Assembly (NCBI GenBank): GCA_030740765.1 | Contig: JASLWR010000009.1 | Location: 1,905-65,904 of the forward strand | Source: Thermoplasmatota archaeon | Lineage (GTDB): Archaea; Thermoplasmatota; Penumbrarchaeia; JASLWR01 | Length of the DNA: 64,000 nucleotides | Direction of reading: 5' to 3' | Shown: positions 1-64,000 of the stretch, piece by piece | Layout of the letters: each line of letters opens with the position of its first letter | Numbering within the stretch: position 1 is the first letter of the stretch | The notes under the pieces: generated by a model | Told to the model about the DNA's origin: nothing | The model's input: the letters and a program-made list of their open reading frames with translations, nothing else | The model's database searches: none | Program-made: the position numbers and the translations under genes

Positions 1-202
1 CGATCGCAATAAGCGGTGGCGATTTCTGGACCGGCATGTTCCACGCAACGGTCATTACCGCTCGTTCGTTCCCGTAAGCTGCGGATATCATTATCACCGG
101 ACCGCTGTTCACCATACGGGTGGCGTATTCGAGACCAATCTCTTCAAATTTGTTTTCGGGCATGTATTCACCTGATCCGGGAACATAATTGTGATGATTC
201 AT
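1..202 (-). CDS. flavin reductase-like (FMN-binding split-barrel) domain protein, N-terminal part; continues beyond the window start
   Basis: Reverse-strand translation from ATG at 200-202: MNHHNYVPGSGEYMPENKFEEIGLEYATRMVNSGPVIMISAAYGNERAVMTVAWNMPVQKSPPLIAI. The V-I-M-I-S...MTV-AW...P-P motif is typical of the Flavin_Reduct fold. Not in the ORF track because it is truncated at the window edge. Confidence 0.45.
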   Translation of the reverse strand, partial: MNHHNYVPGSGEYMPENKFEEIGLEYATRMVNSGPVIMISAAYGNERAVMTVAWNMPVQKSPPLIAI

Positions 203-556
203 CTATTTTTCTGCCGCCATTTCTCTTGACAGAAATTTCTCAAAGCCTCCCGTTTTCTACCCATTTAATTGATATTACATAATGATATATATACTTAAGA
301 CGTTCAACCTTGTTATAAAGAACGGCGACCAAGAAGTTGTGAGAAAGAGATCGTGAGATTTTTGCACATCTCTCACTTTCTTCTGTGGAGAAACCGAAAA
401 GAAACGTGATGCAGAAACACCTGTACCGGTTGAAAAAACCGCGCAAGAAGAAGAAAAATTGGCTGCCAAGAAACAGAAAGAAGCCGAAGAGCTGGCCGAG
501 TTCGACGAACCGGAAAATTTCGATGAGGATTAAATTTGATTTAAAAAAGTGGATGG

Positions 557-1222
557 ATGAGCATGTTGGTTACCACGAAATATTTAAACAGCGATCTACT
601 GATGGCACCCACCAAGATAGTATGTGTACTTCGCAATTACCTGGAGCACGCAAAAGAGCTGAACAGTCCGGTCCCGGAAAAGGTGAAATTCTTTCTCAAA
701 CCGCCATCTTCGCTCTTAGCGAATGAGGGTACCGTAATAATACCCGATTCCGTAGGATCACTGCACCACGAGGTGGAGCTGGCGGTCCTCATTGGGAAGA
801 GGGGCCGTTTTATTCCAGAGGACGAGGTGAAAGATCACGTCCTAGCCTACACTATAATGCTCGATATGACGGCAAGGGATCTGCAGTCTAATGCCAAAAA
901 GGCGGGTTTGCCCTGGACAGAGGCAAAGGGATATGATACATTCGCTCCCTTCGGGCCCCGCGCATATCCCCCCGGAGAGTTCGACTGGCACGATAAGCGG
1001 ATATGGCTCGACGTCAATGGAGAGCGGCGGCAGGAGGGAAATACCGATGAAATGCTTTTCAGTGTGGAAAGGATCATCTCGGAGGTCTCCGAAGTAATGA
1101 CTATCGAGCCGGGAGATATATTTTGTACGGGAACTCCGCCAGGAGTAGGGGCGGTCCGTTCGGGGGATAAAATTACGGCTGGGATCGACGGTATGGAACC
1201 GCTGACCGTTACAGTACAATAA
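557..1222 (+). CDS. fumarylacetoacetate hydrolase (FAH) family protein (2-keto-4-pentenoate hydratase / oxaloacetate decarboxylase-like)
   Basis: 221-aa ORF with FAH-family signature blocks (VCVLRNYLEHAKE, ELAVLIGK, PWTEAKGYDTFAPFGP, GDIFCTGTPPGVG). Confidence 0.85.
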   Translation: MSMLVTTKYLNSDLLMAPTKIVCVLRNYLEHAKELNSPVPEKVKFFLKPPSSLLANEGTVIIPDSVGSLHHEVELAVLIGKRGRFIPEDEVKDHVLAYTIMLDMTARDLQSNAKKAGLPWTEAKGYDTFAPFGPRAYPPGEFDWHDKRIWLDVNGERRQEGNTDEMLFSVERIISEVSEVMTIEPGDIFCTGTPPGVGAVRSGDKITAGIDGMEPLTVTVQ

Positions 1223-1569
1223 AAAAAATCATGGGTACAAGCACAAGCCAACGTATCAGGTGGGCCAAAATACCTACCACCCGGTCTCTCCTCATTCCAC
1301 GAGTTTTTTCGTTCTACACCATCTATGGAGAAATATAATTCCCAAGGACCAGAATGGAGACGGCAGAATAATACCGACGGGGATTTCATTATTACCGGCC
1401 GTAATATTGAGTGCCAAAGCCATACCCATAGAAGCGATAATGGCTATGGGGCCGCCCATCGACTACTAATTGTATGTACCTTAAGCGAAATGAATGAAAA
1501 TTATAGAAAGATTAAAAGGTTATACAACATTTACACACGGTAAGTTATACTATTTCGGAGGCAATTTAA

Positions 1570-2037
1570 ATGAGTATTTCAAGTAGGACATATATAACTC
1601 TAACGATGGTCTTGGTTTTTATACTGTCACTTTCTTTTTACGGTGAGGTTTCCGCTGAAGAAACCCGAGGCCCCGGATATTTTTCATCTGAATTAGAATT
1701 GACAGCTATTGACTTTGATGATGATAGCTATAAAGAAACTGTTAAAGTAGAGATAACAATTACCAACTCAAATTGGTTATATACTTCCACGTGTGATTTT
1801 GAGGCTACACTAAGTTGGGATTCAAATAATACAGTGGACCAATATTCTACTAGTTTCCAATTAAGCGCAGGGTATTATACTACTGTAACTTATTATCTTT
1901 CAACAGAATCAAACAGTGAGGAAGGTCAGTACACCGTCTATGTATCTCTTGAAGCAACTGATTCTGCAGAAACAAATTATGATTACGACTCAGGAAATGT
2001 GAATTTGTATCCTGCGGGGTATATCGATAAAGGGTGA
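1570..2037 (+). CDS. secreted hypothetical protein (N-terminal signal/TM helix; Ser/Thr/Tyr/Asn-rich)
   Basis: 155-aa ORF with an N-terminal hydrophobic segment (LTMVLVFILSLSFYG). A plausible RBS-like GGAGG lies upstream. No recognisable domain. Confidence 0.45.
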   Translation: MSISSRTYITLTMVLVFILSLSFYGEVSAEETRGPGYFSSELELTAIDFDDDSYKETVKVEITITNSNWLYTSTCDFEATLSWDSNNTVDQYSTSFQLSAGYYTTVTYYLSTESNSEEGQYTVYVSLEATDSAETNYDYDSGNVNLYPAGYIDKG

Positions 2038-2045
2038 ATTGAGTT

Positions 2046-3056
2046 ATGGCAGAACAAAAGAATCAAGAAAAAAACGAAACAATAGAAAACGTACAATCAC
2101 TCTACTCAGAAGCAGCACTCATGCAAAAACCAAAACTGTGCTGCCCAACGGGATACGCGGGGGATGAAACTTCACATATTCCTAAAGAAGTATTGGACGT
2201 TTCTTATGGTTGTGGAAACCCAACAACCTTCAAGGTCATGCAATCGGGAATGACCTTAGTTGATCTCGGATCGGGAGCAGGCATCGACTGTTTCATAGCA
2301 AGTAAGAAAGTAGGCCGGTATGGGAAAGTCATTGGCATTGATATGACGGACAACATGCTCGAAAAAGCCAGTAGGAACAAGGAATTGGTAGCTTCCAGGT
2401 TGGGTTTTGATAATGTGGAGTTCAGAAAAGGACAAATAGATAACCTGCCCGTTGCTGATAAGACCGCTGACCTGGTTATATCAAATTGCGTTATTAATTT
2501 AGCCGTCGATAAAGGCAAAGTCTTCGAAGAAATTCACAGAGTATTAAAGGATGAGGGCCTGTTCTGCGTTTCCGATATTGTAGCAAGCAAAGATGTGCCG
2601 CAACACCTCAAAGATGACAAGAAACTCTGGGGGGAATGCGTTAGCGGTGCTTTGGAAACAAGCAAGTACTTGCAAGCAGCAACAGAAGCAGGCTTTTACG
2701 GATTACAAGTGTTAAAAAGCTATGTTTGGCAGGCCATGGAAGGAATAAATTTCATTTCCATAACCCTCAAAGGACACAAACTAAAGAGAAGTCCTGAATG
2801 TATCTATCAAGGACAAACAGCAACATACAATGGACCTGGACTGGAATTTAAGGACGACGAGGATCACACCTTCAAACGAGGCATCCCCCTGGAAATATGC
2901 ATGGAAACAGCGAAAAGGCTCAACAAAGCACCATACGATTCATTCTTTAGTATTAGTGGGGTAACGGGGAACAAAGAAGAATCACCGGATTGCAGTACCC
3001 CAACAAAAAATGTAAATGCGAAAATAGAAAATGATTGTGGACCCGGGTGTTGTTAA
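2046..3056 (+). CDS. arsM: arsenite S-adenosylmethionine methyltransferase
   Basis: ArsM hallmark motifs are present: SYGCGNP, the SAM-binding VDLGSGAGID, VISNCVINL, conserved Cys residues and a C-terminal Cys pair. Confidence 0.85.
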   Translation: MAEQKNQEKNETIENVQSLYSEAALMQKPKLCCPTGYAGDETSHIPKEVLDVSYGCGNPTTFKVMQSGMTLVDLGSGAGIDCFIASKKVGRYGKVIGIDMTDNMLEKASRNKELVASRLGFDNVEFRKGQIDNLPVADKTADLVISNCVINLAVDKGKVFEEIHRVLKDEGLFCVSDIVASKDVPQHLKDDKKLWGECVSGALETSKYLQAATEAGFYGLQVLKSYVWQAMEGINFISITLKGHKLKRSPECIYQGQTATYNGPGLEFKDDEDHTFKRGIPLEICMETAKRLNKAPYDSFFSISGVTGNKEESPDCSTPTKNVNAKIENDCGPGCC

Positions 3057-4085
3057 GTGATCATCCTGATCATTCTGGGACTCATAGCAGTCATTGGACT
3101 GTCATACTGGAATGGAGCCAATGATGTTTCTAAAACTATAGCAACCATAGTAGGCGGGAGAGTAGGCAACTACAAACGAGCAGTAATCTTGGGAGCTACG
3201 TTCAACGCAGTAGGAACATTCTTGGCGTTGTTCTTTGCCCAAACCATCTTCAAAGTCTTCACAGAAGGACTAATTAAAGAAACCAATGTAGGAGAATTAT
3301 TTGCAGCGTCTGTTATCTTAGGAGCAGCAGCATGGATTGTTATAGCCACCAAAACAGGCATGCCCGTTTCAACCACTCACTCCATTCTAGGAGCAATAAT
3401 CTTCCTGGGACTGTTTGTTTTTACCACCGCAGGCATACTTTGGAAGTCAATAGCATTGAAAATAGCGCTTCCATTAATAATATCCCCAATTGTCTCATTC
3501 GTGATGGCATATGGCATATTCTGGCTATATAGCAAGAACTTGCTCTGCCTTAATAATTTAAACGTCAAAATATCAAAAAACATGCGCAAAGTATTGAATA
3601 TTGACAATGCACATTGGATTAGTTGTGCAGCAAGCAGCTTTGCACGTGGCATGAATGATGGGCCAAAATTTGTGGCACTGGCGGCGACGTTTTTGGTAGC
3701 AAATCAATTAACAAACAATGTTCCTGGATTGAATACGATCCTTTTTTCAGTCGTTGCAATAGCTATGGGCTTAGGAGGTTATATCCGTGGCATGAAAGTA
3801 ACCAAAACATTAGCTTATCGCGTCACCAAGATAGGACACAGAGATGGATTTATTGCAAACCTAATAACCTCGGTTTTGGTGACATCTGGAGCAAGCTTGG
3901 GAATGCCTATGTCAACAACGCATGTATCAAGCTTTGCTATTATAGGCATTGGAACGAAAAAAAGCGCAAAAAAAGTAAACTGGAAGACCGTAAAACACAT
4001 GGCACTTGCATGGTTTGTAACACTACCTTTATCAGGACTTTTTTCCATCATCTCTTACAACGTACTACTCGTAGTTGGTCTCTAA
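3057..4085 (+). CDS. PiT-family inorganic phosphate (and arsenate) permease, PHO4 superfamily
   Basis: Duplicated PiT signature (NGANDV...GMPVSTTH and MNDGPK...GMPMSTTH) in a multi-TM protein. Start is GTG immediately after the arsM stop. Confidence 0.85.
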   Translation: MIILIILGLIAVIGLSYWNGANDVSKTIATIVGGRVGNYKRAVILGATFNAVGTFLALFFAQTIFKVFTEGLIKETNVGELFAASVILGAAAWIVIATKTGMPVSTTHSILGAIIFLGLFVFTTAGILWKSIALKIALPLIISPIVSFVMAYGIFWLYSKNLLCLNNLNVKISKNMRKVLNIDNAHWISCAASSFARGMNDGPKFVALAATFLVANQLTNNVPGLNTILFSVVAIAMGLGGYIRGMKVTKTLAYRVTKIGHRDGFIANLITSVLVTSGASLGMPMSTTHVSSFAIIGIGTKKSAKKVNWKTVKHMALAWFVTLPLSGLFSIISYNVLLVVGL

Positions 4086-4363
4086 AATGACATAGGTTAT
4101 TATTTTGTTTTCGGGCACAATGCGGATAGAAGCTAAATAGTCCAAACATTCATCAACCACAAGAACAAAAATCTGGAATTTGTAGGAGAAAGCGGTGGCA
4201 CCAAAATAGCAAATGGAGTAAAAGAACACGAATCATAACTTAGATGAAAGCATAATCTTCAGAGTGTAAATGAAAATTGCCGTTAGCTTAATGTCTCTAA
4301 TTTTCTGAACTTCAGCCTGCCCCATTACTGAGGCTATTATTGAACACTGTAATAAACCTTTCA

Positions 4364-4837
4364 CTAGATCAAGTTCCTCTCGAAAACCCTCCTGTACCAA
4401 CTGACACGAAGGTAGGCCCGAGCCGTATCCTGTTGTGTGGCGGGGAAGGGTGAAACACAGCTCGCATCCGGCAGCAAATAAAACAACTTTGAGTTGTTAC
4501 CAATAGATTTTAATATTTTGAGAGACTCCTCTACAACCTCTCCATTTCCTTTTCCACCATACCATCTTCCATGTCTAAATGTCTCTAACCTATTAAACAA
4601 AACGGATATTTCCGTTTCTCCTTTTTCCCTTAATAGTTTAAATAAACCTGCATGTGTATCATTATGAATCTCATAGACCGATTCCAATTTATATGCAATT
4701 AAATGTTGAATTAAACCATAAATGATTTCCACGATTAGTGCAACGTCTTTATCGTATTCTTTTGTCTCGGATATTTTTTCGAGACTAGCTTTCAGTTCAG
4801 TGGCCTTTTGATAATGTCCTTCAGCTTTCATATTCAT
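4364..4837 (-). CDS. hypothetical protein
   Basis: 157-aa ORF with no confident domain assignment. It lies at the edge of the repeat-rich island. Confidence 0.35.
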   Translation of the reverse strand: MNMKAEGHYQKATELKASLEKISETKEYDKDVALIVEIIYGLIQHLIAYKLESVYEIHNDTHAGLFKLLREKGETEISVLFNRLETFRHGRWYGGKGNGEVVEESLKILKSIGNNSKLFYLLPDASCVSPFPATQQDTARAYLRVSWYRRVFERNLI

Positions 4838-4969
4838 CGAGCTTTCTGTCTCATAGGGACAGAATTTGACATATTTGAAGGTTTCTGTCCAATAATCCCA
4901 GAATGAAATATAATGGAAATCAGGTATTCGATAACAATAATAATCCGCCCAGACTTTTAATCATCAATT

Positions 4970-5148
4970 TCGTATAACGTCTTGCGGATTCCCGAAGTTG
5001 CGTGGGTGGGGAACATCCCTCAGGATTATCTGTCGGCGGAGGAGCAATTTGGGCGGAGGCCGAAGGCCGGGAGCCGAGAACTCGTTAGTTATGCGAGACC
5101 GTTAGGTCCGAGCATTGGGGAGGGGCGGTAGTCCCTCAACGAGCGCAG
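4970..5148. repeat. R1a: ~180-nt structured non-coding repeat element (family R1), starting tcgtataacg and containing gttatgcgag
   Basis: Aligns with 10896-11081 (R1b) at roughly 60-65% identity and with 11325-11400 (R1c). Compensatory hairpin changes are visible: gaccGTTAggtc in R1a versus gcccGATAgggc in R1b. A GGCC-loop-GGCC hairpin (ggccgaaggcc versus ggccgacaggcc) is also conserved. Confidence 0.6.
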
Positions 5149-5238
5149 TTTTGTTGGCAGAGAGTTTCTCCTAATATTACACAAATTGATTGGCGATCAT
5201 TCTATTATCCAACTTAACATCAGGTTGTTTTAGTATCT

Positions 5239-5553
5239 TCATGCAGCCTCAGGATGGACAATTTCAATTAGGATACCTTCCTTTACTTTTTTAAATAACG
5301 CGAGATCATCACTATGAATTCCGGTATTTTTCACTAATTCATTCGGTAAGGTCACCATCAGAGAACTTCCCATCTTTCGCACCTTTCGCACATTTTTTGG
5401 TCTTCTACCCGTAAGGACTTCCCACCTAAGCATTTCATTCGAAGTAAAAAAGGTCTCCTCACATTCATTACATTTCCATCCATTTATTTCTACATCTTCA
5501 CTTATCTCCGAATACTCAGAAATATCTCCATCGCACACGATACACTTTTTCAT
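5239..5553 (-). CDS. Zn-ribbon + AbrB/SpoVT-like (swapped-hairpin) DNA-binding protein; antitoxin-like
   Basis: N-terminal C-x2-C...C-x2-C zinc ribbon, then VRKMGSSLMVTLPNELVKNTGIHSDDLALFKKV, which is typical of AbrB/MazE-like domains. Paralogous to 10112-10420. Confidence 0.6.
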   Translation of the reverse strand: MKKCIVCDGDISEYSEISEDVEINGWKCNECEETFFTSNEMLRWEVLTGRRPKNVRKVRKMGSSLMVTLPNELVKNTGIHSDDLALFKKVKEGILIEIVHPEAA

Positions 5554-5557
5554 TTTA

Positions 5558-5809
5558 TTACCTCCTTCTTAGCTTGATATGGATCAATACCAACTCATCG
5601 ATTGTCTCTGCATATACCAATTCCCAGATTCCATTTTTGGTGGGCATAATGACGATCATTTTCTTTTTCGATTTCTTTTGGTGTACTCCTGATTCAAGGA
5701 TGTCTTCAACAAGGTCCAAATTCTTACGATATTTGTAATAGAGTTCTTCCTTAAAATGACCCGTTTCGATGAGTTCTTTCCCGTTATATATTATCGGTTC
5801 AAACACCAT
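5558..5809 (-). CDS. small hypothetical protein, first gene of a two-gene cassette (possible toxin partner)
   Basis: 83 aa. Related to 10420-10710 (shared G-KEL, ESG/ENGSE, KKxKKK, I-I/VMV, W/YELV/WLIG features). Its start overlaps the stop of the downstream gene, indicating an operon. Confidence 0.5.
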   Translation of the reverse strand: MVFEPIIYNGKELIETGHFKEELYYKYRKNLDLVEDILESGVHQKKSKKKMIVIMPTKNGIWELVYAETIDELVLIHIKLRRR

Positions 5810-5977
5810 TATCTCCTTTATATGTATGTTTTTATATAATAATATAGTTTTTGGTTAGAAAATAGTTCTTTGCGAAAATAATGTCCATATTCGGAAAAAG
5901 TTAAGATATGCCAATCAATTTGTAATTACGTCTTTTCCATATTATTAACCATCAATATTTACTCTCTGTCACAATTT

Positions 5978-6029
5978 CGCATAACTCCCTTATTCGCGAA
6001 TAAAAATTGCAGATAAAGGGAGTTATGCG
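5978..6029. promoter_or_regulatory. R2 copy 1: perfect 14-bp-stem hairpin (CGCATAACTCCCTT ... AAGGGAGTTATGCG) around an AAATTGCAGATAA core; candidate promoter/operator for the minus-strand cassette 5809->5239
   Basis: 56 bp (5981-6036) is identical to 12323-12378. It lies ~180 bp upstream (5') of the minus-strand gene start at 5809. Confidence 0.6.
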
Positions 6030-6279
6030 ATGTTTTCAGAAAGTTTTCACCCAAAAAGACTAAACTAAAAAATTTACAACCCGCGTTAATCCTGCTCACT
6101 CCGCCAATATCCCTTCCGCCTTTCTCACCGCCTTGTCCACCTTCGCAAAGACCCACATCAGTCCAATGACCCTAATTATTTGAATACTACGTGCAAGGAG
6201 AGGAATGCCGCTCAATTGAAAACACACTATCAACAAACGAATACAAACATACATAAAGTATTAAGCGATAGTAAATAAG

Positions 6280-9200
6280 ATGGTTGATAAAGACACACCT
6301 GCTGGCTCCCGTAAGGAGCTTGCTCCTGAGGGTGTCCGCTTTTCTATGCAGACCCCTTTGGGCTCTGCTACACCCTCGCCAAATATGGCTACGGGAGAAG
6401 ATGCATTTCCAATGCATCCGGAGGGTAACGTCCCGAGGATGCAGGTGAATTTCAATTCACCGGAGCAACGCGGGCATCGGAACGCAGTAGACCCGTCTAA
6501 CTTATCAGATGGTAACCTCGCGAGTAAAGTCGGCAAAACCGATTCCTCGTTAACATGGGACTTCAGGTACGAGGACTACGAGAAGTTCTTTCACAGCTAT
6601 CATAACCTGATGAGTTTCAAGATACAGAACATCCTTCTGGTTTCCAGCCCATACGACGCCTTCATACTCAATGAGGACGGCCGACTTTCCGAGCAGATAA
6701 TAGAAGAATATCTGGAACTCGGGCTCTCCTCGGCGCCAAGGCTGTACAGCGTCCCTTCGGGAAAGAGGGCTCTACTGGAATTGAAGAAAAGAAAATACGA
6801 TTTAGTTATTACTATGAGTCAGATATTCGACATCAACCCGGCCGAATTCGGCAGAAGGGCGAAGAAGCTTCGACCGGGGGTTCCCGTTGTACTTCTCGCC
6901 ACCGATAATATCACCGTTGCAAACTATCAGGTTCCCGGAGATCACAGCAGTTTCGACAAGGTCTTCCAATGGCTGGGCGATTCGGCTCTGTTCCTTGCCA
7001 TCATCAAGTATTTCGAGGATATAGGGAACGTCGACAAGGATACCAAGGGAGCAAATGTCAGGGTTATCGTCGTCGTGGAGGATTCGGCAAGATACTATTC
7101 CTCTTTTTTGCCAATAATATATAAAGAGGTAATGCGGCAGACCAAAGCATTGGTCTCTGAAGGCCTGAATGAGCACGAGAAGAGGATTCGGAGACGAAGG
7201 AGACCGAAAATATTGCTGGCCGAGACTTTCAAGGAAGCCTTAAGAGAATACAAAAAATATCACAAGTACATTCTAGGTATCATTACCGACATTTCCTTCC
7301 AGAGGAACGGAAAGAGGTGTATCGACGCGGGATTTAAGTTCGCGGAGAAACTCGACAAAAACATACCCGTTCTCTTCCAATCGTCCGATGAAAAACATTC
7401 CGAGCGCGCGAGGGTAATGCAGCGTCCGTTCCTCAACAAGAACTCACGTACTCTCCTCCGTGATCTGTCGGATTTTCTCACCAAGGAACTGGGATTCGGA
7501 GATTTCATATTCCGCATGCACGATGCCACTGAAATAGGAAGAGCGGCAGATCTGAAGGAGCTGGTCAAGCTCATCAGGGAGGTACCAGCAGAATCGCTCC
7601 GTTTCCACGAGAAGCGATTCCAATTCTCCCGCTGGTTGTTCGCCAGGGGTGAGTTGGACCTCGCAACGAAGATCCGCAAAAAGAAGTTCTCGGATTTTGA
7701 GTCGGTAGACGAAGTAAGAGACTTTCTCATAAACGGGATAGAGAAGACGAGAAAGAAGAGACAGACCGGCATCATAACTGATTTTTCACAGCAGAGCTTT
7801 GAGTTCGAAAGGTCTTTCACACGGTTCGGCAGAGGTTCTCTCGGTGGAAAGGGAAGGGGGATCGCTTTTCTCTCGGCCATGCTCCGCATGAGCAAGATCA
7901 ACAAGATACTGCCCGAGTTCAACATCCGTATCCCCGATACGCTCGTCATTACCACCGAAGAGTTCACCCTCTTCGTCGGGGAGAACGGGCTCGACGAGAT
8001 AGTCCATCTCGATATTTCCGACCGGGATATGGCCCACCGCTTCGTATCGGGATCATTGAGAGATGAGTTGAGGAAAGCTCTATTGAGGTACCTGGAGCAC
8101 GTTAAAGTTCCATTGGCCGTGCGCTCCTCAAGCCTTCTTGAGGACTCCCTTCATCAGCCCTTTGCAGGCATTTATTCGACATATCTGCTGCCTAACAACA
8201 GCGAAAATATTGAAGAGAGAATGGAGCTGCTCTGTTCTGCAATAAAGCTGGTTTACGCCTCGACCTATTTCCACGACGCCAAAACATATATTGAGAGTAC
8301 GTCCCAGAAAGTGGAAGAGGAAAAGATGGGTGTTGTGATACAGAAATTGGTGGGAGATGTTCATGGTGATAGGTTCTATCCTCTGTTCTCGGGGGCGGGG
8401 GTATCACGCAATTATTATCCTCTCCCTCCTCTGAAGCGGGATTCCGGTATTGCCTCTGTTGCCATCGGTCTCGGCAAGATGGTGGTGGACGGCGGTAAGG
8501 TTTTAAGCTTTTCTCCGGAAAATCCAAGGATTTTCCCAGGTTTCTCGACCACCGGGGAAATACTTCAAAATTCACAACGACAATTCTACTGCGTCGATCT
8601 GGCCCGCAGGGATTTTGATCTCACAGAGGGAGAGGATGCGACACTCAGGATTGTGAACATCTCTGACGCTAAAAAGGACGGAATACTTGACCTTACTGCC
8701 AGCGTCTATAACCCGAACGATGATATTATTCGAGATGGACCGTACCACGAGGGACACAAAGTCATAACCTTTGCCGGTATTCTGAAATACGAGAGGTATC
8801 CACTTGCAAATATTCTCCGGAACCTCCTGGAGATAGGTTCCAGAAGTCTTGGCGGTTCTGTGGAGATAGAATTCGCGGTATCGAATGGACGTGATGATCA
8901 ACTGGAGTTCCACATCCTCCAGATACGTCCCATTATATCCAACAAGGAGAAGAGCCTGGTCATGATAAAGGGAGTGGAGGATAATGAGGGGGTTATCGTC
9001 TATTCCGATAAGGCTATGGGCAACGGCTTGATCGATGACATTTCCGACATAGTCATGGTTCTTCCGTCGGAAATGGATAGAAACCAGACCCAATTGATAG
9101 CCCACGAGATCGGCGAGATCAATTCAACAATGAAGAAAGGATCATATCTCCTTCTGGGACCGGGAAGGTGGGGCAGTTTCGATAGATGGCTGGGAATACC

Positions 9201-9507
9201 CGTTAAATGGGGCCAGATATCCCGGGTCGGGGCCATTGTTGAGGCACCCATGCTGGACATTGACGTCACCCAGTCACAGGGTTCTCACTTCTTCCATAAC
9301 ATATCCGCTCTGGGCATACCCTATCTGAGCGTGTCGAGCCGTTCCACCGAAGATAGAATTGACTGGGAATGGTTGGGCAAATTGAAGTTTGAGAAGAAGG
9401 GCCGCTTTGTCAGGCACGCTCACCTTGAAAAACCGTTGATAATCAAGGTCAACGGCAAGGAGGGGAAAGGTATAGTGTTGATAAAGGAAGAATCTAACTC
9501 ATCGTAG
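6280..9507 (+). CDS. PEP/pyruvate-binding (PPDK_N / PEP-synthase N-terminal ATP-grasp) domain protein with an N-terminal receiver-like domain
   Basis: Motifs GRGSLGGKGRGIAFL and LAVRSSSLLEDS match the PPDK_N nucleotide-binding domain. An N-terminal CheY-like alpha/beta region is present (LLVSSPYDAFILNEDG...DLVITM). The true start is probably near 6610 (MSFKIQN), because the first ~80 codons are read through repeat R3. Confidence 0.7.
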   Translation: MVDKDTPAGSRKELAPEGVRFSMQTPLGSATPSPNMATGEDAFPMHPEGNVPRMQVNFNSPEQRGHRNAVDPSNLSDGNLASKVGKTDSSLTWDFRYEDYEKFFHSYHNLMSFKIQNILLVSSPYDAFILNEDGRLSEQIIEEYLELGLSSAPRLYSVPSGKRALLELKKRKYDLVITMSQIFDINPAEFGRRAKKLRPGVPVVLLATDNITVANYQVPGDHSSFDKVFQWLGDSALFLAIIKYFEDIGNVDKDTKGANVRVIVVVEDSARYYSSFLPIIYKEVMRQTKALVSEGLNEHEKRIRRRRRPKILLAETFKEALREYKKYHKYILGIITDISFQRNGKRCIDAGFKFAEKLDKNIPVLFQSSDEKHSERARVMQRPFLNKNSRTLLRDLSDFLTKELGFGDFIFRMHDATEIGRAADLKELVKLIREVPAESLRFHEKRFQFSRWLFARGELDLATKIRKKKFSDFESVDEVRDFLINGIEKTRKKRQTGIITDFSQQSFEFERSFTRFGRGSLGGKGRGIAFLSAMLRMSKINKILPEFNIRIPDTLVITTEEFTLFVGENGLDEIVHLDISDRDMAHRFVSGSLRDELRKALLRYLEHVKVPLAVRSSSLLEDSLHQPFAGIYSTYLLPNNSENIEERMELLCSAIKLVYASTYFHDAKTYIESTSQKVEEEKMGVVIQKLVGDVHGDRFYPLFSGAGVSRNYYPLPPLKRDSGIASVAIGLGKMVVDGGKVLSFSPENPRIFPGFSTTGEILQNSQRQFYCVDLARRDFDLTEGEDATLRIVNISDAKKDGILDLTASVYNPNDDIIRDGPYHEGHKVITFAGILKYERYPLANILRNLLEIGSRSLGGSVEIEFAVSNGRDDQLEFHILQIRPIISNKEKSLVMIKGVEDNEGVIVYSDKAMGNGLIDDISDIVMVLPSEMDRNQTQLIAHEIGEINSTMKKGSYLLLGPGRWGSFDRWLGIPVKWGQISRVGAIVEAPMLDIDVTQSQGSHFFHNISALGIPYLSVSSRSTEDRIDWEWLGKLKFEKKGRFVRHAHLEKPLIIKVNGKEGKGIVLIKEESNSS
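6298..6545. repeat. R3 copy 1: dispersed repeat with an internal GATGCATT(T/C)(T/C)CAATGCATC hairpin, interrupted by two insertions
   Basis: ctgctggctcccgtaaggagcttgctcctgaggg is identical to 17464-17497. gagaagatgcatttccaatgcatc...atcggaacgcagtagacccgtctaacttatcagat matches 17498-17560 with a few substitutions. Confidence 0.7.
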
Positions 9508-9522
9508 TTTTCGGTTAATCCC

Positions 9523-9852
9523 TCATCCGTTTACCGTATCGTATCCGGCCCCTTTCCATTCCACAAAGCTTCCGAAATCATATACTTCCATGAATTTTAA
9601 TTCGTCCATTATTTCCAGGGTCTGACCGCTCCGATTCCCACTTCGACAGTAAATAATATATGTACCGTTCTTGTCCAGTTTATTTAGCTCGTCCCTGAAT
9701 GTCTCGCCATAGAAATCGATATTGATGGAATTTACCAATCGATCATCTCCGAACTCGTTCGAGGTCCTGACGTCCAGGATAATTAAATCGGAATTTACCC
9801 TTATCATTTCATTGGCATCGTCTATCGATATTTTCTCGATGATCGGACCCAT
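9523..9852 (-). CDS. single-domain rhodanese-like sulfurtransferase
   Basis: Rhodanese fold motifs (ILDVRTSNEF...YCRSGNRS) with an active-site Cys in a CRxGxR loop. A possible N-terminal TM extension exists in frame upstream, but without an ATG. Confidence 0.75.
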   Translation of the reverse strand: MGPIIEKISIDDANEMIRVNSDLIILDVRTSNEFGDDRLVNSINIDFYGETFRDELNKLDKNGTYIIYCRSGNRSGQTLEIMDELKFMEVYDFGSFVEWKGAGYDTVNG

Positions 9853-10111
9853 TTCATTTTGATTTTTTTCGGTATCTTCCTCGTTTAGAAGGACATACGA
9901 AACTGCACCGAGAGCGATACCGACCAGGACTGCGATGAAAAAAGTTAAACTTTCGGCTTAAAAGCATAGCACGATTCTGACATTTTAACCTCAATCCTGC
10001 ATTTCCAACCCTGTGGAAATTCCAAGTATTTAGGAGGATTTACATTCAAATTTTAGAGAGAATGAAGTTCCAGATATTGAGTTTCGATAATTGGTTCGGA
10101 TTCAAATTGAC

Positions 10112-10420
10112 TTATTGTAAGACTTTCAATCTGATCTCTTTTGTCTTGGCTTCAATGATGACCTTAGAATACGGATTCAGATGATAGAGGTCCGCAATAG
10201 GTTTTGGGATCCTCACAGCCAAACTATTCCCCGTTTTGAACAGAGATAACTCTTTGCGCTTCTTCATATATCTGAAGAATTTTACGATAACATCAACATC
10301 ATCCGAATTGCTATGAGTATTACCGCATTCACAGCGCCAACCCCGTATCTTGAAACCTTTTAAATCGACATCATCAACTTCTGTCATTTCTTTATCGCAG
10401 ATATTGCACTTGTGAGCCAT
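10112..10420 (-). CDS. Zn-ribbon + AbrB/SpoVT-like DNA-binding protein (paralog of 5239-5553)
   Basis: CNICDK...WRCECGNT zinc ribbon followed by an LFKTGNSLAVRIPKPIADLY swapped-hairpin-like segment. ATGA overlap with the upstream gene. Confidence 0.6.
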   Translation of the reverse strand: MAHKCNICDKEMTEVDDVDLKGFKIRGWRCECGNTHSNSDDVDVIVKFFRYMKKRKELSLFKTGNSLAVRIPKPIADLYHLNPYSKVIIEAKTKEIRLKVLQ

Positions 10421-10710
10421 TATTTCCCTCCTCTCAAGATTTTCATTTTATCTTTGGTTGCTTTAATCTTCCCCACATGTCCGATCAACCAATATTCGAC
10501 ACGATCTTCAACCATGACGATTAGGATGTGTTTTCCTCTATGACACCATTTTTCAGTAAATCCCTTTTTCCGTTTCTTGACTTCACTTCCGTTCTCCATT
10601 ACCCATATCACATCATCTATGGTGATATCACACTCTAACATCTCCTTATCGGCATTCCGATAGTTATCCACTACAAGTTCTTTACCCTTCCATGTCTGCG
10701 TTGGAACCAC
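10420..10710 (-). CDS. small hypothetical protein (paralog of 5558-5809), first gene of the cassette
   Basis: 96 aa. Same gene order and 4-nt overlap as the 5.2-5.8 kb cassette. Confidence 0.5.
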   Translation of the reverse strand: MVPTQTWKGKELVVDNYRNADKEMLECDITIDDVIWVMENGSEVKKRKKGFTEKWCHRGKHILIVMVEDRVEYWLIGHVGKIKATKDKMKILRGGK

Positions 10711-10895
10711 TCCAAAGGATTATATATATTAATATCATGCATAATATATATTATTTTCTATGAAATGTAAAAAAGCATGATGTGATTTTCTTCTGGAACT
10801 TCATTATCGACTATTCGTTCTGTAGTTATTCTTCGATTTTCATTCTATGTGGAAATCCTCCTAATTGAATATTTCCACCGAGCGATTCTGGTATT

Positions 10896-11081
10896 ACGTA
10901 TAACGATTGGCAGGTTCACGAACTTCCGTCGGGGGAAACAATTCATTGGTATCGGTATTGGCGGGGTAGGAATTTGGGTGGAGGCCGACAGGCCGAGAGC
11001 CTGAAACCGGCTAGTTATACGAGCCCGATAGGGCCAAGAATTCGTGGTTGGAAAGGGGGTTAATTGGGGGAGAATTCACAG
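10896..11081. repeat. R1b: ~185-nt structured repeat (family R1), starting acgtataacg and containing gttatacgag
   Basis: See R1a for the alignment and compensatory changes. Confidence 0.6.
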
Positions 11082-11324
11082 TTTATCAGAATCGCCGAAA
11101 AATGCCTTCGGGACGTAGCTTTCCGTTGGCGAAGGCCAGCAGGAAAATTTCGGAAAACATGCCTTATACTAAAACGTAGTTTTAATCCCTATCCCTTTTT
11201 CTTGGTCCGGTTTCCGAAGTAGCGGAGGAATTATTTTTCGATCTTACCTTATGGTAGCTTAAAGTTCTTTGTTCATATGATTTTCTCCATGAATAAAGTC
11301 ATGGGGAAATTCCGATTTACGACT

Positions 11325-11400
11325 GCCACAAGTTATCCGAGGGCGTTAGCTCCGAGCATTGTAGGGGGATAGTTCCCTACAAGCGCAGAGTTCCCGACCA
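11325..11400. repeat. R1c: partial copy (3' two-thirds) of the R1 element
   Basis: caagttatccgagggcgttagctccgagcattgtagggggatagttccctacaagcgcag aligns with gttatgcgagaccgttaggtccgagcattggggaggggcggtagtccctcaacgagcgcag in R1a. Confidence 0.55.
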
Positions 11401-11443
11401 TCTTGCTTTCCTGGGGTTAGGCTAATTGAATAATACAATATAT

Positions 11444-11875
11444 TTAAAGTTCTGGCACTTTTTCATACCCTATTTTAGAAAAGTCGCTATCAAAAGTAAA
11501 TATATAGTTGATACCATATTTTTTCATATATGTCACAATACTCCAATCAACGAAGGAAAGTTTAGTTTTTCTTTCTTCAATATTTTCCCAGATATTTAAA
11601 AAATTTAGAGAATTAAATGGATGAATGATTACATTTGATTGCAATATTCTTCCCATAATATCCATTGCTGCTCTATAATTGTAATTGTACAATAAAAAAG
11701 TATAGGTTTCTTGTAGAACCAACTCTGATGTATGTATGGGTCCAAAATTTAGTTCACCGTTTTTATTTTTCTCTATGAATGATCTTGCTTTTTTATGGTG
11801 GATGTCTTTTTTCTCATTTAATGCCACCCAAGCACTGGTATCTATAAAAATAGGTGGATATTTTATTCTTCCCAT
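11444..11875 (-). CDS. vapC: PIN-domain ribonuclease toxin
   Basis: IFIDTSAWVAL N-terminal acidic motif and FVDWSIV...IFTFDSDF C-terminal acidic residues. The ORF-track start (11935) is probably too long; MGRIKYPPIFIDTS fits a VapC start. Confidence 0.75.
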   Translation of the reverse strand: MGRIKYPPIFIDTSAWVALNEKKDIHHKKARSFIEKNKNGELNFGPIHTSELVLQETYTFLLYNYNYRAAMDIMGRILQSNVIIHPFNSLNFLNIWENIEERKTKLSFVDWSIVTYMKKYGINYIFTFDSDFSKIGYEKVPEL

Positions 11876-11876
11876 A

Positions 11877-12131
11877 CTACGACATCCCATACACAATATC
11901 ATCCACAGTAGCTTCCCTCTTCTTAGGTTCATCACTTCGAGGTTCTAAGCCGAAACAAGAGGCACCCCAATCCACCTTTTTCTTTTTTATCTCCCCATCC
12001 AAGAGTTCTCTTAAAAGAGCCGAGACGGTGATTCCCTTCTCTTCTACAATACTTCTTATCGTCTCAACTTGTTCCTCTGGAAACTTTGTACTCAACACTA
12101 CTTCTGCCATAAGTATACCTACGTCTACCAT
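11877..12131 (-). CDS. vapB: ribbon-helix-helix/CopG-like antitoxin
   Basis: 84-aa ORF immediately upstream of vapC and overlapping it, with an RHH-like region ITVSALLRELL. Exact start uncertain. Confidence 0.55.
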   Translation of the reverse strand: MVDVGILMAEVVLSTKFPEEQVETIRSIVEEKGITVSALLRELLDGEIKKKKVDWGASCFGLEPRSDEPKKREATVDDIVYGMS

Positions 12132-12319
12132 TCTATATATAACTTTCCTTCGGACTTAAAGATTATTTTATTAGGGAGAGGGAGAATGACAACTTATCGC
12201 CTAACCACAAAAGTCAATTATATTTTGTGATGGTCGGGGATTTCGCATACCTACTCGTGAATTGATATGAAAGATCTTGAAACTTTCGGCGTTTAAACCA
12301 TAGGACGATTCCGATATTT

Positions 12320-12371
12320 CGTATAACTCCCTTATTCGCGAATAAAAATTGCAGATAAAGGGAGTTATGCG
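12320..12371. promoter_or_regulatory. R2 copy 2: the same 14-bp-stem hairpin (CGTATAACTCCCTT ... AAGGGAGTTATGCG), ~190 bp upstream of the vapBC operon start
   Basis: 12323-12378 is identical to 5981-6036. Both copies sit 5' of minus-strand TA-like operons. Confidence 0.6.
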
Positions 12372-12515
12372 ATGTTTTTACGAAAAGTCTTTCTCGTGAG
12401 GATCCCGTCGACGTAATCGATAACCCCATTATCGGTGTACAACGCCACTATCCACCGCAAAGCCGTTATTTCTTCAGTTCCGCACCACACGCCCTCAAGT
12501 GAAACTCCTCGCTCT

Positions 12516-13727
12516 TTACTGGACCCCGAGCAGGTCCGCCATGCCGATCACATCAATGCCATCAATACTTTTCTGGGGCTTTCTAGCAACCATAATTCTC
12601 TTTTTCACTTTTCGGCTTTTAACGGCCTTAATATTTTTGATGTCGTTATCTACTATTGAGTCAAGATATTTGATCTCATAGGCAGTTCCCTTAACGAGAA
12701 AATCCACCTCTTTACCTCCTTGCTCCAAGTAAGTTACCTCCCCTTTTTTCCTGAGAGCAAGATACATTAAATTCTCAGCCAGAGCCCCCTTTGCAATACC
12801 ACCGCTAATAATGCTGAGAATCCCATTGTCACATACATATACCTTTTTTGGAGAATAGATACGTTCGTTGGGAGTACCTTCTTTTAAAACAATGTCTATA
12901 AGGAATGCCTCCTGAAAAAGGTTAAGGTAGTTCGTTACCGTCTCTCTTGAAAGTCCCAGTACCCTTGAAAGTTTTGAGGCCGTCAAGCGTCTTCCGGCTC
13001 TCTGGCATATAAGGTAAAACATTTTTTTCATAAGGACAGGGGTCTGAATATTGCATCTGGGTACAATATCCTTGTAAATGATGTCCTCAACCACATCTTC
13101 TATATATTGCGGATCATCGGTGAGCACGTATTCCGGCATTCCCCCCGTCACCATGAAATCCTCGATGTACTGTCCCAACAGATATCCTTCAGATGGGTTT
13201 ATATCCAGTGATCTGAACTGAATATACTCGTGAAAGTTCAAGGGATCAACATTCATCCTCGCATTGCGTCCCACCAGATGACCGCTCCTGTGTTTTATTA
13301 TCAAACTGTTTGAGCCGGTGGCAATGATAAAGAGATTGGGCTCCAGATCATAAAGCACTTTCAATTCTTTTTCGAAGCCCTCCCTTGCATGAACCTCATC
13401 GAAGAGGATATAGGCCTGTTGTTCCCTGCCAATTCGGAATATGCTTCGATATTCATCCACAACATTCAAAAGAGACATCTCTGAAATGGCGGGGTGGTCA
13501 ACTGATATGAAAAAAATATTGGAAGCATCAGTATCTTTCAGCTTTTCAGCAACAAACTGCTTCATTATAGTGGTCTTGCCACAGCGCCTAAGGCCGTATA
13601 CAAATACCAATCGTCGAGTAGAAAGTTTTTCATCCAATTCCTTTAGATAAGATGTCCGTTTCACACCCGGGAACTTGAACTCGCCCTCCCACCATGGATT
13701 ATATCTGTAGAGCAGTTCCTTGTTCAT
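12516..13727 (-). CDS. archaeal-type AAA+ ATPase (COG1373/DUF4143 family)
   Basis: Walker A GLRRCGKTT, Walker B ILFDEVH and a DUF4143-like C-terminal half. The internal start MNKELLYRY (13727) is preferred over 13778, because both AAATTGCA(G/C)ATA motifs (13770, 13802) then lie upstream. Confidence 0.75.
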   Translation of the reverse strand: MNKELLYRYNPWWEGEFKFPGVKRTSYLKELDEKLSTRRLVFVYGLRRCGKTTIMKQFVAEKLKDTDASNIFFISVDHPAISEMSLLNVVDEYRSIFRIGREQQAYILFDEVHAREGFEKELKVLYDLEPNLFIIATGSNSLIIKHRSGHLVGRNARMNVDPLNFHEYIQFRSLDINPSEGYLLGQYIEDFMVTGGMPEYVLTDDPQYIEDVVEDIIYKDIVPRCNIQTPVLMKKMFYLICQRAGRRLTASKLSRVLGLSRETVTNYLNLFQEAFLIDIVLKEGTPNERIYSPKKVYVCDNGILSIISGGIAKGALAENLMYLALRKKGEVTYLEQGGKEVDFLVKGTAYEIKYLDSIVDNDIKNIKAVKSRKVKKRIMVARKPQKSIDGIDVIGMADLLGVQ

Positions 13728-13769
13728 ATACAAATAATCTCCCTTCATCTTTAAATAATTTGCTAATGA

Positions 13770-13813
13770 AAATTGCACATATTGTCAAAAAGCGCTAATA
13801 GAAATTGCAGATA
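13770..13813. promoter_or_regulatory. two tandem AAATTGCA(C/G)ATA motifs (13770-13781, 13802-13813), the same core as in R2, upstream of the AAA ATPase
   Basis: The core AAATTGCAGATAA is shared with 6005-6017 and 12347-12359. On the coding (minus) strand it reads TTATCTGCAATTT followed by A/T-rich sequence, consistent with an archaeal BRE/TATA-like promoter. Confidence 0.45.
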
Positions 13814-13975
13814 ATTGGCAAAAGTGTCGTTAAGCTCAGCACCCCTCCATAAATATGTTGTCTGTACCAGGGCTTTGATCACAAATTTGTCTCTTATTTC
13901 AATTCCATTTCACTTATCAGGAACGCTAAGATTATTAATAACTGACGATGTCGCTTTCCCGAAGGTTCAGAGTAT

Positions 13976-14900
13976 TCACTTTTTCAATTCCGCACCGCAC
14001 GCCCTGCAGTGAAATTCTTCCCGTTCTACCGGAGCCTTGCATACGGGACACTTCCCAATCGATCCTCGAGCCATTTTCTTGGTGCTGGCAGAGCTGGGCA
14101 TTCCAATTATTTTTGGCACCCCATTTGCATCTTCCTCAACATGGATCTTCCAGAGTTCGCCGTACTTTTGTACCACAGGAAGTATATCCGGGGGAAGTAT
14201 GAGAGTTCCGTCATTTGAGATGAAAACATCCCTATCTTCCTCGAGCTGGTTCAGATCCATTTCCACGCCGTGCTGTCCGATGAAACGGCCGTCGCGAAGC
14301 TCCAGGGACCTGTCGGTATAGGAAGCGATATGTTTAGAATGGGTTACGACCAAGCAGGTGGTACCGAGCTTGTCTCTGAGCCCGGATATTATTTCCATGA
14401 CATTCTCGGCATTGCGGTAATCAAGATTCCCGGTGGGCTCGTCCATGAGAAGAACTGCCGGATCGTTTGCCAGAGCCCGGGCTATGGCAACTCTTTGCCG
14501 CTCACCACCGCTCAGATGGCTCGGGTGAGCCTTCATCCGATCCTCGATTCCCAGGAGTTTCATGAGTCCCGTTGCCTTCTTAACCGCCTCGGGCCGCTTC
14601 ATGTTTGCAAAACGTAAGGTCTGGACGACATTGGCGAGAACGGCAAGGTTCTCTATTAGATTGAAGTCCTGGAAGATCCAGCCCACATCATGACGGCGTA
14701 TCTCGGTAAGTTGAAAATGTTTCATATCCTTCAGGTTCTTGCCGTTCACCTCGACTTCTTCGCCTTAGGGGGAAAACAAAGCGCCGATGACATTCAACAA
14801 GGCTGATTTCCCGCAGCCTCGGAAATAAAAAGAGGAACCGCCAGGGACAAGAATACCAACAGTGCGGCCACTACCAGTGCAATACCCATATTTTTGGTTT
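13976..14900 (-). pseudogene. ABC transporter ATP-binding protein (MacB/LolD-like) with a C-terminal Zn ribbon; N-terminal nucleotide-binding region disrupted by an in-frame TAA and a degenerate Walker A
   Basis: Intact Q-loop through H-loop ([31 protein letters not shown]) from a GTG at 14749. In the same frame upstream the sequence reads ...VPGGSSFYFRGCGKSALLNVIGALFSP*GEEVEVNGKNL, with TAA at 14765-14767 on the complement. No upstream ORF of 60 aa or more appears in the track. Confidence 0.5.
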
Positions 14901-14925
14901 TCATCGTCCAACCTCCGAGTCTAAA

Positions 14926-15885
14926 TTACTGTATTTCCTTCTTCTTCAGCCTGAAAACCGACAGCACCGTAAGTCCGGCCGGGATCAAAGTCCAGATCAG
15001 CCAGGAGGTAGCCTGTGAATAATAGTTGGTCAACGGTATCGAAGCCAGCTGGAATCCCTGATCGGGCTCATCAAGTGACACTCCAAGATTATGCGTACCT
15101 GCAAACAACCCCATCTGCTCCTGGAACGTGGGTGTGAGATCAATTCCCGCAGCCTCGGTAAACGAGATGAAGATATTCCCCATGTGATACCCCGGATCAA
15201 AATAATAGAGATGGTTATCCACGTAGAATTCCGAAAAACCGGACCTGATTATGTAGAAGGCGAGATAAATCACAATGACCAGGGCCGCCGATATTATCAT
15301 GACAAGCACGCGGCTTTTGGATACGGTGGAGAGAACGAGAGGGATGGTACCGAAGACCACCGCCACGAACAGTGAATATAGAAGCAGTATTGGTATATAT
15401 AGAAACAGATCCCATATGACCGACAGGTGGGCTCCAGAGATCGTCACCAGAACGTATATGGTTATAAAGATGGCGATAATCTCCATTACTGCCACGAATA
15501 GAAGATATGCTAGGAATTTACCCAGGATCACCTCCCACCTGCGAATGGGCCTGGTAATCAGCGACAGCAGCGTGCCGCGGCTGTCTTCGCCGACAATGAA
15601 ATCCGAAACTGTCCATGCTGCAAAGAAGGCCAGTACAATTCCGCCTACCCAGAAATAAACAGTAAAGAAGAGAATATCCTTGAGCATGAGGGCCTGGATA
15701 TCCAGTGGATAACTGTCTACATCGGCAGCGTAAGCGGAGACAATGGGAAGGATGATGGCCGCAACAAGAAAGATAAAAGCCCGGGGTAAGCTCAATATCT
15801 TCTCAAGTTCCCTGTCAGCGATTATGTGAAATCGCGATCCGGATCTCCCTGTCCCTTTGGTATCTATTTCACTCATGGGACGCAC
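14926..15885 (-). CDS. ABC-2 family transporter permease
   Basis: 319 aa, 6-7 predicted TM helices, typical ABC-2 topology. Translationally coupled to the upstream ATPase (overlap). Confidence 0.7.
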   Translation of the reverse strand: MRPMSEIDTKGTGRSGSRFHIIADRELEKILSLPRAFIFLVAAIILPIVSAYAADVDSYPLDIQALMLKDILFFTVYFWVGGIVLAFFAAWTVSDFIVGEDSRGTLLSLITRPIRRWEVILGKFLAYLLFVAVMEIIAIFITIYVLVTISGAHLSVIWDLFLYIPILLLYSLFVAVVFGTIPLVLSTVSKSRVLVMIISAALVIVIYLAFYIIRSGFSEFYVDNHLYYFDPGYHMGNIFISFTEAAGIDLTPTFQEQMGLFAGTHNLGVSLDEPDQGFQLASIPLTNYYSQATSWLIWTLIPAGLTVLSVFRLKKKEIQ

Positions 15886-16852
15886 CTCCTTTCCCGTTCT
15901 CGTTTTTTTCGGAAACCGAGCTCAGGAAAATATCCTCTAGCGATACGTCCCGCTTTTTAAAAGACATCATAATGGCCTTTGATTTATAGACAATTTCGGT
16001 AACCGCTTCCTCGAGAACATCGTCCTTCTCCGAAACCACCTGTATCCGATTTTCATCGTCGATCCAAGCACGCTTGACATATCGAAGCCGCTTCAATCTT
16101 TCCAATATCAGCTCATTTTTGGACGTTTCCAGAAGAAAATGATTCCCGGCCAGCTGGTCTTTGATAACACCAACATCGTCCGAGAGGATTATCTCTCCCT
16201 TGTTTATGATGGTAACTGTATCGGCCAGTTTTTCAACTTCCCCAAGGATGTGGCTGCTGACGAGGACTGTAAGTCCACGGTCACGGACAAGTTCCAATAT
16301 GTGCTCGATCATACCAGCACGTCCCACGGGATCGAGATTTGCAGTGGGCTCGTCCAGGATGAGTATCTCCGGCTCGTGTATCAGTGCTTGCGCTAGGGCC
16401 GCCTTCTGTTTCATTCCCGAGCTGTAGTTGTTTACTTTACGGTCCGCCGCTTCCTCCAGCTTCAGCCAGAGTATCAGCTCTTCGGCCTTTTTTGCTGCCT
16501 CCGCTTTGCCCAGGTGCCCGAGCCTTCCCATGTAGATCAGATATTTGAAAAGTGTCATATCAAAGAACTTGGGCTGCTCCGACACGTATCCAATGAGCGA
16601 GTTCGCCTTGACCGAACCAGCTTTATATCCCTTTATTGTAGCAGTGCCCTGGGTAATGCTCAAACCCCCAACCAGCATCTTTATAGTTGTGGTCTTTCCG
16701 GCGCCGTTGGGACCCAGGAAGCCGTGGGCCTGTCCGGCCCGGACTTTGAAATCGATACCGTTCACGGCCTTGACGATATTGGCCCCGCCGCCGAAATGTT
16801 TTGTAAGGTCCTTAACCTCTATCATGGGGACGCTCATTCTTCCACCTCCCAT
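15869..16852 (-). CDS. ABC transporter ATP-binding protein (ABC-2 / CcmA-like)
   Basis: Walker A GPNGAGKTT, signature YSSGMKQKAALAQAL, Walker B ILILDEPTANLD, H-loop VSSHIL. Confidence 0.85.
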   Translation of the reverse strand: MGGGRMSVPMIEVKDLTKHFGGGANIVKAVNGIDFKVRAGQAHGFLGPNGAGKTTTIKMLVGGLSITQGTATIKGYKAGSVKANSLIGYVSEQPKFFDMTLFKYLIYMGRLGHLGKAEAAKKAEELILWLKLEEAADRKVNNYSSGMKQKAALAQALIHEPEILILDEPTANLDPVGRAGMIEHILELVRDRGLTVLVSSHILGEVEKLADTVTIINKGEIILSDDVGVIKDQLAGNHFLLETSKNELILERLKRLRYVKRAWIDDENRIQVVSEKDDVLEEAVTEIVYKSKAIMMSFKKRDVSLEDIFLSSVSEKNENGKGGASHE

Positions 16853-19800
16853 GGCTCATCCTCTTCCCCATGAACTGTCGAGGATTCCACCCTTCCCCCT
16901 TTCTTGTTCAGAATATCTTCCTCGATCTCTTCTATCTTTTTTTCCCGCTTCTCGATTTCCAGCTCGATCTCTTCCAACTTTTCTTCTGCCTTGTCGAGCT
17001 CTTCTTCAGCATCTTCGATATCGTACTTCACGTCTTGCAGATACTTGTATACGTTGGCATTCGGGTTTGGCCGCCTGCCCTTTGCACCACACTTTTTGCA
17101 GTGAAGATGTAGTTTTTCCTCGTCGGTTTCCGGCAGTTTCACCTTTGCACCACATTCAGGGCAATTCATACTTTTCCGTATGTCAGCCTCTATCTCCTTC
17201 TTCTCTTTCAGGAAAGCATCCAGCACATCTTCCTTAACTTTCTTGTCTTTTTTTAGACTCTCAAATTGAAGCCCTGTTTCTTCAAGTTCTTTTGTCAGTT
17301 CATCGGCACTGGTTTCCAGCACCAATATCTCTTCGTCGAACTTTTTCACATCGGGGTCAAATGAAGATTTATCCTTTTTCTTTCGATCCCGTCTTCTCCC
17401 CTTCCTTTTTGATCGTCCTTTCTCTTCAGTTCTTTTTTCGGACTTATCAAGTAAAGGCGACCCTGCTGGCTCCCGTAAGGAGCTTGCTCCTGAGGGAGAA
17501 GATGCATTTTCAATGCATCGGAACGCAGTGGACTCGCCTAACTTGTCAGATAGTGACCTTACAAGTGAAGTCTTCAATGCTTCTATCTTTATCCTTTTCT
17601 CTCTCCACTGTTGTGTGCTCTTCTTCAATTTGGCTTGTCTCATTACTATAATCACAATAATAAATATGACCAGGATCACACCTACGGCGATATTGAGGAT
17701 CATAGGTGTATTGGATTCCGGGACATTGACGGTAATGGAGTCGGCAAGGATACTCCCAAACTCATCGGTGGTCTCCACTATGATCTCATGCTGGCCACCG
17801 CTCAAGGTGAGGGTGAGCTCCCCGCCGGTATACTGACCAAAACTGATACCGTCCACAAAGACCTCGCACTCTACGGCCTTCAGGTTCCATGTCAGCTCAA
17901 ATTCATCGTCCAGTATCTCATCATTTCCAGGAGATAGTATGAATAGACTGTAGGAGCCGTCCAGGCAGTACAAACTGTTCCCTTGTGAGATCAGGATATC
18001 TGCCTTTCCATCGGTGTTGACATCCCCGTTATCTTCCGCCACCGCATATCCTATGGGAATCTGTCGCAGCAACGTACCTGTTTCCGGATCCACCACTTCC
18101 AATACGAAGACCTCCGCGCCATCGATCTGGGCGGTCCTCTGTACCATCATATCCCTGATCCCATCGCCGGATACATCACTTAAGACCGAGACACCGAAAA
18201 CAGGCTGTGCCATGTTCCAATCGGTAAATTCCGTTTGTTCTTCGTATTGGATAACATTAAGCTGTTCTCCGGTCTTTCCATCCAAGATATGGATGTCGGC
18301 ACCCAGGGCTCCCCATCGCCCGGAACCAACGGCTATATCAGCTGTTCCGTCTCCGTTTGTATCTTCAATGATCTTCAAAGGATTGCCGCCGCTGAATGCA
18401 AAAGAAAAAATCTCAGTATTTACCCAAATCTCCTGGTGGGTTTGTCCGTCGATTGCCATTATTTGTGGAGGTGCCCTCTTGCCCCCGGTTTTTTTGAAGA
18501 GCAGGGCATCCTTGACCCCGTCGCCATTTAGGTCCTGGAGGAAAGGCCCTTCCTCAGGGTGTTCTCCCGGAGCAAAATTGTCCATGGGCTGGTTTCCCGC
18601 CCCTACGGAAAATCCCGGACCAAGGGCGCTGCCGTCCAGGCCGCTCAGGACATGGCATTCATGCTGCTCTTCGTTTTTATCATCACCAGGAACAACCGAG
18701 AAATACATCACATCCGATCTGCCGTCCCCATTGAGGTCCTCAATTAGCGCGAAACTGCCGGATAATACCTCATCATTGTCCGGACTGCTAAGGTTCTCGG
18801 GATATCTCCAGGAGAAGTTTGCCGACATACTGCCGTTTGCAGATATGTTTGAAAAGTATATCAGTGATGAATAATCGGTTATCAGTAAACCTGGTTGAGC
18901 ATCATCCCCCACAGCGAATGTCTGTGGATACCATGGCAGCCAGCTGATATTATTCTGGGTCATGTTCCACAATTGCGAGCCGTCCGCCCCGTCCAGAAGG
19001 TAGACGTTGCCGCCCTGACCCCCCACGAAGATATCGGGAATTCCGTCACCGCTGAGATCGGAACCCGGTTCCAATGACGCAATCCTTCGGTTTACCAAAT
19101 TCCAATATTCATAGAGGCCTTGAGATGCATTTAGGGAAGAATTGAAAAAGAGCTGAGAGCTTACGGGAGCCTCCCATGCCAGGCTGCCGTCGGCTCCGTC
19201 TATGACGAACACGAATGTATGATTTCCCATCTCCAGAAGGTCATCCGGCACGTCGCTTTGCCGATAGGCCAGGATGTCGATCTTTCCGTCACCGGTAAAG
19301 TCGCTTTCCATGCTGATGTCCCTGGCACCCTTGGTCGGGAGATCGGCGAGAGATACGGTATGTTTCCAGAGCTCTTCGCCGGTGACTCGGTCGACGGCCT
19401 GGAGGGTCCTTACATGAGAATTTGAGCCCAGGGAAGAAAGGATCACAAGGTCTCCGGCCCCGTCGTCGGTAATGTCCGAGATGTCCTGCACCTCCACACT
19501 TTCCATGTTGTTCACATCCCACAGGACTTCCTGGGCCAGGGGATCCACCACCAGAAGGCCAGACGTTCCAAGAGTCAATATCATCAACTGACCCTGGGAA
19601 CCGTCGGGATTGTTAAAGAATTCAAGCTGAAAATTCCCCAGCCAGGCATTATCGAGGATGGGATGATCGAAAAAAGGTTCAAGTTCCTTGGTTTCGGTAT
19701 CCACCAATTTGATCTCATTCTTATGCGGTATAACAAGAGAATAATTGCCATTGCCGTTCCAGTTCACCAAAGCTTCGGTTGACCATAAAACCGGAATATC

Positions 19801-21087
19801 AATTGCGTCCGTACCTGTGGTGTTGAACAGTATGTTTTCCTGGTCCAGCTCAACGATCTCATCATTATCCTCCGGATCTGTTTTTCCACCGGGATCTCTG
19901 TCCTTTCCCTGCCTGGTCCTGACACCGGTAAGGGAAGACGATATGATCTTGGCGGTCCCGCTATAATCCCTGTTAATACCCATGACCAGGATGTCCCGGA
20001 GCCCGTCGCCGTCGAAATCTTCAATGGTCTTTATGCGCGGGTTGAAAAAGTTTAATGGATGATCAATACCTGACTGTATCCCGACATTATTCTCCATATC
20101 AACATTCGGCTGGTTCTGAAGAGTGATCTTCTTCGACCAGATAATTACCCCTCCATCCCCGCTCATCAATGTAATGAAACCGTCTTCCGAACTTACCACC
20201 ACGTCCGGGACATTATCACTGTTAACATCCTCAATGGTCAGGATTGACCAAAGAGAGAGGTCGATCTTGATGTCCACCGTTTCGCCTTCGTCCCCTTTGC
20301 TTTTAGGGTCCAAATCAATGACCTTTTCATATATCTCTGTGAGGTCATGTCCCCAGACCTCGTTCCCAGTCTCGCCGTTTAAAAGATGTATGTCGCCGTC
20401 CTGTGAACCTGCCAGCACATCGTTCTTATTATCGCCAGTCACGTCCGCGGCTGCCACCACGTTCCAGATATCGTTACCGCCCGTAAATGTCCACAGGACA
20501 TCTCCATTCTCTCCCGACAGGCGATAGACCATTTTCCATGAGCTCACGATCACATCCTTTCCACTGCCTGAGGGAATGGAGGCGGCGCACCATGAGATGG
20601 TTTCCGCATCGATTAGACCATCTTCCTCGGTAAAGGCATCCATTATGGGCTTGAATTCCCAGAGTTTTCCCCCTGTTTCGGTGCTCACTGCGATCACGTT
20701 GGGCGTTTGCTGGTTCCTGGTGGTAATAACAAAATCGGTTCGGCCGCCACTGTCAATATCACCGATATCGGTAATTGATATAACTGAATCCAGGGTGGTG
20801 TAACGCGTATACACCTCACCTGTGAGAAGGTCTATGGCCATTGCACCGCCGTCCGTCCCAACTAATACGGTGTTTGGAGTGCCGGCATTTGTCTGATCCA
20901 CCAGCTTTATTTCAGTAGTTATTCCCCCGGTCATGCCTCCGATGGTCTGCCATAGCACGCTGCCCCGTCCAGCGTCTCCCTGGGTTTCAGGGCCGACATT
21001 GGAATTCTGGGCCGGGATAGTAATAACCAATGCAGATGTCATCAGTAAAATAATCAAAAGTATTGGACTTATCATGTGTCGTTCCAT
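16834..21087 (-). CDS. giant (1417 aa) cell-surface PQQ-like/FG-GAP beta-propeller repeat protein with a C-terminal TM anchor and a cytoplasmic coiled-coil + Zn-ribbon tail
   Basis: N-terminal signal/TM, many repeats of the D-x-D/N-GDG-x-D-(I/V/L) and GxxLW/DGS(L/V)WE types, a TM helix (ILNIAVGVILVIFIIVIIV), then a KE-rich coiled coil and CPECGAK...CKKCGAK. Repeat R3 is embedded in-frame in the tail. Confidence 0.75.
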   Translation of the reverse strand: MERHMISPILLIILLMTSALVITIPAQNSNVGPETQGDAGRGSVLWQTIGGMTGGITTEIKLVDQTNAGTPNTVLVGTDGGAMAIDLLTGEVYTRYTTLDSVISITDIGDIDSGGRTDFVITTRNQQTPNVIAVSTETGGKLWEFKPIMDAFTEEDGLIDAETISWCAASIPSGSGKDVIVSSWKMVYRLSGENGDVLWTFTGGNDIWNVVAAADVTGDNKNDVLAGSQDGDIHLLNGETGNEVWGHDLTEIYEKVIDLDPKSKGDEGETVDIKIDLSLWSILTIEDVNSDNVPDVVVSSEDGFITLMSGDGGVIIWSKKITLQNQPNVDMENNVGIQSGIDHPLNFFNPRIKTIEDFDGDGLRDILVMGINRDYSGTAKIISSSLTGVRTRQGKDRDPGGKTDPEDNDEIVELDQENILFNTTGTDAIDIPVLWSTEALVNWNGNGNYSLVIPHKNEIKLVDTETKELEPFFDHPILDNAWLGNFQLEFFNNPDGSQGQLMILTLGTSGLLVVDPLAQEVLWDVNNMESVEVQDISDITDDGAGDLVILSSLGSNSHVRTLQAVDRVTGEELWKHTVSLADLPTKGARDISMESDFTGDGKIDILAYRQSDVPDDLLEMGNHTFVFVIDGADGSLAWEAPVSSQLFFNSSLNASQGLYEYWNLVNRRIASLEPGSDLSGDGIPDIFVGGQGGNVYLLDGADGSQLWNMTQNNISWLPWYPQTFAVGDDAQPGLLITDYSSLIYFSNISANGSMSANFSWRYPENLSSPDNDEVLSGSFALIEDLNGDGRSDVMYFSVVPGDDKNEEQHECHVLSGLDGSALGPGFSVGAGNQPMDNFAPGEHPEEGPFLQDLNGDGVKDALLFKKTGGKRAPPQIMAIDGQTHQEIWVNTEIFSFAFSGGNPLKIIEDTNGDGTADIAVGSGRWGALGADIHILDGKTGEQLNVIQYEEQTEFTDWNMAQPVFGVSVLSDVSGDGIRDMMVQRTAQIDGAEVFVLEVVDPETGTLLRQIPIGYAVAEDNGDVNTDGKADILISQGNSLYCLDGSYSLFILSPGNDEILDDEFELTWNLKAVECEVFVDGISFGQYTGGELTLTLSGGQHEIIVETTDEFGSILADSITVNVPESNTPMILNIAVGVILVIFIIVIIVMRQAKLKKSTQQWREKRIKIEALKTSLVRSLSDKLGESTAFRCIENASSPSGASSLREPAGSPLLDKSEKRTEEKGRSKRKGRRRDRKKKDKSSFDPDVKKFDEEILVLETSADELTKELEETGLQFESLKKDKKVKEDVLDAFLKEKKEIEADIRKSMNCPECGAKVKLPETDEEKLHLHCKKCGAKGRRPNPNANVYKYLQDVKYDIEDAEEELDKAEEKLEEIELEIEKREKKIEEIEEDILNKKGGRVESSTVHGEEDEPWEVEE
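17464..17572. repeat. R3 copy 2 (compact copy), embedded in-frame within the 3' region of the giant minus-strand gene
   Basis: See R3 copy 1. The same element supplies SGASSLREPAG to both antisense-frame ORFs (6261-6536 and the giant ORF). Confidence 0.7.
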
Positions 21088-21111
21088 CGTTTCTTCCCCC
21101 TTTCCTATAAT

Positions 21112-21873
21112 TCATTCTCTTTCGATCTTTGATAATTTAGGATGTACACTATTCAGATGTGCTTGGAGATTTTTCATCATAAGGTCCGTCCCACACTCGG
21201 GGCAGGTCGTCCATTCGTCATTTTTGGATTTTCCCTTTGTGGCGTTACCCTTCATCATTATCCAGATCACCACTGCAAGCGCGATGATGGCTATGACCGC
21301 CCCCACGATTGAATAGAGGACCCAGCTTTCCATTCCGCTCTCCTTCGTTGATATATCTTCTTTTGGATCATCCTCGGTCGTGTCATCCTCTTTTTGATCA
21401 TCTTTACCGTCGTCCTTTCCATCGTCCTTTCCATCGTCTTTACCGTCATCCTTACCTCCACCATCCTCGCCCACCGTGTGGGTTTCGGTGACAGAGCCGC
21501 TAACACTGCATTCCGCGGTAACGGATATTACATCACGATCAGATGCGGTCACATTGTAGGAATATACGATCATGCCCTTGCCCTTTTCATCGTCAACCTT
21601 CTGGCTCGTATAGGTCTCATTCAGAACTTCACGACGGTTCACGCTGACGGTCACTTTTTTGATATAATGTGTGTCAGAATCTGCCGATTCGTGGTCAATG
21701 TAGACTGTCAGGGTCTGCTCTTTGTAGGTTGGATATATCGCAGCCGGTGAATGCGCCTGGACATTCCCTGATATTGGAAGGAAAGTGAGAGCAGTTAGAA
21801 GTGTTGAAAATACCAGTACCGATACAGTCATTGATGTTATTGTTTTGTTCGTTCTCATTGTCTCATTCTCCAA
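21112..21873 (-). CDS. secreted/membrane protein with an acidic (DGKDD)n tandem repeat, a TM helix and a C-terminal C2H2-like zinc finger
   Basis: Signal peptide, beta-rich domain, DGKDDGKDDGKDDGKDD, TM (VLYSIVGAVIAIIALAVVIWIMM), CPECGTDL...HLNSVH. Confidence 0.6.
   Translation of the reverse strand: MENETMRTNKTITSMTVSVLVFSTLLTALTFLPISGNVQAHSPAAIYPTYKEQTLTVYIDHESADSDTHYIKKVTVSVNRREVLNETYTSQKVDDEKGKGMIVYSYNVTASDRDVISVTAECSVSGSVTETHTVGEDGGGKDDGKDDGKDDGKDDGKDDQKEDDTTEDDPKEDISTKESGMESWVLYSIVGAVIAIIALAVVIWIMMKGNATKGKSKNDEWTTCPECGTDLMMKNLQAHLNSVHPKLSKIERE
21385..21462. repeat. 15-bp tandem repeat (about 5 units) encoding the (DGKDD)n tract
   Basis: catcgtcctttc / catcgtctttac units are directly visible in the sequence. 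Confidence 0.7.
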
Positions 21874-21895
21874 TATTTACTGTTTGAATATTTTG

Positions 21896-22090
21896 TCAAT
21901 CGTCAAAAATAAAAATCTTCTCGATGGTGGTTTTGAAAACCCAGGCGATGTCATGGGCCAGTTTCAGCGATGGGTTGTATTTGCCTTTCTCCAGATAGAC
22001 AATGGTCTCCCGCCGCACCCCCACCTTGATTGCTAGATCTCCCTGGGTCATGTTGGATCTTGCCCTGAGCTCCTTGATACGGGTTTTCAT
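21896..22090 (-). CDS. XRE-family (Cro/C1-type) helix-turn-helix transcriptional regulator
   Basis: 64 aa. [45 protein letters not shown] is a canonical HTH_XRE. Confidence 0.85.
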
Positions 22091-22103
22091 GGTACAAACC
22101 CCA

Positions 22104-22550
22104 TCATTCCACTGGGTCTCCCCGGAAACGATGCCATAGCCAGCTAAGTCCGAATATTAGCAGCATCATGAGAATTTGATAGAATACCAGCAGTGAGGGA
22201 TCTATTTCTTGGTAATCGGATTTGAAAAAAATAAGTAAAATTTGCAAATACAAGGCAATAAAGAACGCTTTTGCAGCACTTCTTTGAAGTAGATCCCGGG
22301 TTCGCTCGTCCTTTCTTGGGAACCCCTTGTGAAATTGTCGGACCGTATGAATTATGTACAGCAACGGTATTATAGATCCAACCAGGCCTAATATTAGAAA
22401 AGAGATACCCCATGAAATTTTGACGTCCTTGTAGATCATCCAAAATCCCTTCCAACTTAGAGGCAAGCCCAAAAATAGTTCGAAGAAGATACCGATCAAG
22501 ACCAATCGAATTTTTTCCTTTATTGGTACTTTCATACTTCGGCCCACCAA
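22104..22550 (-). CDS. small multi-TM membrane protein co-transcribed with the XRE regulator (DUF2178-like arrangement)
   Basis: Three to four hydrophobic helices, immediately upstream of the HTH gene. The alternative overlapping frame (22144-22584) is less protein-like. Confidence 0.5.
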
Positions 22551-22737
22551 CTATTGGACTCGAGAAGGATGTGGGGTATTTCAAACTTAATGTTAGATAT
22601 ATCTCACATCTGCTATTAATAAGTTCGGTTTTTTTTTAATGACGAATCAATCCTTGCGCTTTCCAATTCGCACAACATTAAGTGCCAGGACCAATACAGT
22701 TATGATGGCGGCTATAATTGCTACGATGCTCATTTAT

Positions 22738-23442
22738 CTAAAAACTTCTTCTGATGTTGCGGGAATACCGTCCATCAATATCTCCAGTGTGAATACATGC
22801 TCCGAAAAATACGGGGTGAATCACCCACAGATGGTCCCTATGACCCGGACAGGGGCCGAATTTTATTTTTTGTCCATTTAATTTTATTATACCTTCGAAG
22901 ATTCCAACCTGTTCAATGTGCTGCGAGGCAAGCTTTCTAAACAAATCTAGCCCGTTTTTATTCAGATCTTTGGTATACGAATAAAATTCATTCAGAGGTC
23001 GGAAAAGAATATCAAGATCGCATTTCTTTGAGCGATATCGCAGCCGCCAGTCAATCCCCTCCACTTGGTAAGATAAACTACCAAGTCGGAAACGATCGGT
23101 TTCGTGCAATTTTATATCTCTCGAAAGGAGGGGCTTGCCTATTACAATTCTTCCCTTACGGAGGACGATAACAAAGCCTGTACATCTTCGTCTTTTGTTC
23201 GGGACGATTCCTATAGTGGTTATCAGGCTTAATCCGGTTTTTTCGTCTGTGGCGTTAAAATAGTAGCTCTCGCGCCAGTTTTTTTGAGTATATTCACCAG
23301 TTAAGCTCCTCCGCTGCTTCAGGAGGTGAGAAAGATTATCGATTTCAATATAACTCAGACGGGATAGGTCTGTTGCTGATTCATCAGCCCGTTTATTCCC
23401 TTCTCTTTTAATATTATCCACCTTTAGGGAGCATAGATACAT
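22738..23442 (-). CDS. hypothetical protein
   Basis: 234-aa ORF with no recognisable domain. Start uncertain. Confidence 0.3.
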   Translation of the reverse strand: MYLCSLKVDNIKREGNKRADESATDLSRLSYIEIDNLSHLLKQRRSLTGEYTQKNWRESYYFNATDEKTGLSLITTIGIVPNKRRRCTGFVIVLRKGRIVIGKPLLSRDIKLHETDRFRLGSLSYQVEGIDWRLRYRSKKCDLDILFRPLNEFYSYTKDLNKNGLDLFRKLASQHIEQVGIFEGIIKLNGQKIKFGPCPGHRDHLWVIHPVFFGACIHTGDIDGRYSRNIRRSF

Positions 23443-23682
23443 TGCGCTCTAAAGACAAGTTCAAAATCCACATTCTTCTACATTCTTCCTTAAGTTCATG
23501 GCGGTTCGTTGAGTAATATGTCTGCAAATCGGGTTTTCAGAACTTGACTTCGTTTATTCTTCCTCTGAATCAATACAAATTTGAGCGCCAAACATTTTTT
23601 TTATATTTGTTACTCTTAACGGGTACACAGTTTTTTACATTTTCCATAAAATGAGAGGGATTTCGTATAACTAATATATTAC

Positions 23683-23790
23683 ACCGCACCGCATGCATTT
23701 GTAGATAACGCCATTCACGAATTTGATCTGGTCAAAACCACATTTCGGGCTGTTGTTGTCTTTTCCAGGTGAATTGACCTTTAGTTGTTC
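23683..23790 (-). pseudogene. remnant of a C-terminal zinc-ribbon module (fourth copy of the CPxCG-x-D-x-IKF-V-[DN]-GV-x-YKC-x-RCG family), no ATG start
   Basis: Reverse translation gives ...NSPGKDNNSPKCGFDQIKFVNGVIYKCMRCGV*, which matches the C-termini of 24371-24874, 24913-25188 and 25149-25658. Confidence 0.45.
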
Positions 23791-23988
23791 CACATCCTTT
23801 TTTAAATTGCCTATGGACGGACTATATCACAGTGTGTTTACATAATAATACTGGAAGGCATTTCTTACAATTATTTAAGAATAACGAACCAGTAGCACTA
23901 CTTGAATCAATCATTCCTCTCCTATATTTGATAGCTCTGGATGCACTCGGTCAAGATATGAAAGAAAGGTGGATCAAGAATTAAATGA

Positions 23989-24309
23989 TCATACCGTCTT
24001 GATCTTGACCGCCGTTCCAAAGGCTATGATCTCGGCGGCGCCTCTCATGGTCTGAGCAGTTGTATAGCGCATCCCGATTATCGCCTTCGCCTTCATTTTT
24101 TTCGCTTGGCCCATCATGCGTTCCATTGCGCTTCGGCGTGCCTCTTCCATCATTTCCGTGTAGCCTTTTGCCTCGCCGCCAACTATGGAGCGGAGGCCTG
24201 CACCTATATCCTTACCCCAGTGTTTGGTTTGAACACAACTACCAAAGACCACGCCCAGCACTTCAGTGACCTTGTAACCCGGTATCTTTTCCGTTGTTGT
24301 AACTAGCAT
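23989..24309 (-). CDS. YbjQ/UPF0145 (DUF74) family heavy-metal-binding-like protein
   Basis: 106 aa with the typical YbjQ-family pattern (ML.TTT..IPGY....LG.V.G..V...). Confidence 0.7.
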   Translation of the reverse strand: MLVTTTEKIPGYKVTEVLGVVFGSCVQTKHWGKDIGAGLRSIVGGEAKGYTEMMEEARRSAMERMMGQAKKMKAKAIIGMRYTTAQTMRGAAEIIAFGTAVKIKTV

Positions 24310-24370
24310 TCTATACCTTCCTTTTTAGTTGATTTTTTAATCTTTATTTTTTGCTTAATATATTTTTTGC

Positions 24371-24874
24371 TTAATATATTTTCCCGCACCGCGCACATTT
24401 ATAGTTAACACCATCGATAAATTTGATCTGGTCGAACCCGCACTTCGGACAATTTCCATATGTACCCGGCGATTGGATCTTGCGACGTTCGCCATCTTTT
24501 TTAAATTTGATTTTCTCCACACCAAGCAATCTAACGCAGATGAAACATGTTATCACCGCCATGACGATTAAAGGGACGATCAAGTAAGCGGCAGGCACCA
24601 ATAAGCTGTAGTGTTCAAGATCAATAAAATATATCAATGACATCTCGATTACGGCATACCCCATGCCTATCAAGGACACCCAAATGCCTATCATTGGACC
24701 CCAGTAATCGGACTTCCAGACACTAAATGCCGTTGCAAATAATAATGTCGTCAACAACCTGTCGGGAATAACCCAGGTCACCGTGTGCAAACTTACCATC
24801 ATAGATAGTATTGCCATCAAGACAAAGAGAACCGCGCAGATGATACGTATGGATTTATTATCATTCTCGTTCAT
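24371..24874 (-). CDS. four-TM membrane protein with a C-terminal zinc ribbon (paralog family)
   Basis: TM helices followed by CPKCGFDQIKFIDGVNYKCARCGKIY. Confidence 0.6.
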   Translation of the reverse strand: MNENDNKSIRIICAVLFVLMAILSMMVSLHTVTWVIPDRLLTTLLFATAFSVWKSDYWGPMIGIWVSLIGMGYAVIEMSLIYFIDLEHYSLLVPAAYLIVPLIVMAVITCFICVRLLGVEKIKFKKDGERRKIQSPGTYGNCPKCGFDQIKFIDGVNYKCARCGKIY

Positions 24875-24912
24875 ATAATATCCTCATTTGAAATCTATCA
24901 ATCATTTGAAAA

Positions 24913-25188
24913 CTAATATTTATGTCCGCATTTTGTGCATTTGTAAACGACGCCATCAACGAATTTTAATTTATCGTTTCCGCAAACCGGACAAATCCCA
25001 AGGTCCCTTTCATAAAGACTCCTCAGGCGTTTAAGTTCCTTTCCCGCAAGCTTGGAAAGGTTAATCCACCCATTTTCCTTCCACCATCCCCAAATCTCTT
25101 TGCTCAATGTTATGTTCACTTTTGGCATATTTTCACACCTACCATTAATTACAGATGAAACCAGTAAATGTATCCGCATTTTGAGCAC
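24913..25188 (-). CDS. small protein with an RHH-like N-terminus and a C-terminal zinc ribbon (paralog family)
   Basis: MPKVNITLSKEIWGWWKENGWINLSKLAG...CPVCGNDKLKFVDGVVYKCTKCGHKY. The start is probably the internal M (about 25128). Confidence 0.55.
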   Translation of the reverse strand: MLKMRIHLLVSSVINGRCENMPKVNITLSKEIWGWWKENGWINLSKLAGKELKRLRSLYERDLGICPVCGNDKLKFVDGVVYKCTKCGHKY

Positions 25189-25658
25189 ACGTAATTTTGT
25201 GCATTTTTGTTAACCCAATCCCAATCCAGAAATGTTAAACCTCTTGTATTTAAAAGAGTGGCACGGCTCCAGAATTGATCGTTAGCGCAAATGGGACAGG
25301 ATAATTTGTTTCCTTCAATAACAACTTCTTTTGATTGTCGTTTTCCGCTTTTATCCCCTTTTGCTTTATATCTTCGGAGTATGACGAGGTCGTTATTGCG
25401 GATATTTAGTTTATCCATATCTCCCTTTCGGATCGAGACAAATCCTTTTTGAACATATCGGTCTGCTGAGACCTCGACGATAATTCCCGTCCCTTCGGTT
25501 CCGGGAGTGCATAATTCAATTTCATCCCCTTTATCGAAATCCACTTCCTCGATATGCGATTCATGGATCCTGATCACGCCCGGATGTCCCTTAATTTTAC
25601 TGGCCTTGGCTCTCAGTTCCATTTTGTTCACCTCAAGTTCTTCCTTCGCTATGATCAT
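25149..25658 (-). CDS. beta-barrel N-domain + C-terminal zinc-ribbon protein (paralog family)
   Basis: N-terminal region resembles AbrB/TRAM-like beta domains (GDEIELCTPGTEGTGIIVEV). C-terminus CPICANDQF...YVCSKCGYIY. Confidence 0.5.
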   Translation of the reverse strand: MIIAKEELEVNKMELRAKASKIKGHPGVIRIHESHIEEVDFDKGDEIELCTPGTEGTGIIVEVSADRYVQKGFVSIRKGDMDKLNIRNNDLVILRRYKAKGDKSGKRQSKEVVIEGNKLSCPICANDQFWSRATLLNTRGLTFLDWDWVNKNAQNYVCSKCGYIYWFHL

Positions 25659-25690
25659 TTCTCTAATGGTTTTATTTTACCGGCCTCATT

Positions 25691-26014
25691 TCAACTCGAA
25701 TCTACGATTTTATTGAGTTCCGACTGAACAAAGGCTGGCATTACAATATCGAGAAGGAAAAATAAAATGAACCAAAACCATTTTTGATTATCTTTCTTGA
25801 CATGATCAGCAAAGCCTTCAGCATATTTATATTTCCAATAAATGTTCACAAACGGAATTATTATCAGCCAGCCCGTTGGTATTTTTGCTCCCAGACGGTT
25901 CATCTCATTTTTAGTTGAAACTGCCCAATAGATTCCATAGATGCCAAAGGTAGTTAATGTAAATAGATACACCAATAGAATATTCCTTTTTTTTATCATC
26001 GTTTTATGTTCCAT
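25691..26014 (-). CDS. DUF4234-like small membrane protein
   Basis: Two TM helices with WxW and KYKY features. Confidence 0.5.
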   Translation of the reverse strand: MEHKTMIKKRNILLVYLFTLTTFGIYGIYWAVSTKNEMNRLGAKIPTGWLIIIPFVNIYWKYKYAEGFADHVKKDNQKWFWFILFFLLDIVMPAFVQSELNKIVDSS

Positions 26015-26329
26015 ATTAAGTTCCTCCGTTGATTATTTCTTAGAGGTGCAATTATCGAAAGTTTCGTTAACCCATTTTTCACCTGAACGGCCCGAGGTGC
26101 GCCCAGCAAGTGCTGTTATAAATTCTACAAATCTTTGCGCCATAAGGAGTATATAGGAGTATTAATACTTATAACTTATCACTTAATTATTCAATAATCC
26201 CATTATTGGCGAACAAAGTATTTTCATATCCACAGACCCGATATGTACCCAGAGTGAACGTGAAGGTACAACGAAGCGAGAAAGTGGAAAAAGCTGATTG
26301 CAAGGAGATGGGGGGCGAATAGATAATCT

Positions 26330-26869
26330 TCAGGAAAGTTGCACCTGTGCCAGATCGGATATCTCTTTCAATCTCGGACAACGAAGGTCATATTCCTTCT
26401 CAAGGTCGTACATACGGTCCAGGAATATTACTGTCCAGACCCTGCCGGTTACCTCGGCTTGTAGAGTCAGCTCCGAGATTACAACCTCCCAGTCCAATCC
26501 GGATTGGAAGAGCTTGCTCATGTCATCCAGGTCGATATCCCTTCCCGATACGGATTTCAAAAGGAATAAATCCTCATTGGAAAGCCGGTTGATCTTAAGA
26601 TTCCTGAGTTTGGATAAGGGTATAGCCCTCTGCCTCATGGATTCTGTGAACTCCAGCTTGCCGGCAATGTTCTTCATGAAGATATCGAATTTCAGTCCTT
26701 GAGAATTCTGAAAATGCATCGCAGTCCTCTTCAATTCCTCCTGGGACTGCATCTCTAACTGTATGAAACCAATTTCTCTTAATGCTAATATGATAGATTC
26801 AAGTTCCTTTTTCTCCCGGAGCACAAGATCAATATCCTTCGTAGCTGTTTTTGATCCTGCCTTGAGCAT
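26330..26869 (-). CDS. minimal nucleotidyltransferase (NTase-fold) domain protein
   Basis: GS-x9-DxD motif (KAGSKTATKDIDLVL), characteristic of the pol-beta-like NTase superfamily. Confidence 0.5.
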   Translation of the reverse strand: MLKAGSKTATKDIDLVLREKKELESIILALREIGFIQLEMQSQEELKRTAMHFQNSQGLKFDIFMKNIAGKLEFTESMRQRAIPLSKLRNLKINRLSNEDLFLLKSVSGRDIDLDDMSKLFQSGLDWEVVISELTLQAEVTGRVWTVIFLDRMYDLEKEYDLRCPRLKEISDLAQVQLS

Positions 26870-26962
26870 AGCACTTCCCCCAATAAGGTATATCGAAAGG
26901 GACCGACCGCTACATCCAGTAGTTTCATGGTTTTTTCCAATAGATTACTATCATACCGAAAA

Positions 26963-27820
26963 TTATCGCTCATTAGATATCCCTCCATTTTCTAACAGAT
27001 GTCCAATGCCTATTCTCTCTGCAAGGTGTTTCATACGGGAAATATCCAGATCCTTCGTATTGTTCTTTATCAGGTTATTTACCGCCCTTATTACCCGCCC
27101 CTCGTTGGACAATCCCCGAAGAGTATATGCTATATGCTCCTCTACAGTCAATTTCTCTCTTTTTGGTGCCACATAGAGGTAATGGTCGCAAACGAGATCA
27201 GGAAAAAACTCCGGAACCGCTTGAATCCCCGTCATCTCAACTTTTTCATCTGCAATGGCGTTACGGGTACCAAATAGTATTTTATCCGCTCGATTCCAAA
27301 TAATCCAGCTGTTCGTGTCTATTTCCGTTATCAATTTTCTATAGTAATAACTTGAGTAGCTGGTGAGAAAGAATTTCAGCAGATGGAAACGGGGAGATAT
27401 TTCATATGTACCTCCATGTTTCTGAACGCCCCCTATCGACTTAAAATTATTCAAGACATTATAAACTGTCTTCAAGCTTACGTTATATGCCATTTGGTCC
27501 GGCCTGAGGAATTCATTCGTAATATTGACCAATACAGGTATGGAAGAGTTATCAAGATATTTTGACCAATCGATGTGATCCATTTCCAGAAAAAGGGCAC
27601 GAAGGGCCAATGAGTGTTCAAGATTATTTATCGCCACCCGCCTGGGTCTTCGGTCCATCTCCAGAACAAATTCTTTTTTTTGAAGTTTCGTAAGAACCTC
27701 ACTTACTCTATTGACCGACAGGTCCACGGCCCTTGAGAGTGAGCCGAGATCGTTGATTCCTGAAGAAATATTACGAAAGATCAATAGTTCCATCTTGCTC
27801 AGGTTAATATTCCACATCAT
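26963..27820 (-). CDS. winged-helix DNA-binding protein with an uncharacterised C-terminal domain
   Basis: N-terminal MELLIFRNISSGINDLGSLSRAVDLSVNRVSEVLTKLQKKEFV resembles a wHTH/MarR-like region. Confidence 0.45.
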   Translation of the reverse strand: MMWNINLSKMELLIFRNISSGINDLGSLSRAVDLSVNRVSEVLTKLQKKEFVLEMDRRPRRVAINNLEHSLALRALFLEMDHIDWSKYLDNSSIPVLVNITNEFLRPDQMAYNVSLKTVYNVLNNFKSIGGVQKHGGTYEISPRFHLLKFFLTSYSSYYYRKLITEIDTNSWIIWNRADKILFGTRNAIADEKVEMTGIQAVPEFFPDLVCDHYLYVAPKREKLTVEEHIAYTLRGLSNEGRVIRAVNNLIKNNTKDLDISRMKHLAERIGIGHLLENGGISNER

Positions 27821-27886
27821 CCCATAAATTGTAAATAACTCGATTTACTTATAAATGTTTCGAGTATTTTACAATTATTTAAAAAT

Positions 27887-28804
27887 TCAGTACAATCCGT
27901 CAACACTCAAATATCTCTCACCGCTGTCCGCAAACAATGCAACAATAAGCTTACCACGATTCTCTTCAATTTTCGCCAACTCCCTTGCAGCGTAAGCGTT
28001 CATTCCTGACGTTATCCCCGTAAGAATTCCTTCCTTTTTTGCCAGCTCTCGGCAGCTGCGGAAAGCGTCTTCCTCCGATACCAGCATTATGTCGTCCAGC
28101 TTAGTTCGGTCCAGTAATTTCGGTATAAATCCCGGGCTGGTCCCGGCCTGCCGGTGTGGTTTGAAAATTCCTTTCGAGATCATTGGAGCAATCTCCGGTT
28201 CCACCCCAATAACACGAAATGAAGGCTTTTTCGGTTTTATGTATTCTGCAACACCCCTTGCGGTCCCCGTGGTTCCGAGGGATACCACCAAAATGTCTAT
28301 TTTCCCGTCTGTGTCTTCCCACAATTCTTTTCCGGTGGTTTCTCTGTGGGCACAGACGTTGGCGGGATTTGCATGCTGCTCTATGTAGAAAGAGTTAGGA
28401 ATTTCATCCTGTAATTCAAGGGCTCTTCTTTTCGATCCGGCAGTCCCTTCGCTGGCCGGAGTCAATTCCAACTTCGCACCGAATACCTTCATTAACCGTC
28501 TTCTCTCCTCCGATTGTATCTCAGACATACATATGAGAAGCTTGTAGCCCTTCAAGGCACATATGAAAGAGAGAGCGAGGCCGGTGTTACCGGATGTGGC
28601 CTCGATAATTGTCGTCTCACTGTCGATCTTCCCCTCACGCTCCGCCGCCTCTATCATGTATGACACCGGCCTGTCCTTCACACTGTACGGGTTAAACATC
28701 TCGAGTTTTGCAACTATGGTCGCCTCCAGTCCCTCGGCGAAGCGGCCGAGGTGGATCATTGGCGTATTACCAATCAATTTCATAAGGTCGGGTTTGACGT
28801 TCAC
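27887..28804 (-). CDS. cysK: cysteine synthase / O-acetylserine sulfhydrylase (PLP-dependent, CysK/CysM family)
   Basis: PLP lysine region (NPYSVKDR), TSGNTGLALSF, GTTGTARGV and similar family blocks. Confidence 0.85.
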   Translation of the reverse strand: MNVKPDLMKLIGNTPMIHLGRFAEGLEATIVAKLEMFNPYSVKDRPVSYMIEAAEREGKIDSETTIIEATSGNTGLALSFICALKGYKLLICMSEIQSEERRRLMKVFGAKLELTPASEGTAGSKRRALELQDEIPNSFYIEQHANPANVCAHRETTGKELWEDTDGKIDILVVSLGTTGTARGVAEYIKPKKPSFRVIGVEPEIAPMISKGIFKPHRQAGTSPGFIPKLLDRTKLDDIMLVSEEDAFRSCRELAKKEGILTGITSGMNAYAARELAKIEENRGKLIVALFADSGERYLSVDGLY

Positions 28805-28848
28805 TGAGACACTTCCTTCAGCAAATTTGAGTTATCAATTAACTGCCC

Positions 28849-31125
28849 TTATTCTTTTAATATTAATTTACGGGATTTCCCCATTGTGACAATATTGAGA
28901 ACTGCCATTGCGATTATTAAAATGCCGAAAATTATGGGATAGATCATCAATATAACCTTGAGCTCCCATCCGGAAGCAAGGCCGATCATAGAAAGAATGA
29001 TGGTAAGCAGAATCATTATCGAGCTTGTTAGTATCGTTAATTTTGGAATCTTCTTGATCCTTGCTCCATCAGATATTATGTTGTTGCTAAAATTAAAAAA
29101 TAAGATTGAAAGCGGCACTAGCAGTATCGGGAGGGTGATAATGTAGATATTCTCGGTCTCAGTAAAAACATAATACATGATCACCAGAAACAATATTATA
29201 ATACTCAGATAAGCCGAAATGTATGACAATTTCATGGATGCTCTTGACCTTTTAATTCGGTGGCACAAATCATCATCTACGTCACTATAATTTTCAAGTT
29301 TGGAGATTCCCTTTAAGCTTAAAAAACGCCCGATCTCAAAGCTAATCAGGAATGCGATAAATCCGAGAAAACTGCATAAAAGAACCCCGATAAACTCATA
29401 CGGATCCCAGAAGAACAGCACTTTGGCATCCGGCTCATAGTTCATCGAGAATTTTATTGCTATGACCTGAGATATGAATAGAAAAACAATTCCTATAATT
29501 ACTGAAATGTTTCCCGCCTTAAAAAACCAGAGCCAATCCTTCCGGGATTCCTTCTCCTTGCGATCCTTCTTCCTTTTCCTTATAATATTGGCTACAAATA
29601 CCTTGATCCATATCACTAACGCAACAAGCATGGCAAGACCGATTCCGCCGATCAGAAATGCCTTCAAGTATAGATAATCATCAAATCCCCAGATACGTAA
29701 AGGTGTTTCTCCACCTTCGGGGTAGGCTATCGGCCCCGTCTGGTTCGTATCGGTCCCATCTGGTGTACTATAATTATTGATCAACCAGGCCTTGACACCC
29801 GTGCCCCATGAACAAGCTGCTGCGTCCAATCTCCCGTTACCATCCCAATCCCCGAAATTGGCCCCGTACGGTTCACCTCCCATGGTGAGAGGGATCTCTT
29901 TGAACAATGGATCGTTGGAATCCACATCACCCCTGAATATCCAGGTCCAGCCGTTCGGTTGGTCGTTGATATATAAATAAATATCATCTCCACCGTTACT
30001 TGCCGCAATTAGTTCGGGTTTCCCATCCCCGGTTATATCCCGAAGTTCCAGTTGGTCCCAGGTACCCCCGCTGTCATGAAGACCCATGCTTCCGTCGCTC
30101 CATTGAAAGTCGGTGCCTCCGGGCGATCCACCGTTATTGCCAAGCCAGACCTTGATCCCCTCGTTTCGCGTTCCATATATAATGTCCGAATTCCCATCGA
30201 TATCGACGTCAATAATCTTGATCCCGAAAGCCTCTCTCCTGACCTCTTTAAACGAGATTTCCTCCCAGGTTCTGTTAGAGGATTGAACGTACATCCGGAT
30301 CGTTTCAGAATTGAAATAGGGGCAGCCCACAAGGTCCAGCAGACCATCTGCATTCAGATCTCCAACCCCGATACCCGTTATCTCGTTTCCTGATCTGGGG
30401 GGGCTCTTTTCGGACCAACCATTTACGGTGCCGCTGCCGTACCAGACCCTGACGGCGTACTCGGTGGAAACTGCAATGTCCAGATATCCGTCCCCGTCCA
30501 GGTCCGCCAGTTCCGCTTCATTGGCCGATTCATCATTATCGATGGTATATTCGAGGGAAAATCCACCGGCACCATCTCCCCTGTAGACTTCGATTCCATT
30601 CTTGTCACCATCATACCATTTTGTCAGAAGGGGGGCGATGAGATCGACATTACCGTCATTGTCAACGTCACCGAATGATAGGGCGCCGTAGTATTTGTCC
30701 GAATTTTTTCCCGGAAGACCATGGCCGAATTCCTTCCATTCACCGAGTGCGGCGTTATATTCGAAGGCTCGTATCCCCGGTGTTTTCGGTGAAATTCTTC
30801 CGGCCCCTCCCACATAGAGTTCGTCCAGCCCGTTACCATCTGCATCATATACCTCGACAGATGAAAATGAAGCTTTCTCGGGAAGTCCCTTTGAAATTTC
30901 TGTTCTACCACCGATCAAGAAAGTATGCACTCCTTCGGCGGTGGTTTTTGTGGATAAAAAAAGTATCGATAACAGTAATAAAATAAGTGTGATGAGCAGG
31001 GACACTCCTGTCCGTTTATATGGAGCTGGTACAATCATTTGAAAACTTCCATAGATTATCGCAAGTATAGAACAATGAAATATCATTAATCTTGCCCTTG
31101 TTTTTCGTAATAAATTCCCCGGCAT
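28849..31125 (-). CDS. FG-GAP/VCBS repeat (integrin-alpha-like beta-propeller) protein with a C-terminal multi-TM domain
   Basis: Repeated DxDGDG(x)DL/I units (DVDNDGNVDL, DLDGDGYLDIA, DLNADGLLDLV, DVDIDGNSDII, DITGDGKPELI, DWDGNGRLD) followed by 7 or more TM helices. Confidence 0.7.
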   Translation of the reverse strand: MPGNLLRKTRARLMIFHCSILAIIYGSFQMIVPAPYKRTGVSLLITLILLLLSILFLSTKTTAEGVHTFLIGGRTEISKGLPEKASFSSVEVYDADGNGLDELYVGGAGRISPKTPGIRAFEYNAALGEWKEFGHGLPGKNSDKYYGALSFGDVDNDGNVDLIAPLLTKWYDGDKNGIEVYRGDGAGGFSLEYTIDNDESANEAELADLDGDGYLDIAVSTEYAVRVWYGSGTVNGWSEKSPPRSGNEITGIGVGDLNADGLLDLVGCPYFNSETIRMYVQSSNRTWEEISFKEVRREAFGIKIIDVDIDGNSDIIYGTRNEGIKVWLGNNGGSPGGTDFQWSDGSMGLHDSGGTWDQLELRDITGDGKPELIAASNGGDDIYLYINDQPNGWTWIFRGDVDSNDPLFKEIPLTMGGEPYGANFGDWDGNGRLDAAACSWGTGVKAWLINNYSTPDGTDTNQTGPIAYPEGGETPLRIWGFDDYLYLKAFLIGGIGLAMLVALVIWIKVFVANIIRKRKKDRKEKESRKDWLWFFKAGNISVIIGIVFLFISQVIAIKFSMNYEPDAKVLFFWDPYEFIGVLLCSFLGFIAFLISFEIGRFLSLKGISKLENYSDVDDDLCHRIKRSRASMKLSYISAYLSIIILFLVIMYYVFTETENIYIITLPILLVPLSILFFNFSNNIISDGARIKKIPKLTILTSSIMILLTIILSMIGLASGWELKVILMIYPIIFGILIIAMAVLNIVTMGKSRKLILKE

Positions 31126-31421
31126 TTCTCAAGCTTGTCATCATGAAAGTATGTCTTATTATAGACCCGATCTGTGAAATGTCTTTATCTACGTATGCTG
31201 CTCCACATTCATCCTTCCACCCCAGCTAATATTCGTATCTACAGTTCTACATCCTTCACAATTAATATTGGGAGTCAGGTACATGAAAGCGGACCCCTAG
31301 GTATTTGGCTTCATCTACATCTAGGCAGAACAAGGAAGGGATTTGATTATTTTTATGAATACATTTAAATCGAATCAACTATACAATGCATATAACTATT
31401 AAAATATACCGAGGGATAATT

Positions 31422-31619
31422 ATGAAACATCCGATTGTTTACTACTGTGAAGAGTGTGGGAAAACCGATTCAAAGAAAGATAGTGAGACCTTAGAACTTT
31501 TTTGCTGTAACAGGTCCATGAAGAAGAAAGAACTCGAAACGTGCACGAAGGCAGGGGCTTCAGCAGAGCACGCCCGCTTCTCGGACGATGACGAGCCATG
31601 CGACGACGGTCGAGGATGA
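31422..31619 (+). CDS. small Cys-rich hypothetical protein
   Basis: MKHPIVYYCEECGK...CC...C; a possible metal-binding mini-protein. Weak. Confidence 0.3.
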   Translation: MKHPIVYYCEECGKTDSKKDSETLELFCCNRSMKKKELETCTKAGASAEHARFSDDDEPCDDGRG

Positions 31620-31662
31620 TGTTTGATATATTTCCAGGGTTATTGCAATTGAAGGTATCATC

Positions 31663-31857
31663 ATGACCATGGAAAACGAAATTGAGTGCAAATATTCCGG
31701 TAGTGTTCTCGAACTTGCTAAGACGGTTCGATTCAATCCCGCCACAGAGGAATATGAATACAGCTGTGTTAATTGTGCTCTTGCATGGGAAAAAAGACAA
31801 ATATTCCCCACACATACCACACTGAACAGCGTGGAGCTGAGAATCATCCGCAAATAA
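31663..31857 (+). CDS. small hypothetical protein
   Basis: 64-aa ORF downstream of the previous one, with a CxxC pair (CVNCALAW). Confidence 0.3.
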   Translation: MTMENEIECKYSGSVLELAKTVRFNPATEEYEYSCVNCALAWEKRQIFPTHTTLNSVELRIIRK

Positions 31858-32101
31858 TCCGGGAAAAGACCTCACGGGACCTAAAATATAATTCAGCACA
31901 AAAGCCCCAGTCCTTTTCCAGAATATGCCTATAATCACGTACGATCATTTCGACCCATCTCAACCGGTCAATCTTGCCTCTTCGGTGATTTACCTGACCG
32001 ATATTATTTTCAAACCTCTTAAACAAGCCATTTTTGATTTTACAATAATTGATTCACATATGCAAATACTTATATGCCAAAAAGCCCCTTTGTCTTAACT
32101 G

Positions 32102-32530
32102 GTGTCTTCCATGTTAGTTGAGATGATAATGAGACGGTCCGTGGTTTCCATAGATCAGGAAAGGAATGTACTGGACGCGTGCTTGAAATTTAAACAGTAC
32201 AAGATCGGCAGCCTGGTGGTGAAGAACCAGAATAAATCCTGCGTAGGTATTTTGACGGAACGAGACGTCATCGAAAGAGCGATATGCAATCGCAGGGCAC
32301 CTGTAACAACTCTGGTAAAAGAGATAATGACAACGGGTGTGAAGACGATACATCCCCGAAAAGGTAGCCGAGGCGACAAAGATCATGAAGAAATTTCATA
32401 CCAAGAAACTACCGGTGATCCAGGGAAAGAGCATCGTTGGGATAATAACCATAACGGATATCTCTTTCGCCAAACCGGAAATGGCCAAGGAGTTCATGGA
32501 TACCTATGTCACACCCCGGTGGATTGATTG
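32102..32530 (+). CDS. tandem CBS-domain protein, frameshifted at a C4 homopolymer (about 32350-32356)
   Basis: Frame 1 gives a clean first CBS domain up to VKTIHP. The +1 frame continues EKVAEATKIMKKFHTKKLPVIQGKSIVGIITITDISFAKPEMAKEFMDTYVTPRWID*, a clean second CBS domain ending at 32530. The shift coincides with the cccc run. Confidence 0.6.
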
Positions 32531-32542
32531 AATAAGTATTGT

Positions 32543-33265
32543 TCAGACCGACATTGCCAGGCGTAAACCGATGAACGGCGCACGCTCGCCCGGGAGATTC
32601 CAGTCCCTGCACGTGGAAGTGCATTTCTCATGGGAACTGCTCCAGCTTCCACCGCGGTCCACGTGGTAATAACCCTTCTCGCCGGTCCAGGCTCTGTTGT
32701 GTCCCGGCGCGCCTTCGTAATTATCGTGCCAATTATCCTCACACCATTCCCAGACGTTCCCCAGCATGTCGTACAGACCCCACTTGTTTGGCTTCTTTTT
32801 TCCCACATCATGGGTCCGAGCGCCGGAATTCTCATCGAACCAGGCGTAATTGGACAACTTTTTGATGTTATTATTTAAAAAATAATCCCTTGAATCGCCG
32901 GCACGGCAGGCATATTCCCACTCAGCTTCAGTGAGTAGCCTGTATTTGTCCGTCCCTTCAAGCAGGTTCAGATTATCTATGAAAGTCTCGCAGTCACGCC
33001 ACGAAACCATCTCAACGGGGCGCTCGTCACTTTTGAAACGGCTCGGGTTATCGCCCATTATTACTTCCCACTGCCACTGGGTAACTGGGAATGCACCGAT
33101 ATAAACCGGCTCGGCAATCTTGACAGTGTGGGAGGGTCGCGTATCGTCCCACCCATCGGAGCCCATTGTGAATTTCCCAGCTGGAATCTTTTTGAAGATC
33201 ATCCCGATGTCATTATTGAATTCTATTATCTTGATTCTTTTTGTTTCGTTCATTTTGTAATTCAC
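32543..33265 (-). CDS. formylglycine-generating enzyme (FGE-sulfatase / SUMF1) family protein
   Basis: Typical FGE blocks: RPSHTVKI, YRLLTEAEWEYACRAG, GNVWEWCEDNW, RGGSWSSS. Confidence 0.75.
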   Translation of the reverse strand: MNYKMNETKRIKIIEFNNDIGMIFKKIPAGKFTMGSDGWDDTRPSHTVKIAEPVYIGAFPVTQWQWEVIMGDNPSRFKSDERPVEMVSWRDCETFIDNLNLLEGTDKYRLLTEAEWEYACRAGDSRDYFLNNNIKKLSNYAWFDENSGARTHDVGKKKPNKWGLYDMLGNVWEWCEDNWHDNYEGAPGHNRAWTGEKGYYHVDRGGSWSSSHEKCTSTCRDWNLPGERAPFIGLRLAMSV

Positions 33266-33542
33266 CGCAGGTAATACAGAATTTCATTTTATACTATAAA
33301 TATACAGCCGCCGCCAAAATCAATGATGTTATTTAAAAAAATTGAAGAAAACTTCAAATTGAAAAATCCGACATTATAGACTTATACTGAAGATTAGAAG
33401 GTAAAACCTATATGGAAAAAAAGAAAAAGAAACCTTGAAATGATTGATTCGATAATGAATCAACGGTAAAACTCAAGGTTTACTTGGCAATAATATCGAC
33501 TGATATCAGGACATTTTAGTATAACTGTTCGAGCATTTCATA

Positions 33543-33707
33543 TCAATATCTTGGCGGCCTGCGCTTACTAAAACAATCCCTGCAATATACGGGTCGTTCT
33601 CCATCGGGTTTAAAAGGTACCTGGGTCTCCTGGCCGCAATCGGAGCAGGTTGTATCGTGCATTTCACGGGGCGGACGATCTTGCCCTCTTCTTCTTTCAT
33701 CAAACAT
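33543..33707 (-). CDS. small CxxC-x17-CxxC zinc-ribbon protein (54 aa), not in the ORF track
   Basis: Reverse-strand translation: MFDERRRGQDRPPREMHDTTCSDCGQETQVPFKPDGERPVYCRDCFSKRRPPRY*. The 65-aa ORF listed at 33506-33703 is a different, less protein-like frame. Confidence 0.5.
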   Translation of the reverse strand: MFDERRRGQDRPPREMHDTTCSDCGQETQVPFKPDGERPVYCRDCFSKRRPPRY

Positions 33708-33833
33708 ATTTAACTTCCTTTTTTTATTGTTTTCAGAATCTCCAATTCAAGAGATATCTCAATATGTTGAACCGGAATGTTGTATATAATATTATGCACT
33801 GAAAAACAAAGAGGTATTTTGTAATATCGAATA

Positions 33834-34151
33834 CTATACTCGATTTTTACAAATAGGGTAGAAATATCTGTACTTTCCCACACGTTCCGAACGTATCATC
33901 CCCGCTTCCTCCAATCTTCGAAGATGATGTCGAAGAGTCCCACTGGCAATACCCAGTTCTCTTTTGATCCGTCGGTAATGCTCCCCTGGATGTTCTCCGA
34001 TATACGTGAAGATCAATCGACGTTTCTCGTTTTCGAGTATCCTTATAGCTTCGATGTTATGAATTTTTCCACCCGACCTTATGTTTCCCGTATTCCCAAA
34101 ATAAATAAAAAGAGCCGATGCAAACAACCACCTCTCAACACTTAAATTCAC
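33834..34151 (-). CDS. winged-helix (ArsR/PadR-like) transcriptional regulator with an N-terminal hydrophobic segment
   Basis: HTH region RRLIFTYIGEHPGEHYRRIKRELGIASGTLRHHLRRLEEAGMIRSERVGKYRYF. Start placed at a GTG (34151) to avoid overlap with the upstream VWA gene. The ORF track extends to 34331. Confidence 0.55.
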   Translation of the reverse strand: MNLSVERWLFASALFIYFGNTGNIRSGGKIHNIEAIRILENEKRRLIFTYIGEHPGEHYRRIKRELGIASGTLRHHLRRLEEAGMIRSERVGKYRYFYPICKNRV

Positions 34152-34182
34152 ACGGTCGCACCATCGGCCCCATACTGTTGTT

Positions 34183-36579
34183 TTATCTGTTTCTGGGCTC
34201 AAATACGGCCTTTTTCTCCTCGGTCCAACGATAGATGACATCCCTTTCAAAATGATGGATTGGCTCATCGTTATCGGGAGGTGAGTCTTCGAAAGGCAAC
34301 GAAGAACGGCTCCTGTTAGACCCGTTGTCATCCTCTTCCTCTTCAGGTGGGAATTCGGGTTCCTCCTGCTGGCCTTCTAGGTCCTCGGGGTACCAGACGT
34401 TCAGGTCATCGATCTCTACCACGAAGCAGGTGTACTCCGTGATAAAATCGTACTGACACGAAAGCTCAACTACGCGGTCCACCAGTTCCGGCGTCTCCCC
34501 GTACACTTCCATCTGCTCCATGATCTTTTCGATCTCCTGGTAAGCCCACAATCTGGCCACGAAGGGATTATTGTCATTCTCACCCACAGTCACGGTATCA
34601 GTGAAGGTGCGGACCCCGTTTCGACCGGTGGCGTTTATCTCCATTTCGAAGGAATCGCAGCGTTCGAACCTCCCAGTTATGGCGATATCAGTACCCGCAA
34701 AGAGGTAATCGGCGCTCTCCATGGAAACATCATATACATTTTCCGAGAAACCGAAATTCATCTGCATCAGAAGAGGGGTCGAGATGGTACGGTAGAAATC
34801 GGTTATCTGGTTGGTGGGGTCCCCTGACGTGCTGATCTTGATTGCTTGACCAAAATTCTCCATACTTATGGCCCGGAGAAAATCGAAATCCACGTCGGAT
34901 CCAAATCCCAGGCAGAAAACGGACGAGTGGGCCGTATTGGCGTTGACTATGTTATTCCTGAGTCGGGTGCTGTCAGTCTCTCCAGCGGTTGGCTGTCCAT
35001 CGGTTAAAAGAACCACTATGGGTATATGAGAATCTCCCTGATTCCCCAGTAGTTCGAGGCCATCCAGGGCTGCCTGGTTGAAGTTCGTGGACCCGGAAGC
35101 ACCAATATTGTTGATGAAATTCACAGCCTGCTGCTTGTTTTCCCTGCTGGCAGAGATGATCTCCGGCTTGTACTGCTCCACGCCGGTGGAAAAGGTCAAT
35201 ATGTTGAACTTGTCATCCGCGGGAAGATCGTTTACAACGTACTCGAAAGCCTCCTTGACCTGGTTTATTTTATTACCGGACATGGAGCCGGAACGGTCGA
35301 TGACAAATATGATATGCTTGGGGACCGGGGCTTCCTGGAGTGCGTTTGCAGACGGCGAAAAACGCAGGAGGAAATATCCTCCGTCACCGTCGTTGTGAAC
35401 CGTCACGTCACCCTCAAGAGGGGGTTCGTACACTGTATAGCAAAGTTTGATATCCTGAAGACTGGTCTGGTTCCTCGCCAGTACCATTCCCGCGGCCTGG
35501 TTCGACGTTATGGTGAGATCATTGTTGTTGATTGCACCGGAAACGCTGAAATTTTTCAGGCCGCTCTGGTGATACAGGTCCATGATAATCAGGACCTCGC
35601 CCATGATCTCCTGCGAGTTGATGCCTGCTAGAGGTACGTTATAGCTGAATTCGCCCAGGTATCTCTTGAGGAAGGTCTCGTGCCTGAGGTTGACATTCAT
35701 GTATGATAGGGGAGGAACTCTCAGGCTCATTTCCAGGCTGTTGCTGTTGTGCCATTTGATGAACACAGCCATTTTATCGGGACCAGTTTTCACCACCTTT
35801 TCGGTCTCTTTTGGTATGATGAACGAATAATAAGTATTTCCGTTCAATTCCATTGTGAGGTTCGATACCATTGCCCCCTCGGGGATCCGGATGGTGAAGG
35901 ACTTCATGCTGATGTTGGCAGTTGGATTTGCCACCCCGAGCTGTATGTCGGTGACGGCGTAGGAGTTGTCGATAACGAGACTTACCTTGGTGCGGGCAAG
36001 ACTAACTCGGTGAGAAGGGTAGTACGGTTCCCCCTCAAAATCGAATTCATAGTTTTGCCTGGGTTCATCGTGGTCGCCCTCCGGTTCGGCGCCCTCGGCC
36101 GGTTTTTCTTCTTCCTCCACTTTTTCCACTTCCGACTCTTCGGGTTCTTGTGGAGGTGGAACGGCTGAAGTGTCGTCCGCCTTGGGCTCGTTCGTAAGTT
36201 CAGGACCGTTGTCCACAGCCTCGGTGTTGGGAGACGCCCCGTCATTGGATTTCTCATCGGAGGTTTCAGGAGCTTTATTATTGCTCTCTGCAGGTGTATT
36301 GGGAACCTGGCCAGCAGGCTTTTCCGGCTCCGTCGTGACATTTTTGCCGGTGGTCGCATCGGGCTTATCGTTGGTACCCATCAGTTCCTGAAAAAAATAA
36401 TTCTCTGTAAACCCTACTGTCGAGTCGGTGCTCGCATTTCCAGGATCATCTTCGCTATTCCCGGCCCGAATGATCTCCACAGGTCGTTCCGCCACGTTCA
36501 TATAGATTATGTATGCCATGTTGACGCCCAGAAGCAGGAACACCAACACCAGGGACAATGTGTTTTTCTTTATCTCCAT
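34183..36579 (-). CDS. membrane-anchored VIT (vault inter-alpha-trypsin) + von Willebrand factor A (VWA) domain protein with acidic low-complexity linkers
   Basis: N-terminal TM (LSLVLVFLLLGVNMAYIIY), VIT-like beta domain, VWA MIDAS motif (IIFVIDRSGSMSG ... LLTDGQPT), acidic C-terminal tail. Confidence 0.75.
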   Translation of the reverse strand: MEIKKNTLSLVLVFLLLGVNMAYIIYMNVAERPVEIIRAGNSEDDPGNASTDSTVGFTENYFFQELMGTNDKPDATTGKNVTTEPEKPAGQVPNTPAESNNKAPETSDEKSNDGASPNTEAVDNGPELTNEPKADDTSAVPPPQEPEESEVEKVEEEEKPAEGAEPEGDHDEPRQNYEFDFEGEPYYPSHRVSLARTKVSLVIDNSYAVTDIQLGVANPTANISMKSFTIRIPEGAMVSNLTMELNGNTYYSFIIPKETEKVVKTGPDKMAVFIKWHNSNSLEMSLRVPPLSYMNVNLRHETFLKRYLGEFSYNVPLAGINSQEIMGEVLIIMDLYHQSGLKNFSVSGAINNNDLTITSNQAAGMVLARNQTSLQDIKLCYTVYEPPLEGDVTVHNDGDGGYFLLRFSPSANALQEAPVPKHIIFVIDRSGSMSGNKINQVKEAFEYVVNDLPADDKFNILTFSTGVEQYKPEIISASRENKQQAVNFINNIGASGSTNFNQAALDGLELLGNQGDSHIPIVVLLTDGQPTAGETDSTRLRNNIVNANTAHSSVFCLGFGSDVDFDFLRAISMENFGQAIKISTSGDPTNQITDFYRTISTPLLMQMNFGFSENVYDVSMESADYLFAGTDIAITGRFERCDSFEMEINATGRNGVRTFTDTVTVGENDNNPFVARLWAYQEIEKIMEQMEVYGETPELVDRVVELSCQYDFITEYTCFVVEIDDLNVWYPEDLEGQQEEPEFPPEEEEDDNGSNRSRSSLPFEDSPPDNDEPIHHFERDVIYRWTEEKKAVFEPRNR

Positions 36580-37029
36580 TTTTTTCACCTCATTTGCTTT
36601 TCCGGCATGACGAATGAGCGGCACTTTTGCCGGTGGGATTCGCCCTTTTCACCGTTTACAAATAATGGAAGTACCGAAAGTGCATATAAACAGATTGACA
36701 CAATAACTTCCACTTCCCGGCGGGAGATTTCAGAATTATTATTTTCTGATGTTTTGCACGGAAAACTCAAGAGAATTTTGATTAATTTTCCTATTCGAAA
36801 TTCATTTCATCATTGCTGACGCTAAATCAGTTGCCAATACCACAATGGCTAATAACTGGAAATTATTGAAATAAAAGCAAGTCATTGGAGTTCTAACATC
36901 TGCAGTACAATCATTCCTTGTGGTTTTCGTCCCATTTTTTCAAACAATTTTCTAAATAAAAATTATGCCATTTTTTGTAGTAAGTATTATGGGAATAATA
37001 ACCTGTAAAGAAAAAAATTGGAATCGAAA

Positions 37030-37790
37030 AACCAAATAGTAGTAAACTACCAGCCCCTAAAGGAGCTGGCGTTTTAAGCGTTGTGCCGTTAATTCTAGGC
37101 AAAGTCTGTCAACGAAGTTTGGCCGATTAGGCCGACGGTCTTCCTTACCTTGAAGTATTCATAATCATCTCCTTGCCAGTGTTTACGTTGTTGTCTCTCG
37201 ATGTAGAATTGGACCATTTCGCCCGTGACTCGGCCAACGGATTCAAAGAAATAACCATCGGTCCAGAACTGATCGCCCCATAAGTGCCTTTTGATCGTAT
37301 TCCAACATTTCTTGCGAATCCAGTATGAGGTGTAGCCTTTCAATTGGCCTGCAATATATGAGACACTGTAATTCTTGCATCCAACTAAAAATACATGGGC
37401 ATGGTCGGTTCCAAATTCCATCGCACTTATTGATATACCCAAATGTTTTGCCTTCTCTTCCATCATCTCTCTACAAACGGCTTGAACTTCTGGATACTCG
37501 AAAACAGGGCGTCGGTACTTCGGTGTGAACTGCATATGGAAGTTACATCCTCCGAAACTGTGTTTAGCTCTCGCTAATCGATTCATGTTGTAGACCTCCG
37601 AAAACTATTTGAAAGCCTACACTAATACCGGTTTGCCTCGTGCCACGAGGCGCGCCGAAAATTTAGCGTTTGACGGTCAAGTAGACCTCCGTGTTAGACT
37701 TTCAAAACGGGAATGTCCTCAACCGGTTTAAATCTTCGGCGCCACAATTCATCCAGAGCCTAAAGGCACTGGCGTTCTTGTGGCTATTTT
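37030..37790. mobile_element. IS200/IS605-family insertion sequence (tnpA only)
   Basis: tnpA gene plus subterminal hairpins on both sides with a conserved CTAAAGG(A/C)RCTGGCGTT core: CCAGCCCCTAAAGGAGCTGG at 37050-37069 and CCAGAGCCTAAAGGCACTGG at 37753-37772. The ~0.75-kb size is typical of IS200. Confidence 0.7.
37095..37586 (-). CDS. tnpA: IS200/IS605 family Y1 (HUH) transposase
   Basis: HUH motif HAHVFLVG and catalytic Tyr region YIAGQLKGYTSYWIR. Confidence 0.85.
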   Translation of the reverse strand: MNRLARAKHSFGGCNFHMQFTPKYRRPVFEYPEVQAVCREMMEEKAKHLGISISAMEFGTDHAHVFLVGCKNYSVSYIAGQLKGYTSYWIRKKCWNTIKRHLWGDQFWTDGYFFESVGRVTGEMVQFYIERQQRKHWQGDDYEYFKVRKTVGLIGQTSLTDFA

Positions 37791-38250
37791 TAAGTAAAAG
37801 CACCACAATTATTAAAAATAATTAGCCGATATGCATCCACGCTTATAATCAATAACCAAATCCTTTATATATTATCGGCACCATTTCCGCTCGTGTTTGT
37901 CTCTTTCAAAAAAATCCTCTGGGATATAATAGGAAAGCAGTTCAAAATATGTGACTAAAGTAATATATAAAACGCAAGACGACCGAACCTTTAGATGATG
38001 AATGGTAAAATCCATCTGCGCTTGCCGATTTTCCCAGGAAATCAAGGGAAAAGGATAATCTCAGATCGACTGACGCCTGCCGATTGGTTCCAGAAATGCT
38101 GCACAGTTTCGTTTACGAAATCTAAGGTACGGGTGCATATAAAACACCGGAACGGTAGTGGGGATCCATGCAGATTCCATACGAGTAATAAATAATGAGC
38201 TTCATAACTATCATTGATTTCCAAGAATATGAAAAATTCTATTAATTCCG

Positions 38251-38295
38251 CTTTCTAGCCTATGGCATTCACTTCGAAGTGATCGATCTAGAAAG
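38251..38295. promoter_or_regulatory. nested palindrome upstream of the molybdoenzyme operon: CTTTCTAG ... CACTTCGAAGTG ... CTAGAAAG (candidate operator)
   Basis: Perfect 12-bp palindrome CACTTCGAAGTG (38270-38281) flanked by the inverted 8-mers CTTTCTAG (38251-58) and CTAGAAAG (38288-95), about 85 bp upstream of the alpha-subunit start. Confidence 0.4.
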
Positions 38296-38379
38296 TCAAA
38301 ATGACTGTAAGGAGAGGCATAAACATGGTAGAGATTTTTTAGGTTGGGGCGGCCGCTGAAAAATAGTAACTTATGAGGT

Positions 38380-41300
38380 GTGAAAATGTCCAAAAAGAAG
38401 GTAACACGGCGTGGTTTTTTAAAACTCCTAGGTGGTACAACCGCCTCACTTTTCATGTCCAGATTTATTCCAAAAGTGGTATTTGCCTCTGACAAATTGG
38501 AGCCCATAAAAAGTGAGATGAATCCCTTGGAGACTTATCCGAATCGGGACTGGGAACAAGTCTACCGTGACCTCTACTCCACAGATTCGAGTTATATATG
38601 GCTTTGTGCTCCAAACGACACACACGGTTGCCTATTAAGAGCTCATGTGAAGAACGGAGTTGTCAAATATATCGATCCGAGTTTTGGATACGGCAAGGCC
38701 ACTGATGTATATGGAAATCAGGCATCCTCCCGCTGGGATCCGCGGATATGTCCAAACGGCCATACCTACGTTCGCCGATGCTACAGCGATCGACGAGTAA
38801 AAGGGGCCTACATTCGTACAGGTTACAAGGATTGGGTTGATGCGGGAAGACCACGTGAATCCGATGGCCTGCCAAAGCGGGAATACTTCCTGAATCGAGG
38901 TAAGGATACTTGGGAGAATGTGTCATTTGATGAGGCCTATACGTATATTGCGGGAAGTCTCAAGAATGTGGCTGAAACATACACCGGTACGAAGGGGAAA
39001 GACTATCTTCTCGCCCAGGGCTATCACCCGGCCATGGTTGAGAAGACAAAGACCGACAGCGGAGAGTATGCCGGGATAAGGACCTTGAAATTCAGGGCAA
39101 GCATGGCATGGTTATCGGCCATGAGGTTCACCGGACTCTACCGTTTTGCAAACTCCCTAGCCTTGTTAGACGCAAACATAAGGGGAGTCGGCCCTGACGA
39201 GGCGACAGGTCCGAGGAGCTGGGATTCGTACTCATGGCACACAGACCTGCCGCCGGGACATCCAATGGTCCACGGGAACAAGACCATCGATTTTGACCTT
39301 TTCGCAGCCGAGTATTCAAATCTCATAACACTCTGGGGGATGAATTGGATTGCTACCAAAATGGTAGAAAGTCATTGGCTCACAGAAGCACGGATCAGGG
39401 GAGCGAAGGTGATAACCATCGCCACCGAATACCAGTCCACCTCGAACAAGGCCGATGAGGCGATCGTCATCAGGCCGGCAACTGATACAGCCTTCGCCCT
39501 AGGTGTGGCCCAGCACCTCATTGCCAAAGGAATTTACGATGCCGATTACATTAAAAAGTTCACTGATCTTCCCTTCCTTGTTAGAATGGATGACCTGACT
39601 CTTCTTCGGGCTAAGGACGTTAAGACTTTTGACCCGTATACTCAGGCAAATCTTTCCAATTACACCCAAATAGGAGGCACCGTTCCATCAAAGTTTATCA
39701 AGCAGGACAGAATGTACATATCTCAATCCCTAAGAGATGAATGGAACGATTATGTCGTTTGGGATTCGACACTTACATCTCCCAAGGTGATTACACGGGA
39801 TCAGGTTGGAGACGATTTCACTACTTCGGGATTGGACCCGGCCCTCACCGGGAGTTACCAGGTGACCTTGTTGGACGATGACGACACTCAAGTCGAAGTG
39901 AGACCTATCTTTGACCTGATCAAAGAATATGTTGATGATAACTTCACCCCTGCCAAAGCCTCCGAGGTATGCCGGGCTCCTCAAGCTGCTATCGAGGCCT
40001 TCGCCCAATCCATTGCAAACAACAATGGGAAAACCCTATTCACTGTGGGAATGGGACCAAACCATTACTGGACGAATGATCTTAAGGACCGGGCAATATT
40101 TCTCATTGCAAGCCTTACTGGTAGTGTAGGGAACTTCGGTGGAAATGTGGGCAGCTATTCTGGAAACTACAGGCTTGAGTTATTCAACGGCATCGGCCAT
40201 TGGGCTGCGGAGGACCCGTTCAACGTGGAACTGGATCCGTTGAAGCAGTCAGTAACCAAAAAATACAAAAAAACCGAATCAGCTCACTATTACAATTATG
40301 GTGACCGTCCTCTAGTAGTGGTGGATGGGGACGGAAAGGAACTCCATAACTTCACGGGGGATACCCACATGCCAACCCCCACCAAGACAACCTGGTGGGT
40401 GGATGCAAATTCCATCTTGGGGAATTCAAAATGGGCATATGACGTCATCGTGAACACTCTCCCACGAATCGAAATGATAGTTACAAATGAGTGGTTCTGG
40501 ACAAAGACTTGCGAGTACGCCGATATTGTACTTGGGGTTCCATCATGGATCGAACGGAAGATTCCGGATATATATGGCGCTTGTACAAACCCTTTCTTTC
40601 AGATGATAGTTCCGGCGGATATCGATTACATTCATGACGTCAGGGACGATCTGGAAACCTATGAGGGAGTTGCAAATAAGCTATCCGTTCTGACCGGTGA
40701 TACTCGGTTCAATGACCTTTGGAGCTTTAAGAACAGCGACGGCCGGCTTGATATGGCCAAGTATGGCCAGAGAGTTCTTGATTCCAGCAATACCTTGAAG
40801 GGGTACGAATGGGACAAGGTTCTCAAAGACTGCAAGGAGGGAATACCAAAATATGTCATGGTCCGAACAACACCCCGTGTCGGAGGATATGAACAGATAC
40901 ATGAATCCAAACCCTTTTACACTAAAACCGGACGTATGGAATTCTTCCGCGAAGAGCCTGAATGGAGGGATGCGGGGGAAAACCTTCCAATCTTCAGGGA
41001 GACAGTTGATTCCACCCACTACGAACCTGCCGTCATTGTGGATGAGGGGTCCAATCCTGCCATCCGGCCAATGGGACCTGCTGATTATGGATTTCACTTA
41101 GACCAGTTGGATGCCGAGACAAGACAGGTACGGAATGTGGTAAAAGGATGGTCCGATCTTAAAAACACCAAACACCCATTGGCAGTGGCAGATCCGGATT
41201 TCAAATTCATTCTTTATACTCCAAAATACCGTCATGCATGTCACTCAATGGCGGCATCCCAGGATTACAATGCCGTTTATTTCGGACCCTTTGGGGACTT

Positions 41301-41919
41301 CTATCGGAGGGATAAAAGAAAACCTTACGTTGGAGAAGGATACGTGGATATGAATCCGGATGATGCAAAGGAGCTGGGAATCGAGGATGGGGACTATATC
41401 TGGGTAGATGGAGATCCGAAGGACCGTCCCTATAGAGGGTGGAAAGAAGGGGACGACAATTACAAAGTAATGCGATGGCTCGTTCGGGCGAGATACTACC
41501 CCGGTATTCCGAGAGGCACAGCTCGATCTTGGTTTCACATGTATGGTGCTACTCACGGCAGCGTCGAGGGACATGAGAACAGATATGACGGGCTGGCCAA
41601 GAGTCCGACAACGGGCTACCAAGCTGCGTACAGGTACGGCAGCCATCAGTCAATTACCAGAGCCTGGCTCAAGCCCACACTTATGACCGACTCGCTTGTT
41701 CGGAAGAACGGTATGGGTCAGACGATTGGCAAGGGATACCACGTTGAAATCCATTGTGCCACCGGAGCACCCAAGGAGTCTTTCGTCAAGATAACCCACG
41801 CAGAGGATGGCGGCATCGGGGGTATTGGTCGTTGGGAACCAGCCGCCGAGGGCTATCGGCCTACTTATGAAAATTCAAAGATGAGCAAATACCTTGCGGG
41901 CAAGTATGGGGGTGATTGA
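38380..41919 (+). CDS. Tat-exported molybdopterin oxidoreductase catalytic (alpha) subunit, DMSO-reductase family type II (NarG/NxrA/EbdA-like)
   Basis: Twin-arginine signal (KVTRRGFLKLLGGTTASLF). Molybdopterin domains (IATEYQSTSNKADEAIVIRPATDTAFALGVAQHLI; GMGPNHYWTNDL...GGNVGSYSGNY). N-terminal FS0 region reads C-APN-D-THG-C-x39-C. Length of 1179 aa is in the NarG/NxrA range. Confidence 0.85.
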   Translation: MKMSKKKVTRRGFLKLLGGTTASLFMSRFIPKVVFASDKLEPIKSEMNPLETYPNRDWEQVYRDLYSTDSSYIWLCAPNDTHGCLLRAHVKNGVVKYIDPSFGYGKATDVYGNQASSRWDPRICPNGHTYVRRCYSDRRVKGAYIRTGYKDWVDAGRPRESDGLPKREYFLNRGKDTWENVSFDEAYTYIAGSLKNVAETYTGTKGKDYLLAQGYHPAMVEKTKTDSGEYAGIRTLKFRASMAWLSAMRFTGLYRFANSLALLDANIRGVGPDEATGPRSWDSYSWHTDLPPGHPMVHGNKTIDFDLFAAEYSNLITLWGMNWIATKMVESHWLTEARIRGAKVITIATEYQSTSNKADEAIVIRPATDTAFALGVAQHLIAKGIYDADYIKKFTDLPFLVRMDDLTLLRAKDVKTFDPYTQANLSNYTQIGGTVPSKFIKQDRMYISQSLRDEWNDYVVWDSTLTSPKVITRDQVGDDFTTSGLDPALTGSYQVTLLDDDDTQVEVRPIFDLIKEYVDDNFTPAKASEVCRAPQAAIEAFAQSIANNNGKTLFTVGMGPNHYWTNDLKDRAIFLIASLTGSVGNFGGNVGSYSGNYRLELFNGIGHWAAEDPFNVELDPLKQSVTKKYKKTESAHYYNYGDRPLVVVDGDGKELHNFTGDTHMPTPTKTTWWVDANSILGNSKWAYDVIVNTLPRIEMIVTNEWFWTKTCEYADIVLGVPSWIERKIPDIYGACTNPFFQMIVPADIDYIHDVRDDLETYEGVANKLSVLTGDTRFNDLWSFKNSDGRLDMAKYGQRVLDSSNTLKGYEWDKVLKDCKEGIPKYVMVRTTPRVGGYEQIHESKPFYTKTGRMEFFREEPEWRDAGENLPIFRETVDSTHYEPAVIVDEGSNPAIRPMGPADYGFHLDQLDAETRQVRNVVKGWSDLKNTKHPLAVADPDFKFILYTPKYRHACHSMAASQDYNAVYFGPFGDFYRRDKRKPYVGEGYVDMNPDDAKELGIEDGDYIWVDGDPKDRPYRGWKEGDDNYKVMRWLVRARYYPGIPRGTARSWFHMYGATHGSVEGHENRYDGLAKSPTTGYQAAYRYGSHQSITRAWLKPTLMTDSLVRKNGMGQTIGKGYHVEIHCATGAPKESFVKITHAEDGGIGGIGRWEPAAEGYRPTYENSKMSKYLAGKYGGD

Positions 41920-41921
41920 TC

Positions 41922-43070
41922 ATGGTCGATGTGTGGAATTGGCAGCTCAATCGGAAGATGGAATACAAGTATGATGAGACTCGGCCTTCCAAACAGGTCA
42001 GCGCTGTTTTCGACATTAACAAATGCATTGCATGCCAGACCTGCACTATGGCATGTAAAACCACCTGGACATCCGGGAAGGGTGAGGAGTATATGTTCTG
42101 GAATAGTGTCGAAACAAAGCCCTGGGGCTCCTATCCCATGGGGTGGGACGTAAGAATTCTCGATAAGCTCGGCTCGCAGCCATGGGACACTAACACCGAT
42201 CCCGTAACCTTTTCAGGTAAAACCATCTTCGAAAAAGTTCCGGAGGGTGAGGAGGTTGAAGGATGGCGCCCCGACGATATGGACTGGGCTTATCCGAACC
42301 GGGGCGAGGATGAGACCAACGAGATCATTGACAAGTCAAAGTACCACCTGACACTTCCCCATGCAATATGGAACTTCTATCTGGCTCGGATATGTATGCA
42401 CTGCACATATCCGGCTTGCGTCGCCGCTTGTCCTCGAAAAGCAATCTATAAGCGGAAAGAAGACGGGATCGTTCTCATCGACCAGAAGCGGTGCAGGGGG
42501 TACCGGGAGTGTGTACGAGCATGTCCGTATAAACGTTCCATGTACAACCACGTCACCCGAATATCGGAGAAATGCATCTTCTGCTATCCCGCGGTGGAGG
42601 AGGGGATTTGGCCCCGGTGCATGCGTAACTGTGTCGGTAAGATCCGCCTCGTCGGGTATGTTAACAAACCGGAAGATTCGGACCCCAAAAACCCCATAGA
42701 CTTCCTTGTACACGAAAAGAAGGTCGCACTCCCCCTTTATCCACAATTGGGAACCGAGCCAAATATATACTATATCCCTCCAATTCATTCGGATGCCAAG
42801 TTCTTGAAACAGATGTTTGGTCCCGGGGTTGATAATGCTGTCAAGATATATAAGAACATGCGGAACGGGAACGAACCCGAACTCAGAGGTGTTCTTCTCT
42901 TATGCACGAGCACGGACAAGATTTTAGGAAAGTTTGCAATCCGTTCGGACGAGGCCATCGGATACGATACGGATGGGAATGAGGTAGCGCGTCTCCCCTT
43001 GGTGGAGTCGCAGATCAGACGGGTCTTCCACGACTCGGAAAGGGAGGTCTACCGGCACAATATCACGTAG
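41922..43070 (+). CDS. iron-sulfur (beta) subunit, NarH/NxrB/EbdB-like four-cluster ferredoxin
   Basis: Cys motifs CIACQTCTMACK, CMHCTYPACVAACP, CRGYRECVRACP, CIFCYP...C. Translationally coupled (overlap) to the alpha subunit. Confidence 0.85.
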   Translation: MVDVWNWQLNRKMEYKYDETRPSKQVSAVFDINKCIACQTCTMACKTTWTSGKGEEYMFWNSVETKPWGSYPMGWDVRILDKLGSQPWDTNTDPVTFSGKTIFEKVPEGEEVEGWRPDDMDWAYPNRGEDETNEIIDKSKYHLTLPHAIWNFYLARICMHCTYPACVAACPRKAIYKRKEDGIVLIDQKRCRGYRECVRACPYKRSMYNHVTRISEKCIFCYPAVEEGIWPRCMRNCVGKIRLVGYVNKPEDSDPKNPIDFLVHEKKVALPLYPQLGTEPNIYYIPPIHSDAKFLKQMFGPGVDNAVKIYKNMRNGNEPELRGVLLLCTSTDKILGKFAIRSDEAIGYDTDGNEVARLPLVESQIRRVFHDSEREVYRHNIT

Positions 43071-43082
43071 GGAGGTGAAAGG

Positions 43083-44270
43083 ATGATCAAGAATAAAAAA
43101 ACCGTTATTATGTTTGTTATCACTCTATCTATCGTCCTCACGGTGCTCCAATATCAGGGTATTGTCCCGGGAACCTCGGACTCCGGAACTGAACTGAGAT
43201 CGGTCTATACGGAAGAGGATATCCCGGCCACAGACCCCGAATCAAGTTTATGGGATGAAGCCACATCCATCACAGTACCTATTTCAGGCCAGACAAGTAC
43301 CAATCCAAAACGGCTCTTGCCATCAGTGGAGTCCGTCCGTATCAAGTCCCTTAACAACGGCACCCACATCGCTTTTCGGATCACCTGGAATGACGCGGTC
43401 AAGAACAGCAAGACCACCAAGAATCAGGAGTTCCGTGACGCTCTTGCCATCCAGATCGCAGACAAGGGCTCCATCCCATTCGTCTGTATGGGATCTGCCG
43501 CAACCGGTACCACAAGAATGCATATTATGCAGTGGAAGTCCGATTGGCAGAGGGATATTGAAGAAGGGTTCCAGGATCTCGAGGACTCATTCCCCAACTT
43601 CTGGGTGGATTATTACCCCTATGCTGTGGGAGAGCCTCCTTATAGGGTTCCCGAGGACTTCCCCGGGAACGCAAGTCTCTACCTGCCCGGTTATCACGTG
43701 GGAAACCCATTCTCCGATCCATTGAAGGTCACTTCTGTGGAGGATGCCATAGCCGATGGTTACTCGACCATCACAACTCAAGCGATCCAGAACGCGGTTG
43801 GCCGCGGGGTCTGGAAGAACGGTACATGGAGCGTTGTGATCTCCAGGGCCTTGGACACCGGGGACCATGACGATACTGTGATCAAGGAGGATAATATCCT
43901 CGCCTTCGCCGTATGGGACGGGGAGAGCCAAGATGTGGGAGCGCGGAAGTCGGTCAGTAGCTGGGTCACCCTCAAGACCCGCGGTAAGACCAAAGAAGAA
44001 AATCCCCCATATGTTGCTCAGATCTGTATTCTGATATTGTATGTGATCGCTCTATTGGCTATCATCGGCCTCATTGGATTTGGACTGAAGCGAAAGAAAA
44101 AAGGGAAGGTCTCCAAGGAAGAAGGGGAGGCAACTGAGGATAAACCCGATTTAAAAGAAGAGGAGCAACCCAAGAAAACCGGGGAAGGTAAAAAGAAGAA
44201 GGTGGGACACTCTCAGAAGAAATCTCAGAAGAATAAGGTTAGCCCTGCAAAAAAGAGAAAAGGAGGTTGA
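43083..44270 (+). CDS. heme-b (gamma) subunit, ethylbenzene-dehydrogenase-gamma / NxrC-like (EB_dh domain) with a C-terminal TM anchor and Lys-rich tail
   Basis: N-terminal signal/TM, EB_dh-like beta-sandwich region (ITVPISGQ...IAFRITWND...AFAVWDGESQD), C-terminal TM (ICILILYVIALLAIIGLIGFGL) and a K/E-rich tail. Confidence 0.7.
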   Translation: MIKNKKTVIMFVITLSIVLTVLQYQGIVPGTSDSGTELRSVYTEEDIPATDPESSLWDEATSITVPISGQTSTNPKRLLPSVESVRIKSLNNGTHIAFRITWNDAVKNSKTTKNQEFRDALAIQIADKGSIPFVCMGSAATGTTRMHIMQWKSDWQRDIEEGFQDLEDSFPNFWVDYYPYAVGEPPYRVPEDFPGNASLYLPGYHVGNPFSDPLKVTSVEDAIADGYSTITTQAIQNAVGRGVWKNGTWSVVISRALDTGDHDDTVIKEDNILAFAVWDGESQDVGARKSVSSWVTLKTRGKTKEENPPYVAQICILILYVIALLAIIGLIGFGLKRKKKGKVSKEEGEATEDKPDLKEEEQPKKTGEGKKKKVGHSQKKSQKNKVSPAKKRKGG

Positions 44271-44276
44271 AGGAAG

Positions 44277-44990
44277 ATGACGGAAATAGATGATCATGTA
44301 CATGAATGCGAGATCTCTTTCACCAGATCCCAGGTGTACGGTCTCCTCGCCAGGATTTTCTCCAGTTCCGATCAGGTTCTTGATAACACCTTACTGCGGG
44401 ATCTCGGCCGAGTCACTTCCGAAACCTCGGATTACGTGGAATTGGACGATGATTTGACGCGCATAAAAGAGGCAATCCGCGCTATCGCCCCGACAGTAAG
44501 GGAAATGAACCAAGAATATACCCGCCTCTTTTCCAAGGGAGAGGCCCCCCCTTACGAATGCTCTTACGTACCCTCATCCAGGGTCACACATGAACTTGCT
44601 GATATCTCGGGTTTCTTTTTAGCTTTCGGCGTTCAACCAAAGGGGGAGCGCCAGGATAATCTCAGCAGCGAACTCGAGTTCATGTCCTTCCTGTGTCTTA
44701 AAGAATCCATCGCCCAATCCAACCAGATGCTGGAGGAGGCCAAGATATGCCGCGATGCACAAACCAAGTTTCTCACCGACCACCTAGGCAGGTGGATCGG
44801 CGTCTACCACCGCCTTGTAACAGACAAGACTAACTTCCCGATCTATCCCCTGTTGGTGGGTCTCGTTCATAAGATAGTCACACGGGACGCTTCATATCTG
44901 GGGGCCCGAATCGACGAAATCATAGAGGTGCCAATAGATGAGGCCCAAGACCTACCTGGATGCGGGATCGGCTCGAACTCGATATGCTAA
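44277..44990 (+). CDS. TorD/DmsD/NarJ-family redox-enzyme maturation chaperone (delta subunit)
   Basis: TorD-like signature (YTRLFSKGEAPPYECSY...LDHLG-like HLGRWIG). Confidence 0.75.
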   Translation: MTEIDDHVHECEISFTRSQVYGLLARIFSSSDQVLDNTLLRDLGRVTSETSDYVELDDDLTRIKEAIRAIAPTVREMNQEYTRLFSKGEAPPYECSYVPSSRVTHELADISGFFLAFGVQPKGERQDNLSSELEFMSFLCLKESIAQSNQMLEEAKICRDAQTKFLTDHLGRWIGVYHRLVTDKTNFPIYPLLVGLVHKIVTRDASYLGARIDEIIEVPIDEAQDLPGCGIGSNSIC

Positions 44991-45018
44991 TCTGCTTCCG
45001 GTATTTGTAAAGCTTTTG

Positions 45019-45990
45019 ATGATCTCTGCCCTAGTAGAGTTCATCATCCTTCGGGGTCTCAACAGGATGGCGGACCTCTATCCTTGGTGGATGAAGAGGG
45101 GCGGTACTGCCATAATGGTATTCATGGGAAACATCGCTTACAATTTAGCCTTCATAACATCAATAACGGTCGTTCTCATTATAGCTTATGTCTTTTGGAA
45201 CAAGGAAAAAAGACTATCACTGTTCCTGTTAATATGGGTCACGGTTCTCATTGGTGTCTCGGTCATCGGGTCGTGGATCGAGCTGATAGTGTTATTGGGC
45301 AGCATCACGGCGATCCTTCTCCTGTTTACCCTTGTGATGCGGAAGTCGCACAGGATTTTTTTCTCCCAAGGACATGAAACATTAGATACCGAAGCATCGG
45401 GAAAAATTCATCGTGGTGCGCTTCTACTGTTTTTTCTTTTCATCCTTATCGCATACCTCAGTGCTTTATACCTACACATAGGAAACGATCTCGCAAATCT
45501 GGGTTTGTCCCCTCCCGGAAGGACCGGGGTATATGGGATTGGAGAGGTCTTCGCTGTCGCATCGGCATTCCTGGCCTTGGTGGCGTTCTGGCGGAGGCCT
45601 CGCTTAGTCGATCTGGTCCTTCCGACCATAGTGGTCGGTGGTATGTTGACGTTCGCATTCTTACGCTCCGACATCTTACCCCTGGTGACCATGTGGTCAT
45701 TGGGTTTCCAGTTTTACCTGTTCCTACCGATCTATATTGGGGCCCTCTGGTGTTACCTTCTCACCTTATTTCTCCTCGTGCGCAGCAAGGGACGGAGAAA
45801 GTACCTCGTACCCGGCCTTTTGCTCATAGCTATCAGTGGACGCATGTTGAACGATTTCTATCTCATACAGATGGCAATGGTCGGTGTGCTCCTCCTCACC
45901 TTGGCCGACGACTTGGTCGAGTTTACCCTTGATACGAAAAGAAAATTGGTGCCAATGAAAATGGTTGAACATGGCCACCCGACCCGGTAA
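45019..45990 (+). CDS. polytopic membrane protein of unknown function (about 8 TM), last gene of the molybdoenzyme operon
   Basis: Multi-TM ORF overlapping the end of the chaperone gene. Start chosen at an internal Met to minimise overlap. No known quinol-oxidase motifs recognised. Confidence 0.45.
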   Translation: MISALVEFIILRGLNRMADLYPWWMKRGGTAIMVFMGNIAYNLAFITSITVVLIIAYVFWNKEKRLSLFLLIWVTVLIGVSVIGSWIELIVLLGSITAILLLFTLVMRKSHRIFFSQGHETLDTEASGKIHRGALLLFFLFILIAYLSALYLHIGNDLANLGLSPPGRTGVYGIGEVFAVASAFLALVAFWRRPRLVDLVLPTIVVGGMLTFAFLRSDILPLVTMWSLGFQFYLFLPIYIGALWCYLLTLFLLVRSKGRRKYLVPGLLLIAISGRMLNDFYLIQMAMVGVLLLTLADDLVEFTLDTKRKLVPMKMVEHGHPTR

Positions 45991-46082
45991 ACAGTGTTCC
46001 CTGAAAAATAAAAAACGATTCCCACCTATTATTTAAGGGAATTTACTAAAAAACAATTGACAGGAAGAAAAGAGGATGTTCT

Positions 46083-48503
46083 ATGTTCAGAGGCTCTAAT
46101 AAGGAGAAAAATAGTAAACCACTTGAAAAAACTCGCGCGCTGCCACTGATTGTCGCGATCAGTATGATATTGGTCGTTCTCCTTGTGGTAGACCTTGGTA
46201 CAATGGGTGATTCAAATAGAGCCTCCGACAATATGTGTATAGGTTGTCATGGTAACCGTTTTAAGGAGTATAGCAATCTTCTCCCCGGCGACCCCTTATC
46301 TGTGCTGCCAACAGAATTCACCGAGAATTCAACAGAGATTAAGATAGCTGTCGAGATAATCGACACGGGAGATCCCGGACCTCTGTCGTATTTCGAGATA
46401 TCCTCGCTACGAGTGACCCTTAACAGTATCGACAATAAATTGGACATTCCCAACCCTCAGCAGGAGAAAAATAATCTTTTTCCAGACGATAAGGTGATTT
46501 TTAATTGGTCGGTTACGGGGGTCCTACCGGGTGAGGACACCTTGACCATCAGCCTCTATGCATTAAATCCACATTATAATTGCGTGGCTATAGATACTTA
46601 TAGCTATATCGCCTCGATTATACTTCCATATGAGATACCTTCACAGCCTCAAAACGTCACGGCGATCCCGGGTGATGGTTATATAGTGTTATCATGGCAA
46701 GAACCGAACGATGATGGAGGTATACCCGTAATGGAATACAAAATATATCGTGGTGGAGATCCCGGTGGTGAAACTTATTATGATCTGGTGAGCAGCACAA
46801 TGACCTCATATAATGATACCTCGGTTACCAATGGAGAGACCTATTATTATTATATAACCGCAACAAATTTAATCGGTGAGTCCGAAAAGAGTCCCGAGGT
46901 CTTTGCTACCCCATATGGACGTCCTACGCCGCCATTGAATCCGAAGATAAATAGTGGAAATAGTTATGTTGAACTGGACTGGGAAACATCGATTGACGAC
47001 GGCGGATCACCAATAATGTTCTACAATATATACCGGGGGAATTCCTCGGGCAACGAGACTTACCATATTTCCCAGAATATTAATAAAACCTCATACAACG
47101 ATACAGCAGTTACTAATGGGGAAACATATTACTACTATGTTACCGCTGTTAATTCGGTCGGTGAATCCGATCCCGGTATCGAGGTGTTTGCATCACCCGG
47201 AAAAGATGTTACAAACCCTTCGGCCCCGGAAAATTTCGAGGCCATGGCAGGAAACGGTTTTGTCCACTTGTACTGGGAGATTCCATCTGATGACGGTGGT
47301 TCTGTTATAATGGGATATAAGATATTCCGGGGTATAAATTCCGGAGATTTTACTTTCTTTGATTCCGTATTGGGTTTCACAACCTCATACAACGATACCT
47401 CTGTTATCAACGGAGAAATTTATTATTACTATGTTACAGCGGTCAACCCGGTAGGAGAATCAGGGCCGAGTGATGTCAATATCACAAGCCCACGTGGCCT
47501 TCCGGAACCTCCAAAGGAAGTTCAGGCTACTATGGGCAAGGGGTATGTCATGTTAATCTGGAAAGCCCCGGATAACGATGGGGGAGCTATAATAACTGCT
47601 TATAGGATATACAGAGGCAATGGATCAAGCAATTTTATCGACTTTTCCCTGGTCAGCGGGTTAACGCTATCTTACAACGATACCTCTGTTATAAACGGAG
47701 TATCTTATTACTATTATGTTATTGCAATCAACTCCTTGGGGGAGAGCGATCCCAGTAATGAGGTAAACGTAATATCTCAGAGAGAACCTACGGCGCCCCG
47801 GAACCTGAGCGGGATACTTGGTCCCGGATATGTACATCTCTCATGGGAACCTCCGGTGGAGGACGGAGGTTTACCTATATTGATATATAATATCTATCGC
47901 GGTACTTTTTCGGGCGCCGAAACCTATCATTCATCTGTCAGTTCAATATTGACCCAATACCGAGATGCGGATTCAAACATATCATATTATAATAATATAT
48001 ATTATTATGTCACTGCAGTCAATTTTGTCGGAGAAAGCGCCCCGACCGATGAAGTTAATGTGACCATCCAAGAGGTGGGCACTGATTCCACTGAACCCGA
48101 TCTTCCTGAGGTAGCCTCGTACTTTCCCAAAAACAGGAATTTGCAGGCTAACCTGAATGAGGTTGTGGTATTCTATATGGAAGCTGACGGTAATGTATCT
48201 ATTAACTGGTATGTGGATAACGAGCCTTACGCAACCGGGACATCTACATTGAGCTATCCTGTAGTAAAACCCGGCACACGTACGATCAGGGCACGAATAA
48301 CGGATGAGATTTCCGATCGTTCCATTGAGATATCCTGGAATATCGTGACCACAGAAGATGATGCCAACATCGAGACTAACGAGCAGAGCAGTATCTCCCC
48401 GCTTCCTGGTTGGATGAGGAACTCTGTACTCTACGGCGGCATGGTCGTGCTCATGGTGCTGGGCGTATATCTTGCGATTTTTTACAGGAAGAGGAAACCA
48501 TGA
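46083..48503 (+). CDS. membrane-anchored protein with an N-terminal CXXCH motif (CIGCH), five tandem fibronectin type III domains, an Ig-like domain and a C-terminal TM helix
   Basis: N-terminal TM, NMCIGCHGN, five ~94-aa repeats each ending Y(K/N)IYRG...SYNDTSVTNGETYYYYVTAVN..GES, C-terminal TM (LYGGMVVLMVLGVYLAIFY). Confidence 0.7.
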   Translation: MFRGSNKEKNSKPLEKTRALPLIVAISMILVVLLVVDLGTMGDSNRASDNMCIGCHGNRFKEYSNLLPGDPLSVLPTEFTENSTEIKIAVEIIDTGDPGPLSYFEISSLRVTLNSIDNKLDIPNPQQEKNNLFPDDKVIFNWSVTGVLPGEDTLTISLYALNPHYNCVAIDTYSYIASIILPYEIPSQPQNVTAIPGDGYIVLSWQEPNDDGGIPVMEYKIYRGGDPGGETYYDLVSSTMTSYNDTSVTNGETYYYYITATNLIGESEKSPEVFATPYGRPTPPLNPKINSGNSYVELDWETSIDDGGSPIMFYNIYRGNSSGNETYHISQNINKTSYNDTAVTNGETYYYYVTAVNSVGESDPGIEVFASPGKDVTNPSAPENFEAMAGNGFVHLYWEIPSDDGGSVIMGYKIFRGINSGDFTFFDSVLGFTTSYNDTSVINGEIYYYYVTAVNPVGESGPSDVNITSPRGLPEPPKEVQATMGKGYVMLIWKAPDNDGGAIITAYRIYRGNGSSNFIDFSLVSGLTLSYNDTSVINGVSYYYYVIAINSLGESDPSNEVNVISQREPTAPRNLSGILGPGYVHLSWEPPVEDGGLPILIYNIYRGTFSGAETYHSSVSSILTQYRDADSNISYYNNIYYYVTAVNFVGESAPTDEVNVTIQEVGTDSTEPDLPEVASYFPKNRNLQANLNEVVVFYMEADGNVSINWYVDNEPYATGTSTLSYPVVKPGTRTIRARITDEISDRSIEISWNIVTTEDDANIETNEQSSISPLPGWMRNSVLYGGMVVLMVLGVYLAIFYRKRKP
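46639..48075. repeat. five tandem ~282-bp coding repeats (FN3 domains)
   Basis: Repeated protein-level units are visible in the translation. The DNA copies are diverged. Confidence 0.6.
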
Positions 48504-50122
48504 GAAAAATGGTTATTCTCTTTCTAATAACCATCATTCTGGTCCCCACAGCTGGCGGAGATTCCCATCGAAATACCGATTGTTTATCCTGTCATTCTTC
48601 ATCATACCCCATTTCCGGGTACGTCTATTATCCCCCGACGGTTTTTTTAAATGTTTCCATGTTTACAAAACGTGGGGTGGAATTTCCCGTAGAAGTGGGA
48701 ATTGATTTTATTGATTATGATATAAAGGAACTTCTAATAGAAATTACTCAAGATCCGAAAATCTTTAGTTTCAATGAATCCACTATAGAAGCATATGATC
48801 TGAAAAAGGGTACGAGATTCAAATTCACCGCTACTGCAATAAAGAACGGGGTTTCCAAAATAATCGTAACGGTAAATGCGATAACCTATTATGAGCATAA
48901 AACCATTGATGGATACGATTATCGGGAAGAAGTGATAGAGAAAAGTAGGATCATCAGTGTTGGTAGTACATCGTTGGTACCTTCATCCTGGAACGTATTG
49001 TTGGATGATGCGGGCGGGGAAATAACCCTGACCGCAGTGGAGGACATCACCGATCTAACTGTTTTCACATCATCCTCTCTCGAAGCAAAGCCCACCGGCA
49101 GGAACTTTCTATCGGCAGATAGTGAACTGGACATCTTCTTGCGCCCCACATCTCGAAAAAAGATCGATGAGAATATAATAATATCGTGGCGGGTGAACAA
49201 CACACCCTATGCTATTCCAATAAGTGTTTTATACAATCCCCAAGCGCCCAAAGTAACTGATTATTTTCATTGGATCGGAAGAATCACCGGTATATCTACT
49301 CTTGTACTGCTTTTGATCTCCATAGTTCTCGGCGGTATATGGAATACCGGAGGTTATCTAAACCGGATGATCAGCGCCAAGCGAAGGGTGAGGTATCATT
49401 GCGCCGTATCGTGGTTTCTTTTTGGATTGGCTATCTATCACGGCTCCGTTCTTCTATCCGGTCCTTACACTGACCAGCTCTGGAACATTTGGATCATATT
49501 AGGTTATCTCGCCGCCGTTACGATGCTGGTGGTGAGCCTGACCGGGAGCTTTATGAAGTTTACGATAAAGTTGATAGGTGCCAAGAACTGGCGCAGGGTC
49601 CACCTTTACTCAACATTTCTTTCCCTTGCATTTGTAATTTTTCATGGGATCGCCATGGGAACGGATTTTACATTCATTAGGGAACGAGAGGATATTGTTT
49701 TCTGGGCGATTATGGGTACGGTATTGTTCGCTGGAGTTATTGTTTTGACGCTCTATTTAAACGAAAGAGAAAAAGGACTGACTCGGATACAACATCATTC
49801 CCTTGATCCTAGGGGATCCGATGATTCTGATGATGATTTATACTGGCAAGACGATTATCGAGAAGACGATTGTCGGGAAGACGATCACAGATTGGATGTT
49901 TACGGGACGGACGACCCATGGCAAGACGATTATCGTCAAGATAAATACGGATCGGATGATTACTACAATGAAGCAAAAAAAGAAGTTGAGATACCATGTC
50001 CCAAGTGTGGTGAACAATTATCCCCACCCTATAAGTTCTGCACTACCTGCGGTTTGAGGCTAGCTAAGGAAAACTTTAAAATTGGAAAAAGGAAAAAGTG
50101 GAGGAGTGGTAACAGAGGATAG
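48500..50122 (+). CDS. fusion protein: N-terminal CXXCH domain (CLSCH) + ferric-reductase-like di-heme-b transmembrane domain + acidic DDY-repeat tail + C-terminal zinc ribbon
   Basis: ATGA overlap with the previous gene. DCLSCHSS after an N-terminal TM. Two TM helices each carry His pairs 14 residues apart (YHCAVSWFLFGLAIYHG; VHLYSTFLSLAFVIFHG), as in FRD/cytochrome b561-type bis-heme domains. Tail: DDYREDD.. repeats and CPKCGEQL...CTTCGL. Confidence 0.65.
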   Translation: MRKMVILFLITIILVPTAGGDSHRNTDCLSCHSSSYPISGYVYYPPTVFLNVSMFTKRGVEFPVEVGIDFIDYDIKELLIEITQDPKIFSFNESTIEAYDLKKGTRFKFTATAIKNGVSKIIVTVNAITYYEHKTIDGYDYREEVIEKSRIISVGSTSLVPSSWNVLLDDAGGEITLTAVEDITDLTVFTSSSLEAKPTGRNFLSADSELDIFLRPTSRKKIDENIIISWRVNNTPYAIPISVLYNPQAPKVTDYFHWIGRITGISTLVLLLISIVLGGIWNTGGYLNRMISAKRRVRYHCAVSWFLFGLAIYHGSVLLSGPYTDQLWNIWIILGYLAAVTMLVVSLTGSFMKFTIKLIGAKNWRRVHLYSTFLSLAFVIFHGIAMGTDFTFIREREDIVFWAIMGTVLFAGVIVLTLYLNEREKGLTRIQHHSLDPRGSDDSDDDLYWQDDYREDDCREDDHRLDVYGTDDPWQDDYRQDKYGSDDYYNEAKKEVEIPCPKCGEQLSPPYKFCTTCGLRLAKENFKIGKRKKWRSGNRG

Positions 50123-50387
50123 GGTACAAATAGAGGTCGGGAAAACATACCGAGAATGCAGTGCTAAATTATTTCCCCATGAGAGGTTCTGTATCGGCTG
50201 CGGAACGAAAATGGTAAGTTGAAAAGGTGTTCATATGGCTGGAAAGAATAGGAAAAAAGACGTTAGTTTATACTGCATTATTCGTTGCGGGAATTATTAT
50301 TGTTGCATCGGCTATCGCTCAATATTCACAAAATAGCTTCAGCGAAGGATGTAACAACGAGGGAGAAAGTGAAAAAAACTCATGGCT

Positions 50388-52043
50388 TCAATCGATATTA
50401 TCTTTCTTCGCCCATTGAACCATTATGTCCTTTAGCTGCGCCTTCTGAGCAGCATCTAGTTCCCCCGCCTGATTTAGTACTTGCTCCACTTCTTCCGGTT
50501 GGATGCGTCCGTCGGCTAGTGCGGTATTGACAGCTGCTATAAGCTCAGGCGAGGTTTTTTCAAGGCTCAAAGATATATTTCTTACGCGCGCCTTACTTAG
50601 GCTGTCATCTATTTTCTTCTCGATAACAAGGTACTGGTTTTCGTCGAGCTTACCCTTGCGGTAGTGTCTCGTGACCTCCTCGCGTAAGTTGGCGAGCTCA
50701 GTATCCAAATGATCCAAGTTGTTCCCCTGTTCTTTCACCTTCTTATCGATTTTGTCCAGATAGCCATGGACATTGGCTTTCTGTCGCCGGAGCATTACCC
50801 AACCCACGATAGAAATGAGTATCGCACCAACCGCAAATAATGGCTCCCAATAGCGTTCTAAAAAACTCTGCTTTCCCACTTCGGCACCACCAACTGTCTC
50901 ACCCTTCCCAATCGTCTTGAAGGTATATTCATAGTCAAGCATTTTATTGCCGGCGAGGTCTTCCACATCAGAGATGTGTACTGTATAGGTAGTCCGGGCA
51001 GTGAGCAGATCAGTGCTTGTGAAAGTGAGAATGGAACGGTTGTTCTCAACGGTAAGGGAAAGATTGCCTGACAGCGGGGTCTCGTCAGCCAATAGCTCTA
51101 TCCGGGCTCCATCACGCACCTCTTCGTTGAATCGTGCTGTAATATTAGTCGCCAGGTTAACATTCTCCGCATTTGGCATCGGTCGCAGCTGCTCTGCGAT
51201 CACCATCGGTTCGATCGTGTCTACAGTCACCCCAACGACTACCCGACTATCCTCGGTACCCAGCCACTCATGGGTGGGTGTGCGAAGGTCTATGATGAGT
51301 AGATGGAAGCCCTCGGTTAAGGATGCATAGGTAAGGGGCGCCGTGGTAGTGTGCATCTGGCGGTTGTCAGCATCCACCTCGTCATACATGTAGTGCATGT
51401 GCGGTCCACCGTAGTAACCACCTGATATGGTATGGTTCTCAACGGTGAATTTGACCACTACATTCGTACCAACATAGTCACCATCCCGGGGGTTTTGTAC
51501 GACCAATCGCGCCTTGCCTACTGTAAAAGCGAGTTTGACATCAGTTAGGGATGCTCCGGAAGAATCGTTTACATTACTAAGATCCATTGTGATCTCCTCG
51601 CCAAATGGGTAGAGGTGAAAAATAGATCCCTGACCAAGTCCGCAGTCACGATCAGGAAGGTTGACACGAATCATGTTCCCGCTGATTGAAAGGGTAACTG
51701 CTAAGGGACCGAAGACATTGCTATTTACACTCACTATCGCAGTGGATATATCGGGGGAGGTGCCATAGTCCACGAGAATATGGTCAAGGTCATGCCAATT
51801 GACGAGGCTACCGTTGGCAGGAGTAAAAATTGGCTCTACGGCGCGCCCTCTAACGCTATCTTCGACGCTACCACCAGCCTCGGCTGCTGTCTCATCTGCA
51901 ATCATTGGTAGAAAGATTAGTGACACTCCAAACAAGATAAGAACAAGCAGTGCGGATGAGTGCATCCAATTTATCCGCGAAGGTGTCTTGCCGGGTATCG
52001 GTAATATACTATTCTTTATCTTGTCTGTCTCCTCATTACTCAT
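50388..52043 (-). CDS. cell-surface protein with Ig-like (SbsA/Big-type) domains, a TM anchor and a cytoplasmic coiled-coil tail
   Basis: N-terminal signal/TM, beta-rich ectodomain, TM (LFAVGAILISIVGWVML), then a heptad-rich K/E tail. Confidence 0.55.
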   Translation of the reverse strand: MSNEETDKIKNSILPIPGKTPSRINWMHSSALLVLILFGVSLIFLPMIADETAAEAGGSVEDSVRGRAVEPIFTPANGSLVNWHDLDHILVDYGTSPDISTAIVSVNSNVFGPLAVTLSISGNMIRVNLPDRDCGLGQGSIFHLYPFGEEITMDLSNVNDSSGASLTDVKLAFTVGKARLVVQNPRDGDYVGTNVVVKFTVENHTISGGYYGGPHMHYMYDEVDADNRQMHTTTAPLTYASLTEGFHLLIIDLRTPTHEWLGTEDSRVVVGVTVDTIEPMVIAEQLRPMPNAENVNLATNITARFNEEVRDGARIELLADETPLSGNLSLTVENNRSILTFTSTDLLTARTTYTVHISDVEDLAGNKMLDYEYTFKTIGKGETVGGAEVGKQSFLERYWEPLFAVGAILISIVGWVMLRRQKANVHGYLDKIDKKVKEQGNNLDHLDTELANLREEVTRHYRKGKLDENQYLVIEKKIDDSLSKARVRNISLSLEKTSPELIAAVNTALADGRIQPEEVEQVLNQAGELDAAQKAQLKDIMVQWAKKDNID

Positions 52044-52460
52044 ATCATACCTCTAAAACTTGTGTTCTCTTGCTGATAGAACATCTATACCTTATAGAAT
52101 TTACTCACTATGTTTCATGAATTTCAATTTCTACGCTCCTTATGATCCTCGGGTGTGTTCTGATATCTCCATATCTTCTCGATGCTTAAGACAGGCTGTA
52201 GAGGTCGTTTCAACCCTCTTATTATCGTCCCCCGATACGCCTCACAGGGCTTATTAGGTGGTTTCTTGGACAGTACCCCTAATAGTAAATAATGGGTTAA
52301 GCTTCATTATTTAAAATTTCCATTTCAAATTCATCCGGTTGCAAGTAGCCAATGAATCACCCTCGAAAACCTTTGGGTTTTCTACGGATACATCTGTGGA
52401 AAGTTCATTCCACGTCGATTGGCAAAAAGGCGGATACTTCAGATGACTGCTTACAATTTA

Positions 52461-55106
52461 TTATATAATTCCGACGAGTAAGAGACCTCCGATAATGGTG
52501 AATAACATCAAAACGAGAGTTATTCGGCCAGACCACCGGTGTACGTTACGAATGATATTCCTTTTCTTTTTTATTTTTAGCAGCAGCACTCCGAGGATCG
52601 GCATGCTTATGATAAATATCGCTGTCAAAGCACCCAAAAAGGTATGGGTAACCCTGAAATGTATTCCTCCGGATGAACCCACCATGTAGAATGCGAATAT
52701 TATCCCGATAACAGATGATGCCGCACCCGCCGATCCCAGTAACCTGTGCGCTTTCAGCCACCATTTTTTTTTCTTCATGAACCTGGCAATGGTGACTCCG
52801 GTGGCCATTAATAATAATCCCAAACTCATTAACACTGCGTGATACGGCCACCAAACAGACACCTTTTTTTCCCAATATTCACCTGTGGCGATATCCAAGG
52901 TAGCGTAACCCTTCTTTGTATGCTTTAGTTCACGACTGTCCTCTGGGCTCATTGCCCATATTACATTCAATCTACCGTCGGGATCGATGTCATGATCATA
53001 CTTATCGCCTGTGGATAAATATCGCTTGAATTCGATTATAGTAATACCGTTTTCCTCCGAGCCGCTAAAGGATAATATGTCCGAGGTACCTCCCTTATCC
53101 ACATCGATCAGATGGGGCCCTCCTTCTTCTTCGGAATAGGTGTCAAGCGCGATCACATCATCACCGGAAACCGAACCGATTATTATATCGGCATCCTTCA
53201 TCATTTTCTCGGCATCAAAACCGATGGCCACCCATCCCGTGGTCTTTCCCTCGATGGCCATATAAATGGATTTACCATCGACGCGCCAGTGTAATATGAA
53301 ATTTCCGTCATCGAATGATGCTTCGAATTCGTATTCACCCTCTGTAATTATTCCATCGAGATTATAGACCACTTCAATATGGGAGGTTGCATTATTTCCC
53401 GAGGTGTCCGAGGCCCTTGCATAGATGGTGTTAGTTCCTTCCCTCAGAGAGATCAAAGCGGTCCAGTTAAGAGTGCCCTGGGCTGCTATCCATTCCTCTT
53501 CGTTGACTTTCACCTCTATTTTATCCAGTTCCACATCATCATATGCAGTGCCATTCACGGTTATCTTACGTACATCCAGCTCCTCGTTGTTCAGTGGCCA
53601 CAAAATTGATATGACCGGTGGAGCAAAATCAGGCGGCGTGTATGTAACGTTAACAGAATCGGAGGCATGGTTGCCGGAAGAATCAGTGGCCCTGGCTATT
53701 ATACGATTATTTCCTTCCACAAACGTTAATTCAACGCTCCACGATTCCGTGCCCTCGGTTAACTTCCAGACACCGTCATTTACCTTCACATCTACCCTGC
53801 TCAGGGCGGCATTGTCAGTGGCATTCCCTTTTACCGTTATCGTGCCCGTTTCAAACACCTGGCTCTCAAGAGGTGATGATATCTTGATCCAGGGAGGTAT
53901 CTCGTCGAGTGGCCCCGAGCTATTATAAGTGACGTTTACTACATCCGTGGCTTCATTGTCGGAGGCGTCGATGGCCTTGGCATAGATCGTATTTTGACCC
54001 TCTGCCAGCATCAGATCTATGCTCCATGAATCCGTTCCCTGGGCCAACTGCCATTGACCGGTGTTCAGCTTGCCCTCCACCCTGCCCAAAGCTTCGTCAT
54101 CATCGGCGGTTCCGCTCACGGTTATCTGGTCCGTGTAGAACACTTCTCCTTCTGTGGGGACGGATATATATATAATTGGGGGGGTGGAATCAACATAGGT
54201 GACGTTAACAGTGCCCGTGGCCTCGTTCTGATATTGGTCGGTGGCCTTAGCATAGATCGTATTTACTCCAGGGGCAAGAGTGACCTGTATTGTCCAAGAA
54301 ACCGTCCCGGTGGCCTGCTGCCAAGCTCCTTCGTTCACTTTCACCTCTACGGTATCCAATCCTCTATCGTCAGATGCCATGCCGGAGACGGTAATTTGTT
54401 CAGTGGAGACCTCAACACCGTTTGACGGTGATGTGATGGATATGGTAGGGGCATTGGTGTCCAAGCTCTCGGGTACAACCCACGAATTCTTATTCCAGCC
54501 ATCCCCGTTATTTTTACCATTCCCATTTACGGCGTTACCAGCCAAATAAAATGTTATAGTTCCGGTGCCTGGACCGGGGGCTGTCCAATCGATATCCCAG
54601 GATCTCTGGTTTTTATTGGTATGGCTTGCCTGATTCTGAGCAATGTTTATTTGAACATTTCCATCCGTTGTCGAGAGACTTCCGGAAGACACCTCAAGAT
54701 TAAAACCTCCCAGGGCGGTTGCCGGCCCACCGTTTAAACTCAGGGTGAGAGGATATGTTTGAGCGGAGCTATAGTTATTTGGTAACCCGTTTATGGAAAC
54801 TGCCACTGTCGGATCGGGGGTTGGTGAGTGACATGTACAACCCGTTTGAGCTTTATCAAACTTACCTCCACTTCTTGCTCCCACTTCCAAAACAGCAACA
54901 CTGCCAATCAATATCAATAGAAGAACCAGTCCGTATGTTTTGGCTGGATTTGTACCATTTTTAATCATGAGGGAAATATTCTTCTGTTTTTTCGGACAGC
55001 TATGATATACGTTCCTTCCTCTTTTATCAGACCGTTTTTTTCTAAAAAAGTGGTTTTTCATTTCCTTTTCAGAAGGAATAATATCATCCATGTTTGTAAA
55101 TAACAT
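52461..55106 (-). CDS. N-terminal CXXCH (CTCH) + 4 Ig-like repeats + DOMON domain + cytochrome b561/ferric-reductase-like TM domain protein
   Basis: Signal/TM, then GCTCHSPTPDP. Four ~90-aa repeats (ITVSG.A.DD..L..VEVKVN.G.W..A.GT.SW...L.EG.NTIYA.A.D..N.A). DOMON-like block (GWVAIGFDAEKMMKDADIIIG...IIEFKR). C-terminal 4-5 TM helices with conserved His residues. Confidence 0.65.
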   Translation of the reverse strand: MLFTNMDDIIPSEKEMKNHFFRKKRSDKRGRNVYHSCPKKQKNISLMIKNGTNPAKTYGLVLLLILIGSVAVLEVGARSGGKFDKAQTGCTCHSPTPDPTVAVSINGLPNNYSSAQTYPLTLSLNGGPATALGGFNLEVSSGSLSTTDGNVQINIAQNQASHTNKNQRSWDIDWTAPGPGTGTITFYLAGNAVNGNGKNNGDGWNKNSWVVPESLDTNAPTISITSPSNGVEVSTEQITVSGMASDDRGLDTVEVKVNEGAWQQATGTVSWTIQVTLAPGVNTIYAKATDQYQNEATGTVNVTYVDSTPPIIYISVPTEGEVFYTDQITVSGTADDDEALGRVEGKLNTGQWQLAQGTDSWSIDLMLAEGQNTIYAKAIDASDNEATDVVNVTYNSSGPLDEIPPWIKISSPLESQVFETGTITVKGNATDNAALSRVDVKVNDGVWKLTEGTESWSVELTFVEGNNRIIARATDSSGNHASDSVNVTYTPPDFAPPVISILWPLNNEELDVRKITVNGTAYDDVELDKIEVKVNEEEWIAAQGTLNWTALISLREGTNTIYARASDTSGNNATSHIEVVYNLDGIITEGEYEFEASFDDGNFILHWRVDGKSIYMAIEGKTTGWVAIGFDAEKMMKDADIIIGSVSGDDVIALDTYSEEEGGPHLIDVDKGGTSDILSFSGSEENGITIIEFKRYLSTGDKYDHDIDPDGRLNVIWAMSPEDSRELKHTKKGYATLDIATGEYWEKKVSVWWPYHAVLMSLGLLLMATGVTIARFMKKKKWWLKAHRLLGSAGAASSVIGIIFAFYMVGSSGGIHFRVTHTFLGALTAIFIISMPILGVLLLKIKKKRNIIRNVHRWSGRITLVLMLFTIIGGLLLVGII
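53351..54431. repeat. four tandem ~270-bp coding repeats (Ig-like domains) within the 52461-55106 gene
   Basis: Protein-level repeats seen in the translation. Coordinates approximate. Confidence 0.5.
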
Positions 55107-55246
55107 TCATTAATAGTAAATATTTCGGTATGAAATGCTCTATTCTCAATAATTCGTGTCTCATAGAAGTGGTAAAACTATGAAAAAAATACACGAAATT
55201 GGGGGGGAATTTGACATAGAAACTGAAGTTTTATTATACTCTTTTA

Positions 55247-55669
55247 TTAATATTTAAGTTGTAATCGCTGTATATGTCGCGTGTTTAGAACCATGGCACC
55301 CAATAAAAGTAATATACCAAATAATGAAGTCAAACCAACGAAAGGTGCAAGAAGCATTGCGGAACTCATACCTATGATACTTACAGCTATCGGAGAACAG
55401 CATGTGATCATACTTATAACCATGCCAACTACACCTAGTGCTCCACCTTCTCTACATTTACAGCGATTTTTGATACTGTATGCTACCAGTGCAATATTCA
55501 TACTCATCAATATGGTAACAATTATTGCTGTCGGCACAAGAACACTAAATAGATAGATGTCGGTTCCAGTTGGATTACTCGTACCGAAGATCGCAGTCCC
55601 AATTTTTATCAGCCCGGAAAAGTAAAGCGAAGCCCTAAAAATTCCTATTCCATCGTTCGCTTCGCTCAC
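55247..55669 (-). CDS. small hydrophobic membrane protein, unknown function
   Basis: 140 aa with 4 predicted TM helices. Confidence 0.4.
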   Translation of the reverse strand: MSEANDGIGIFRASLYFSGLIKIGTAIFGTSNPTGTDIYLFSVLVPTAIIVTILMSMNIALVAYSIKNRCKCREGGALGVVGMVISMITCCSPIAVSIIGMSSAMLLAPFVGLTSLFGILLLLGAMVLNTRHIQRLQLKY

Positions 55670-55937
55670 TTCGGAGCAAGCTCCGGGGTATTAGACCCAT
55701 GAAGGAATAAAACTATCAAGAGTTTTCTAAATAAATCTACCACGGGCTATCACCTCGATACATTAGTAATATCAACTTATATGCACATATGCACTTCCAT
55801 ACACATATAACTTTTTATTAAAAAATGCCATCGAAAATGATAATGGATTCCCAATCTATCCCCCTTCTTCACTATGGTGTGAAGATTCATCTAACACTAT
55901 CTCTGATTCATCATAGTCTTTACTTTTATAAAATAAT

Positions 55938-57059
55938 CTAACGCCCTTTTCCATTCTTACGAGTTCTCCATCCACCAAATATGGGTTTGCATTTTATTGA
56001 CAGGTCCATCCTTTTTGTACCCATGATTCTCATGGCAAGATCAAGAGTCCAATCACTCTTGAAAGACAGGTCGGCAAGTCTTTTAGTCATCAATGCAGTC
56101 TTGAGCTCTCTGCCCACAGCTTGCCTCCACTCTGTCTCGTAATCTTCAAGCGGTGATTCGGAATTGATATGTCTTCCTATGACGTTCCCCGCGATCCTTC
56201 CGCATATCATGGCAATGGGAATACCACCGCCGTTGGTGGCCATGACATGACCTGCGGCGTCCCCTACCACTATAACATTTCCCTTCACAGTTTGAGGTAT
56301 GGGTCCCGAGACAGGTACATGACCTGCACTCCAAAATCTCGGTTTTGCATTTATATCAATGGATTTGAGAAATTTTAGCAACAGGGATTTAAGTGGAACT
56401 TTACTCTTTTTCTGCACTCCTAATCCGATATTTGCCCCCGTTGCTTTCGGAATGACCCATGCATAACCTCCCGGTGCAACGCTGCCGAAATACATTTCCA
56501 CGGTGGGTTCAAAATCGCCCGGTATTTCACACAATATGCAGGGAGACAGTTTCTTTGGGCCTCGTAATCCCATCCATCCTGCAACCTTGGAGAAAGGACC
56601 GTCAGCACCTACTATTACTTTTGAGATGAAATCCCCCCCATTGGTTATTACCCTGTGGCCATCGATGCCCGTAACTTTAACATCCGTCCTTAGCTCTGCC
56701 CCCATCTTGACGGCCTTCTCTACAAGATATTTATCAAACTCCCTTCGCTCAACCGAGAATCCATTGAATTTTAATTCATAGCATTTTCTCTTGGAGGAGA
56801 ATATTTTAATGGAGGTGGTCCTTTTAGAGATTAATTTTTCTTTTATAGCAAACAATTCTCCTAAATTATTTACCTTTGGTAATATCTCCCGAATCTCATC
56901 AACGGTAGGTAAAAATTCACCACACTGTACGGGATATCCTATTTCCTTTTTTTTTTCTAGAATTAAGACATTTAATTTATTTTTGGCTGCATAGTAAGCA
57001 GTGGTGCTGCCCGCGGGCCCCGCTCCAATTACAATGACATCATATCTATCCATGACCAT
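55938..57059 (-). CDS. geranylgeranyl reductase family FAD-dependent oxidoreductase (digeranylgeranylglycerophospholipid reductase-like)
   Basis: N-terminal FAD dinucleotide-binding motif YDVIVIGAGPAGSTTAYYAA and GGR family blocks (PVQCGEF, VVGDAAGHV). Confidence 0.85.
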   Translation of the reverse strand: MVMDRYDVIVIGAGPAGSTTAYYAAKNKLNVLILEKKKEIGYPVQCGEFLPTVDEIREILPKVNNLGELFAIKEKLISKRTTSIKIFSSKRKCYELKFNGFSVERREFDKYLVEKAVKMGAELRTDVKVTGIDGHRVITNGGDFISKVIVGADGPFSKVAGWMGLRGPKKLSPCILCEIPGDFEPTVEMYFGSVAPGGYAWVIPKATGANIGLGVQKKSKVPLKSLLLKFLKSIDINAKPRFWSAGHVPVSGPIPQTVKGNVIVVGDAAGHVMATNGGGIPIAMICGRIAGNVIGRHINSESPLEDYETEWRQAVGRELKTALMTKRLADLSFKSDWTLDLAMRIMGTKRMDLSIKCKPIFGGWRTRKNGKGR

Positions 57060-57111
57060 CCCGTTGATTCAGATATTTTATTATTTCAATTATCTATTGA
57101 TCCGATGGCGA

Positions 57112-58092
57112 TCAATAATTTCTCCCTATGGTGAACTCTGCAAGGTATTTTAATTTGGATTTCCACTTGGAATCAGGTAAATTATCGATGGATCCTATTG
57201 CTATATCAGCGTATTTTTTACCCATGTTTCTGGCAAAATCAACTGACTGCGTATTTTTTATGATATCTATGGCCTCCGAGACCCCTTGGTTGGTATTATC
57301 AGTTTTTAGAAGCACTTCTTTTAATCTCTCTCTTTGAAGAGGCGAAGCATGCTTCAGTGCATGTATGGATAATATGGTGAGTTTTCCCTCGGATATGTCC
57401 TTACCAACAGATTTTCCTGTTTTGGTATTAATCCCGATCACATCCAATATATCATCCATTATCTGAAATGCTATCCCCATGTTTAAACCAAAATCGGCAA
57501 GAATTTTTATCTGTGATCCGGTTCCACCGGCCATTATCCCACCGGCCTTGGCACTGGCGGATATAGGGCCCGCGGTCTTCTTCTCAATGATGTCGAGATA
57601 TTTTTTTTCCGTAAGATCAATGTTCATAATATTCTGGGATTGGATGATCTCCCCTACAGCCAATCCTATGGAAGCATCTAATATCACATCCCTGATTTCT
57701 TTTTTATATTCACTCCCGATTTCGAACGCCTTGGCAAAGAGATAATCCCCTGTGACAAGGGAATTGGTCGTACCAAACTTCTGGTGTGCTGTCAGCTTGC
57801 CGTGGCGCAGTATGCTTCCATCGTTGATATCATCGTGGAGAATAGTGCCGGTATGAATAAGCTCAAAGGCAGCTGCCAAAGGTGCGACCTTCGAAATATC
57901 TTCTCCGCGTAGTGCTTTGAATGATAGAAGAAATAATCCCGGTCGAATTCTCTTTCCACCGGCATCAATTACATGGCGGGCCACTTCATTTATGGTGGAG
58001 ATACCACAATCGATCCTCTCTCTTATCTGCTCCTCTACAAGGTCCAATTCCTCATATATACCCAGGTCTAAATCCAGCATATCCAGGGTCAT
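57112..58092 (-). CDS. polyprenyl diphosphate synthase (trans-isoprenyl diphosphate synthase; GGPP or longer-chain synthase)
   Basis: First DDxxD (ILHDDINDGS) and second DDxxD (FQIMDDILD) aspartate-rich motifs. Confidence 0.85.
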   Translation of the reverse strand: MTLDMLDLDLGIYEELDLVEEQIRERIDCGISTINEVARHVIDAGGKRIRPGLFLLSFKALRGEDISKVAPLAAAFELIHTGTILHDDINDGSILRHGKLTAHQKFGTTNSLVTGDYLFAKAFEIGSEYKKEIRDVILDASIGLAVGEIIQSQNIMNIDLTEKKYLDIIEKKTAGPISASAKAGGIMAGGTGSQIKILADFGLNMGIAFQIMDDILDVIGINTKTGKSVGKDISEGKLTILSIHALKHASPLQRERLKEVLLKTDNTNQGVSEAIDIIKNTQSVDFARNMGKKYADIAIGSIDNLPDSKWKSKLKYLAEFTIGRNY

Positions 58093-58195
58093 AATATTTA
58101 CTATGTATATAATGGTTTTTCTTAGGAATCAATATATATCGAGTAATATATATTCATGTCCTATTCATGCTTAACTTCAGTTCACCGGATATTTA

Positions 58196-59311
58196 GTGGC
58201 AATTCACATGACTGAGTTCACCTACTGGAGACGATGGCGTACGATTCTCGGTGCCGCCAATCCTCTTCCAGGCGCGCCACTTGACCCCGTGAGCAAATGG
58301 ATGCTCATTACGAGAGCCTATGTCCACAATATGACCCTGGTCTCCGCCTTGATTGGAATGATGCTTGCAATTCAAGTCGGTAACGGGGTTGTTAATCCTG
58401 TGGAGGCTATTATTGTCGTTATAGGTCTGGTACTGGCCCATGCTGCCAATAACATGATCAACGATTTCTTTGACTTTATGCACGGAGTTGATACTGATGA
58501 TTACCCCAGGTTGAAATACGGGCCACATCCAATCGTTCACAAGCTGATAAGTAAGAAAGGGCTTTTGGGACTCGTATTTCTATGTAACCTTGTTGACCTA
58601 TTGATCGCTATTTACTTCTACCAGAAGGTTGGAATAGAAATCCTGTACTTTGTTTTTGCAGGGATACTCATTTCGGTCTTCTATGTGGCTAAACCTGTTC
58701 GTTTGAAGAATCTTGGGCTTGGGGAGCTTGGGATTTTTCTGATTTGGGGCCCTTTGATGGTTGGGGGCACCTTTCTTGCATTGACCGGGGACAATTCCAA
58801 TGGAGAAATGCTCTACGATGCTATGCTGTTCTCAGTGCCATATGGACTCGTGGTCATGGCCGTGGTTATGGGAAAACATATGGATAAATATCATGATGAT
58901 CGCGAAAAACCTGTCCATACCTTGCCGGTACTGATCGGTCTTCCAGCATCATCTCGCATCACACAATTTCTCATTCTGTTTTTCTTTCCGGCTACGGCAT
59001 TTATAGTTTGGCAGGGACACTCCCTATTCCTACTTGTTGTGTTTTTCGCGCTACCTAGAGCCATACGGTCAATCAAAATGATCGGAAGGCCCGTTCCAGG
59101 TACTCCCCAAGAAGCATTCGGAATAGCCTATGATGCCATACCAAACCATCTTAAAAAAGGATATACGCCGGATAACCCCCCGGACCATTATCCGATCTGG
59201 CCACTTTGGTATGTTGCATGGGCATTTCACTTTGTGAGGCTGGGTGGTGCCCTTTTCGTACTTGGGCTGGTGATGGATACATTGATTTCAACAGGAATAA
59301 TCCCGTTATGA
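58196..59311 (+). CDS. UbiA-family aromatic prenyltransferase (MenA-like 1,4-dihydroxy-2-naphthoate polyprenyltransferase)
   Basis: AANNMINDFFDFMHGVDTDD matches the NxxxDxxxD UbiA/MenA motif. 8-9 TM helices. Confidence 0.65.
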   Translation: MAIHMTEFTYWRRWRTILGAANPLPGAPLDPVSKWMLITRAYVHNMTLVSALIGMMLAIQVGNGVVNPVEAIIVVIGLVLAHAANNMINDFFDFMHGVDTDDYPRLKYGPHPIVHKLISKKGLLGLVFLCNLVDLLIAIYFYQKVGIEILYFVFAGILISVFYVAKPVRLKNLGLGELGIFLIWGPLMVGGTFLALTGDNSNGEMLYDAMLFSVPYGLVVMAVVMGKHMDKYHDDREKPVHTLPVLIGLPASSRITQFLILFFFPATAFIVWQGHSLFLLVVFFALPRAIRSIKMIGRPVPGTPQEAFGIAYDAIPNHLKKGYTPDNPPDHYPIWPLWYVAWAFHFVRLGGALFVLGLVMDTLISTGIIPL

Positions 59312-59436
59312 ACTATCCCCGCCTATGCAGCTACCTTCAGGCTCTATGCTTTCATCGCCACATTGATGTGTGTCGCCTATGTACCGAGGTTCTTTGGAAT
59401 ATCTTTTTGATTTTTATCAGAAAAAATATTTCAGGA

Positions 59437-60375
59437 TTATAGCTGTCCTGAATAATACAATAGGAAAAGCATGGTTCCCAAACCCGAAACAATGCTTACG
59501 AGAACCAATGCGGCTACGATATTGGAATAAGTGGGTTTTCTAAGGAAGATCAAATAGATCAGGGGCGGCATAACCAGAAAAGGCCAGGTTTTGGAAAGTA
59601 TCGGGCGGGTTAATACATGATCGAACCATCCTTCTATTATCAAGGATGCAAAGCCCGTCGTTAGAAAAATATGAGCCAAAATAATGGTTCTCCGAGGTCC
59701 TATGCGCACTGCCAATGTTTTTACTCCATGGGCTTTGTCTACATCATAATCTGCCACAGTTGTAGGAGCATATAGTCCCCCGATTATAACGACTATGGAT
59801 AGCAAAAAATATATGGGAAAATCAAAAACATTCCCCCCTCCGATGATCCAACCTCCCAATGGGCATAAGAATCCTATACCTATCATATTAATGGCTATAT
59901 CAAAGCCGCCTACTGCTTTGAGTTTGATAGACGGATGTGAGTATAAGAGAGATAATATTATGACGAGTATAACTATCAAGGAAAATTGTACTGACAATAT
60001 GAATGCCAAAAACAGTCCCAATAATCCCAAAGCGTAGGAAGAGTATAGTATTGTTTTTGGCTCGATAATACCCTTGAGAAGAGGGGAAGTTTTTTTACGC
60101 CGATGTTCATTATCGATTAGCATATCGCTGTAATCGTTGAACAGAAATGTAAACCCTCCCAATAATGGGCCTATAGTGACCAAACCCAAAATTCCACGGG
60201 TGTCCGGGTAGATTTGGTGGCTGGCAATGGCCCACCCTATATAGAACGGGCCCAAAGCCACTATCCAAAACTCAATACCTACGAAGTGCAGTATCGATAA
60301 AATAAGTTTTGGCAGGGAGTCTCGATTACCATTACCTTTATCGTTTTTTACCATATCACTTGATAAAGTAAACAC
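59437..60375 (-). CDS. UbiA-family prenyltransferase (second paralog; DGGGP-synthase-like or quinone prenyltransferase)
   Basis: FLFNDYSDMLIDNEHR aspartate-rich motif in a polytopic membrane protein. Confidence 0.65.
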   Translation of the reverse strand: MFTLSSDMVKNDKGNGNRDSLPKLILSILHFVGIEFWIVALGPFYIGWAIASHQIYPDTRGILGLVTIGPLLGGFTFLFNDYSDMLIDNEHRRKKTSPLLKGIIEPKTILYSSYALGLLGLFLAFILSVQFSLIVILVIILSLLYSHPSIKLKAVGGFDIAINMIGIGFLCPLGGWIIGGGNVFDFPIYFLLSIVVIIGGLYAPTTVADYDVDKAHGVKTLAVRIGPRRTIILAHIFLTTGFASLIIEGWFDHVLTRPILSKTWPFLVMPPLIYLIFLRKPTYSNIVAALVLVSIVSGLGTMLFLLYYSGQL

Positions 60376-60568
60376 CTCCTTTGTTTGGATTTGAATATTC
60401 TTTAAAAGTTATTTATTATCGGTGCTATACACGATCCCAGGATTCTTCCGAATATACGTTATGGTCTTTGTCTCGTGAGTCAATGAACAACCCACATTTG
60501 CCCGTTATCACTCCGTTGCTCGCTCTGCTACGCAACACCTTTGAGGCGTTGCTGCACCCTCAGCATCC

Positions 60569-63280
60569 TCAGATGGCTCTAGCCACGATCTCAGCCACAT
60601 CTATTATGTTGATGTTACGCTTCTCACCTGCGTTCTTGAGTTCCTTTTTCATATCTTTTGCCACCGGTGACATCTGGTTCTTGCAGTTGTTGCACATCGA
60701 GGCAATGGTGGTAGCGCCAAGCTCCAGACCGGCGCTAATACGCTGTCTGGTTATCTCGGTGCTTATGTCATAATCCACCGCTTTCAATCCTCCGCCGCCC
60801 CCGCAACAGTCCGAGTTCCTCTTATTGTTCTCGAACTCCAGGAGTTCCAGACCCGGAACGCTATTCAGTATGAATCGGGGATCTTCGTAGACACCCCTTC
60901 CGAGTTCAAGCTCTGGGATGCGACCCAATTCACAAGGGTCGTGATAGATGACGGGATTTTTCTTGGATTGGAACTTGCGGGTCAGCTTGAGTTTGCCGTT
61001 ACGGATAAGCCTTGCTATAAGTTCAGATGTATGGAGCATCTCGTAATCGTAATCAACGAATTTTTTGTATTTATTAAGGGCCCTGTAGCATCCGGGACAT
61101 CCTGTGACAACCGTACGAGCTCCACGCTTTTCGACCTGGCCTATGTTGTAACGGGCCAAATCTTCGAAGTTTTCCGGTTGTCCTGTGAACAGGTTGATAG
61201 CTCCACAGCACTTTTCATCCGGACCCAGTGTGGTGAAATTCAACCCCGCCTTGGTGAATATTTTCAGGTAGCTAAAGAGCAGTTTATACTCGTGGTATGC
61301 TGTCATGCAACCAACGAAATAGACCACATCCGCCTTTTCTGGGAGCTTGTAGTCATCCCTGTACCATTCATCTCTCTTCTCCCTGGGTTCTTGGAAAGGG
61401 TTCCAATAAGTAGAGTCGAATATTGATTTGTACATATTCACTGCGTTTTTGGGAGGTCCGTGTCCTTTCTTGGCCATCCAATGACGAATCTCTTCCCAGT
61501 ACTCGTGGAACTTGATGTTCACATGACATATGGTCTCGCACTTGGAGCAAAGAGTGCAATACATCTTTTCGACCCATTCCTCATCAGGAAGAAAACCTAC
61601 CCCGGTCCTGTCGTTAATAGCATCATTGTTGGTCAAATACTGTTTGATTTGATAGAGCTTCCCATGTGGTGATGCCGTATCGACCCTGCGTGTTTTGAAC
61701 ATCGGGCAGACGGTCTTACAGTAACCGCACTGTGCGCAAGCATATACATCCCATAAATGTAGACCATTGTCCGAATTTTGTTTCTTGAGCCCGGCAGTTA
61801 TCTTCTCATTGACCTTATATCCATCCAATGGACGTTTGTACGGCAGAGCCCATGAGGCCATCTTCAGCATTGGACCCGATGTCATCATCATGCCCTTGAG
61901 AAGCAGTGGGGAGGATAAGGCGGGTGTTATCAATTTCCCCGGGTTCATTATGTTTGACGGGTCGTTTTTTATTTTGAACTTTTTAATACGTGAATATCTT
62001 TCTTTACCATAGAAGTTCTTTACCTCGAGGGGGAGGAATATCCCGGTCTGGTAGGTTCTGCCCTTGTACTTTTTCGCAAGGGATAGGAACCTGATGGGAA
62101 ATCCCCAGCCAAATGCATAGTCGAAAGTTCTTTCGTCATGGAGCATGAATGCTAAAAGGCTTGCTTCGGACCTGTTTGCCAGTGTTCCCTCGAGAGCAAT
62201 CGGTTCTTTGCCAAACTTTTTCTCGAAATGTTTAAGAAAATCCGCCAATTTCTCCAATGGCATGTACACCTCGCCCGGTATCAGTGAAGGTCCGATGGCC
62301 TTTATCCTCATGGGATAGAACCTGTTCTCCCACTTATGAGAGGCGAGCTTTTTGTCTCCGATCTCGCCTTTTCCTTTCGCGGCCAGTATTTTCTTGAGCT
62401 TGCCCCCTTCCTTCAAGTACTTGCTCTTAGGCATGGCGACCAAAAGTACATACTTTTCCAAGGGGAGATGCAAATTTCCCTCACCTTCGCCTTCCGCTTC
62501 CCTCTCCATCTCGATACATTTAGGAGAGTTGAGCCCCATTGACCACAAAGAGAGCTTGCTTCTCGCAAGTTCTTGGATAACTCGTGCTATATCCTCGGCA
62601 GTGTCGTACCAGCTGAGAACGGGGATCGTCTCATCTAAATCCCTCAGCTTGAATGTGACCTGGGTTATGAAGCCGGTTATCCCCTCGCAGTCGGCCACAA
62701 CATCGAGGTCGCTTCCTCGAATTTCCACGAGTTCTTTTAGGGGATTGAGGAGTTTCAGGGATTCGATGTTGTCCCTTATGGACCCGAATTGGAAGCTGCC
62801 GATGCCGATGCCGCCCTGCGCGACCCAGCCCCCGACCGTTGACGATAGTGAGCTGGTTGGATAGATCCGAAGCGATAATCCACTCTTATTTAGTTCCTTT
62901 TCCAATGGATCCCAGATTATCCCGGGTTCAACTGTGACCGTCTTCTTCTTTCCGTCGATCTCTATAATTCCATCCATGCGATTGAAGTCCACAACGATAC
63001 CGCCCATAACAGGTACGGCACCCCCGACACCCGAGGTGCCGGACCCTCTGGGAACCAGGGGTATCTCATATTTATTGGCTGCATCGAGAAGATACTTTAG
63101 TTCGTCCGTCGTGATCGGCTGGACAATGGCTTCTGGCATCCTTTTTAGTAGTAGATTGATCTCCCCTGGCAAAGCCCCTACATCGTGGGAATACGGCAGC
63201 ATCTCATTATAACTGAACACGGCACGGTCACCAAAATGTCCCTTAAGTTCCTCTTTTAGTTCCTCTTTCATTTTCTTCAT
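60569..63280 (-). CDS. fusion of an FAD-linked oxidase (FAD_binding_4, GlcD/D-lactate-dehydrogenase-like) with a GlcF/HdrD-like [4Fe-4S] + CCG-domain module
   Basis: PCMH-type FAD domain (PLVPRGSGTSGVGGAVP). Two ferredoxin-like CxxCxxC...CP motifs (CAQCGYCKTVCP, CTLCSKCETICH). Two CCG cysteine-rich domains (FVGCMT...KCCG; HDPCELG...DCCGGGGG). Confidence 0.8.
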   Translation of the reverse strand: MKKMKEELKEELKGHFGDRAVFSYNEMLPYSHDVGALPGEINLLLKRMPEAIVQPITTDELKYLLDAANKYEIPLVPRGSGTSGVGGAVPVMGGIVVDFNRMDGIIEIDGKKKTVTVEPGIIWDPLEKELNKSGLSLRIYPTSSLSSTVGGWVAQGGIGIGSFQFGSIRDNIESLKLLNPLKELVEIRGSDLDVVADCEGITGFITQVTFKLRDLDETIPVLSWYDTAEDIARVIQELARSKLSLWSMGLNSPKCIEMEREAEGEGEGNLHLPLEKYVLLVAMPKSKYLKEGGKLKKILAAKGKGEIGDKKLASHKWENRFYPMRIKAIGPSLIPGEVYMPLEKLADFLKHFEKKFGKEPIALEGTLANRSEASLLAFMLHDERTFDYAFGWGFPIRFLSLAKKYKGRTYQTGIFLPLEVKNFYGKERYSRIKKFKIKNDPSNIMNPGKLITPALSSPLLLKGMMMTSGPMLKMASWALPYKRPLDGYKVNEKITAGLKKQNSDNGLHLWDVYACAQCGYCKTVCPMFKTRRVDTASPHGKLYQIKQYLTNNDAINDRTGVGFLPDEEWVEKMYCTLCSKCETICHVNIKFHEYWEEIRHWMAKKGHGPPKNAVNMYKSIFDSTYWNPFQEPREKRDEWYRDDYKLPEKADVVYFVGCMTAYHEYKLLFSYLKIFTKAGLNFTTLGPDEKCCGAINLFTGQPENFEDLARYNIGQVEKRGARTVVTGCPGCYRALNKYKKFVDYDYEMLHTSELIARLIRNGKLKLTRKFQSKKNPVIYHDPCELGRIPELELGRGVYEDPRFILNSVPGLELLEFENNKRNSDCCGGGGGLKAVDYDISTEITRQRISAGLELGATTIASMCNNCKNQMSPVAKDMKKELKNAGEKRNINIIDVAEIVARAI

Positions 63281-63342
63281 CTCGATATCCTCCCGCCTTT
63301 ATGATCGCAACCGTTTTTTCTCATTTGACAATATGCTATGTA

Positions 63343-63777
63343 TCATGGCTGGTCCTCCACCACAGTGATTTGTCCCTGCGTATTCAAATGTCCTGAACCA
63401 CATATTACTGTACACATGAAATTAAAGACCCCCACCTTGTCGGCCTTGAATCTGATCGTAGTGGTCTTATCGAACGGAAGTACATCTGAGATCTCATAGC
63501 CCTCCAGGTAAAAACCGTGCATTGTGAATCCGGGCTCCAATTCGCCGCTGGAGTTTATCTTTAAAACGACCAAGGTGTCCTTGACCACTGTGATATTATT
63601 TGGAGTAAACTCGAACTGGGTAGCATTCATATAAATGATCTCGCCGTCTTCCCAGTTGGTCCCTTCAGCAATAAATTTAACATATCCGTTGAAACCGAAA
63701 TATATTAAGAGAACTACAAAAAAGAACGTGATTGGCGGGAATTTCAGTCCCTGTATGATCTTCTTTCCTATGGTCAT
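63343..63777 (-). CDS. membrane-anchored cupredoxin with a CuA-type (COX2-like) copper site
   Basis: N-terminal TM, then HGFYLEGY...FMCTVICGSGHLNTQ. This gives H...C-x3-C-x3-H as in CuA, but with Gln where Met is expected. Confidence 0.6.
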   Translation of the reverse strand: MTIGKKIIQGLKFPPITFFFVVLLIYFGFNGYVKFIAEGTNWEDGEIIYMNATQFEFTPNNITVVKDTLVVLKINSSGELEPGFTMHGFYLEGYEISDVLPFDKTTTIRFKADKVGVFNFMCTVICGSGHLNTQGQITVVEDQP

Positions 63778-63780
63778 TTA

Positions 63781-64000
63781 CATCACTTCGATAATATCGG
63801 CTTTTACTGTTTCGGCTTTCCAAATGAAGCCAAAATATTCCTTTCTCACGTACCCGTCCTTATCGATGAGAACGGCGAGCATTGTATGGTGGTAGGTTTC
63901 GTTTTCGGTTTTATTGTAATAGACATTGTAGTCGCCCATCACTTTGCCAATGGATTCATTGTCTCCCGTGAGGAACTGCCAACTGGTGAAGTTGGCACCG
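63781..64000 (-). CDS. SCO1/SenC-family copper chaperone (thioredoxin-like), C-terminal part; N-terminus beyond the window end
   Basis: Reverse translation ...FTSWQFLTGDNESIGKVMGDYNVYYNKTENETYHHTMLAVLIDKDGYVRKEYFGFIWKAETVKADIIEVM* matches the SCO1 C-terminal consensus (FLTG...F.VYY.....Y.VDHS..LID.DG). Confidence 0.55.

Follow-up and report, generated by a model that had tools for sequence, protein, structure and literature searches.

A predicted outward-facing nitrite:nitrate oxidoreductase operon of a Thermoplasmatota archaeon and its accompanying family of polytopic membrane proteins

The DNA analyzed here (the window, 64,000 nucleotides) belongs to a Thermoplasmatota MAG and carries an operon whose product, on balance, is probably a nitrite:nitrate oxidoreductase of the periplasmic NXR lineage that is anchored in the membrane, faces outward, runs as a nitrate reductase and has a fifth subunit. 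All five ORFs of the original prediction were found on the + strand (Table 1), and Pfam/NCBIfam profiles confirmed the domains proposed for the first four, namely Molybdopterin (alpha), Fer4_11 (beta), EB_dh (gamma) and Nitrate_red_del (delta).

Table 1. Features of the operon, with positions counted along the window
Feature	Positions	Strand	Remarks
alpha, catalytic Mo-bisPGD subunit (NxrA/NarG-like)	38380..41919	+	1179 aa as ORF
Tat motif T-R-R-G-F-L-K, alpha residues 9-15	38404..38424	+	read from the translation
FS0 [4Fe-4S] region, C76-APN-D80-THG-C84-x39-C124	38605..38751	+	includes substrate-positioning Asn79
Asp289 (W-H-T-D), predicted Mo ligand of alpha	39244..39246	+	aligns to Kuenenia W-H-G-D
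beta, four-cluster Fe-S subunit (NxrB/NarH-like)	41916..43070	+	Fer4_11; 7B04_A match
gamma, EB_dh heme-b subunit	43083..44270	+	Pfam EB_dh; 7B04_C match
gamma C-terminal TM anchor, residues 314-332	44022..44078	+	hydropathy peak 3.09
delta, NarJ/TorD-type assembly chaperone	44277..44990	+	237 aa; Pfam Nitrate_red_del
fifth gene, uncharacterized polytopic membrane protein	44938..45990	+	350 aa; no family match

Two of the ORFs probably start slightly downstream of their first codon. The likely start of alpha is ATG 38386 (1177 aa), which is preceded by a Shine-Dalgarno-like GAGGTG and gives the length of the 100% identical database protein P0001, from a Candidatus Thermoplasmatota archaeon MAG, while beta probably starts at ATG 41922, its 382 aa being the length found in relatives. 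The fifth ORF begins inside the 3' end of delta, with a 53-nt overlap, and we consider this upstream start to be real on sequence grounds, since the N-terminus is conserved among homologs.

An enzyme of the periplasmic NXR lineage

Alpha finds its best match among solved structures in Kuenenia NxrA (7B04_B; 862.9 bits, E = 3.6e-258, query residues 7-1175), and its twin-arginine motif aligns with the Tat leader of that protein. Beta matches NxrB (7B04_A; 384 bits, E = 6.9e-114) and contains 15 Cys in four patterns (C-x2-C-x2-C-x3-C, C-x2-C-x4-C-x3-C, C-x5-C-x3-C and C-x2-C-x11-C-x3-C), corresponding to three [4Fe-4S] clusters and one [3Fe-4S]. Gamma scores 84.1 bits against Pfam EB_dh (cut-off 33.3), and its best solved match is NxrC (7B04_C, 86 bits); M136 and K289, which are invariant in relatives, occupy the alignment positions of Met108 and Lys201, the residues that ligate heme in EBDH. 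Residues 9-27 of gamma form an N-terminal signal or TM segment, and the C-terminal TM helix is followed by a Lys-rich tail assigned to the cytoplasm. Delta, a cytoplasmic protein, matches Nitrate_red_del (66.1 bits, cut-off 22.2), with TIGR03482, the type-II DMSO reductase chaperone, as its best NCBIfam match. These alpha, beta and gamma scores against Kuenenia NXR, which no other solved protein approaches, together with the conserved FS0, substrate Asn and heme ligands, assign the complex to the NXR family by sequence, with predicted cofactor ligands and export signals. The architecture put forward originally, a periplasmic NXR/pNar-type type-II molybdoenzyme with Tat-exported alpha, four-cluster beta, C-terminally anchored heme-b gamma and TorD-like chaperone, is thereby upheld.

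The Asp at the central position of FS0 had been singled out as unusual. It is read directly from the translation, and the C-x3-D-x3-C spacing is no alignment artefact: the four FS0 residues align one-to-one with C67/D71/C75/C115 of Kuenenia NxrA, and Asn79 with N70. Asn79 and Asp289 are both invariant in a 21-sequence alpha alignment, and we equate Asp289 with Kuenenia Asp275, the numbering fitting within 1-2 residues. In the Kuenenia crystal structure, Asp275 is the Mo ligand, C67/D71/C75/C115 ligate FS0 (3Cys/1Asp) and N70 is the substrate Asn; the Asp in FS0, noted in 2010, was demonstrated crystallographically in this enzyme in 2021 (PMC8387239). The motif C-x-PND-TH-x-C occurs in 85/85 homologous alpha subunits examined. 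The Asp ligand is thus the normal, known signature of the Nitrospira/anammox NXR clade, a characterized group with a known substrate, and the motif is ordinary.

Kuenenia NxrABC (PDB 7B04) shares with the window the Tat leader, the C-x3-D-x3-C-x39-C arrangement, the substrate Asn and Mo Asp, a beta with four clusters and a gamma of the EB_dh type whose heme b has Met/Lys ligands. Its NxrC is soluble, and the enzyme forms anammoxosome tubules with a further protein (PMC8387239), whereas the window has a gamma TM helix, a chaperone, an unrelated ~10-TM protein, an archaeal host and a likely role in nitrate reduction. Alpha falls into one clade with that of Nitrospira and Nitrospina, being 53-54% identical to Nitrospiraceae loci that have the same CAPNDTH motif. 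The anchored gamma itself is less novel than it seemed. Some gamma candidates of Nitrospira and Nitrospina carry one C-terminal TM helix and have been discussed as anchors, but these alternative NxrC proteins are encoded elsewhere, beside cytochromes c and bd-like oxidases (PMC6606698, PMC3578206). The outward-facing nitrate reductase NarGHM of Pyrobaculum aerophilum is kept at the membrane by a single-TM-helix subunit, comparable to the gamma of the window; haloarchaeal pNarGH is another outward-facing archaeal Nar to which the window enzyme can be likened. The NarG proteins of Pyrobaculum and haloarchaea are members of the classical NarG lineage, in which the FS0 motif is of the His type, and we know of no report of a fifth polytopic protein in these systems. 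Pyrobaculum NarM co-purifies with NarGH (PMC4683180). EbdABC(D) and PcrAB have the same alpha-beta-gamma-delta logic and an EB_dh heme b with Met/Lys ligands, but are soluble periplasmic enzymes.

The fifth membrane protein

The fifth protein matched no Pfam or NCBIfam model, and no homology to NarI, NrfD or NapH was found. Its AlphaFold model (mean pLDDT 91.2) has no recognizable counterpart in the PDB and, together with the loop-charge pattern, indicates about 10 TM helices, rather than the 8 counted originally, with both termini inside. The family is small: of 1.84 billion cluster representatives, only 54 belong to it. Among 28 members no His or Cys is conserved, in line with the reported lack of NarI-like heme motifs, and no recognizable quinone site was found in the protein. 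The invariant residues are E34, R39, R43, G64, E203, Y266 and Y308; they lie toward the outer face, and in the model all the polar ones fall in the extracytoplasmic half, on the side of the gamma heme domain.

Genomic context was analyzed in related operons, as had been suggested. The fifth gene directly follows alpha-beta-gamma-delta in 12/12 independent loci with readable flanks (the window, L001, L003, L004, L005, L007, L008, L019, L022, L026, L089 and L090), whose fifth proteins go as low as roughly 20-30% in mutual identity. Its linkage to a TM-anchored gamma is strict: an equivalent of the C-terminal gamma helix is found at every locus with the fifth gene, which is present in 10 of 15 loci with TM-anchored gamma versus 0 of 38 with soluble gamma (Fisher p = 1.5e-7, uncorrected for phylogeny and drawn from only two alpha clades). 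The five loci with an anchored gamma and no fifth gene are L017, L018, L023, L029 and L061. The Nitrospirota loci examined contained no homolog.

A positional analogy is offered by a Planctomycetota member of the enzyme family, where a NapH-like protein with 9 TM helices and a Fer4_5 domain comes after the TM-anchored gamma in place of the fifth protein, the order described for the nitrate reductase of Ca. Methanoperedens. The cluster of the latter (NarG, NarH, NarJ, Orf7, HCO-II-like, NapH-like), which serves nitrate reduction, resembles the window in its archaeal host, Tat-exported NarG/NxrA-like protein, EB_dh-type heme b, NarJ and polytopic end protein, but there Orf7 is soluble and the partner in the membrane is a NapH-like Fe-S protein with 9 TM helices (PMC4683180). 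By these descriptions the fifth protein of the window, with neither Cys/His ligands nor similarity to NapH/Fer4_5, is set apart. Most likely it is a membrane subunit dedicated to this enzyme and free of cofactors, one that may dock onto the TM-anchored gamma in physical contact and may take part in quinol chemistry. The original suggestion of a new anchor, or of a subunit that interacts with quinol, gains strength, short of proof.

The same features could be read as those of a non-redox, non-quinone factor for assembly or stability of the anchored gamma, acting in its insertion, in heme b delivery or as a structural anchor. The lack of conserved redox-cofactor ligands, the overlap with the chaperone gene, the anchored-gamma operons that do without the protein and the top Foldseek matches, which are ABC-type heme or siderophore exporters but insignificant, all speak for such a role. 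Soluble-gamma operons, however, need external heme b too, and the protein's presence in none of the 38 argues against general heme export; moreover, the invariant charged residues form a cluster at the outer face that resembles a binding site, and a NapH-like quinol dehydrogenase occupies the same operon position in other lineages. We therefore hold an assembly role to be possible but doubtful. A merely co-expressed transporter of nitrate/nitrite or another small solute, although suggested by ~10 TM helices and conserved intramembrane Glu and Arg, is very unlikely, as the protein resembles neither MFS/NarK nor any other transporter family in Pfam and NCBIfam, no transporter in the PDB matches its fold, an outward-facing active site requires no substrate import, and restriction to anchored-gamma operons would be left unexplained.

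Substrate and direction of catalysis

The substrate had been considered unreadable from the sequence. The full-length homology of alpha to NxrA (863 bits) and the invariant substrate Asn and Mo Asp point firmly to nitrite/nitrate as the predicted substrate. For the direction, no sequence feature tells nitrate-reducing from nitrite-oxidizing members of the clade, and the enzyme is reversible. We favor nitrate reduction as the probable physiological direction. In the Thermoplasmata genome RBG_16_68_13, whose operon has a 65% identical alpha, the divergently transcribed neighbor is a genuine copper nitrite reductase (TIGR02376, 314.9 bits, cut-off 296.3) adjoined by a hemerythrin/RIC-like gene. 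The L090 operon, which has the fifth gene, is preceded by two regulators of the CRP/FNR type and followed by a hemerythrin. This neighborhood argument is weak, since NirK also occurs in nitrite oxidizers. We note that the NirK neighborhood comes from relatives, the host's own genome being visible as a 64 kb window. The RBG relatives presumably belong to Ca. Yaplasmales. This lineage (formerly the RBG-16-68-12 clade) is described as anaerobic, devoid of bc and bd complexes and equipped with Nar/Nxr together with nitrite reductases (PMC9239135).

The same enzyme could instead work as a physiological nitrite oxidoreductase, converting nitrite to nitrate outside and passing electrons through the gamma heme b to a respiratory chain. 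Its closest characterized relatives are true NXRs, including, besides Kuenenia 7B04, a protein of Ca. Nitrotheca patiens that bears the name NxrA (55% identity). TM-anchored NxrC variants are proposed as anchors in Nitrospira and Nitrospina (PMC6606698, PMC3578206), and the Met/Lys heme b is described as a likely contributor to a high redox potential (PMC8387239). Nevertheless, the alpha sub-clade of the window (Thermoplasmata and Bathyarchaeia) has no recognized nitrite oxidizer, members of the alpha family occur in at least 560 species genomes from many phyla not known as nitrifiers, operons of relatives are paired with NirK or FNR-type regulators, and related Thermoplasmatota have been described as anaerobic organisms that lack terminal oxidases (PMC9239135). 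Nitrite oxidation is thus unlikely.

Activity on chlorate, perchlorate, selenate or an organic substrate as in EBDH is scarcely credible: the generic type-II DMSO-reductase subfamily and then EbdA lead the NCBIfam matches of alpha, but the scores with Pcr and Ebd structures, 140 and 107 bits, are 6-8x lower than the 863 bits with NXR, the invariant substrate Asn is Ile in EBDH, which like NAR has a 3Cys/1His FS0 (PMC8387239), and the methyltransferase (arsM) and PHO4 (PiT) genes that had made an oxyanion attractive lie at 2046-4085, about 35 kb from the operon, with none beside the related operons examined.

Proposed mode of action and significance

In the nitrate-reducing scheme that we favor, delta (NarJ-like) would mature alpha within the cytoplasm, the Tat pathway would export alpha-beta already folded, and gamma would leave by the Sec pathway and stay tethered by its C-terminal TM helix. 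Electrons may travel along a chain made up of the heme b in gamma (Met136/Lys289), the four Fe-S clusters in beta, FS0 in alpha (predicted ligands Cys76/Asp80/Cys84/Cys124) and Mo-bisPGD (predicted ligand Asp289), with Asn79 positioning the substrate. The fifth protein would dock onto the anchored gamma and probably join it to the quinone pool at the outer side of the membrane. The host, presumed to be an anaerobic or facultative heterotroph, would use the enzyme as a respiratory nitrate reductase. As a whole, the operon is ordinary; its sole new element is the fifth membrane-protein family, which represents a modest new lead.

A five-gene operon of the periplasmic NXR type

Translation of the window gave five consecutive ORFs on the forward strand, exactly where the original prediction had placed an NXR/pNar-like type-II molybdoenzyme; four of them carry the domains of a catalytic Mo subunit (alpha), an Fe-S subunit (beta), a heme b subunit (gamma) and a NarJ/TorD-type chaperone (delta), while the last encodes an uncharacterised polytopic membrane protein, referred to here as the fifth protein. 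The most likely start of alpha is the ATG at 38386, which is preceded by GAGGTG and yields a product of 1177 aa, the length of a database protein that is 100% identical to alpha; beta most likely starts at the ATG at 41922. A scan for promoters and terminators, which applied bacterial consensus sequences to this archaeal host, returned counts near the expectation from shuffled sequence.

Features of the window and their coordinates
Feature	Coordinates	Strand	Domains and remarks
Alpha	38380-41919	+	Molybdopterin domain (Pfam)
Beta	41916-43070	+	Fer4_11 four-cluster domain (Pfam)
Gamma	43083-44270	+	EB_dh, 84 bits vs cut-off 33 (Pfam)
Gamma cytoplasmic tail	44078-44270		Residues 333-395
Delta	44277-44990	+	Nitrate_red_del, 66 bits vs cut-off 22 (Pfam)
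Fifth ORF	44938-45990	+	No match in Pfam or NCBIfam
Methyltransferase and phosphate transporter	2046-4085	+	SAM-dependent; PHO4 family
Transposase	37095-37586	-	IS200/IS605-type Y1
Surface protein, 806 aa	46083-48503	+	Fibronectin-III repeats
DUF4405 protein, ~540 aa	48500-50122	+	ORF listed from 48410
DOMON-cytochrome b561 fusion, 881 aa	52461-55106	-	Choice-of-anchor V, Big_7
Prenyl-metabolism genes	55938-60375
FAD_binding_4 fusion, 903 aa	60569-63280	-	4Fe-4S dicluster, CCG

When compared with solved structures, alpha, beta and gamma alike gave by far their best match to nitrite oxidoreductase NxrABC of Kuenenia stuttgartiensis (7B04). Alpha scored 862.9 bits against 7B04_B over residues 7-1175 (PcrA, 140; E. 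coli NarG, 118; EbdA, 107), beta 384 bits against NxrB (7B04_A) and gamma 86 bits. These matches, together with the five ORFs and their domains, bear out the assignment to the NXR/pNar-like enzymes. The best NCBIfam matches of the four subunits are the type-II DMSO reductase models TIGR03479, TIGR03478, TIGR03477 and TIGR03482, all below their curated cut-offs (268 vs 985, 272 vs 481, 104 vs 170 and 62 vs 152). Such scores place the operon in a separate NXR-type branch, the models being evidently based on Ebd, Ser, Pcr and Ddh enzymes; its architecture is that of type II, but its clade is distinct from Ebd/Ser/Pcr/Ddh. Judged from sequence, the operon belongs in the periplasmic NXR/NAR clade, that of the NxrABC of Nitrospira and anammox type, and displays all of the defining features that sequence can reveal. 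A classical NarGHI enzyme was rejected, since TIGR01580 gives 128 bits where its cut-off demands 1084, alpha has a Tat signal, FS0 (the [4Fe-4S] cluster of alpha) is of the Cys/Asp type and no NarI is encoded.

The protein identical to alpha comes from a 'Candidatus Thermoplasmatota archaeon' MAG, and the nearest relatives, at 65-75% identity, from Thermoplasmata/Euryarchaeota MAGs such as RBG_16_68_13. From approximately 59% identity downwards, matches were found in many groups, among them Nitrososphaerota, Armatimonadota, Acidimicrobiia, Dehalococcoidia, Ca. Nitrotheca patiens and Bipolaricaulota. A scan with two alpha-specific peptides identified a relative in at least 560 species-representative genomes, and relatives of alpha number in the thousands. 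The patchy phylogenetic distribution of the family suggests horizontal acquisition, which also fits the presence of the transposase gene approximately 800 nt upstream of the operon and the G+C content of the operon (0.475-0.518, vs 0.43-0.44 in its immediate flanks).

The N-terminus of alpha carries a twin-arginine motif (T-R-R-G-F-L-K, residues 9-15), from which an outward-facing active site is predicted. The FS0 motif reads exactly C76-APN-D80-THG-C84-x39-C124, and C76, D80, C84 and C124 align one-to-one with C67, D71, C75 and C115, the 3Cys/1Asp ligands of FS0 in Kuenenia NXR; in NAR and EBDH the ligands are 3Cys/1His, with His at the position of Kuenenia Cys67 (PMC8387239). The original prediction had thus read the aspartate at the position of the central cysteine correctly, and had by implication treated it as unusual. 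An Asp at this position had already been noted before the Kuenenia structure paper (PMC8387239), and each of the 85 alpha subunits obtained from related loci has C-[A/S]-P-N-D-T-H-x-C. Alpha groups with a clade that includes a characterised enzyme and whose examined members all share the motif, an outcome that the original prediction had itself named as one that would refute it, and the Asp-ligated FS0 is a known hallmark of the NXR-type family rather than anything new. The NXR/pNar-like operon with Asp in FS0 was therefore a correct observation but an ordinary one, adding a new archaeal representative to a family that is large and known.

Other ligand positions are likewise conserved. Asn79 of alpha, invariant in the alpha alignment, aligns with Asn70 of Kuenenia, which coordinates substrate (PMC8387239), and the equally invariant Asp289 (W-H-T-D) aligns with the W-H-G-D stretch of Kuenenia, which we take to hold the Mo ligand Asp275, so that D289 is the predicted Mo ligand. 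The 15 cysteines of beta fall into four groups, the arrangement that three [4Fe-4S] clusters plus one [3Fe-4S] cluster would require. In gamma, M136 and K289 coincide exactly in the alignment with Met108 and Lys201, the heme ligands of EBDH, are invariant in relatives and match the Met/Lys heme b of Kuenenia NxrC (PMC8387239). Gamma starts with a signal-like segment and ends with a TM helix (residues 314-332), confirming the C-terminal anchor proposed earlier, and a Lys-rich tail. This cytoplasmic tail, of approximately 60 residues, is unusually long and extremely Lys/Glu-rich; those of relatives are much shorter.

Linkage, sequence and predicted fold of the fifth protein

The fifth gene lies directly after alpha-beta-gamma-delta in 12 of 12 independent loci with readable flanks, with no counter-examples; two further contigs were too short for the arrangement to be judged. 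Loci with the gene are the window itself, its 97%-identical relative (L008), the loci of a Thermoplasmata genome (L003) and of RBG_16_68_13 (L004), two metagenome contigs (L001, whose alpha is 75% identical, and L005), a locus from Bathyarchaeia, judged from the name given to its gamma (L007), those of Dehalococcoidia, Chloroflexota and SAR202 (L019, L022, L026), and two of the most distant family members (L089, L090).

The gene is confined to NXR-type operons whose gamma is TM-anchored. Among 53 loci in which both gamma and sufficient downstream DNA could be scored, it was present in 10 of the 15 whose gamma carries a C-terminal TM helix and in none of the 38 with a soluble gamma (Fisher's exact test, p = 1.5e-7), it being understood that the fifth-gene loci belong to only two alpha clades, archaeal and Chloroflexota, and that the number of independent events is therefore small. 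These clades were taken from a rough, distance-based and midpoint-rooted NJ tree, calculated without support values or curated references and used only for grouping the fifth-gene loci. The five loci with an anchored gamma and no fifth protein come from Fraserbacteria, Acetothermia, Planctomycetota and two Nitrospiraceae. In the Planctomycetota MAG (L023, 15089-18005), gamma carries a fused COX2/cupredoxin domain and the next protein is a 9-TM Fer4_5 (NapH-like) one, an arrangement that mirrors, in a bacterium, the Orf7, HCO-II and NapH set of the Methanoperedens nitrate reductase (PMC4683180). Different lineages thus have different polytopic proteins at one operon position, as if a module for membrane coupling had undergone non-orthologous replacement.

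When 1.84 billion cluster representatives were searched exhaustively with HMMER, only 54 relatives of the fifth protein emerged at E <= 1e-3, of which 15 at E <= 1e-30, nearly all of approximately 300-360 aa. In a 28-member alignment, E34, R39, R43, G64, E203, Y266 and Y308 are invariant and no His or Cys is conserved. This excludes both heme ligation of the NarI type and Fe-S binding of the NapH type, in line with the original prediction that the last membrane protein lacks NarI-like heme motifs, and was also counted against the di-heme NarI anchor of NarGHI. None of the 28 members matches any Pfam family. An NrfD/PsrC-type protein was dismissed on the basis of an hhalign probability of 0.5% against an NrfD-like protein and of the lack of PF03916 homology, and a NapH-type protein because the 28 members have neither Fer4_5 nor conserved Cys.

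The AlphaFold2 model calculated from the same alignment is a confident one, with a mean pLDDT of 91.2 and a pTM of 0.89, and resembles no solved structure to any meaningful degree: the best Foldseek match to it in the PDB has E = 0.19 and a TM-score of approximately 0.2. Across the family, the loops 84-92, 136-160, 215-224 and 281-291 carry 2-3 Lys/Arg each and the alternate loops 0-1, a charge distribution that gives a predicted topology of approximately ten TM helices with both termini inside. Model and loop charges together correct the eight helices counted originally. With the termini inside, every invariant polar residue lies either in an outer loop or in the half of the membrane that faces outwards. 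The fifth protein thus represents a small uncharacterised membrane-protein family and is the part of the operon that no existing family explains; our literature searches found no description of it, which, being limited to text, is weak negative evidence.

Neighbouring genes and the direction of catalysis

Downstream of the operon, the gene for the 806-aa surface protein starts 92 nt after the fifth gene and is conserved only in the 97%-identical relative. Its product has one TM helix at either terminus, a single CxxCH (CIGCH) and no fewer than four fibronectin-III repeats. The ATG of the next gene overlaps the stop of the preceding one (ATGA), and its product of approximately 540 aa comprises a signal/TM segment, a single heme-c site of the CxxCH type (CLSCH) and a large domain on the outside. 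Five TM helices matching DUF4405 come next, with the His pairs H330/H344 and H398/H412, each 14 residues apart, and the C-terminus is formed by an acidic repeat tail and a zinc ribbon. The protein has the look of a transmembrane electron conduit with one heme c and two hemes b, and was not found beside NXR operons in other loci. The 881-aa fusion combines choice-of-anchor V, four Big_7 Ig-like repeats, DOMON and a C-terminal cytochrome b561-type membrane domain; with its heme-binding DOMON module outside, it is a second candidate transmembrane electron-transfer protein. In the 75%-identity relative, a choice-of-anchor V protein adjoins a DsrO/DsrP-like (NrfC/NrfD-type) pair. The cytochrome-like genes at 46083-50122 and the DOMON-cytochrome b561 gene were rejected as parts of the system, since, among the other operons, that of the 97%-identical relative is the only one to retain them.

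Further downstream, the 903-aa fusion joins FAD_binding_4 (GlcD/D-lactate dehydrogenase-like), a 4Fe-4S dicluster and two CCG (HdrD/GlpC-like) domains; beside it lie genes for a geranylgeranyl reductase-like flavoprotein, a polyprenyl synthase and two UbiA prenyltransferases. Together they could represent genes for quinone or lipid biosynthesis and one for a 2-hydroxyacid dehydrogenase, linked to the membrane, that supplies a quinone pool. [quoted passage not shown] The link to an oxyanion substrate that had been suggested from this pair found no backing: the two genes lie approximately 35 kb from the operon, related operon loci examined have no such neighbours, and there is no evident connection.

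We consider nitrate reduction the more probable physiological direction because of three arguments, all of which come from relatives and not from the window's own genome. In RBG_16_68_13, the genes flanking the operon encode a hemerythrin/RIC-like protein and a genuine NirK, which scores above the cut-off of TIGR02376; CRP/FNR-type regulators adjoin another operon with the fifth gene (L090); and a related group, Ca. Yaplasmales (formerly RBG-16-68-12), has been described as anaerobic, possessing Nar/Nxr and nitrite reductases but neither bc nor bd complexes (PMC9239135). Given the reversibility of the enzyme family, nitrite oxidation is a less likely but serious alternative. The operon would work in the same way as the outward-facing archaeal nitrate reductases (Pyrobaculum NarGHM, haloarchaeal pNar, Methanoperedens), although its alpha belongs to a different lineage; a single-helix anchor is common to it and Pyrobaculum NarGHM.

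A candidate membrane module for outward-facing NXR/NAR enzymes

Delta would mature alpha in the cytoplasm, and alpha-beta would be exported via the Tat pathway; gamma would follow the Sec pathway and be tethered by its C-terminal helix, with the Lys-rich tail inside. The fifth protein and the helix of gamma would form the membrane domain, and electrons would travel between the membrane side and the Mo site via heme b, FS4 to FS1 of beta, and FS0.

That the fifth protein is a dedicated membrane subunit is probable, and its strict linkage to operons with an anchored gamma points in this direction. A site of quinone coupling within it is a more tentative proposal, with which the location of the invariant polar residues towards the outer membrane face is consistent; the protein may instead act only as an anchor or assembly factor that binds no quinol, and the lack of conserved His and Cys is compatible with this as well. 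Returning to quinone coupling, the fifth protein might, speculatively, found a new class: a cofactor-less subunit of approximately ten TM helices, with a fold not represented in the PDB, that docks the gamma helix and, on the outer side of the membrane, links an outward-facing enzyme of the NXR/NAR type to the quinone pool. If so, it would be a lineage-specific answer of Thermoplasmatota, Bathyarchaeia and some Chloroflexota to the membrane coupling of periplasmic NXR-type enzymes.

How periplasmic enzymes of the NXR/NAR type attach to the membrane and exchange electrons with the respiratory chain is an open question even for Nitrospira and Nitrospina, in which TM-anchored NxrC proteins have already been discussed as possible anchors (PMC6606698, PMC3578206). 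The window offers a compact five-gene operon in which a heme b subunit with a TM anchor is joined by an uncharacterised polytopic protein that strictly co-occurs with it. The arrangement supplies a candidate, simple and open to testing, for what has been missing, a membrane module of outward-facing NXR/NAR enzymes. The fifth gene may also help to sort metagenomic 'nxrA/narG-like' genes into those of membrane-bound, quinone-coupled enzymes and those of soluble ones.

What the first reader, a model, noticed from the sequence alone, without database searches (positions are those of the whole stretch)
46083..55106. Three surface/membrane proteins each with a single N-terminal CXXCH motif, fused to FN3 repeats, a di-heme-b FRD domain, or Ig+DOMON+cyt-b561: candidate archaeal extracytoplasmic electron-transfer module
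Directly downstream of the molybdoenzyme operon, three genes begin with a signal/TM helix followed within ~15 residues by CIGCH, CLSCH and CTCH respectively. The three local contexts are similar (GDSNRASDNMCIGCHG, GDSHRNTDCLSCHSS, DKAQTGCTCHSPT). The remainders are completely different: (i) 5 FN3 + Ig + TM; (ii) a ferric-reductase-like two-helix bis-His (H-x13-H twice) transmembrane heme-b domain plus an acidic DDY repeat tail and a Zn ribbon; (iii) four Ig-like repeats + DOMON + cytochrome-b561-like TM domain. DOMON-b561 and FRD domains are transmembrane electron shuttles. Combined with mono-heme-c-like N-terminal modules and adhesin-like repeats, this resembles a modular conduit delivering electrons across the membrane or S-layer to or from the neighbouring Mo-enzyme. 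I am not aware of this combination being described.
Basis: partly seen in the sequence, partly recalled or inferred. Interest (0 to 1): 0.85.

Follow-up and report, generated by a model that had tools for sequence, protein, structure and literature searches.

The report
Archaeal beta-sandwich monohaem cytochrome c modules
Two adjacent surface or membrane proteins of a marine Thermoplasmatota archaeon start with an uncatalogued beta-sandwich domain that almost certainly carries one covalently bound haem, one of them fused to a two-haem membrane domain; with a neighbouring protein built like the animal ferric reductase FRRS1, they look like machinery for moving electrons out of the cell.

Summary
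p1 (46083-48503) has CIGCH and p2 (48500-50122) has CLSCH just after the signal helix. About 0.04 CXXCH are expected by chance in the window's 40 proteins, and these are the only two. p3 (52461-55106, minus strand) has CTCH, which is C-x-C-H and not CXXCH.

The p1 and p2 N-termini are one homologous module of about 140 aa. It occurs in about 107 protein clusters, with Cys 98%, Cys 99%, His 100% and an invariant distal His. No Pfam or NCBIfam model and no PDB sequence relative covers it. Relatives sit next to cytochrome c maturation genes in at least eight lineages, including a ccmFABCE-p1-p2 operon and direct fusions to haem-handling proteins. The same MAGs hold a Ccm locus. These are very probably monohaem c-type cytochrome modules.

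p2 adds four invariant His (H-x13-H twice) in a ferric-reductase-type domain. p3 is Reeler-like/choice-of-anchor-V + 4 Ig + DOMON + cytochrome b561, the FRRS1 architecture. Its module is a remote homologue of the p1/p2 module (hhalign 94%).

The link to the Mo-enzyme rests on adjacency only. p1 is syntenic with it in a sister strain, but p2 to p3 are missing there, and p1-p2 pairs occur elsewhere without any Mo-enzyme. Verdict: partly supported; a new variant of a known kind.

The parts
46083..48503 (+). p1: signal/anchor helix, monohaem-c module, 5 FN3, 1 Ig-like domain, C-terminal TM helix
   Evidence: ORF. fn3 1.8e-26. NCBI MDP6155199.1 'fibronectin type III domain-containing protein'. Orthologue 84% identical over the N-terminal module directly behind the Mo operon in sister strain L017.
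46203..46652 (+). p1 N-terminal monohaem-c module (residues 41-190): CIGCH at 46236-46250, distal His164 at 46572-46574
   Evidence: BLASTP p1N vs p2N E=9e-5 over 143 aligned columns. Invariant C, C, H, G, H in the 30-sequence alignment A4. AF2 model pLDDT 93.4, pTM 0.86, beta-sandwich with a short helix at CXXCH. No Pfam hit.
46641..48077 (+). p1: five FN3 repeats
   Evidence: Pfam fn3, 4 stretches. Five 'YYY' signatures at residues 254, 349, 447, 542, 640.
48500..50122 (+). p2: signal peptide, monohaem-c module, Ig-like domain, 5-helix di-haem-b (FRD-type) domain, acidic tail, zinc ribbon. The start overlaps the p1 stop (ATGA).
   Evidence: P0001 100% identical. Alignment A1. AF2 model. Overlap seen in the sequence.
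48557..48961 (+). p2 N-terminal monohaem-c module: CLSCH at 48581-48595, distal His133 at 48896-48898
   Evidence: CXXCH kept in all 9 homologues with a complete N-terminus. Profile search found 131 clusters. Conservation measured.
49262..49780 (+). p2 transmembrane di-haem-b domain: His300 (49397), His314 (49439), His368 (49601), His382 (49643)
   Evidence: Four His invariant in 11 homologues. Helices 255-280, 293-320, 330-359, 361-386, 399-427. DUF4405 8e-5. Ferric_reduct hit in 8 relatives. NCBI names paralogue P0009 'ferric reductase-like transmembrane domain-containing protein'.
49991..50062 (+). p2 cytoplasmic zinc ribbon (CPKCG...CTTCG), preceded by an acidic D/Y-rich tail (49781-49990)
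   Evidence: Zn_Ribbon_1 2.2e-5, Zn_ribbon_3 2e-4. The tail is not conserved among homologues.
52461..55106 (-). p3: Reeler-like/choice-of-anchor-V module, 4 Big_7 Ig domains, DOMON, 4-helix cytochrome b561 core (FRRS1-like architecture). Probable true start is M47 at 54968.
   Evidence: An 835-aa cluster member fits the M47 start.
54483..54899 (-). p3 N-terminal module: CTCH at 54828-54839 (C-x-C-H), conserved His162 at 54621-54623
   Evidence: NCBIfam NF041895 choice_anch_V 1.1e-30, 106.7 bits against a cut-off of 42. Pfam Reeler 7.8e-4, 20.4 bits against a cut-off of 21. Cys spacing varies among homologues. Remote homology to the p1/p2 module.
52950..53312 (-). p3 DOMON domain (extracytoplasmic haem-b/sugar-binding fold)
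   Evidence: PF03351 2.2e-27, 96.2 bits against a cut-off of 32.7.
52482..52844 (-). p3 cytochrome b561-type membrane domain, with His756, His787, His821 and His856 on four helices
   Evidence: PF03188 2.7e-6, 28.1 bits against a cut-off of 23. His positions and hydrophobic segments.
38380..45990 (+). Context: outward-facing type II DMSO-reductase-family Mo-enzyme operon. Alpha has a twin-arginine signal (38380-41919); beta FeS (41916-43070); gamma EB_dh haem-b subunit with a C-terminal TM anchor (43083-44270); NarJ-like chaperone (44277-44990); 350-aa polytopic membrane protein (44938-45990).
   Evidence: All five genes plus p1 are conserved in the same order in L017/L018.
50388..52043 (-). 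p4: surface protein with a Big_5 Ig domain, His-rich segment, TM helix and cytoplasmic coiled-coil tail. No Cys-His motif. It belongs to the variable insert and is probably not a redox protein.
   Evidence: Big_5 6.2e-12, DUF6130 0.0043. Absent from the sister strain.
55247..55669 (-). 140-aa membrane protein with 3-4 predicted helices next to p3; part of the variable insert; no family match

Best explanation
p1 and p2 each begin with the same extracytoplasmic beta-sandwich module. It binds one haem c covalently through CXXCH, and an invariant His about 105-110 residues downstream is the likely sixth ligand. An archaeal System I (Ccm, with CcmE of the CxxxY type) encoded elsewhere in the genome matures it.

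In p2 the module sits one Ig domain away from a five-helix membrane domain. Two haems b are stacked between two helices (H-x13-H twice, ferric-reductase/MsrQ-type), and the C-terminus is cytoplasmic. p2 is therefore a b-b-c transmembrane electron shuttle. It takes electrons at the membrane or cytoplasmic side (no flavin or NAD(P)H domain is present, so membrane quinol is the likely donor, as proposed for MsrQ) and delivers them to its outer haem c.

p1 is translationally coupled to p2. It is the partner cytochrome, with the same module on an FN3 stalk, and passes electrons on.

p3 is an independent shuttle of the FRRS1 type: di-haem b561 core, then DOMON haem b, then a Reeler-like tip. Its tip domain is a distant homologue of the p1/p2 module. 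Its C-x-C-H motif is not a canonical haem-c site.

At this locus the most likely acceptor is the outward-facing Mo-enzyme, through its haem-b gamma subunit. Soluble c-type cytochromes serve selenate, chlorate and DMS enzymes of the same family in this way.

Shown: the motifs, their conservation, the domain identities, the homology, the Ccm linkage and the synteny.
Inferred: haem occupancy, the direction of electron flow, the quinol donor, the p2-to-p1 transfer and the Mo-enzyme as acceptor.
For: Non-random motif: 0.036 CXXCH expected in the window's proteins, 2 observed in adjacent genes at equivalent positions.

One module: p1N against p2N gives BLASTP E=9e-5 over 143 aligned columns.

The family:
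- The module profile finds 131 clusters among 1.84 billion representatives.
- 107 carry the full module at the N-terminus, with C 98%, C 99%, H 100%.
- Nearly all have exactly one CXXCH in the whole protein.
- C, C, H, G and the distal H are invariant in a 30-sequence alignment spanning all subtypes.

Maturation linkage:
- L012 has ccmF-ccmA-ccmB-ccmC-ccmE followed by a p1-type and a p2-type gene, all on one strand.
- A small WWD haem-handling gene lies directly downstream of the module-FRD gene in L005, L010, L020, L023, L025 and L026.
- CcmABC(D)E, a divergent haem-handling protein and Trx-CcdA lie within 10 kb in L003/L011, L013-L015 and L022.
- 6 of 104 family members are fused to a Cytochrom_C_asm/CcmC-like domain.

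Same organism:
- Paralogue P0009, which sits in the Ccm locus, carries NCBI accessions from both MAGs that hold the window locus. It also occurs in both samples that hold the window's contig.
- The sister strain has both loci on one 307,536-bp contig.

Membrane domain:
- Four invariant His and five helices with a cytoplasmic tail.
- Ferric_reduct hits in 8 relatives.
- In L010 and L020 a p1N-type module is fused directly to the same membrane domain, so the two module subtypes are interchangeable.

Coupling: the p1 stop and p2 start overlap as ATGA, and the p1-p2 pair is conserved in L005 and L012.

p3: DOMON, b561, choice_anch_V and Reeler matches.

Mo-enzyme:
- The alpha subunit has a twin-arginine signal and gamma is an EB_dh haem-b subunit with a TM anchor.
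- The gene order alpha-beta-gamma-delta-membrane protein-p1 is kept in the sister strain.

Background from my own knowledge: type II DMSO-reductase-family enzymes SerABC, ClrABC and DdhABC exchange electrons with c-type cytochromes.
Against: - No haem has been observed; everything rests on sequence and gene neighbourhood.
- In p1 the module lies at the far end of six Ig-type domains from the C-terminal anchor. If the N-terminal helix is cleaved, the single haem is too far from the membrane for direct electron transfer. It would then need a flexible stalk or a retained N-terminal anchor. The same problem applies to the tip module of p3.
- p2 to p3 are missing from the sister strain's Mo locus.
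- p1-p2 pairs and module-FRD genes occur next to unrelated genes elsewhere (rubrerythrin, an Mrp/complex-I-like cluster, a Cu ATPase). The module is therefore not specific to the Mo-enzyme.
- A TATA-like TTATTTAA sits in the 92-nt gap before p1, so p1-p2 may be a separate transcription unit.
- PF01794 does not hit p2 itself.
- The whole-protein AF2 model is mediocre (pTM 0.40) and has low confidence around the CXXCH.
- No Ccm gene lies within the 64-kb window.
Confidence: 0.55

Rival explanations
1. Cell-surface metal reductases, unconnected to the Mo-enzyme. p2 (FRD-type di-haem b plus haem c) and p3 (b561 + DOMON + Reeler-like, the architecture of ferric-chelate reductase FRRS1) export electrons to reduce extracellular Fe(III) or Cu(II) for uptake or detoxification, as the eukaryotic FRE/NOX-type, STEAP, Dcytb and FRRS1 proteins do. 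p1 presents a haem at the cell surface as the contact point.
For: - Two unrelated 'ferric-reductase-like' architectures sit side by side.
- The paralogous module-FRD gene lies beside a Cu-type P-ATPase and HMA metallochaperones in L003, L007, L013-L016 and L022.
- The p2-p3 block is dispensable for the Mo operon in the sister strain.
- p1-p2 pairs exist without a Mo-enzyme.
- Placing the haem module at the tip of long stalks suits contact with external substrates better than docking on a membrane-anchored enzyme.
Against: - No metal transporter for the reduced ion is encoded beside p1-p3 in the window.
- The Cu ATPase and HMA genes near the paralogue can equally be cofactor-maturation genes clustered with ccm.
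- p1 keeps its position behind the Mo operon in two strains.
- There is no experimental precedent in archaea.
Confidence: 0.25
2. Part of extracytoplasmic haem handling rather than respiration. The module is a haem carrier that receives haem from the small WWD protein or Ccm. The di-haem-b domain keeps that haem reduced, as the b-haem of CcmF does. The carrier then hands haem on, for example to extracytoplasmic haem-b proteins such as the EB_dh gamma subunit and the DOMON domain encoded next door.
For: - There is very tight linkage to, and even fusion with, WWD haem-handling proteins.
- The window locus contains two extracytoplasmic haem-b domains, EB_dh and DOMON, whose haem supply is unexplained.
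- P0165 has CSSYH instead of CXXCH and is fused to a haem-handling domain.
Against: - A strictly conserved CXXCH plus an invariant distal His is the signature of a stable six-coordinate cytochrome, not of a transient carrier.
- Many family members are large surface proteins with FN3, PKD or Big_5 stalks and no nearby maturation gene (for example L019).
- CcmE is already present in these genomes.
Confidence: 0.1
3. The Cys-x-x-Cys-His plus His residues form a redox-active disulfide or a metal (Zn/Cu/Fe) site and bind no haem. The membrane domain would then reduce a dithiol or metal centre outside the cell.
For: - In the related p3/choice-of-anchor-V clade the Cys spacing varies from 1 to 4 residues. 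This fits a disulfide loop or metal site better than a canonical haem-c site.
- Eukaryotic Reeler domains are non-haem proteins (PMC4429474 used spondin, 'a non-heme protein', as its template).
Against: - In the p1/p2 clade the spacing is fixed at two residues in 98-99% of 107 clusters, and the following His is 100% conserved.
- The operon and fusion links are to haem-handling proteins (CcmC/CcmF/CcmE), not merely to thiol reductases.
- L003-type loci already encode a Trx-CcdA fusion for thiol reduction.
- The signal peptides are Sec-type, as expected for apocytochromes.
Confidence: 0.07

Closest known systems
Hypothetical Reeler-like monohaem cytochromes c of Ignicoccus hospitalis (Igni_0579/Igni_1052, 'cluster 38'; Kletzin et al. 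2015, PMC4429474)
   Same: An N-terminal TM/signal helix is followed at once by CXXCH (Cys28, Cys31, His32). A beta-sandwich body was modelled on the reelin-N domain of F-spondin. A conserved downstream His (His111) was proposed as distal ligand. One paralogue has a C-terminal TM helix. These proteins occur in archaea with Ccm. (From.)
   Different: The p1/p2 clade does not hit Reeler or choice_anch_V models directly; the link appears only in profile-profile comparison (94%). The fusions to an FRD membrane domain, FN3 stalks, haem-handling proteins and ferredoxin domains, and the ccm-operon linkage, were not described there.
FRRS1/SDR2 and CYBDOM proteins (eukaryotic Reeler-DOMON-cytochrome b561 ferric-chelate reductases)
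   Same: p3 has the same three domain types in the same order: Reeler-like, DOMON, b561, with four His on four helices. The expected function is transmembrane electron export to an extracellular acceptor.
   Different: p3 is archaeal. Four Big_7 Ig domains are inserted between the Reeler-like and DOMON domains. The b561 core is minimal, with about four helices instead of six. The Reeler-like domain carries C-x-C-H plus a conserved His. Ascorbate, the eukaryotic donor, is not expected in archaea.
Ferric reductase domain superfamily without a dehydrogenase domain (MsrQ/YedZ type), and DUF4405
   Same: His pairs on two TM helices, spaced 13 apart, could ligate two stacked haems b. There is no FAD/NADPH domain. 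Electrons are handed to an extracytoplasmic redox partner.
   Different: p2 has five helices plus a cleaved signal, and its partner (a c-haem module) is fused to the same chain. PF01794 does not score p2 itself. No solved structure matches by sequence. MsrQ is reported with one haem b and serves a Mo-enzyme, MsrP (my own knowledge).
c-type cytochrome electron partners of type II DMSO-reductase-family enzymes (selenate, chlorate and DMS enzymes) and pNar-type archaeal nitrate reductases
   Same: An outward-facing alpha-beta-gamma enzyme with an EB_dh haem-b gamma subunit needs an external electron donor or acceptor linked to the quinone pool.
   Different: Known partners are classical alpha-helical cytochromes c or bc-type complexes. 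Here the candidates are beta-sandwich monohaem modules on an FRD domain and on an FN3 stalk. The link is by gene adjacency only.
Cytochrome f
   Same: It is a mainly beta-sheet c-type cytochrome whose CXXCH lies close to the mature N-terminus (my own knowledge).
   Different: No homology was detected. Cytochrome f uses the N-terminal amino group as sixth ligand, whereas this module has an invariant distal His.

Membership tests
c-type cytochrome (covalent haem via CXXCH, matured by System I/Ccm) | CXXCH motif in an exported (Sec signal) polypeptide | tested here: met
   p1 has CIGCH at 52-56 and p2 has CLSCH at 28-32, each after an N-terminal hydrophobic helix with no twin-arginine motif. p3 has CTCH only, so the feature is not met for p3.
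c-type cytochrome (covalent haem via CXXCH, matured by System I/Ccm) | Motif and an axial ligand conserved across homologues | tested here: met
   C 98%, C 99%, H 100% in 107 clusters. C, C, H and the distal H are invariant in A4. There is one CXXCH per protein in nearly all members.
c-type cytochrome (covalent haem via CXXCH, matured by System I/Ccm) | Maturation system present in the same genome | tested here: met
   None is in the window. CcmA/B/C/(D)/E, a divergent haem-handling protein and Trx-CcdA lie beside paralogue P0009, which is found in both NCBI MAGs and both samples that hold this locus. The sister strain has both loci on the same 307.5-kb contig. This is met at MAG/contig level, not from a closed genome.
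c-type cytochrome (covalent haem via CXXCH, matured by System I/Ccm) | Covalently bound haem detected | not testable with these tools
   This needs haem staining, a pyridine haemochrome assay or mass spectrometry.
Ferric reductase domain (PF01794) / di-haem-b two-helix family | Two His pairs, each H-x12/13-H, on two transmembrane helices | tested here: met
   H300/H314 and H368/H382 are invariant in 11 homologues and lie on helices 293-320 and 361-386.
Ferric reductase domain (PF01794) / di-haem-b two-helix family | Significant match to the family profile | tested here: inconclusive
   p2 gives no PF01794 hit even at E<=10, DUF4405 8e-5 (23.5 bits against a cut-off of 26.7) and Ni_hydr_CYTB 0.19. 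Eight of 104 module-family members hit PF01794 (best 6.9e-8). NCBI names paralogue P0009 ferric reductase-like.
Ferric reductase domain (PF01794) / di-haem-b two-helix family | Cytoplasmic FAD/NAD(P)H dehydrogenase domain (NOX/FRE subtype) | tested here: not met
   The C-terminal tail is acidic and low-complexity with a zinc ribbon only. p2 is therefore at most of the MsrQ-like, dehydrogenase-less subtype.
FRRS1/CYBDOM architecture (Reeler + DOMON + cytochrome b561) | DOMON domain | tested here: met
   PF03351 2.2e-27, 96.2 bits against a cut-off of 32.7.
FRRS1/CYBDOM architecture (Reeler + DOMON + cytochrome b561) | Cytochrome b561 core with four haem-ligating His | tested here: met
   PF03188 2.7e-6, 28.1 bits against a cut-off of 23. 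His756, His787, His821 and His856 lie on four hydrophobic helices. Conservation of these His in homologues was not tested.
FRRS1/CYBDOM architecture (Reeler + DOMON + cytochrome b561) | Reeler domain | tested here: inconclusive
   PF02014 7.8e-4, 20.4 bits, just under the cut-off of 21, covering profile positions 49-119 only.
Choice-of-anchor V domain (NCBIfam NF041895) | Profile match above the curated cut-off | tested here: met
   p3 residues 70-208: 1.1e-30, 106.7 bits against a cut-off of 42. p1 and p2 give no direct hit. Four of 104 module-family members hit it. Profile-profile comparison of A4 and A5 gives 94%, E about 1e-7, against controls of 0.3-11%.
Type II DMSO-reductase-family Mo-enzyme (context) | TAT-exported alpha, FeS beta, EB_dh haem-b gamma and NarJ-type chaperone | tested here: met
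   The RRGFLK signal is in the alpha subunit. TIGR03479, TIGR03478 and TIGR03477 are the best hits, but all fall below the equivalog/subfamily cut-offs. EB_dh scores 2e-23 and Nitrate_red_del 4.4e-18. The substrate (nitrate or other) was not determined.

The most novel reading that the evidence does not exclude
The p1/p2 module, the choice-of-anchor V domain and the eukaryotic Reeler domain form one superfamily of extracytoplasmic beta-sandwiches with an N-terminal C-x(1-4)-C-H site. The archaeal members are a new structural class of monohaem cytochrome c, with their own miniature WWD haem lyase.

Fused to, or paired with, a ferric-reductase-type di-haem-b domain, they would form a minimal self-contained electron-export chain in planktonic Thermoplasmatota: quinol, then two haems b, then haem c, then a stalk-borne haem c.

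This would also suggest that the unexplained Reeler domain of FRRS1-type ferric reductases descends from, or still acts as, the terminal redox or metal-contact domain.
Probability: 0.3. Interest if true: 0.8.

Novelty: new variant of a known kind. Interest (0 to 1): 0.66.

Why it matters
c-type cytochromes have been considered rare or absent in Thermoplasmatota. The 2015 survey (PMC4429474) found only two candidate proteins, in single-cell genome data of Thermoplasmatales. Marine planktonic members are usually modelled as simple aerobic heterotrophs.

If confirmed, three things follow:
- A conserved, Ccm-linked monohaem module with a beta-sandwich fold would add a structural class to the cytochromes c, one that motif-plus-fold screens miss. 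No Pfam or NCBIfam model covers it.
- Fused to a ferric-reductase-type membrane domain, it would give these archaea a route for electrons to the cell exterior. That bears on how their outward-facing nitrate-reductase-like enzyme is wired to the membrane in low-oxygen water, and on possible extracellular metal reduction.
- The remote link to Reeler/choice-of-anchor V domains gives a testable idea for a domain whose role in FRRS1-type reductases is unknown.

Tried and rejected
- Word-indexed homologue search with p1 residues 1-199 returned nothing, not even p1 itself. The exhaustive profile search was needed instead.
- Single-sequence hhalign of p3N against the small profile A2 gave only 22%. 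Deeper profiles gave 94%, so the first result was a sensitivity limit, not evidence against homology.
- Foldseek on the full p2 model gave only generic tandem-Ig hits.
- A PDB sequence search with the p2 family profile found nothing at E<=10.
- The AFDB library was unavailable, and model coordinates are not exposed, so the His-His geometry could not be measured.
- The GTDB genome scan found only 4 loci and not the window's own genome. The metagenome scan found 5.
- Pfam scans of the window's other ORFs of at least 150 aa found no ccm gene.
- A Rieske-type or other Fe-S reading of C-x-C-H in p3 was rejected. There is no second Cys-x-His box, the module has only two Cys, and the signal is Sec-type rather than TAT.
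- Chance occurrence of CXXCH was rejected on the counts and on conservation.
- P0099, a stalked family member, has no ccm gene within 10 kb, so Ccm linkage is not universal for the family.
- Literature searches for Marine Group II plus cytochrome c maturation, choice-of-anchor V function, and follow-ups to Igni_0579 returned nothing relevant.

Full report
**1. What is at the coordinates**

The region holds four genes on two strands.
- p1: 46083-48503 (+), 806 aa.
- p2: (+), real start the ATG at 48500, 540 aa, identical to database protein P0001.
- p4: 50388-52043 (-), 551 aa.
- p3: 52461-55106 (-), 881 aa. It probably starts at M47, because an 835-aa cluster member exists.

The p1 stop codon and the p2 start codon overlap as ATGA.

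Upstream, on the same strand as p1 and p2, lies a type II DMSO-reductase-family operon:
- an alpha subunit with an RRGFLK twin-arginine signal;
- an FeS beta subunit;
- an EB_dh haem-b gamma subunit with a C-terminal TM anchor;
- a NarJ-like chaperone;
- a 350-aa polytopic membrane protein.

NCBI holds these proteins as MDP6155194-MDP6155202 of a 'Candidatus Thermoplasmatota archaeon' MAG, on a contig of 73,279 bp.

**2. The observation**

p1 has CIGCH at residues 52-56, and p2 has CLSCH at 28-32. Each lies within 15 residues of the N-terminal hydrophobic helix.

From the Cys and His content of the window's 40 proteins, 0.036 CXXCH are expected in total. These two are the only ones found.

The domain calls were checked:
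- FN3: 1.8e-26, with five repeats by signature.
- Big_7 x4: 5.8e-33.
- DOMON: 2.2e-27.
- Cytochrom_B561: 2.7e-6, above the cut-off.
- Zinc ribbon: 2.2e-5, borderline.

For p2's membrane part, PF01794 does not score. DUF4405 scores 8e-5, which is sub-threshold.

**3. The p1 and p2 N-termini are one conserved module**

p1N and p2N align over 143 columns at E=9e-5, including the CXXCH and a downstream His.

All nine p2 homologues with complete N-termini keep C-x-x-C-H.

A profile of the module was searched against 1.84 billion cluster representatives:
- It found 131 clusters at E<=1e-3 and 37 at E<=1e-10.
- 107 carry the whole module at the N-terminus.
- In these, the first Cys is 98% conserved, the second Cys 99% and the His 100%.
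- Nearly all have exactly one CXXCH in the entire protein.
- Hits lacking the motif are internal repeats in giant Ig-repeat proteins that match only the sandwich part.

In a MAFFT alignment of 30 sequences covering the p1-type, p2-type and 'typical' subtypes, the only invariant columns are C, C, H, one Gly and a His about 108 residues after the motif. That His is His164 in p1 and His133 in p2.

AlphaFold2 on this alignment gives a confident model for the p1 module (pLDDT 93.4, pTM 0.86). It is a beta-sandwich with a one-turn helix over the CXXCH.

No Pfam or NCBIfam model covers the module, either in p1 and p2 or in 104 family members. No PDB sequence matches the p2 family profile.

**4. Linkage to cytochrome c maturation**

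No ccm gene is in the window. The relatives give a consistent picture.

- L012 has, on one strand and contiguous: ccmF (Cytochrom_C_asm 1.2e-27 + CcmF_C 1.8e-24), ccmA, ccmB, ccmC and ccmE (ending CASKY, the archaeal CxxxY type). A 723-aa surface protein with a p1-type module (CLDCH) follows, and then a p2 orthologue (CSTCH + HCAVSWF).
- In L005/L006/L009 a p1 orthologue (CQGCHGNRYKEY ... AHNPHK) abuts a p2 orthologue. A 148-aa protein with the haem-handling motif WGSYWSWDPKET comes directly after (Cytochrom_C_asm 4.6e-17).
- The same small WWD gene follows the module-FRD gene in L010, L020, L023, L025 and L026.
- In L003/L011, L013-L015 and L022 the p2 paralogue lies within 10 kb of several genes:
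  - ccmA, ccmB, ccmC, a small ORF and ccmE (CPSKY);
  - a divergent haem-handling protein (Cytochrom_C_asm 4.9e-4);
  - a thioredoxin-CcdA fusion;
  - a Cu-type P-ATPase;
  - a second FN3 protein.
- Six of 104 family members are fused to a CcmC/CcsB-like domain. One example is P0165.

That paralogue, P0009, has NCBI accessions in both MAGs that carry the window locus (MDP6156543.1 and MDP7265280.1). It is also found in both samples (ERZ27245254, SRR10556728) that contain the window's contig.

In a sister strain the Mo alpha subunit is 97% identical. There the Ccm locus (L003, positions 5-27 kb) and the Mo operon plus p1 (L017, positions 55-79 kb) are on the same 307,536-bp contig. That contig also encodes a multihaem cytochrome.

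Not every family member has a ccm neighbour; L019 does not.

Taken together, I put the probability that the p1/p2 module binds haem c at about 0.8.

**5. The rest of p2**

Four His (H300, H314, H368, H382) are invariant in 11 homologues. They lie on helices 293-320 and 361-386 of a five-helix bundle.

With the N-terminal modules outside, the C-terminal acidic tail and the zinc ribbon are cytoplasmic. The geometry H-x13-H twice is that of the ferric-reductase/MsrQ-type di-haem family.

Eight module-family relatives hit PF01794 (best 6.9e-8). NCBI labels the paralogue ferric reductase-like.

There is no flavin or NAD(P)H domain. L010 and L020 carry a p1-type module fused to the same membrane domain, so the two module subtypes are interchangeable.

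**6. p3**

Residues 70-208 are a choice-of-anchor V domain (NF041895, 1.1e-30). They just miss the Pfam Reeler cut-off (7.8e-4, 20.4 against 21 bits). With DOMON and b561, this gives the FRRS1/SDR2 architecture, with four Ig domains inserted.

Among p3N homologues the motif varies:
- C-x-C-H in four;
- CXXCH in one;
- C-x3-C-H in the sister strain's PKD protein;
- C-x4-C-H in one.

Only the 'CH' is fixed. A second His (HT[NG]) is kept in the C-x-C-H group.

Profile-profile comparison of the p1/p2 family (A4) with the p3N family (A5) gives 94% probability and E about 1e-7 over 108 columns, with the Cys-His motifs aligned. The same profile against p1's FN3 repeats, p3's Big_7 repeats and p2's second Ig domain gives 0.5%, 0.3% and 11%.

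The three N-terminal modules are therefore remote homologues. Whether p3's binds haem covalently is open. No C-x-C-H haem-c site is known to me.

**7. Is it one system, and does it serve the Mo-enzyme?**

In the sister strain the order alpha-beta-gamma-delta-membrane protein-p1 is intact. After p1 comes a 43-aa ORF that is the remnant of p2's signal peptide (MRKMVFLFLITII), then a PKD protein with its own choice-of-anchor-V-like domain, then the geranylgeranyl reductase gene. p2, p4, p3 and the 140-aa membrane protein are absent.

The losses are complementary:
- In the sister strain the paralogue P0005 is intact.
- In the window's population the paralogue P0009 is split by an in-frame TGA, seen in four assemblies, and p2 is intact.

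This suggests that one functional module-FRD gene per genome is enough, and that p2 is not specialised for the Mo-enzyme.

p1-p2 pairs elsewhere sit beside unrelated genes. A TATA-like TTATTTAA lies in the 92-nt gap before p1.

The Mo-enzyme link therefore rests on adjacency, on p1 synteny in two strains, and on the general need of an outward-facing haem-b-containing Mo-enzyme for an electron partner. I rate it at about one in three.

**8. Mechanism and rivals**

The best reading is that p2 is a b-b-c transmembrane electron shuttle, p1 is its co-translated cytochrome partner, and p3 is an independent FRRS1-like shuttle. The Mo-enzyme is the most likely local acceptor.

The main weakness is geometric. 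In p1, and at p3's tip, the module is six (respectively five) domains away from the membrane anchor unless the N-terminal helix is retained.

The rivals are:
- Extracellular Fe/Cu reduction. Two ferric-reductase-like architectures sit side by side, and Cu ATPase and HMA genes neighbour the paralogue.
- A role in haem trafficking or maturation, suggested by the fusions to WWD proteins.
- A non-haem disulfide or metal site.

**9. Comparison with the literature**

Kletzin et al. 2015 (PMC4429474) listed Igni_0579/Igni_1052 as hypothetical monohaem cytochromes c. They modelled these on the reelin-N domain of F-spondin, with CXXCH at 28-32 and a conserved His111. They found c-type cytochromes in Thermoplasmatales only as two proteins in single-cell genome data.

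I found no follow-up to that work. I also found no description of the p1/p2 clade, of its FRD, FN3, WWD or ferredoxin fusions, or of its ccm-operon linkage. The searchable library is incomplete.

**10. Verdict**

This is a real, non-random feature. The module is best filed as a new variant of a known kind: a c-type cytochrome in an uncurated Reeler-like beta-sandwich form, fused to a known type of di-haem-b membrane domain. p3 is an archaeal member of a known architecture.

Noticed in passing
L013:9965-9967 (also L014, L015, L016): The p2 paralogue next to the Ccm locus is split by an in-frame TGA ('GAC TAC TGA GAG GAG'). The stop falls where homologues have Arg. It separates a 155-aa CXXCH module from the 392-aa Ig+FRD part (P0009), and it is seen in four independent assemblies. 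It could be a pseudogene, a split gene or a recoded stop.
   Followed up: partly
L017:20124-20255 and L017:20275-21345: In the sister strain a 43-aa ORF (MRKMVFLFLITII...) is the remnant of p2's signal peptide. The replacement gene encodes a 356-aa protein with a choice-of-anchor-V-like domain (CGGSCH, C-x3-C-H), a PKD domain, a TM helix and a C-terminal zinc ribbon. This indicates recent gene turnover behind p1.
   Followed up: partly
window 50124-50222 (+1 frame relative to p2): Directly after the p2 stop, a different frame reads VQIEVGKTYRECSAKLFPHERFCIGCGTKMVS*. It looks like a decayed second zinc-ribbon half, as if p2 once ended in a double zinc ribbon that was cut off by a frameshift.
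   Followed up: no
window 50388-52043 (-), p4 residues about 179-270: The surface protein p4 has a His-rich segment (GGPHMHYMYDEVD ... HLLIIDLRTPTHEW) with a weak DUF6130 match (0.0043). It also has a cytoplasmic coiled-coil tail. It may be a metal-binding surface protein.
   Followed up: no
L005:11408-11854; L010:1515-1913; L020:11077-11496: A family of very small (132-148 aa) WWD haem-handling proteins has an N-terminal 'YIHPPLAI' motif and 'WG.YWSWDPKET'. They are far shorter than CcmC or CcmF and always lie directly downstream of the module-FRD gene. They may be a minimal dedicated haem lyase.
   Followed up: partly
L003:16811-17908 (-) and L003:14648-16423 (+): The divergent haem-handling protein (365 aa) and the thioredoxin-CcdA fusion (591 aa) in the Ccm locus share a similar N-terminal extracytoplasmic segment ('FVLSWQDDEGSSSDPDTFSL' and 'FTLSWTDDEPESDPDEFKL').
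   Followed up: no
family members (4 of 104): Some module-bearing proteins carry 4Fe-4S ferredoxin domains. Others carry CarboxypepD_reg, PEGA, Kre9_KNH or InlB B-repeat domains. The module is a promiscuous N-terminal cap on many archaeal surface proteins, often joined by Pro/Thr-rich linkers.
   Followed up: no
p2 residues 428-497 (window 49781-49990); L003:20820-21458 (-): Both p2-type and p1-type proteins end in poorly conserved cytoplasmic tails rich in Asp, Glu, Tyr and Trp (DDY/DDW repeats).
   Followed up: no
window 37095-37586 (-): An IS200/Y1 transposase gene (Y1_Tnp 8.1e-30) lies about 800 bp upstream of the Mo-enzyme operon. Rinke et al. (PMC6461757) inferred horizontal acquisition of nar genes in Poseidoniales.
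   Followed up: no
window 44938-45990 (+): A 350-aa membrane protein with about 8-9 predicted TM helices overlaps the NarJ-like gene. It is conserved with the Mo operon in the sister strain (91% identical) and has no Pfam or NCBIfam match. It may be the enzyme's membrane partner.
   Followed up: partly

What the first reader, a model, noticed from the sequence alone, without database searches (positions are those of the whole stretch)
48500..50122. Unusual single-polypeptide fusion: CXXCH module + FRD-type di-heme-b membrane domain + Asp/Tyr-rich repeat + zinc ribbon
The TM helices contain two His pairs with the i/i+14 spacing that coordinates two b hemes in NOX/FRE/FRD-family reductases. The N-terminus carries CLSCH and the C-terminus a tandem acidic repeat (DDYREDDCREDDHRLDVYGTDDPWQDDYRQDKYGSDDYY) followed by CPKCG...CTTCG. 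The gene overlaps its upstream FN3/CXXCH neighbour by ATGA, which suggests co-translation. An FRD domain combined with a c-type heme module and a cytoplasmic Zn ribbon is not a described architecture.
Basis: partly seen in the sequence, partly recalled or inferred. Interest (0 to 1): 0.7.

Follow-up and report, generated by a model that had tools for sequence, protein, structure and literature searches.

The report
Archaeal membrane cytochrome b/c fusion protein
This gene encodes a membrane protein from an uncultured marine-type archaeon that most likely carries two b-type haems across the membrane and one covalently bound c-type haem outside; it belongs to an undescribed but recurrent archaeal family that probably moves electrons between the cell membrane and enzymes or substrates outside the cell.

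Summary
Window 48500-50122 (+) encodes a 540-aa protein with these parts in order:
- a Sec signal peptide and a CLSCH motif;
- two beta-sandwich domains;
- five TM helices with two H-x13-H pairs;
- a cytoplasmic Asp/Tyr-rich pentapeptide-repeat tail;
- a CxxC-x10-CxxC zinc ribbon.

It overlaps its CIGCH/FN3 neighbour by ATGA.

The window protein itself misses Pfam Ferric_reduct and b561. However, 36 of 51 family members hit Ferric_reduct, and a profile comparison with a bona fide PF01794 protein aligns all four His (E 8e-10).

The fusion is not a one-off. A profile search found 318 representative clusters, about 60 of them full-length. All named members are archaeal (Thermoplasmatota/Euryarchaeota MAGs). 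The core is signal peptide + CxxCH + two beta-sandwiches + four TM helices. The acidic tail is limited to one subclade, and the zinc ribbon to this lineage.

The conserved unit is a gene trio:
- a paralogous CxxCH surface protein;
- this protein;
- a ~145-aa mini-CcsA haem-handling protein, which is missing in this window.

Here the pair ends an operon for a Tat-exported type II DMSO-reductase-family molybdoenzyme.

The best reading is a b2c transmembrane electron conduit, analogous to MsrQ. It is a new variant of a known kind.

The parts
48500..50122 (+). Target gene, 540 aa: a cytochrome b2c fusion (signal peptide, CxxCH, two beta-sandwiches, FRD-like TM bundle, acidic tail, zinc ribbon)
   Evidence: ORF and start; homologue alignment; AF2 models
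48500..48559 (+). Sec-type signal peptide (MRKMVILFLITIILVPTAGG)
   Evidence: Read directly from the sequence; N-termini of homologues align. The cleavage site is inferred.
48581..48595 (+). CLSCH haem-c attachment motif (aa 28-32)
   Evidence: Invariant in all full-length close homologues; present in 40 of 51 family members
48632..48964 (+). Beta-sandwich 1 of the extracellular haem-c module. It includes the invariant H133 (48896-48898), the candidate distal haem ligand.
   Evidence: AF2 pLDDT 72-90; H133 invariant. hhalign aligns it with the 'NPH' His of the partner's module, E 2.8e-12.
48974..49234 (+). Beta-sandwich 2 (Ig/PapD/ASH-like linker domain)
   Evidence: AF2; Foldseek hits to tandem Ig-like folds
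49262..49786 (+). FRD-superfamily TM bundle, five helices. Haem-b ligands are H300 (49397-49399), H314 (49439-49441), H368 (49601-49603) and H382 (49643-49645).
   Evidence: TM-only AF2 model, pLDDT 90 and pTM 0.81. Four His invariant or nearly so in 51 sequences. Family Pfam hits. hhalign to a PF01794 protein.
49850..49966 (+). Cytoplasmic Asp/Tyr-rich tail with [Q/E]DD[Y/C/H]R pentapeptide repeats
   Evidence: TRF 15-bp period x2.5 copies; composition. Compositionally similar tails occur only in P0002-P0007 and P0012. Disordered in AF2.
49997..50053 (+). Zinc ribbon, CPKC-x10-CTTC
   Evidence: Pfam Zn_Ribbon_1 24.5 bits (cut-off 25), plus Zn_ribbon_3 and DZR. Absent from every homologue outside the 90% cluster.
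46083..48503 (+). Partner gene, 806 aa: N-terminal anchor, CIGCH (46236-46250), a paralogous haem-c beta-sandwich with 'NPH' His164 (46572-46574), at least four FN3 domains (Pfam), and a C-terminal TM anchor
   Evidence: Pfam fn3; alignment A6; hhalign with the target's N-module. Orthologue 46% identical in L018. A partner is adjacent in seven lineages.
38380..41919 (+). Catalytic subunit of a type II DMSO-reductase-family molybdoenzyme, with a Tat signal (TRRGFLK)
   Evidence: Pfam and NCBIfam TIGR03479, 268 bits, below cut-off; N-terminus
41916..43070 (+). Fe-S beta subunit (NarH/EbdB-like)
   Evidence: TIGR03478, E 6e-81
43083..44270 (+). EB_dh-type haem-b gamma subunit with a C-terminal TM anchor
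   Evidence: PF09459, E 2e-23; TIGR03477
44277..44990 (+). NarJ/TorD-type chaperone
   Evidence: PF02613, E 4e-18
44938..45990 (+). 350-aa polytopic membrane protein with no known family, in the same operon
   Evidence: No Pfam or NCBIfam hit
50148..50222 (+). Degenerate second zinc-ribbon-like remnant (YRECSAKLFPHERFCIGCGTKMVS*) in the +1 frame, just past the stop codon
   Evidence: Translation of the three frames

Best explanation
The gene encodes a membrane cytochrome with three haems, a 'b2c' protein.

Anatomy and topology.
- After Sec export and signal-peptide removal, the N-terminal CLSCH receives a covalently bound haem c.
- That haem sits on a beta-sandwich outside the cell. The invariant His133 is the probable sixth ligand.
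- A second beta-sandwich links this module to a TM bundle homologous to the ferric-reductase domain (FRD) of MsrQ, NOX, FRE and STEAP.
- H300 and H368 hold a cytoplasm-proximal haem b. H314 and H382 hold a surface-proximal haem b.

Proposed electron path.
- Electrons enter from the membrane quinol pool. Most family members have no cytoplasmic domain at all, so quinol is the most likely donor.
- They cross the membrane through the two b haems and reach the haem c.
- From there they pass to the paralogous haem-c module of the co-translated FN3 partner, or directly to an extracytoplasmic acceptor.

Role in this window.
- The gene pair ends an operon for a Tat-exported molybdoenzyme (type II DMSO-reductase family, Nar/Ebd-like) that has an EB_dh haem-b subunit and no NarI-type subunit.
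- The pair is therefore the likely link between that enzyme and the membrane, as MsrQ is for periplasmic MsrP.
- The direction of flow depends on whether the enzyme reduces or oxidises its substrate.

Lineage-specific parts.
- The Asp/Tyr-rich tail and the zinc ribbon are cytoplasmic additions in this lineage. They sit where NOX carries its dehydrogenase domain. Their role is not established; docking or metal binding are possibilities.

Shown: the motifs, their conservation, the topology, FRD homology and synteny. Inferred: haem occupancy, the electron donor, the partner contacts and the direction of flow.
For: Motifs and conservation.
- CxxCH, H133 and the four TM His are invariant in close homologues.
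- The four TM His and the CxxCH Cys28/His32 stay conserved across 51 divergent members.

Topology.
- The His residues lie inside confidently modelled helices.
- The positive-inside rule places the ectodomain outside and the tail inside.

FRD homology.
- 36 of 51 members hit PF01794, with a best E-value of 8.8e-9. P0039 and P0075 score above the gathering threshold, end to end on the model.
- hhalign to the PF01794 protein P0189 gives 96.5% probability and E 8e-10, with all four His in register.

Capacity to make cytochrome c in this lineage.
- An archaeal-type CcmE (CPSKY), ccmABCD and a Trx-CcdA fusion lie near the P0004 homologue.
- A mini-CcsA gene sits directly downstream of homologues in 8 loci.

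The partner.
- The two N-modules are homologous (hhalign 97.6%, E 2.8e-12).
- The pair is adjacent and often overlapping in 7 lineages.
- P0034 is a natural fusion of the partner type and the target type.

Operon context.
- The catalytic subunit has a Tat signal.
- The gamma subunit is EB_dh-type and the chaperone NarJ-type.
- No NarI-type cytochrome b and no Rieske/cytochrome b genes were found in the operon.

Precedents.
- MsrQ, an FRD protein, serves the molybdoenzyme MsrP (PMC3591440, PMC12525009).
- DUF4405, PepSY-like and MsrQ-like cytochromes feed extracytosolic redox proteins (PMC11334425).
Against: - The window protein itself fails all curated FRD and b561 thresholds.
- Only this lineage has the pair next to the molybdoenzyme operon. 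Relatives carry it beside housekeeping genes, FeoB or ccm genes. The link to the Nar-like enzyme therefore rests on one operon.
- No ccm or WWD gene lies within the 64-kb window.
- Nothing identifies a quinol site.
- The CxxCH region is modelled with low confidence (pLDDT below 50), so the haem-c geometry and H133 ligation are unverified.
- If the partner's signal anchor is cleaved, its haem module would sit at the far end of an FN3 stalk, remote from the target's haem.
Confidence: 0.6

Rival explanations
1. The protein and its FN3 partner form a stand-alone cell-surface metal (ferric) reductase or general extracellular electron-export module. It would reduce Fe(III) chelates or other external acceptors. 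Its position behind the molybdoenzyme operon would be incidental, or a recent recruitment.
For: - The trio is conserved without any molybdoenzyme in most lineages.
- FeoB ferrous-iron transporter genes lie 1-3 kb upstream in L005 and L010.
- The eponymous function of FRD proteins is ferric reduction (PMC3591440).
- The window also encodes a DOMON + b561 surface protein 2.3 kb away. That architecture resembles eukaryotic ferric-chelate reductases (from my own knowledge).
Against: - L005 and L010 are close relatives, so the FeoB linkage counts as one observation.
- In the window, gene spacing and overlaps fit a single operon with the molybdoenzyme (44270/44277; 44990/44938; 45990/46083; 48503/48500).
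- No siderophore or iron-regulation genes were seen nearby.
Confidence: 0.2
2. The FRD-like bundle works with the mini-CcsA as a minimal split cytochrome c synthase, analogous to CcsB+CcsA or to CcmF. The TM b haems would keep the haem iron reduced, or relay haem to the external WWD site. The CxxCH modules would be its dedicated substrates.
For: - A mini-CcsA of 131-168 aa lies immediately downstream in 8 loci. It has P-His1 'IHPP', a WWD motif and P-His2 'GLHSYG'.
- In the one mini-CcsA aligned to CcsBA structures (from L005), TM-His2 is replaced by Asn. The L006 sequence also shows no His in that stretch.
- Like CcsB, the protein combines a large external domain with His-bearing TM helices.
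Against: - Sequence homology is to FRD electron-transfer proteins, with four canonical bis-His ligands at i/i+14. That pattern implies stably bound haems rather than a transit site.
- The window gene has no WWD neighbour, and the P0004 clade sits next to a full ccmABCDE set instead.
- Dedicated synthases encoded beside their substrates are a known pattern (NrfI, NrfEFG; from my own knowledge). That explains the synteny more simply.
Confidence: 0.12
3. The motifs are not haem sites. CxxCH would be a thiol-redox or metal site, and the TM His residues would bind another metal or have a structural role. The protein would then be a surface adhesin or anchor with a polytopic membrane domain.
For: - No curated haem-protein model reaches its threshold on the window protein.
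- Six distant relatives have CxxHH instead of CxxCH.
- The ectodomains are generic Ig-like folds.
Against: - The four His are in register with those of FRD proteins.
- Linkage to haem-handling genes is strong.
- A purified representative of the related DUF4405 family binds haem b (PMC11334425).
Confidence: 0.05

Closest known systems
MsrQ (YedZ) of the MsrPQ system
   Same: An FRD-superfamily haem-b membrane protein with no dehydrogenase domain. It passes electrons from the membrane or cytoplasm to an exported molybdoenzyme (PMC3591440, PMC12525009). Its operon logic matches the window.
   Different: [quoted passage not shown] (That MsrQ has six TM helices is from my own knowledge.)
- It has no ectodomain and no haem c, and it is bacterial.
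- Here there are four His, 4-5 TM helices and an N-terminal extracellular haem-c module. The partner enzyme belongs to the type II DMSO-reductase family, not the MsrP sulfite-oxidase fold (the MsrP fold is from my own knowledge).
NOX / FRE / STEAP ferric-reductase domain (Pfam PF01794)
   Same: Two His pairs on alternate TM helices that both run from inside to outside, giving an inner and an outer haem b. All four His align.
   Different: - The canonical domain has six TM helices, with His on TM3 and TM5 and 14/13 spacing.
- It carries a cytosolic FAD/NADPH domain (a F420-type domain in STEAP).
- Here the first helix is missing, so the N-terminus faces outward. The spacing is 14/14. The position of the dehydrogenase domain is empty, or holds an acidic tail plus a zinc ribbon.
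- The 2013 survey lists Fer2, Rieske, DOMON and peroxidase fusions but no cytochrome c, and it regarded archaeal FRDs as rare transfers (PMC3591440).
DUF4405 / PepSY-like / MsrQ-like flavinylation-associated cytochromes and FezC
   Same: A four-His TM cytochrome core that delivers electrons to an extracytosolic redox module with a covalently attached cofactor. The window protein's only Pfam TM hit is DUF4405, at 21 bits (PMC11334425).
   Different: Those systems are described mainly in bacteria. They have six TM helices and use ApbE-flavinylated FMN domains. Here the covalent cofactor is haem c, the domain is fused in cis, and no apbE gene is nearby.
Cytochrome b-c fusions of metal-reducing bacteria (for example Geobacter CbcL), from my own knowledge
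   Same: One polypeptide joins a di-haem-b membrane domain to periplasmic c-type haem(s) for outward electron transfer from quinol.
   Different: CbcL uses a HydC/FdnI-type (Ni_hydr_CYTB) b domain and a multihaem, mainly alpha-helical c domain. Here there is an FRD-type bundle and a single haem on a beta-sandwich.
DOMON + cytochrome b561 proteins (CYBDOM / FRRS1-type), including the window's own 881-aa protein
   Same: A TM di-haem-b domain fused to an extracellular haem-binding beta-sandwich.
   Different: b561 has its His residues on four helices, and the DOMON domain binds haem b non-covalently. The two are not homologous to this protein.
Cytochrome f and Cyc2 (from my own knowledge)
   Same: A single CxxCH within about 10-25 residues of the mature N-terminus, carried on a beta-rich domain.
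   Different: No detectable sequence relation. Cytochrome f uses its N-terminal amino group as haem ligand. Cyc2 is an outer-membrane porin fusion.
CcsBA / CcmF haem-handling proteins
   Different: The target has no WWD motif. It has two bis-His sites and its own CxxCH, and its sequence kinship is with FRD.

Membership tests
Ferric-reductase domain (FRD) superfamily, Pfam PF01794 | A significant match to the PF01794 profile | tested here: inconclusive
   The window protein gives no hit at E<=0.1. At family level, 36 of 51 members hit (best E 8.8e-9), and P0039 (33.0 bits) and P0075 (33.2 bits) exceed the 28-bit cut-off over model positions 1-121. hhalign of the family profile against the PF01794 protein P0189 gives 96.5% probability and E 8e-10.
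Ferric-reductase domain (FRD) superfamily, Pfam PF01794 | Four canonical haem-ligating His: two on each of two alternate TM helices, about 13 residues apart | tested here: met
   H300/H314 and H368/H382 are invariant or nearly so in 51 sequences. 49 of 51 keep both H-x13-H pairs. All four are in register with P0189. They lie inside helices in the AF2 models.
Ferric-reductase domain (FRD) superfamily, Pfam PF01794 | Six TM helices, with His on TM3 and TM5 and a cytoplasmic N-terminus | tested here: not met
   The window protein has five helices and most relatives have four. The His residues are on TM2 and TM4, and the N-terminus is extracellular.
Ferric-reductase domain (FRD) superfamily, Pfam PF01794 | Binds haem b and transfers electrons across the membrane | not testable with these tools
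   Needs spectroscopy of the purified protein.
NOX/FRE 'long form' | A C-terminal FAD- and NAD(P)H-binding dehydrogenase domain | tested here: not met
   The C-terminus is a disordered acidic tail plus a zinc ribbon. There are no FAD_binding or NAD_binding hits.
Cytochrome b561 (PF03188) | Four His on four consecutive helices (TM2-TM5) of a six-TM core, and a profile match | tested here: not met
   No PF03188 hit for the window protein. Only 1 of 51 relatives hits, at E 0.039. The His residues are on two helices.
DUF4405 (PF14358) | A profile match above the 26.7-bit gathering score | tested here: not met
   21.0 bits over aa 334-382. 17 of 51 relatives give sub-threshold hits.
c-type cytochrome | A CxxCH motif on an exported segment | tested here: met
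   CLSCH lies 8 residues after the predicted signal-peptide end. The motif is present in 40 of 51 relatives at the same position.
c-type cytochrome | A cytochrome c maturation system in the organism | tested here: inconclusive
   None lies within the 64-kb window. Relatives have ccmABCDE with archaeal CPSKY-type CcmE and a Trx-CcdA fusion nearby, or a mini-CcsA directly downstream. The rest of this genome could not be examined.
c-type cytochrome | Covalently bound haem | not testable with these tools
   Needs haem staining or mass spectrometry.
Zinc ribbon (PF13240 / PF13248 / DZR) | A CxxC-x(n)-CxxC knuckle pair and a profile match | tested here: inconclusive
   CPKC-x10-CTTC is present. The best score is 24.5 bits against a cut-off of 25. 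AF2 confidence is low (pLDDT 51-66). There is no conservation depth, because the ribbon occurs only within one 90% cluster.
MsrQ-type electron donor to an exported molybdoenzyme | Encoded with, and physically serving, an extracytoplasmic molybdoenzyme | tested here: inconclusive
   It is the last gene of a same-strand, tightly spaced cluster with a Tat-signal molybdoenzyme subunit. This linkage is seen only in this lineage. Physical interaction is untested.

The most novel reading that the evidence does not exclude
The conserved trio (CxxCH surface protein, CxxCH-FRD protein, ~145-aa mini-CcsA) could be a self-contained minimal cytochrome c system. The FRD di-haem bundle would stand in for the TM-His haem site that the mini-CcsA has lost. 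That would make it a split, stripped-down cytochrome c synthase. The same proteins would then act as a three-haem electron wire to the archaeal cell surface. This would be a new type of haem-attachment machinery, and the first native, widespread FRD lineage in archaea.
Probability: 0.12. Interest if true: 0.8.

Novelty: new variant of a known kind. Interest (0 to 1): 0.55.

Why it matters
- Exported (Tat-dependent) Nar-type molybdoenzymes in archaea need a route for electrons between the membrane and the outside. The known solutions are Rieske/cytochrome b modules or NarM (from my own knowledge). This operon suggests a third: an FRD-type b2c cytochrome.
- The family shows that FRD proteins are not marginal imports in archaea, as was thought in 2013 (PMC3591440). 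It adds covalently bound haem c to the list of cofactor modules fused to FRD.
- The family defines a previously unmodelled beta-sandwich mono-haem-c domain that two adjacent genes share.
- The tightly linked mini-CcsA is a compact candidate for studying the minimal requirements of haem attachment.
- All of this is testable by expressing two or three small genes.

Tried and rejected
- Full-length Foldseek against PDB returned only tandem Ig-like folds and said nothing about the TM domain.
- TM-only Foldseek against PDB gave no significant hit; the best E-value was 0.34.
- The afdb50 library was unavailable.
- Profile searches of PDB sequences with A2 and A5 returned nothing at E<=10.
- The search for homologous proteins with the TM profile A5 returned only 3 proteins, a limit of the word index. 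It did yield the PF01794 protein used.
- The search for related loci failed with the broad alignment. With the narrower A4 it gave only 2 genome loci and 6 metagenome loci.
- A search of the window for a WWD or ccm gene was negative.
- I first read the 881-aa neighbour as a CxxCH protein. It actually has CTCH, a CxCH motif.
- b561 kinship is rejected because of the His topology and the lack of profile hits.
- The alternative TTG start at 48410 is rejected. It would add 30 residues before the signal peptide, and no homologue shares them.
- Literature searches found no description of this family. I searched on FRD, DUF4405, nitrate reductase in Thermoplasmatota and nitrate reductase in Marine Group II archaea. 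The Marine Group II nar genes reported there are described as a membrane-bound NarGHI operon (PMC6461757). I take that to be a different enzyme type from the Tat-exported one here.

Full report
**1. The observation**

The ORF listing shows an ORF at 48410-50122 (+). The ATG at 48500 is the credible start, for three reasons:
- it follows an AGAGGA motif;
- it overlaps the TGA of ORF 46083-48503 as ATGA;
- it gives an N-terminus (MRKMVILFLITIILVPTAGG) that aligns with the signal peptides of all full-length homologues.

- CLSCH at aa 28-32;
- H300/H314 and H368/H382, each with i/i+14 spacing;
- the acidic stretch at aa 451-489;
- CPKC-x10-CTTC at aa 500-517.

Tandem Repeats Finder detects a 15-bp unit in 2.5 copies at 49848-49885. 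In frame this reads QDDYR-EDDCR-EDDHR. Residues 441-495 are 35% Asp and 13% Tyr.

The motifs are not chance. In ORFs of 80 aa or more, the whole 64-kb window contains only two CxxCH motifs, and they are in these two adjacent genes. The motifs are also conserved across a divergent family (section 3).

**2. Structure and topology**

An AlphaFold2 model built on 11 homologues (mean pLDDT 68.6) shows:
- two beta-sandwiches, at aa 45-155 and 159-245;
- five long helices, at 255-278, 293-320, 330-350, 361-386 and 397-429;
- a disordered tail.

A TM-only model built on 38 sequences is confident, with pLDDT 90 and pTM 0.81. It places all four His inside helices.

Lys and Arg cluster in the 279-299 and 351-367 segments. 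The 321-329 loop has none. With an exported N-terminus, this gives the following layout:
- TM2 and TM4 run from inside to outside;
- H300 and H368 lie near the cytoplasm;
- H314 and H382 lie near the surface;
- the tail and zinc ribbon are cytoplasmic.

**3. What the membrane domain is**

Pfam on the window protein gives no Ferric_reduct or Cytochrom_B561 hit at E<=0.1. It gives only DUF4405 at 21.0 bits against a 26.7-bit cut-off.

The wider family changes the picture.

- A word-indexed homologue search found only 11 proteins.
- An exhaustive profile search of 1.84 billion representatives found 318 clusters at E<=1e-3. About 60 cover the full architecture. Most of those are 400-440 aa with only four TM helices.
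- I scanned 51 members against Pfam. 36 hit Ferric_reduct (best E 8.8e-9), 17 hit DUF4405 and 10 hit Ni_hydr_CYTB.
- Two members exceed the PF01794 gathering score over the entire model.
- A profile comparison of the TM alignment with a bona fide PF01794 protein (P0189) gives 96.5% probability and E 8e-10 over 149 columns. All four His and the WRxxH and GTD motifs are in register.
- P0189 in turn weakly matches the SpNOX TM domain in the PDB.

I conclude that the bundle is a divergent FRD-superfamily di-haem domain. Compared with the canonical FRD, it lacks the first of the six helices, so its N-terminus faces outward. Its His spacing is 14/14, against 14/13 in NOX2 (PMC3591440). It is not b561-like, because its His residues are on two helices rather than four.

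**4. The extracellular module and the partner**

Conservation of the haem-c module:
- CxxCH is invariant in all full-length close homologues, together with S33, G40, Y41, P46 and H133.
- Across the 51 sequences, 40 have one CxxCH at residue 22-49 (or residue 91 in one case), 6 have CxxHH at the equivalent place, and 5 have neither. Those 5 are short or truncated forms, plus one with a Cx4CH-like variant.

Relation to the upstream gene:
- The N-terminal ~150 aa of the upstream FN3 protein (CIGCH...NPH) are homologous to the target's N-module. hhalign gives 97.6% probability and E 2.8e-12, with CxxCH aligned to CxxCH and the 'NPH' His aligned to H133.
- This comparison has a caveat. Three of the eight sequences in the partner alignment (P0028, P0031, P0035) are themselves FRD-family members that carry the partner-type module.
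- The two adjacent genes therefore share a mono-haem-c beta-sandwich module that no library models. There is no Pfam, NCBIfam or PDB sequence hit.
- P0034 (1374 aa) is a natural fusion of a partner-type protein, a zinc-ribbon-like CSEC...CDRC segment and a target-type protein.

The beta-sandwiches resemble PapD/ASH/Ig folds generically.

**5. Genomic context**

In the window, the same strand carries these genes in order:

| Coordinates | Product |
|---|---|
| 38380-41919 | Tat-signal (TRRGFLK) catalytic subunit of a type II DMSO-reductase-family enzyme |
| 41916-43070 | Fe-S subunit |
| 43083-44270 | EB_dh haem-b subunit with a C-terminal anchor |
| 44277-44990 | NarJ-type chaperone |
| 44938-45990 | Unclassified 350-aa polytopic protein |
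| 46083-48503 | FN3 partner |
| 48500-50122 | Target |

Gaps between these genes are 93 bp or less, or the genes overlap. No NarI-type or Rieske/cytochrome b genes are present.

The same arrangement occurs on two other contigs that carry the near-identical protein (L008 and L009).

Elsewhere the molybdoenzyme is absent, and a different unit is conserved:
- A partner-type CxxCH protein is adjacent in seven lineages: the window, L018, L003/L006, L005, L010, L019 and L014.
- A 131-168-aa 'Cytochrom_C_asm' protein lies immediately downstream in eight loci: L003/6, L005, L010, L012, L013, L015, L016 and L018.

That small protein is a trimmed CcsA/CcmC core:
- it has P-His1 ('IHPP'), the WWD motif and P-His2 ('GLHSYG');
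- PF01578 matches it at E 1e-17 to 1e-26;
- its best PDB matches are the C-terminal part of CcsBA;
- in the L005 sequence that was aligned, the position of TM-His2 is Asn.

In the P0004 clade the gene sits about 7 kb from ccmA-E, with the archaeal CPSKY-type CcmE, and beside a Trx-CcdA fusion and a copper ATPase. FeoB precedes the trio in two related loci.

The window itself contains no WWD or ccm gene.

**6. The tail and the zinc ribbon**

- Acidic, aromatic-rich tails occur only in the 5-TM subclade (P0002-P0007, P0012). They are similar in composition but cannot be aligned.
- The zinc ribbon is found only in the window's 90%-identity cluster. It scores just under the Pfam threshold.
- Just past the stop codon, in the +1 frame, lies a degenerate second ribbon (RECSAK...FCIGCG). 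A TM-like segment follows in another frame.
- This suggests that the ribbon was captured from a decaying small zinc-ribbon/TM gene. That is an inference.

**7. Mechanism**

The best-supported reading (confidence about 0.6) is a three-haem b2c cytochrome that carries electrons across the membrane.

- Most members have no cytoplasmic domain, and in the 4-TM forms the C-terminus is outside. The most economical donor or acceptor on the membrane side is therefore the quinone pool.
- A weakly MenA-like prenyltransferase, a polyprenyl-diphosphate synthase and a GGR-family reductase lie 6-10 kb away. This is only a hint.
- In this window the pair plausibly connects the exported molybdoenzyme to the membrane, as the FRD protein MsrQ does for MsrP (PMC3591440, PMC12525009). 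My confidence in that specific link is about 0.35, because it rests on a single operon.

Rival readings:
- a stand-alone surface ferric reductase or electron-export module (0.2);
- non-haem motifs (0.05).

**8. Comparison with what is known, and novelty**

- The 2013 FRD survey lists Fer2, Rieske, DOMON, peroxidase-like and FAD/NAD fusions but no cytochrome c. It found only four archaeal members, which it attributed to horizontal transfer (PMC3591440).
- The 2024 work on DUF4405, PepSY-like and MsrQ-like cytochromes describes four-His TM cores that feed flavinylated extracytosolic domains (PMC11334425). The present family is the haem-c counterpart, fused in cis.
- NCBI names the window protein 'hypothetical protein', and names two relatives 'ferric reductase-like transmembrane domain-containing protein', from Thermoplasmatota and Euryarchaeota MAGs.
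- I found no paper describing the family, its haem-c module or the trio.

I rate it a new variant of a known kind. The FRD core and the idea of a b/c fusion are familiar. The beta-sandwich haem-c module, the 4-5-TM FRD with an outward-facing N-terminus, the archaeal distribution and the linked mini-CcsA are not.

**9. Verdict**

This is a real and coherent feature, and a member of an uncharacterised archaeal family. The zinc ribbon and the acidic tail are peripheral, lineage-specific additions.

Interest is 0.55. It would matter to specialists in bioenergetics and cytochrome biogenesis, and it can be tested directly with a few constructs. It is not a new principle unless the synthase reading proves true.

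Noticed in passing
window 52461-55106 (-): An 881-aa surface protein with this layout: signal anchor, 'choice-of-anchor V' domain carrying CTCH (CxCH, not CxxCH), four Big_7 Ig domains, DOMON, and a C-terminal cytochrome b561 domain. It is a second, unrelated TM di-haem-b protein with an extracellular haem-type domain, 2.3 kb from the target. Its layout recalls eukaryotic FRRS1/CYBDOM proteins.
   Followed up: partly
window 50148-50222 (+1 frame relative to the target) and about 50235-50420: A degenerate zinc-ribbon-like coding remnant (YRECSAKLFPHERFCIGCGTKMVS*) lies directly after the target's stop codon. A hydrophobic TM-like segment follows in a third frame. This looks like a decayed small zinc-ribbon/TM gene, and may be the source of the target's lineage-specific zinc ribbon.
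   Followed up: partly
L003/L006 9279-9725, L005 11247-11687, L010 7154-7582, L018 4955-5350, L012, L013, L015, L016: A mini-CcsA/CcmC-like haem-handling protein of 131-168 aa lies immediately downstream of target homologues in eight loci. It has P-His1 'IHPP', a WWD motif and P-His2 'GLHSYG'. In the L005 copy that was aligned to CcsBA, TM-His2 is replaced by Asn. It is absent from the window.
   Followed up: partly
P0034 (1374 aa, from the representative search): A natural fusion of three parts: a partner-type protein (CH...AHNPH module, CARDB-like repeats, TM helix), a zinc-ribbon-like CSEC...CDRC segment, and a complete target-type CxxCH-FRD protein.
   Followed up: no
window 44938-45990 (+): A 350-aa polytopic membrane protein with no Pfam or NCBIfam match. 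It overlaps the NarJ-like gene by 53 nt inside the molybdoenzyme operon and could be an unrecognised membrane subunit.
   Followed up: no
window 37095-37586 (-): An IS200-type (Y1_Tnp) transposase lies about 800 bp upstream of the molybdoenzyme operon, on the opposite strand. This is compatible with the operon having been acquired by transfer.
   Followed up: no
window 38380-41919 (+): The catalytic molybdoenzyme subunit matches the type II DMSO-reductase alpha model at only 268 bits (cut-off 985), and matches narG and ebdA even less well. It is a divergent, unassigned member of the family with a clear Tat signal, so its substrate is unknown.
   Followed up: partly
window 55938-60375: A cluster of a geranylgeranyl-reductase-family flavoprotein, a polyprenyl-diphosphate synthase and two UbiA-family prenyltransferases, one of them weakly MenA-like. 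This may be quinone (or lipid) side-chain biosynthesis next to the respiratory genes.
   Followed up: partly
L001 16811-20640 and L007 10175-14438: Near the P0004 homologue lie ccmA, ccmB, ccmC, a 55-aa ccmD-like gene, a CcmE with the archaeal CPSKY motif, a 365-aa protein (beta-domain plus Trp-rich TM region) with no family, a Trx-CcdA fusion of 591 aa and a copper P-type ATPase with HMA proteins.
   Followed up: partly
L005 4568-6574 and L010 469-2478: FeoB ferrous-iron transporter genes lie a few genes upstream of the trio in two related Thermoplasmatota MAG contigs.
   Followed up: no
window 49271-49273 (aa 258): The window encodes Trp258 where the database representative P0001 has Cys. 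This is the only difference between the two 540-aa proteins.
   Followed up: no
P0100, P0105, P0108, P0120, P0126, P0133 (representative search): A distant subgroup of 497-549 aa keeps the FRD bundle but has larger ectodomains. It has CxxHH in place of CxxCH, which may be a single-thioether or non-covalent haem, or a different metal site.
   Followed up: no
window 60569-63280 (-): A 903-aa fusion of a GlcD-like FAD-binding oxidase with a Fer4/CCG (HdrD/GlpC/TfrB-like) module.
   Followed up: no
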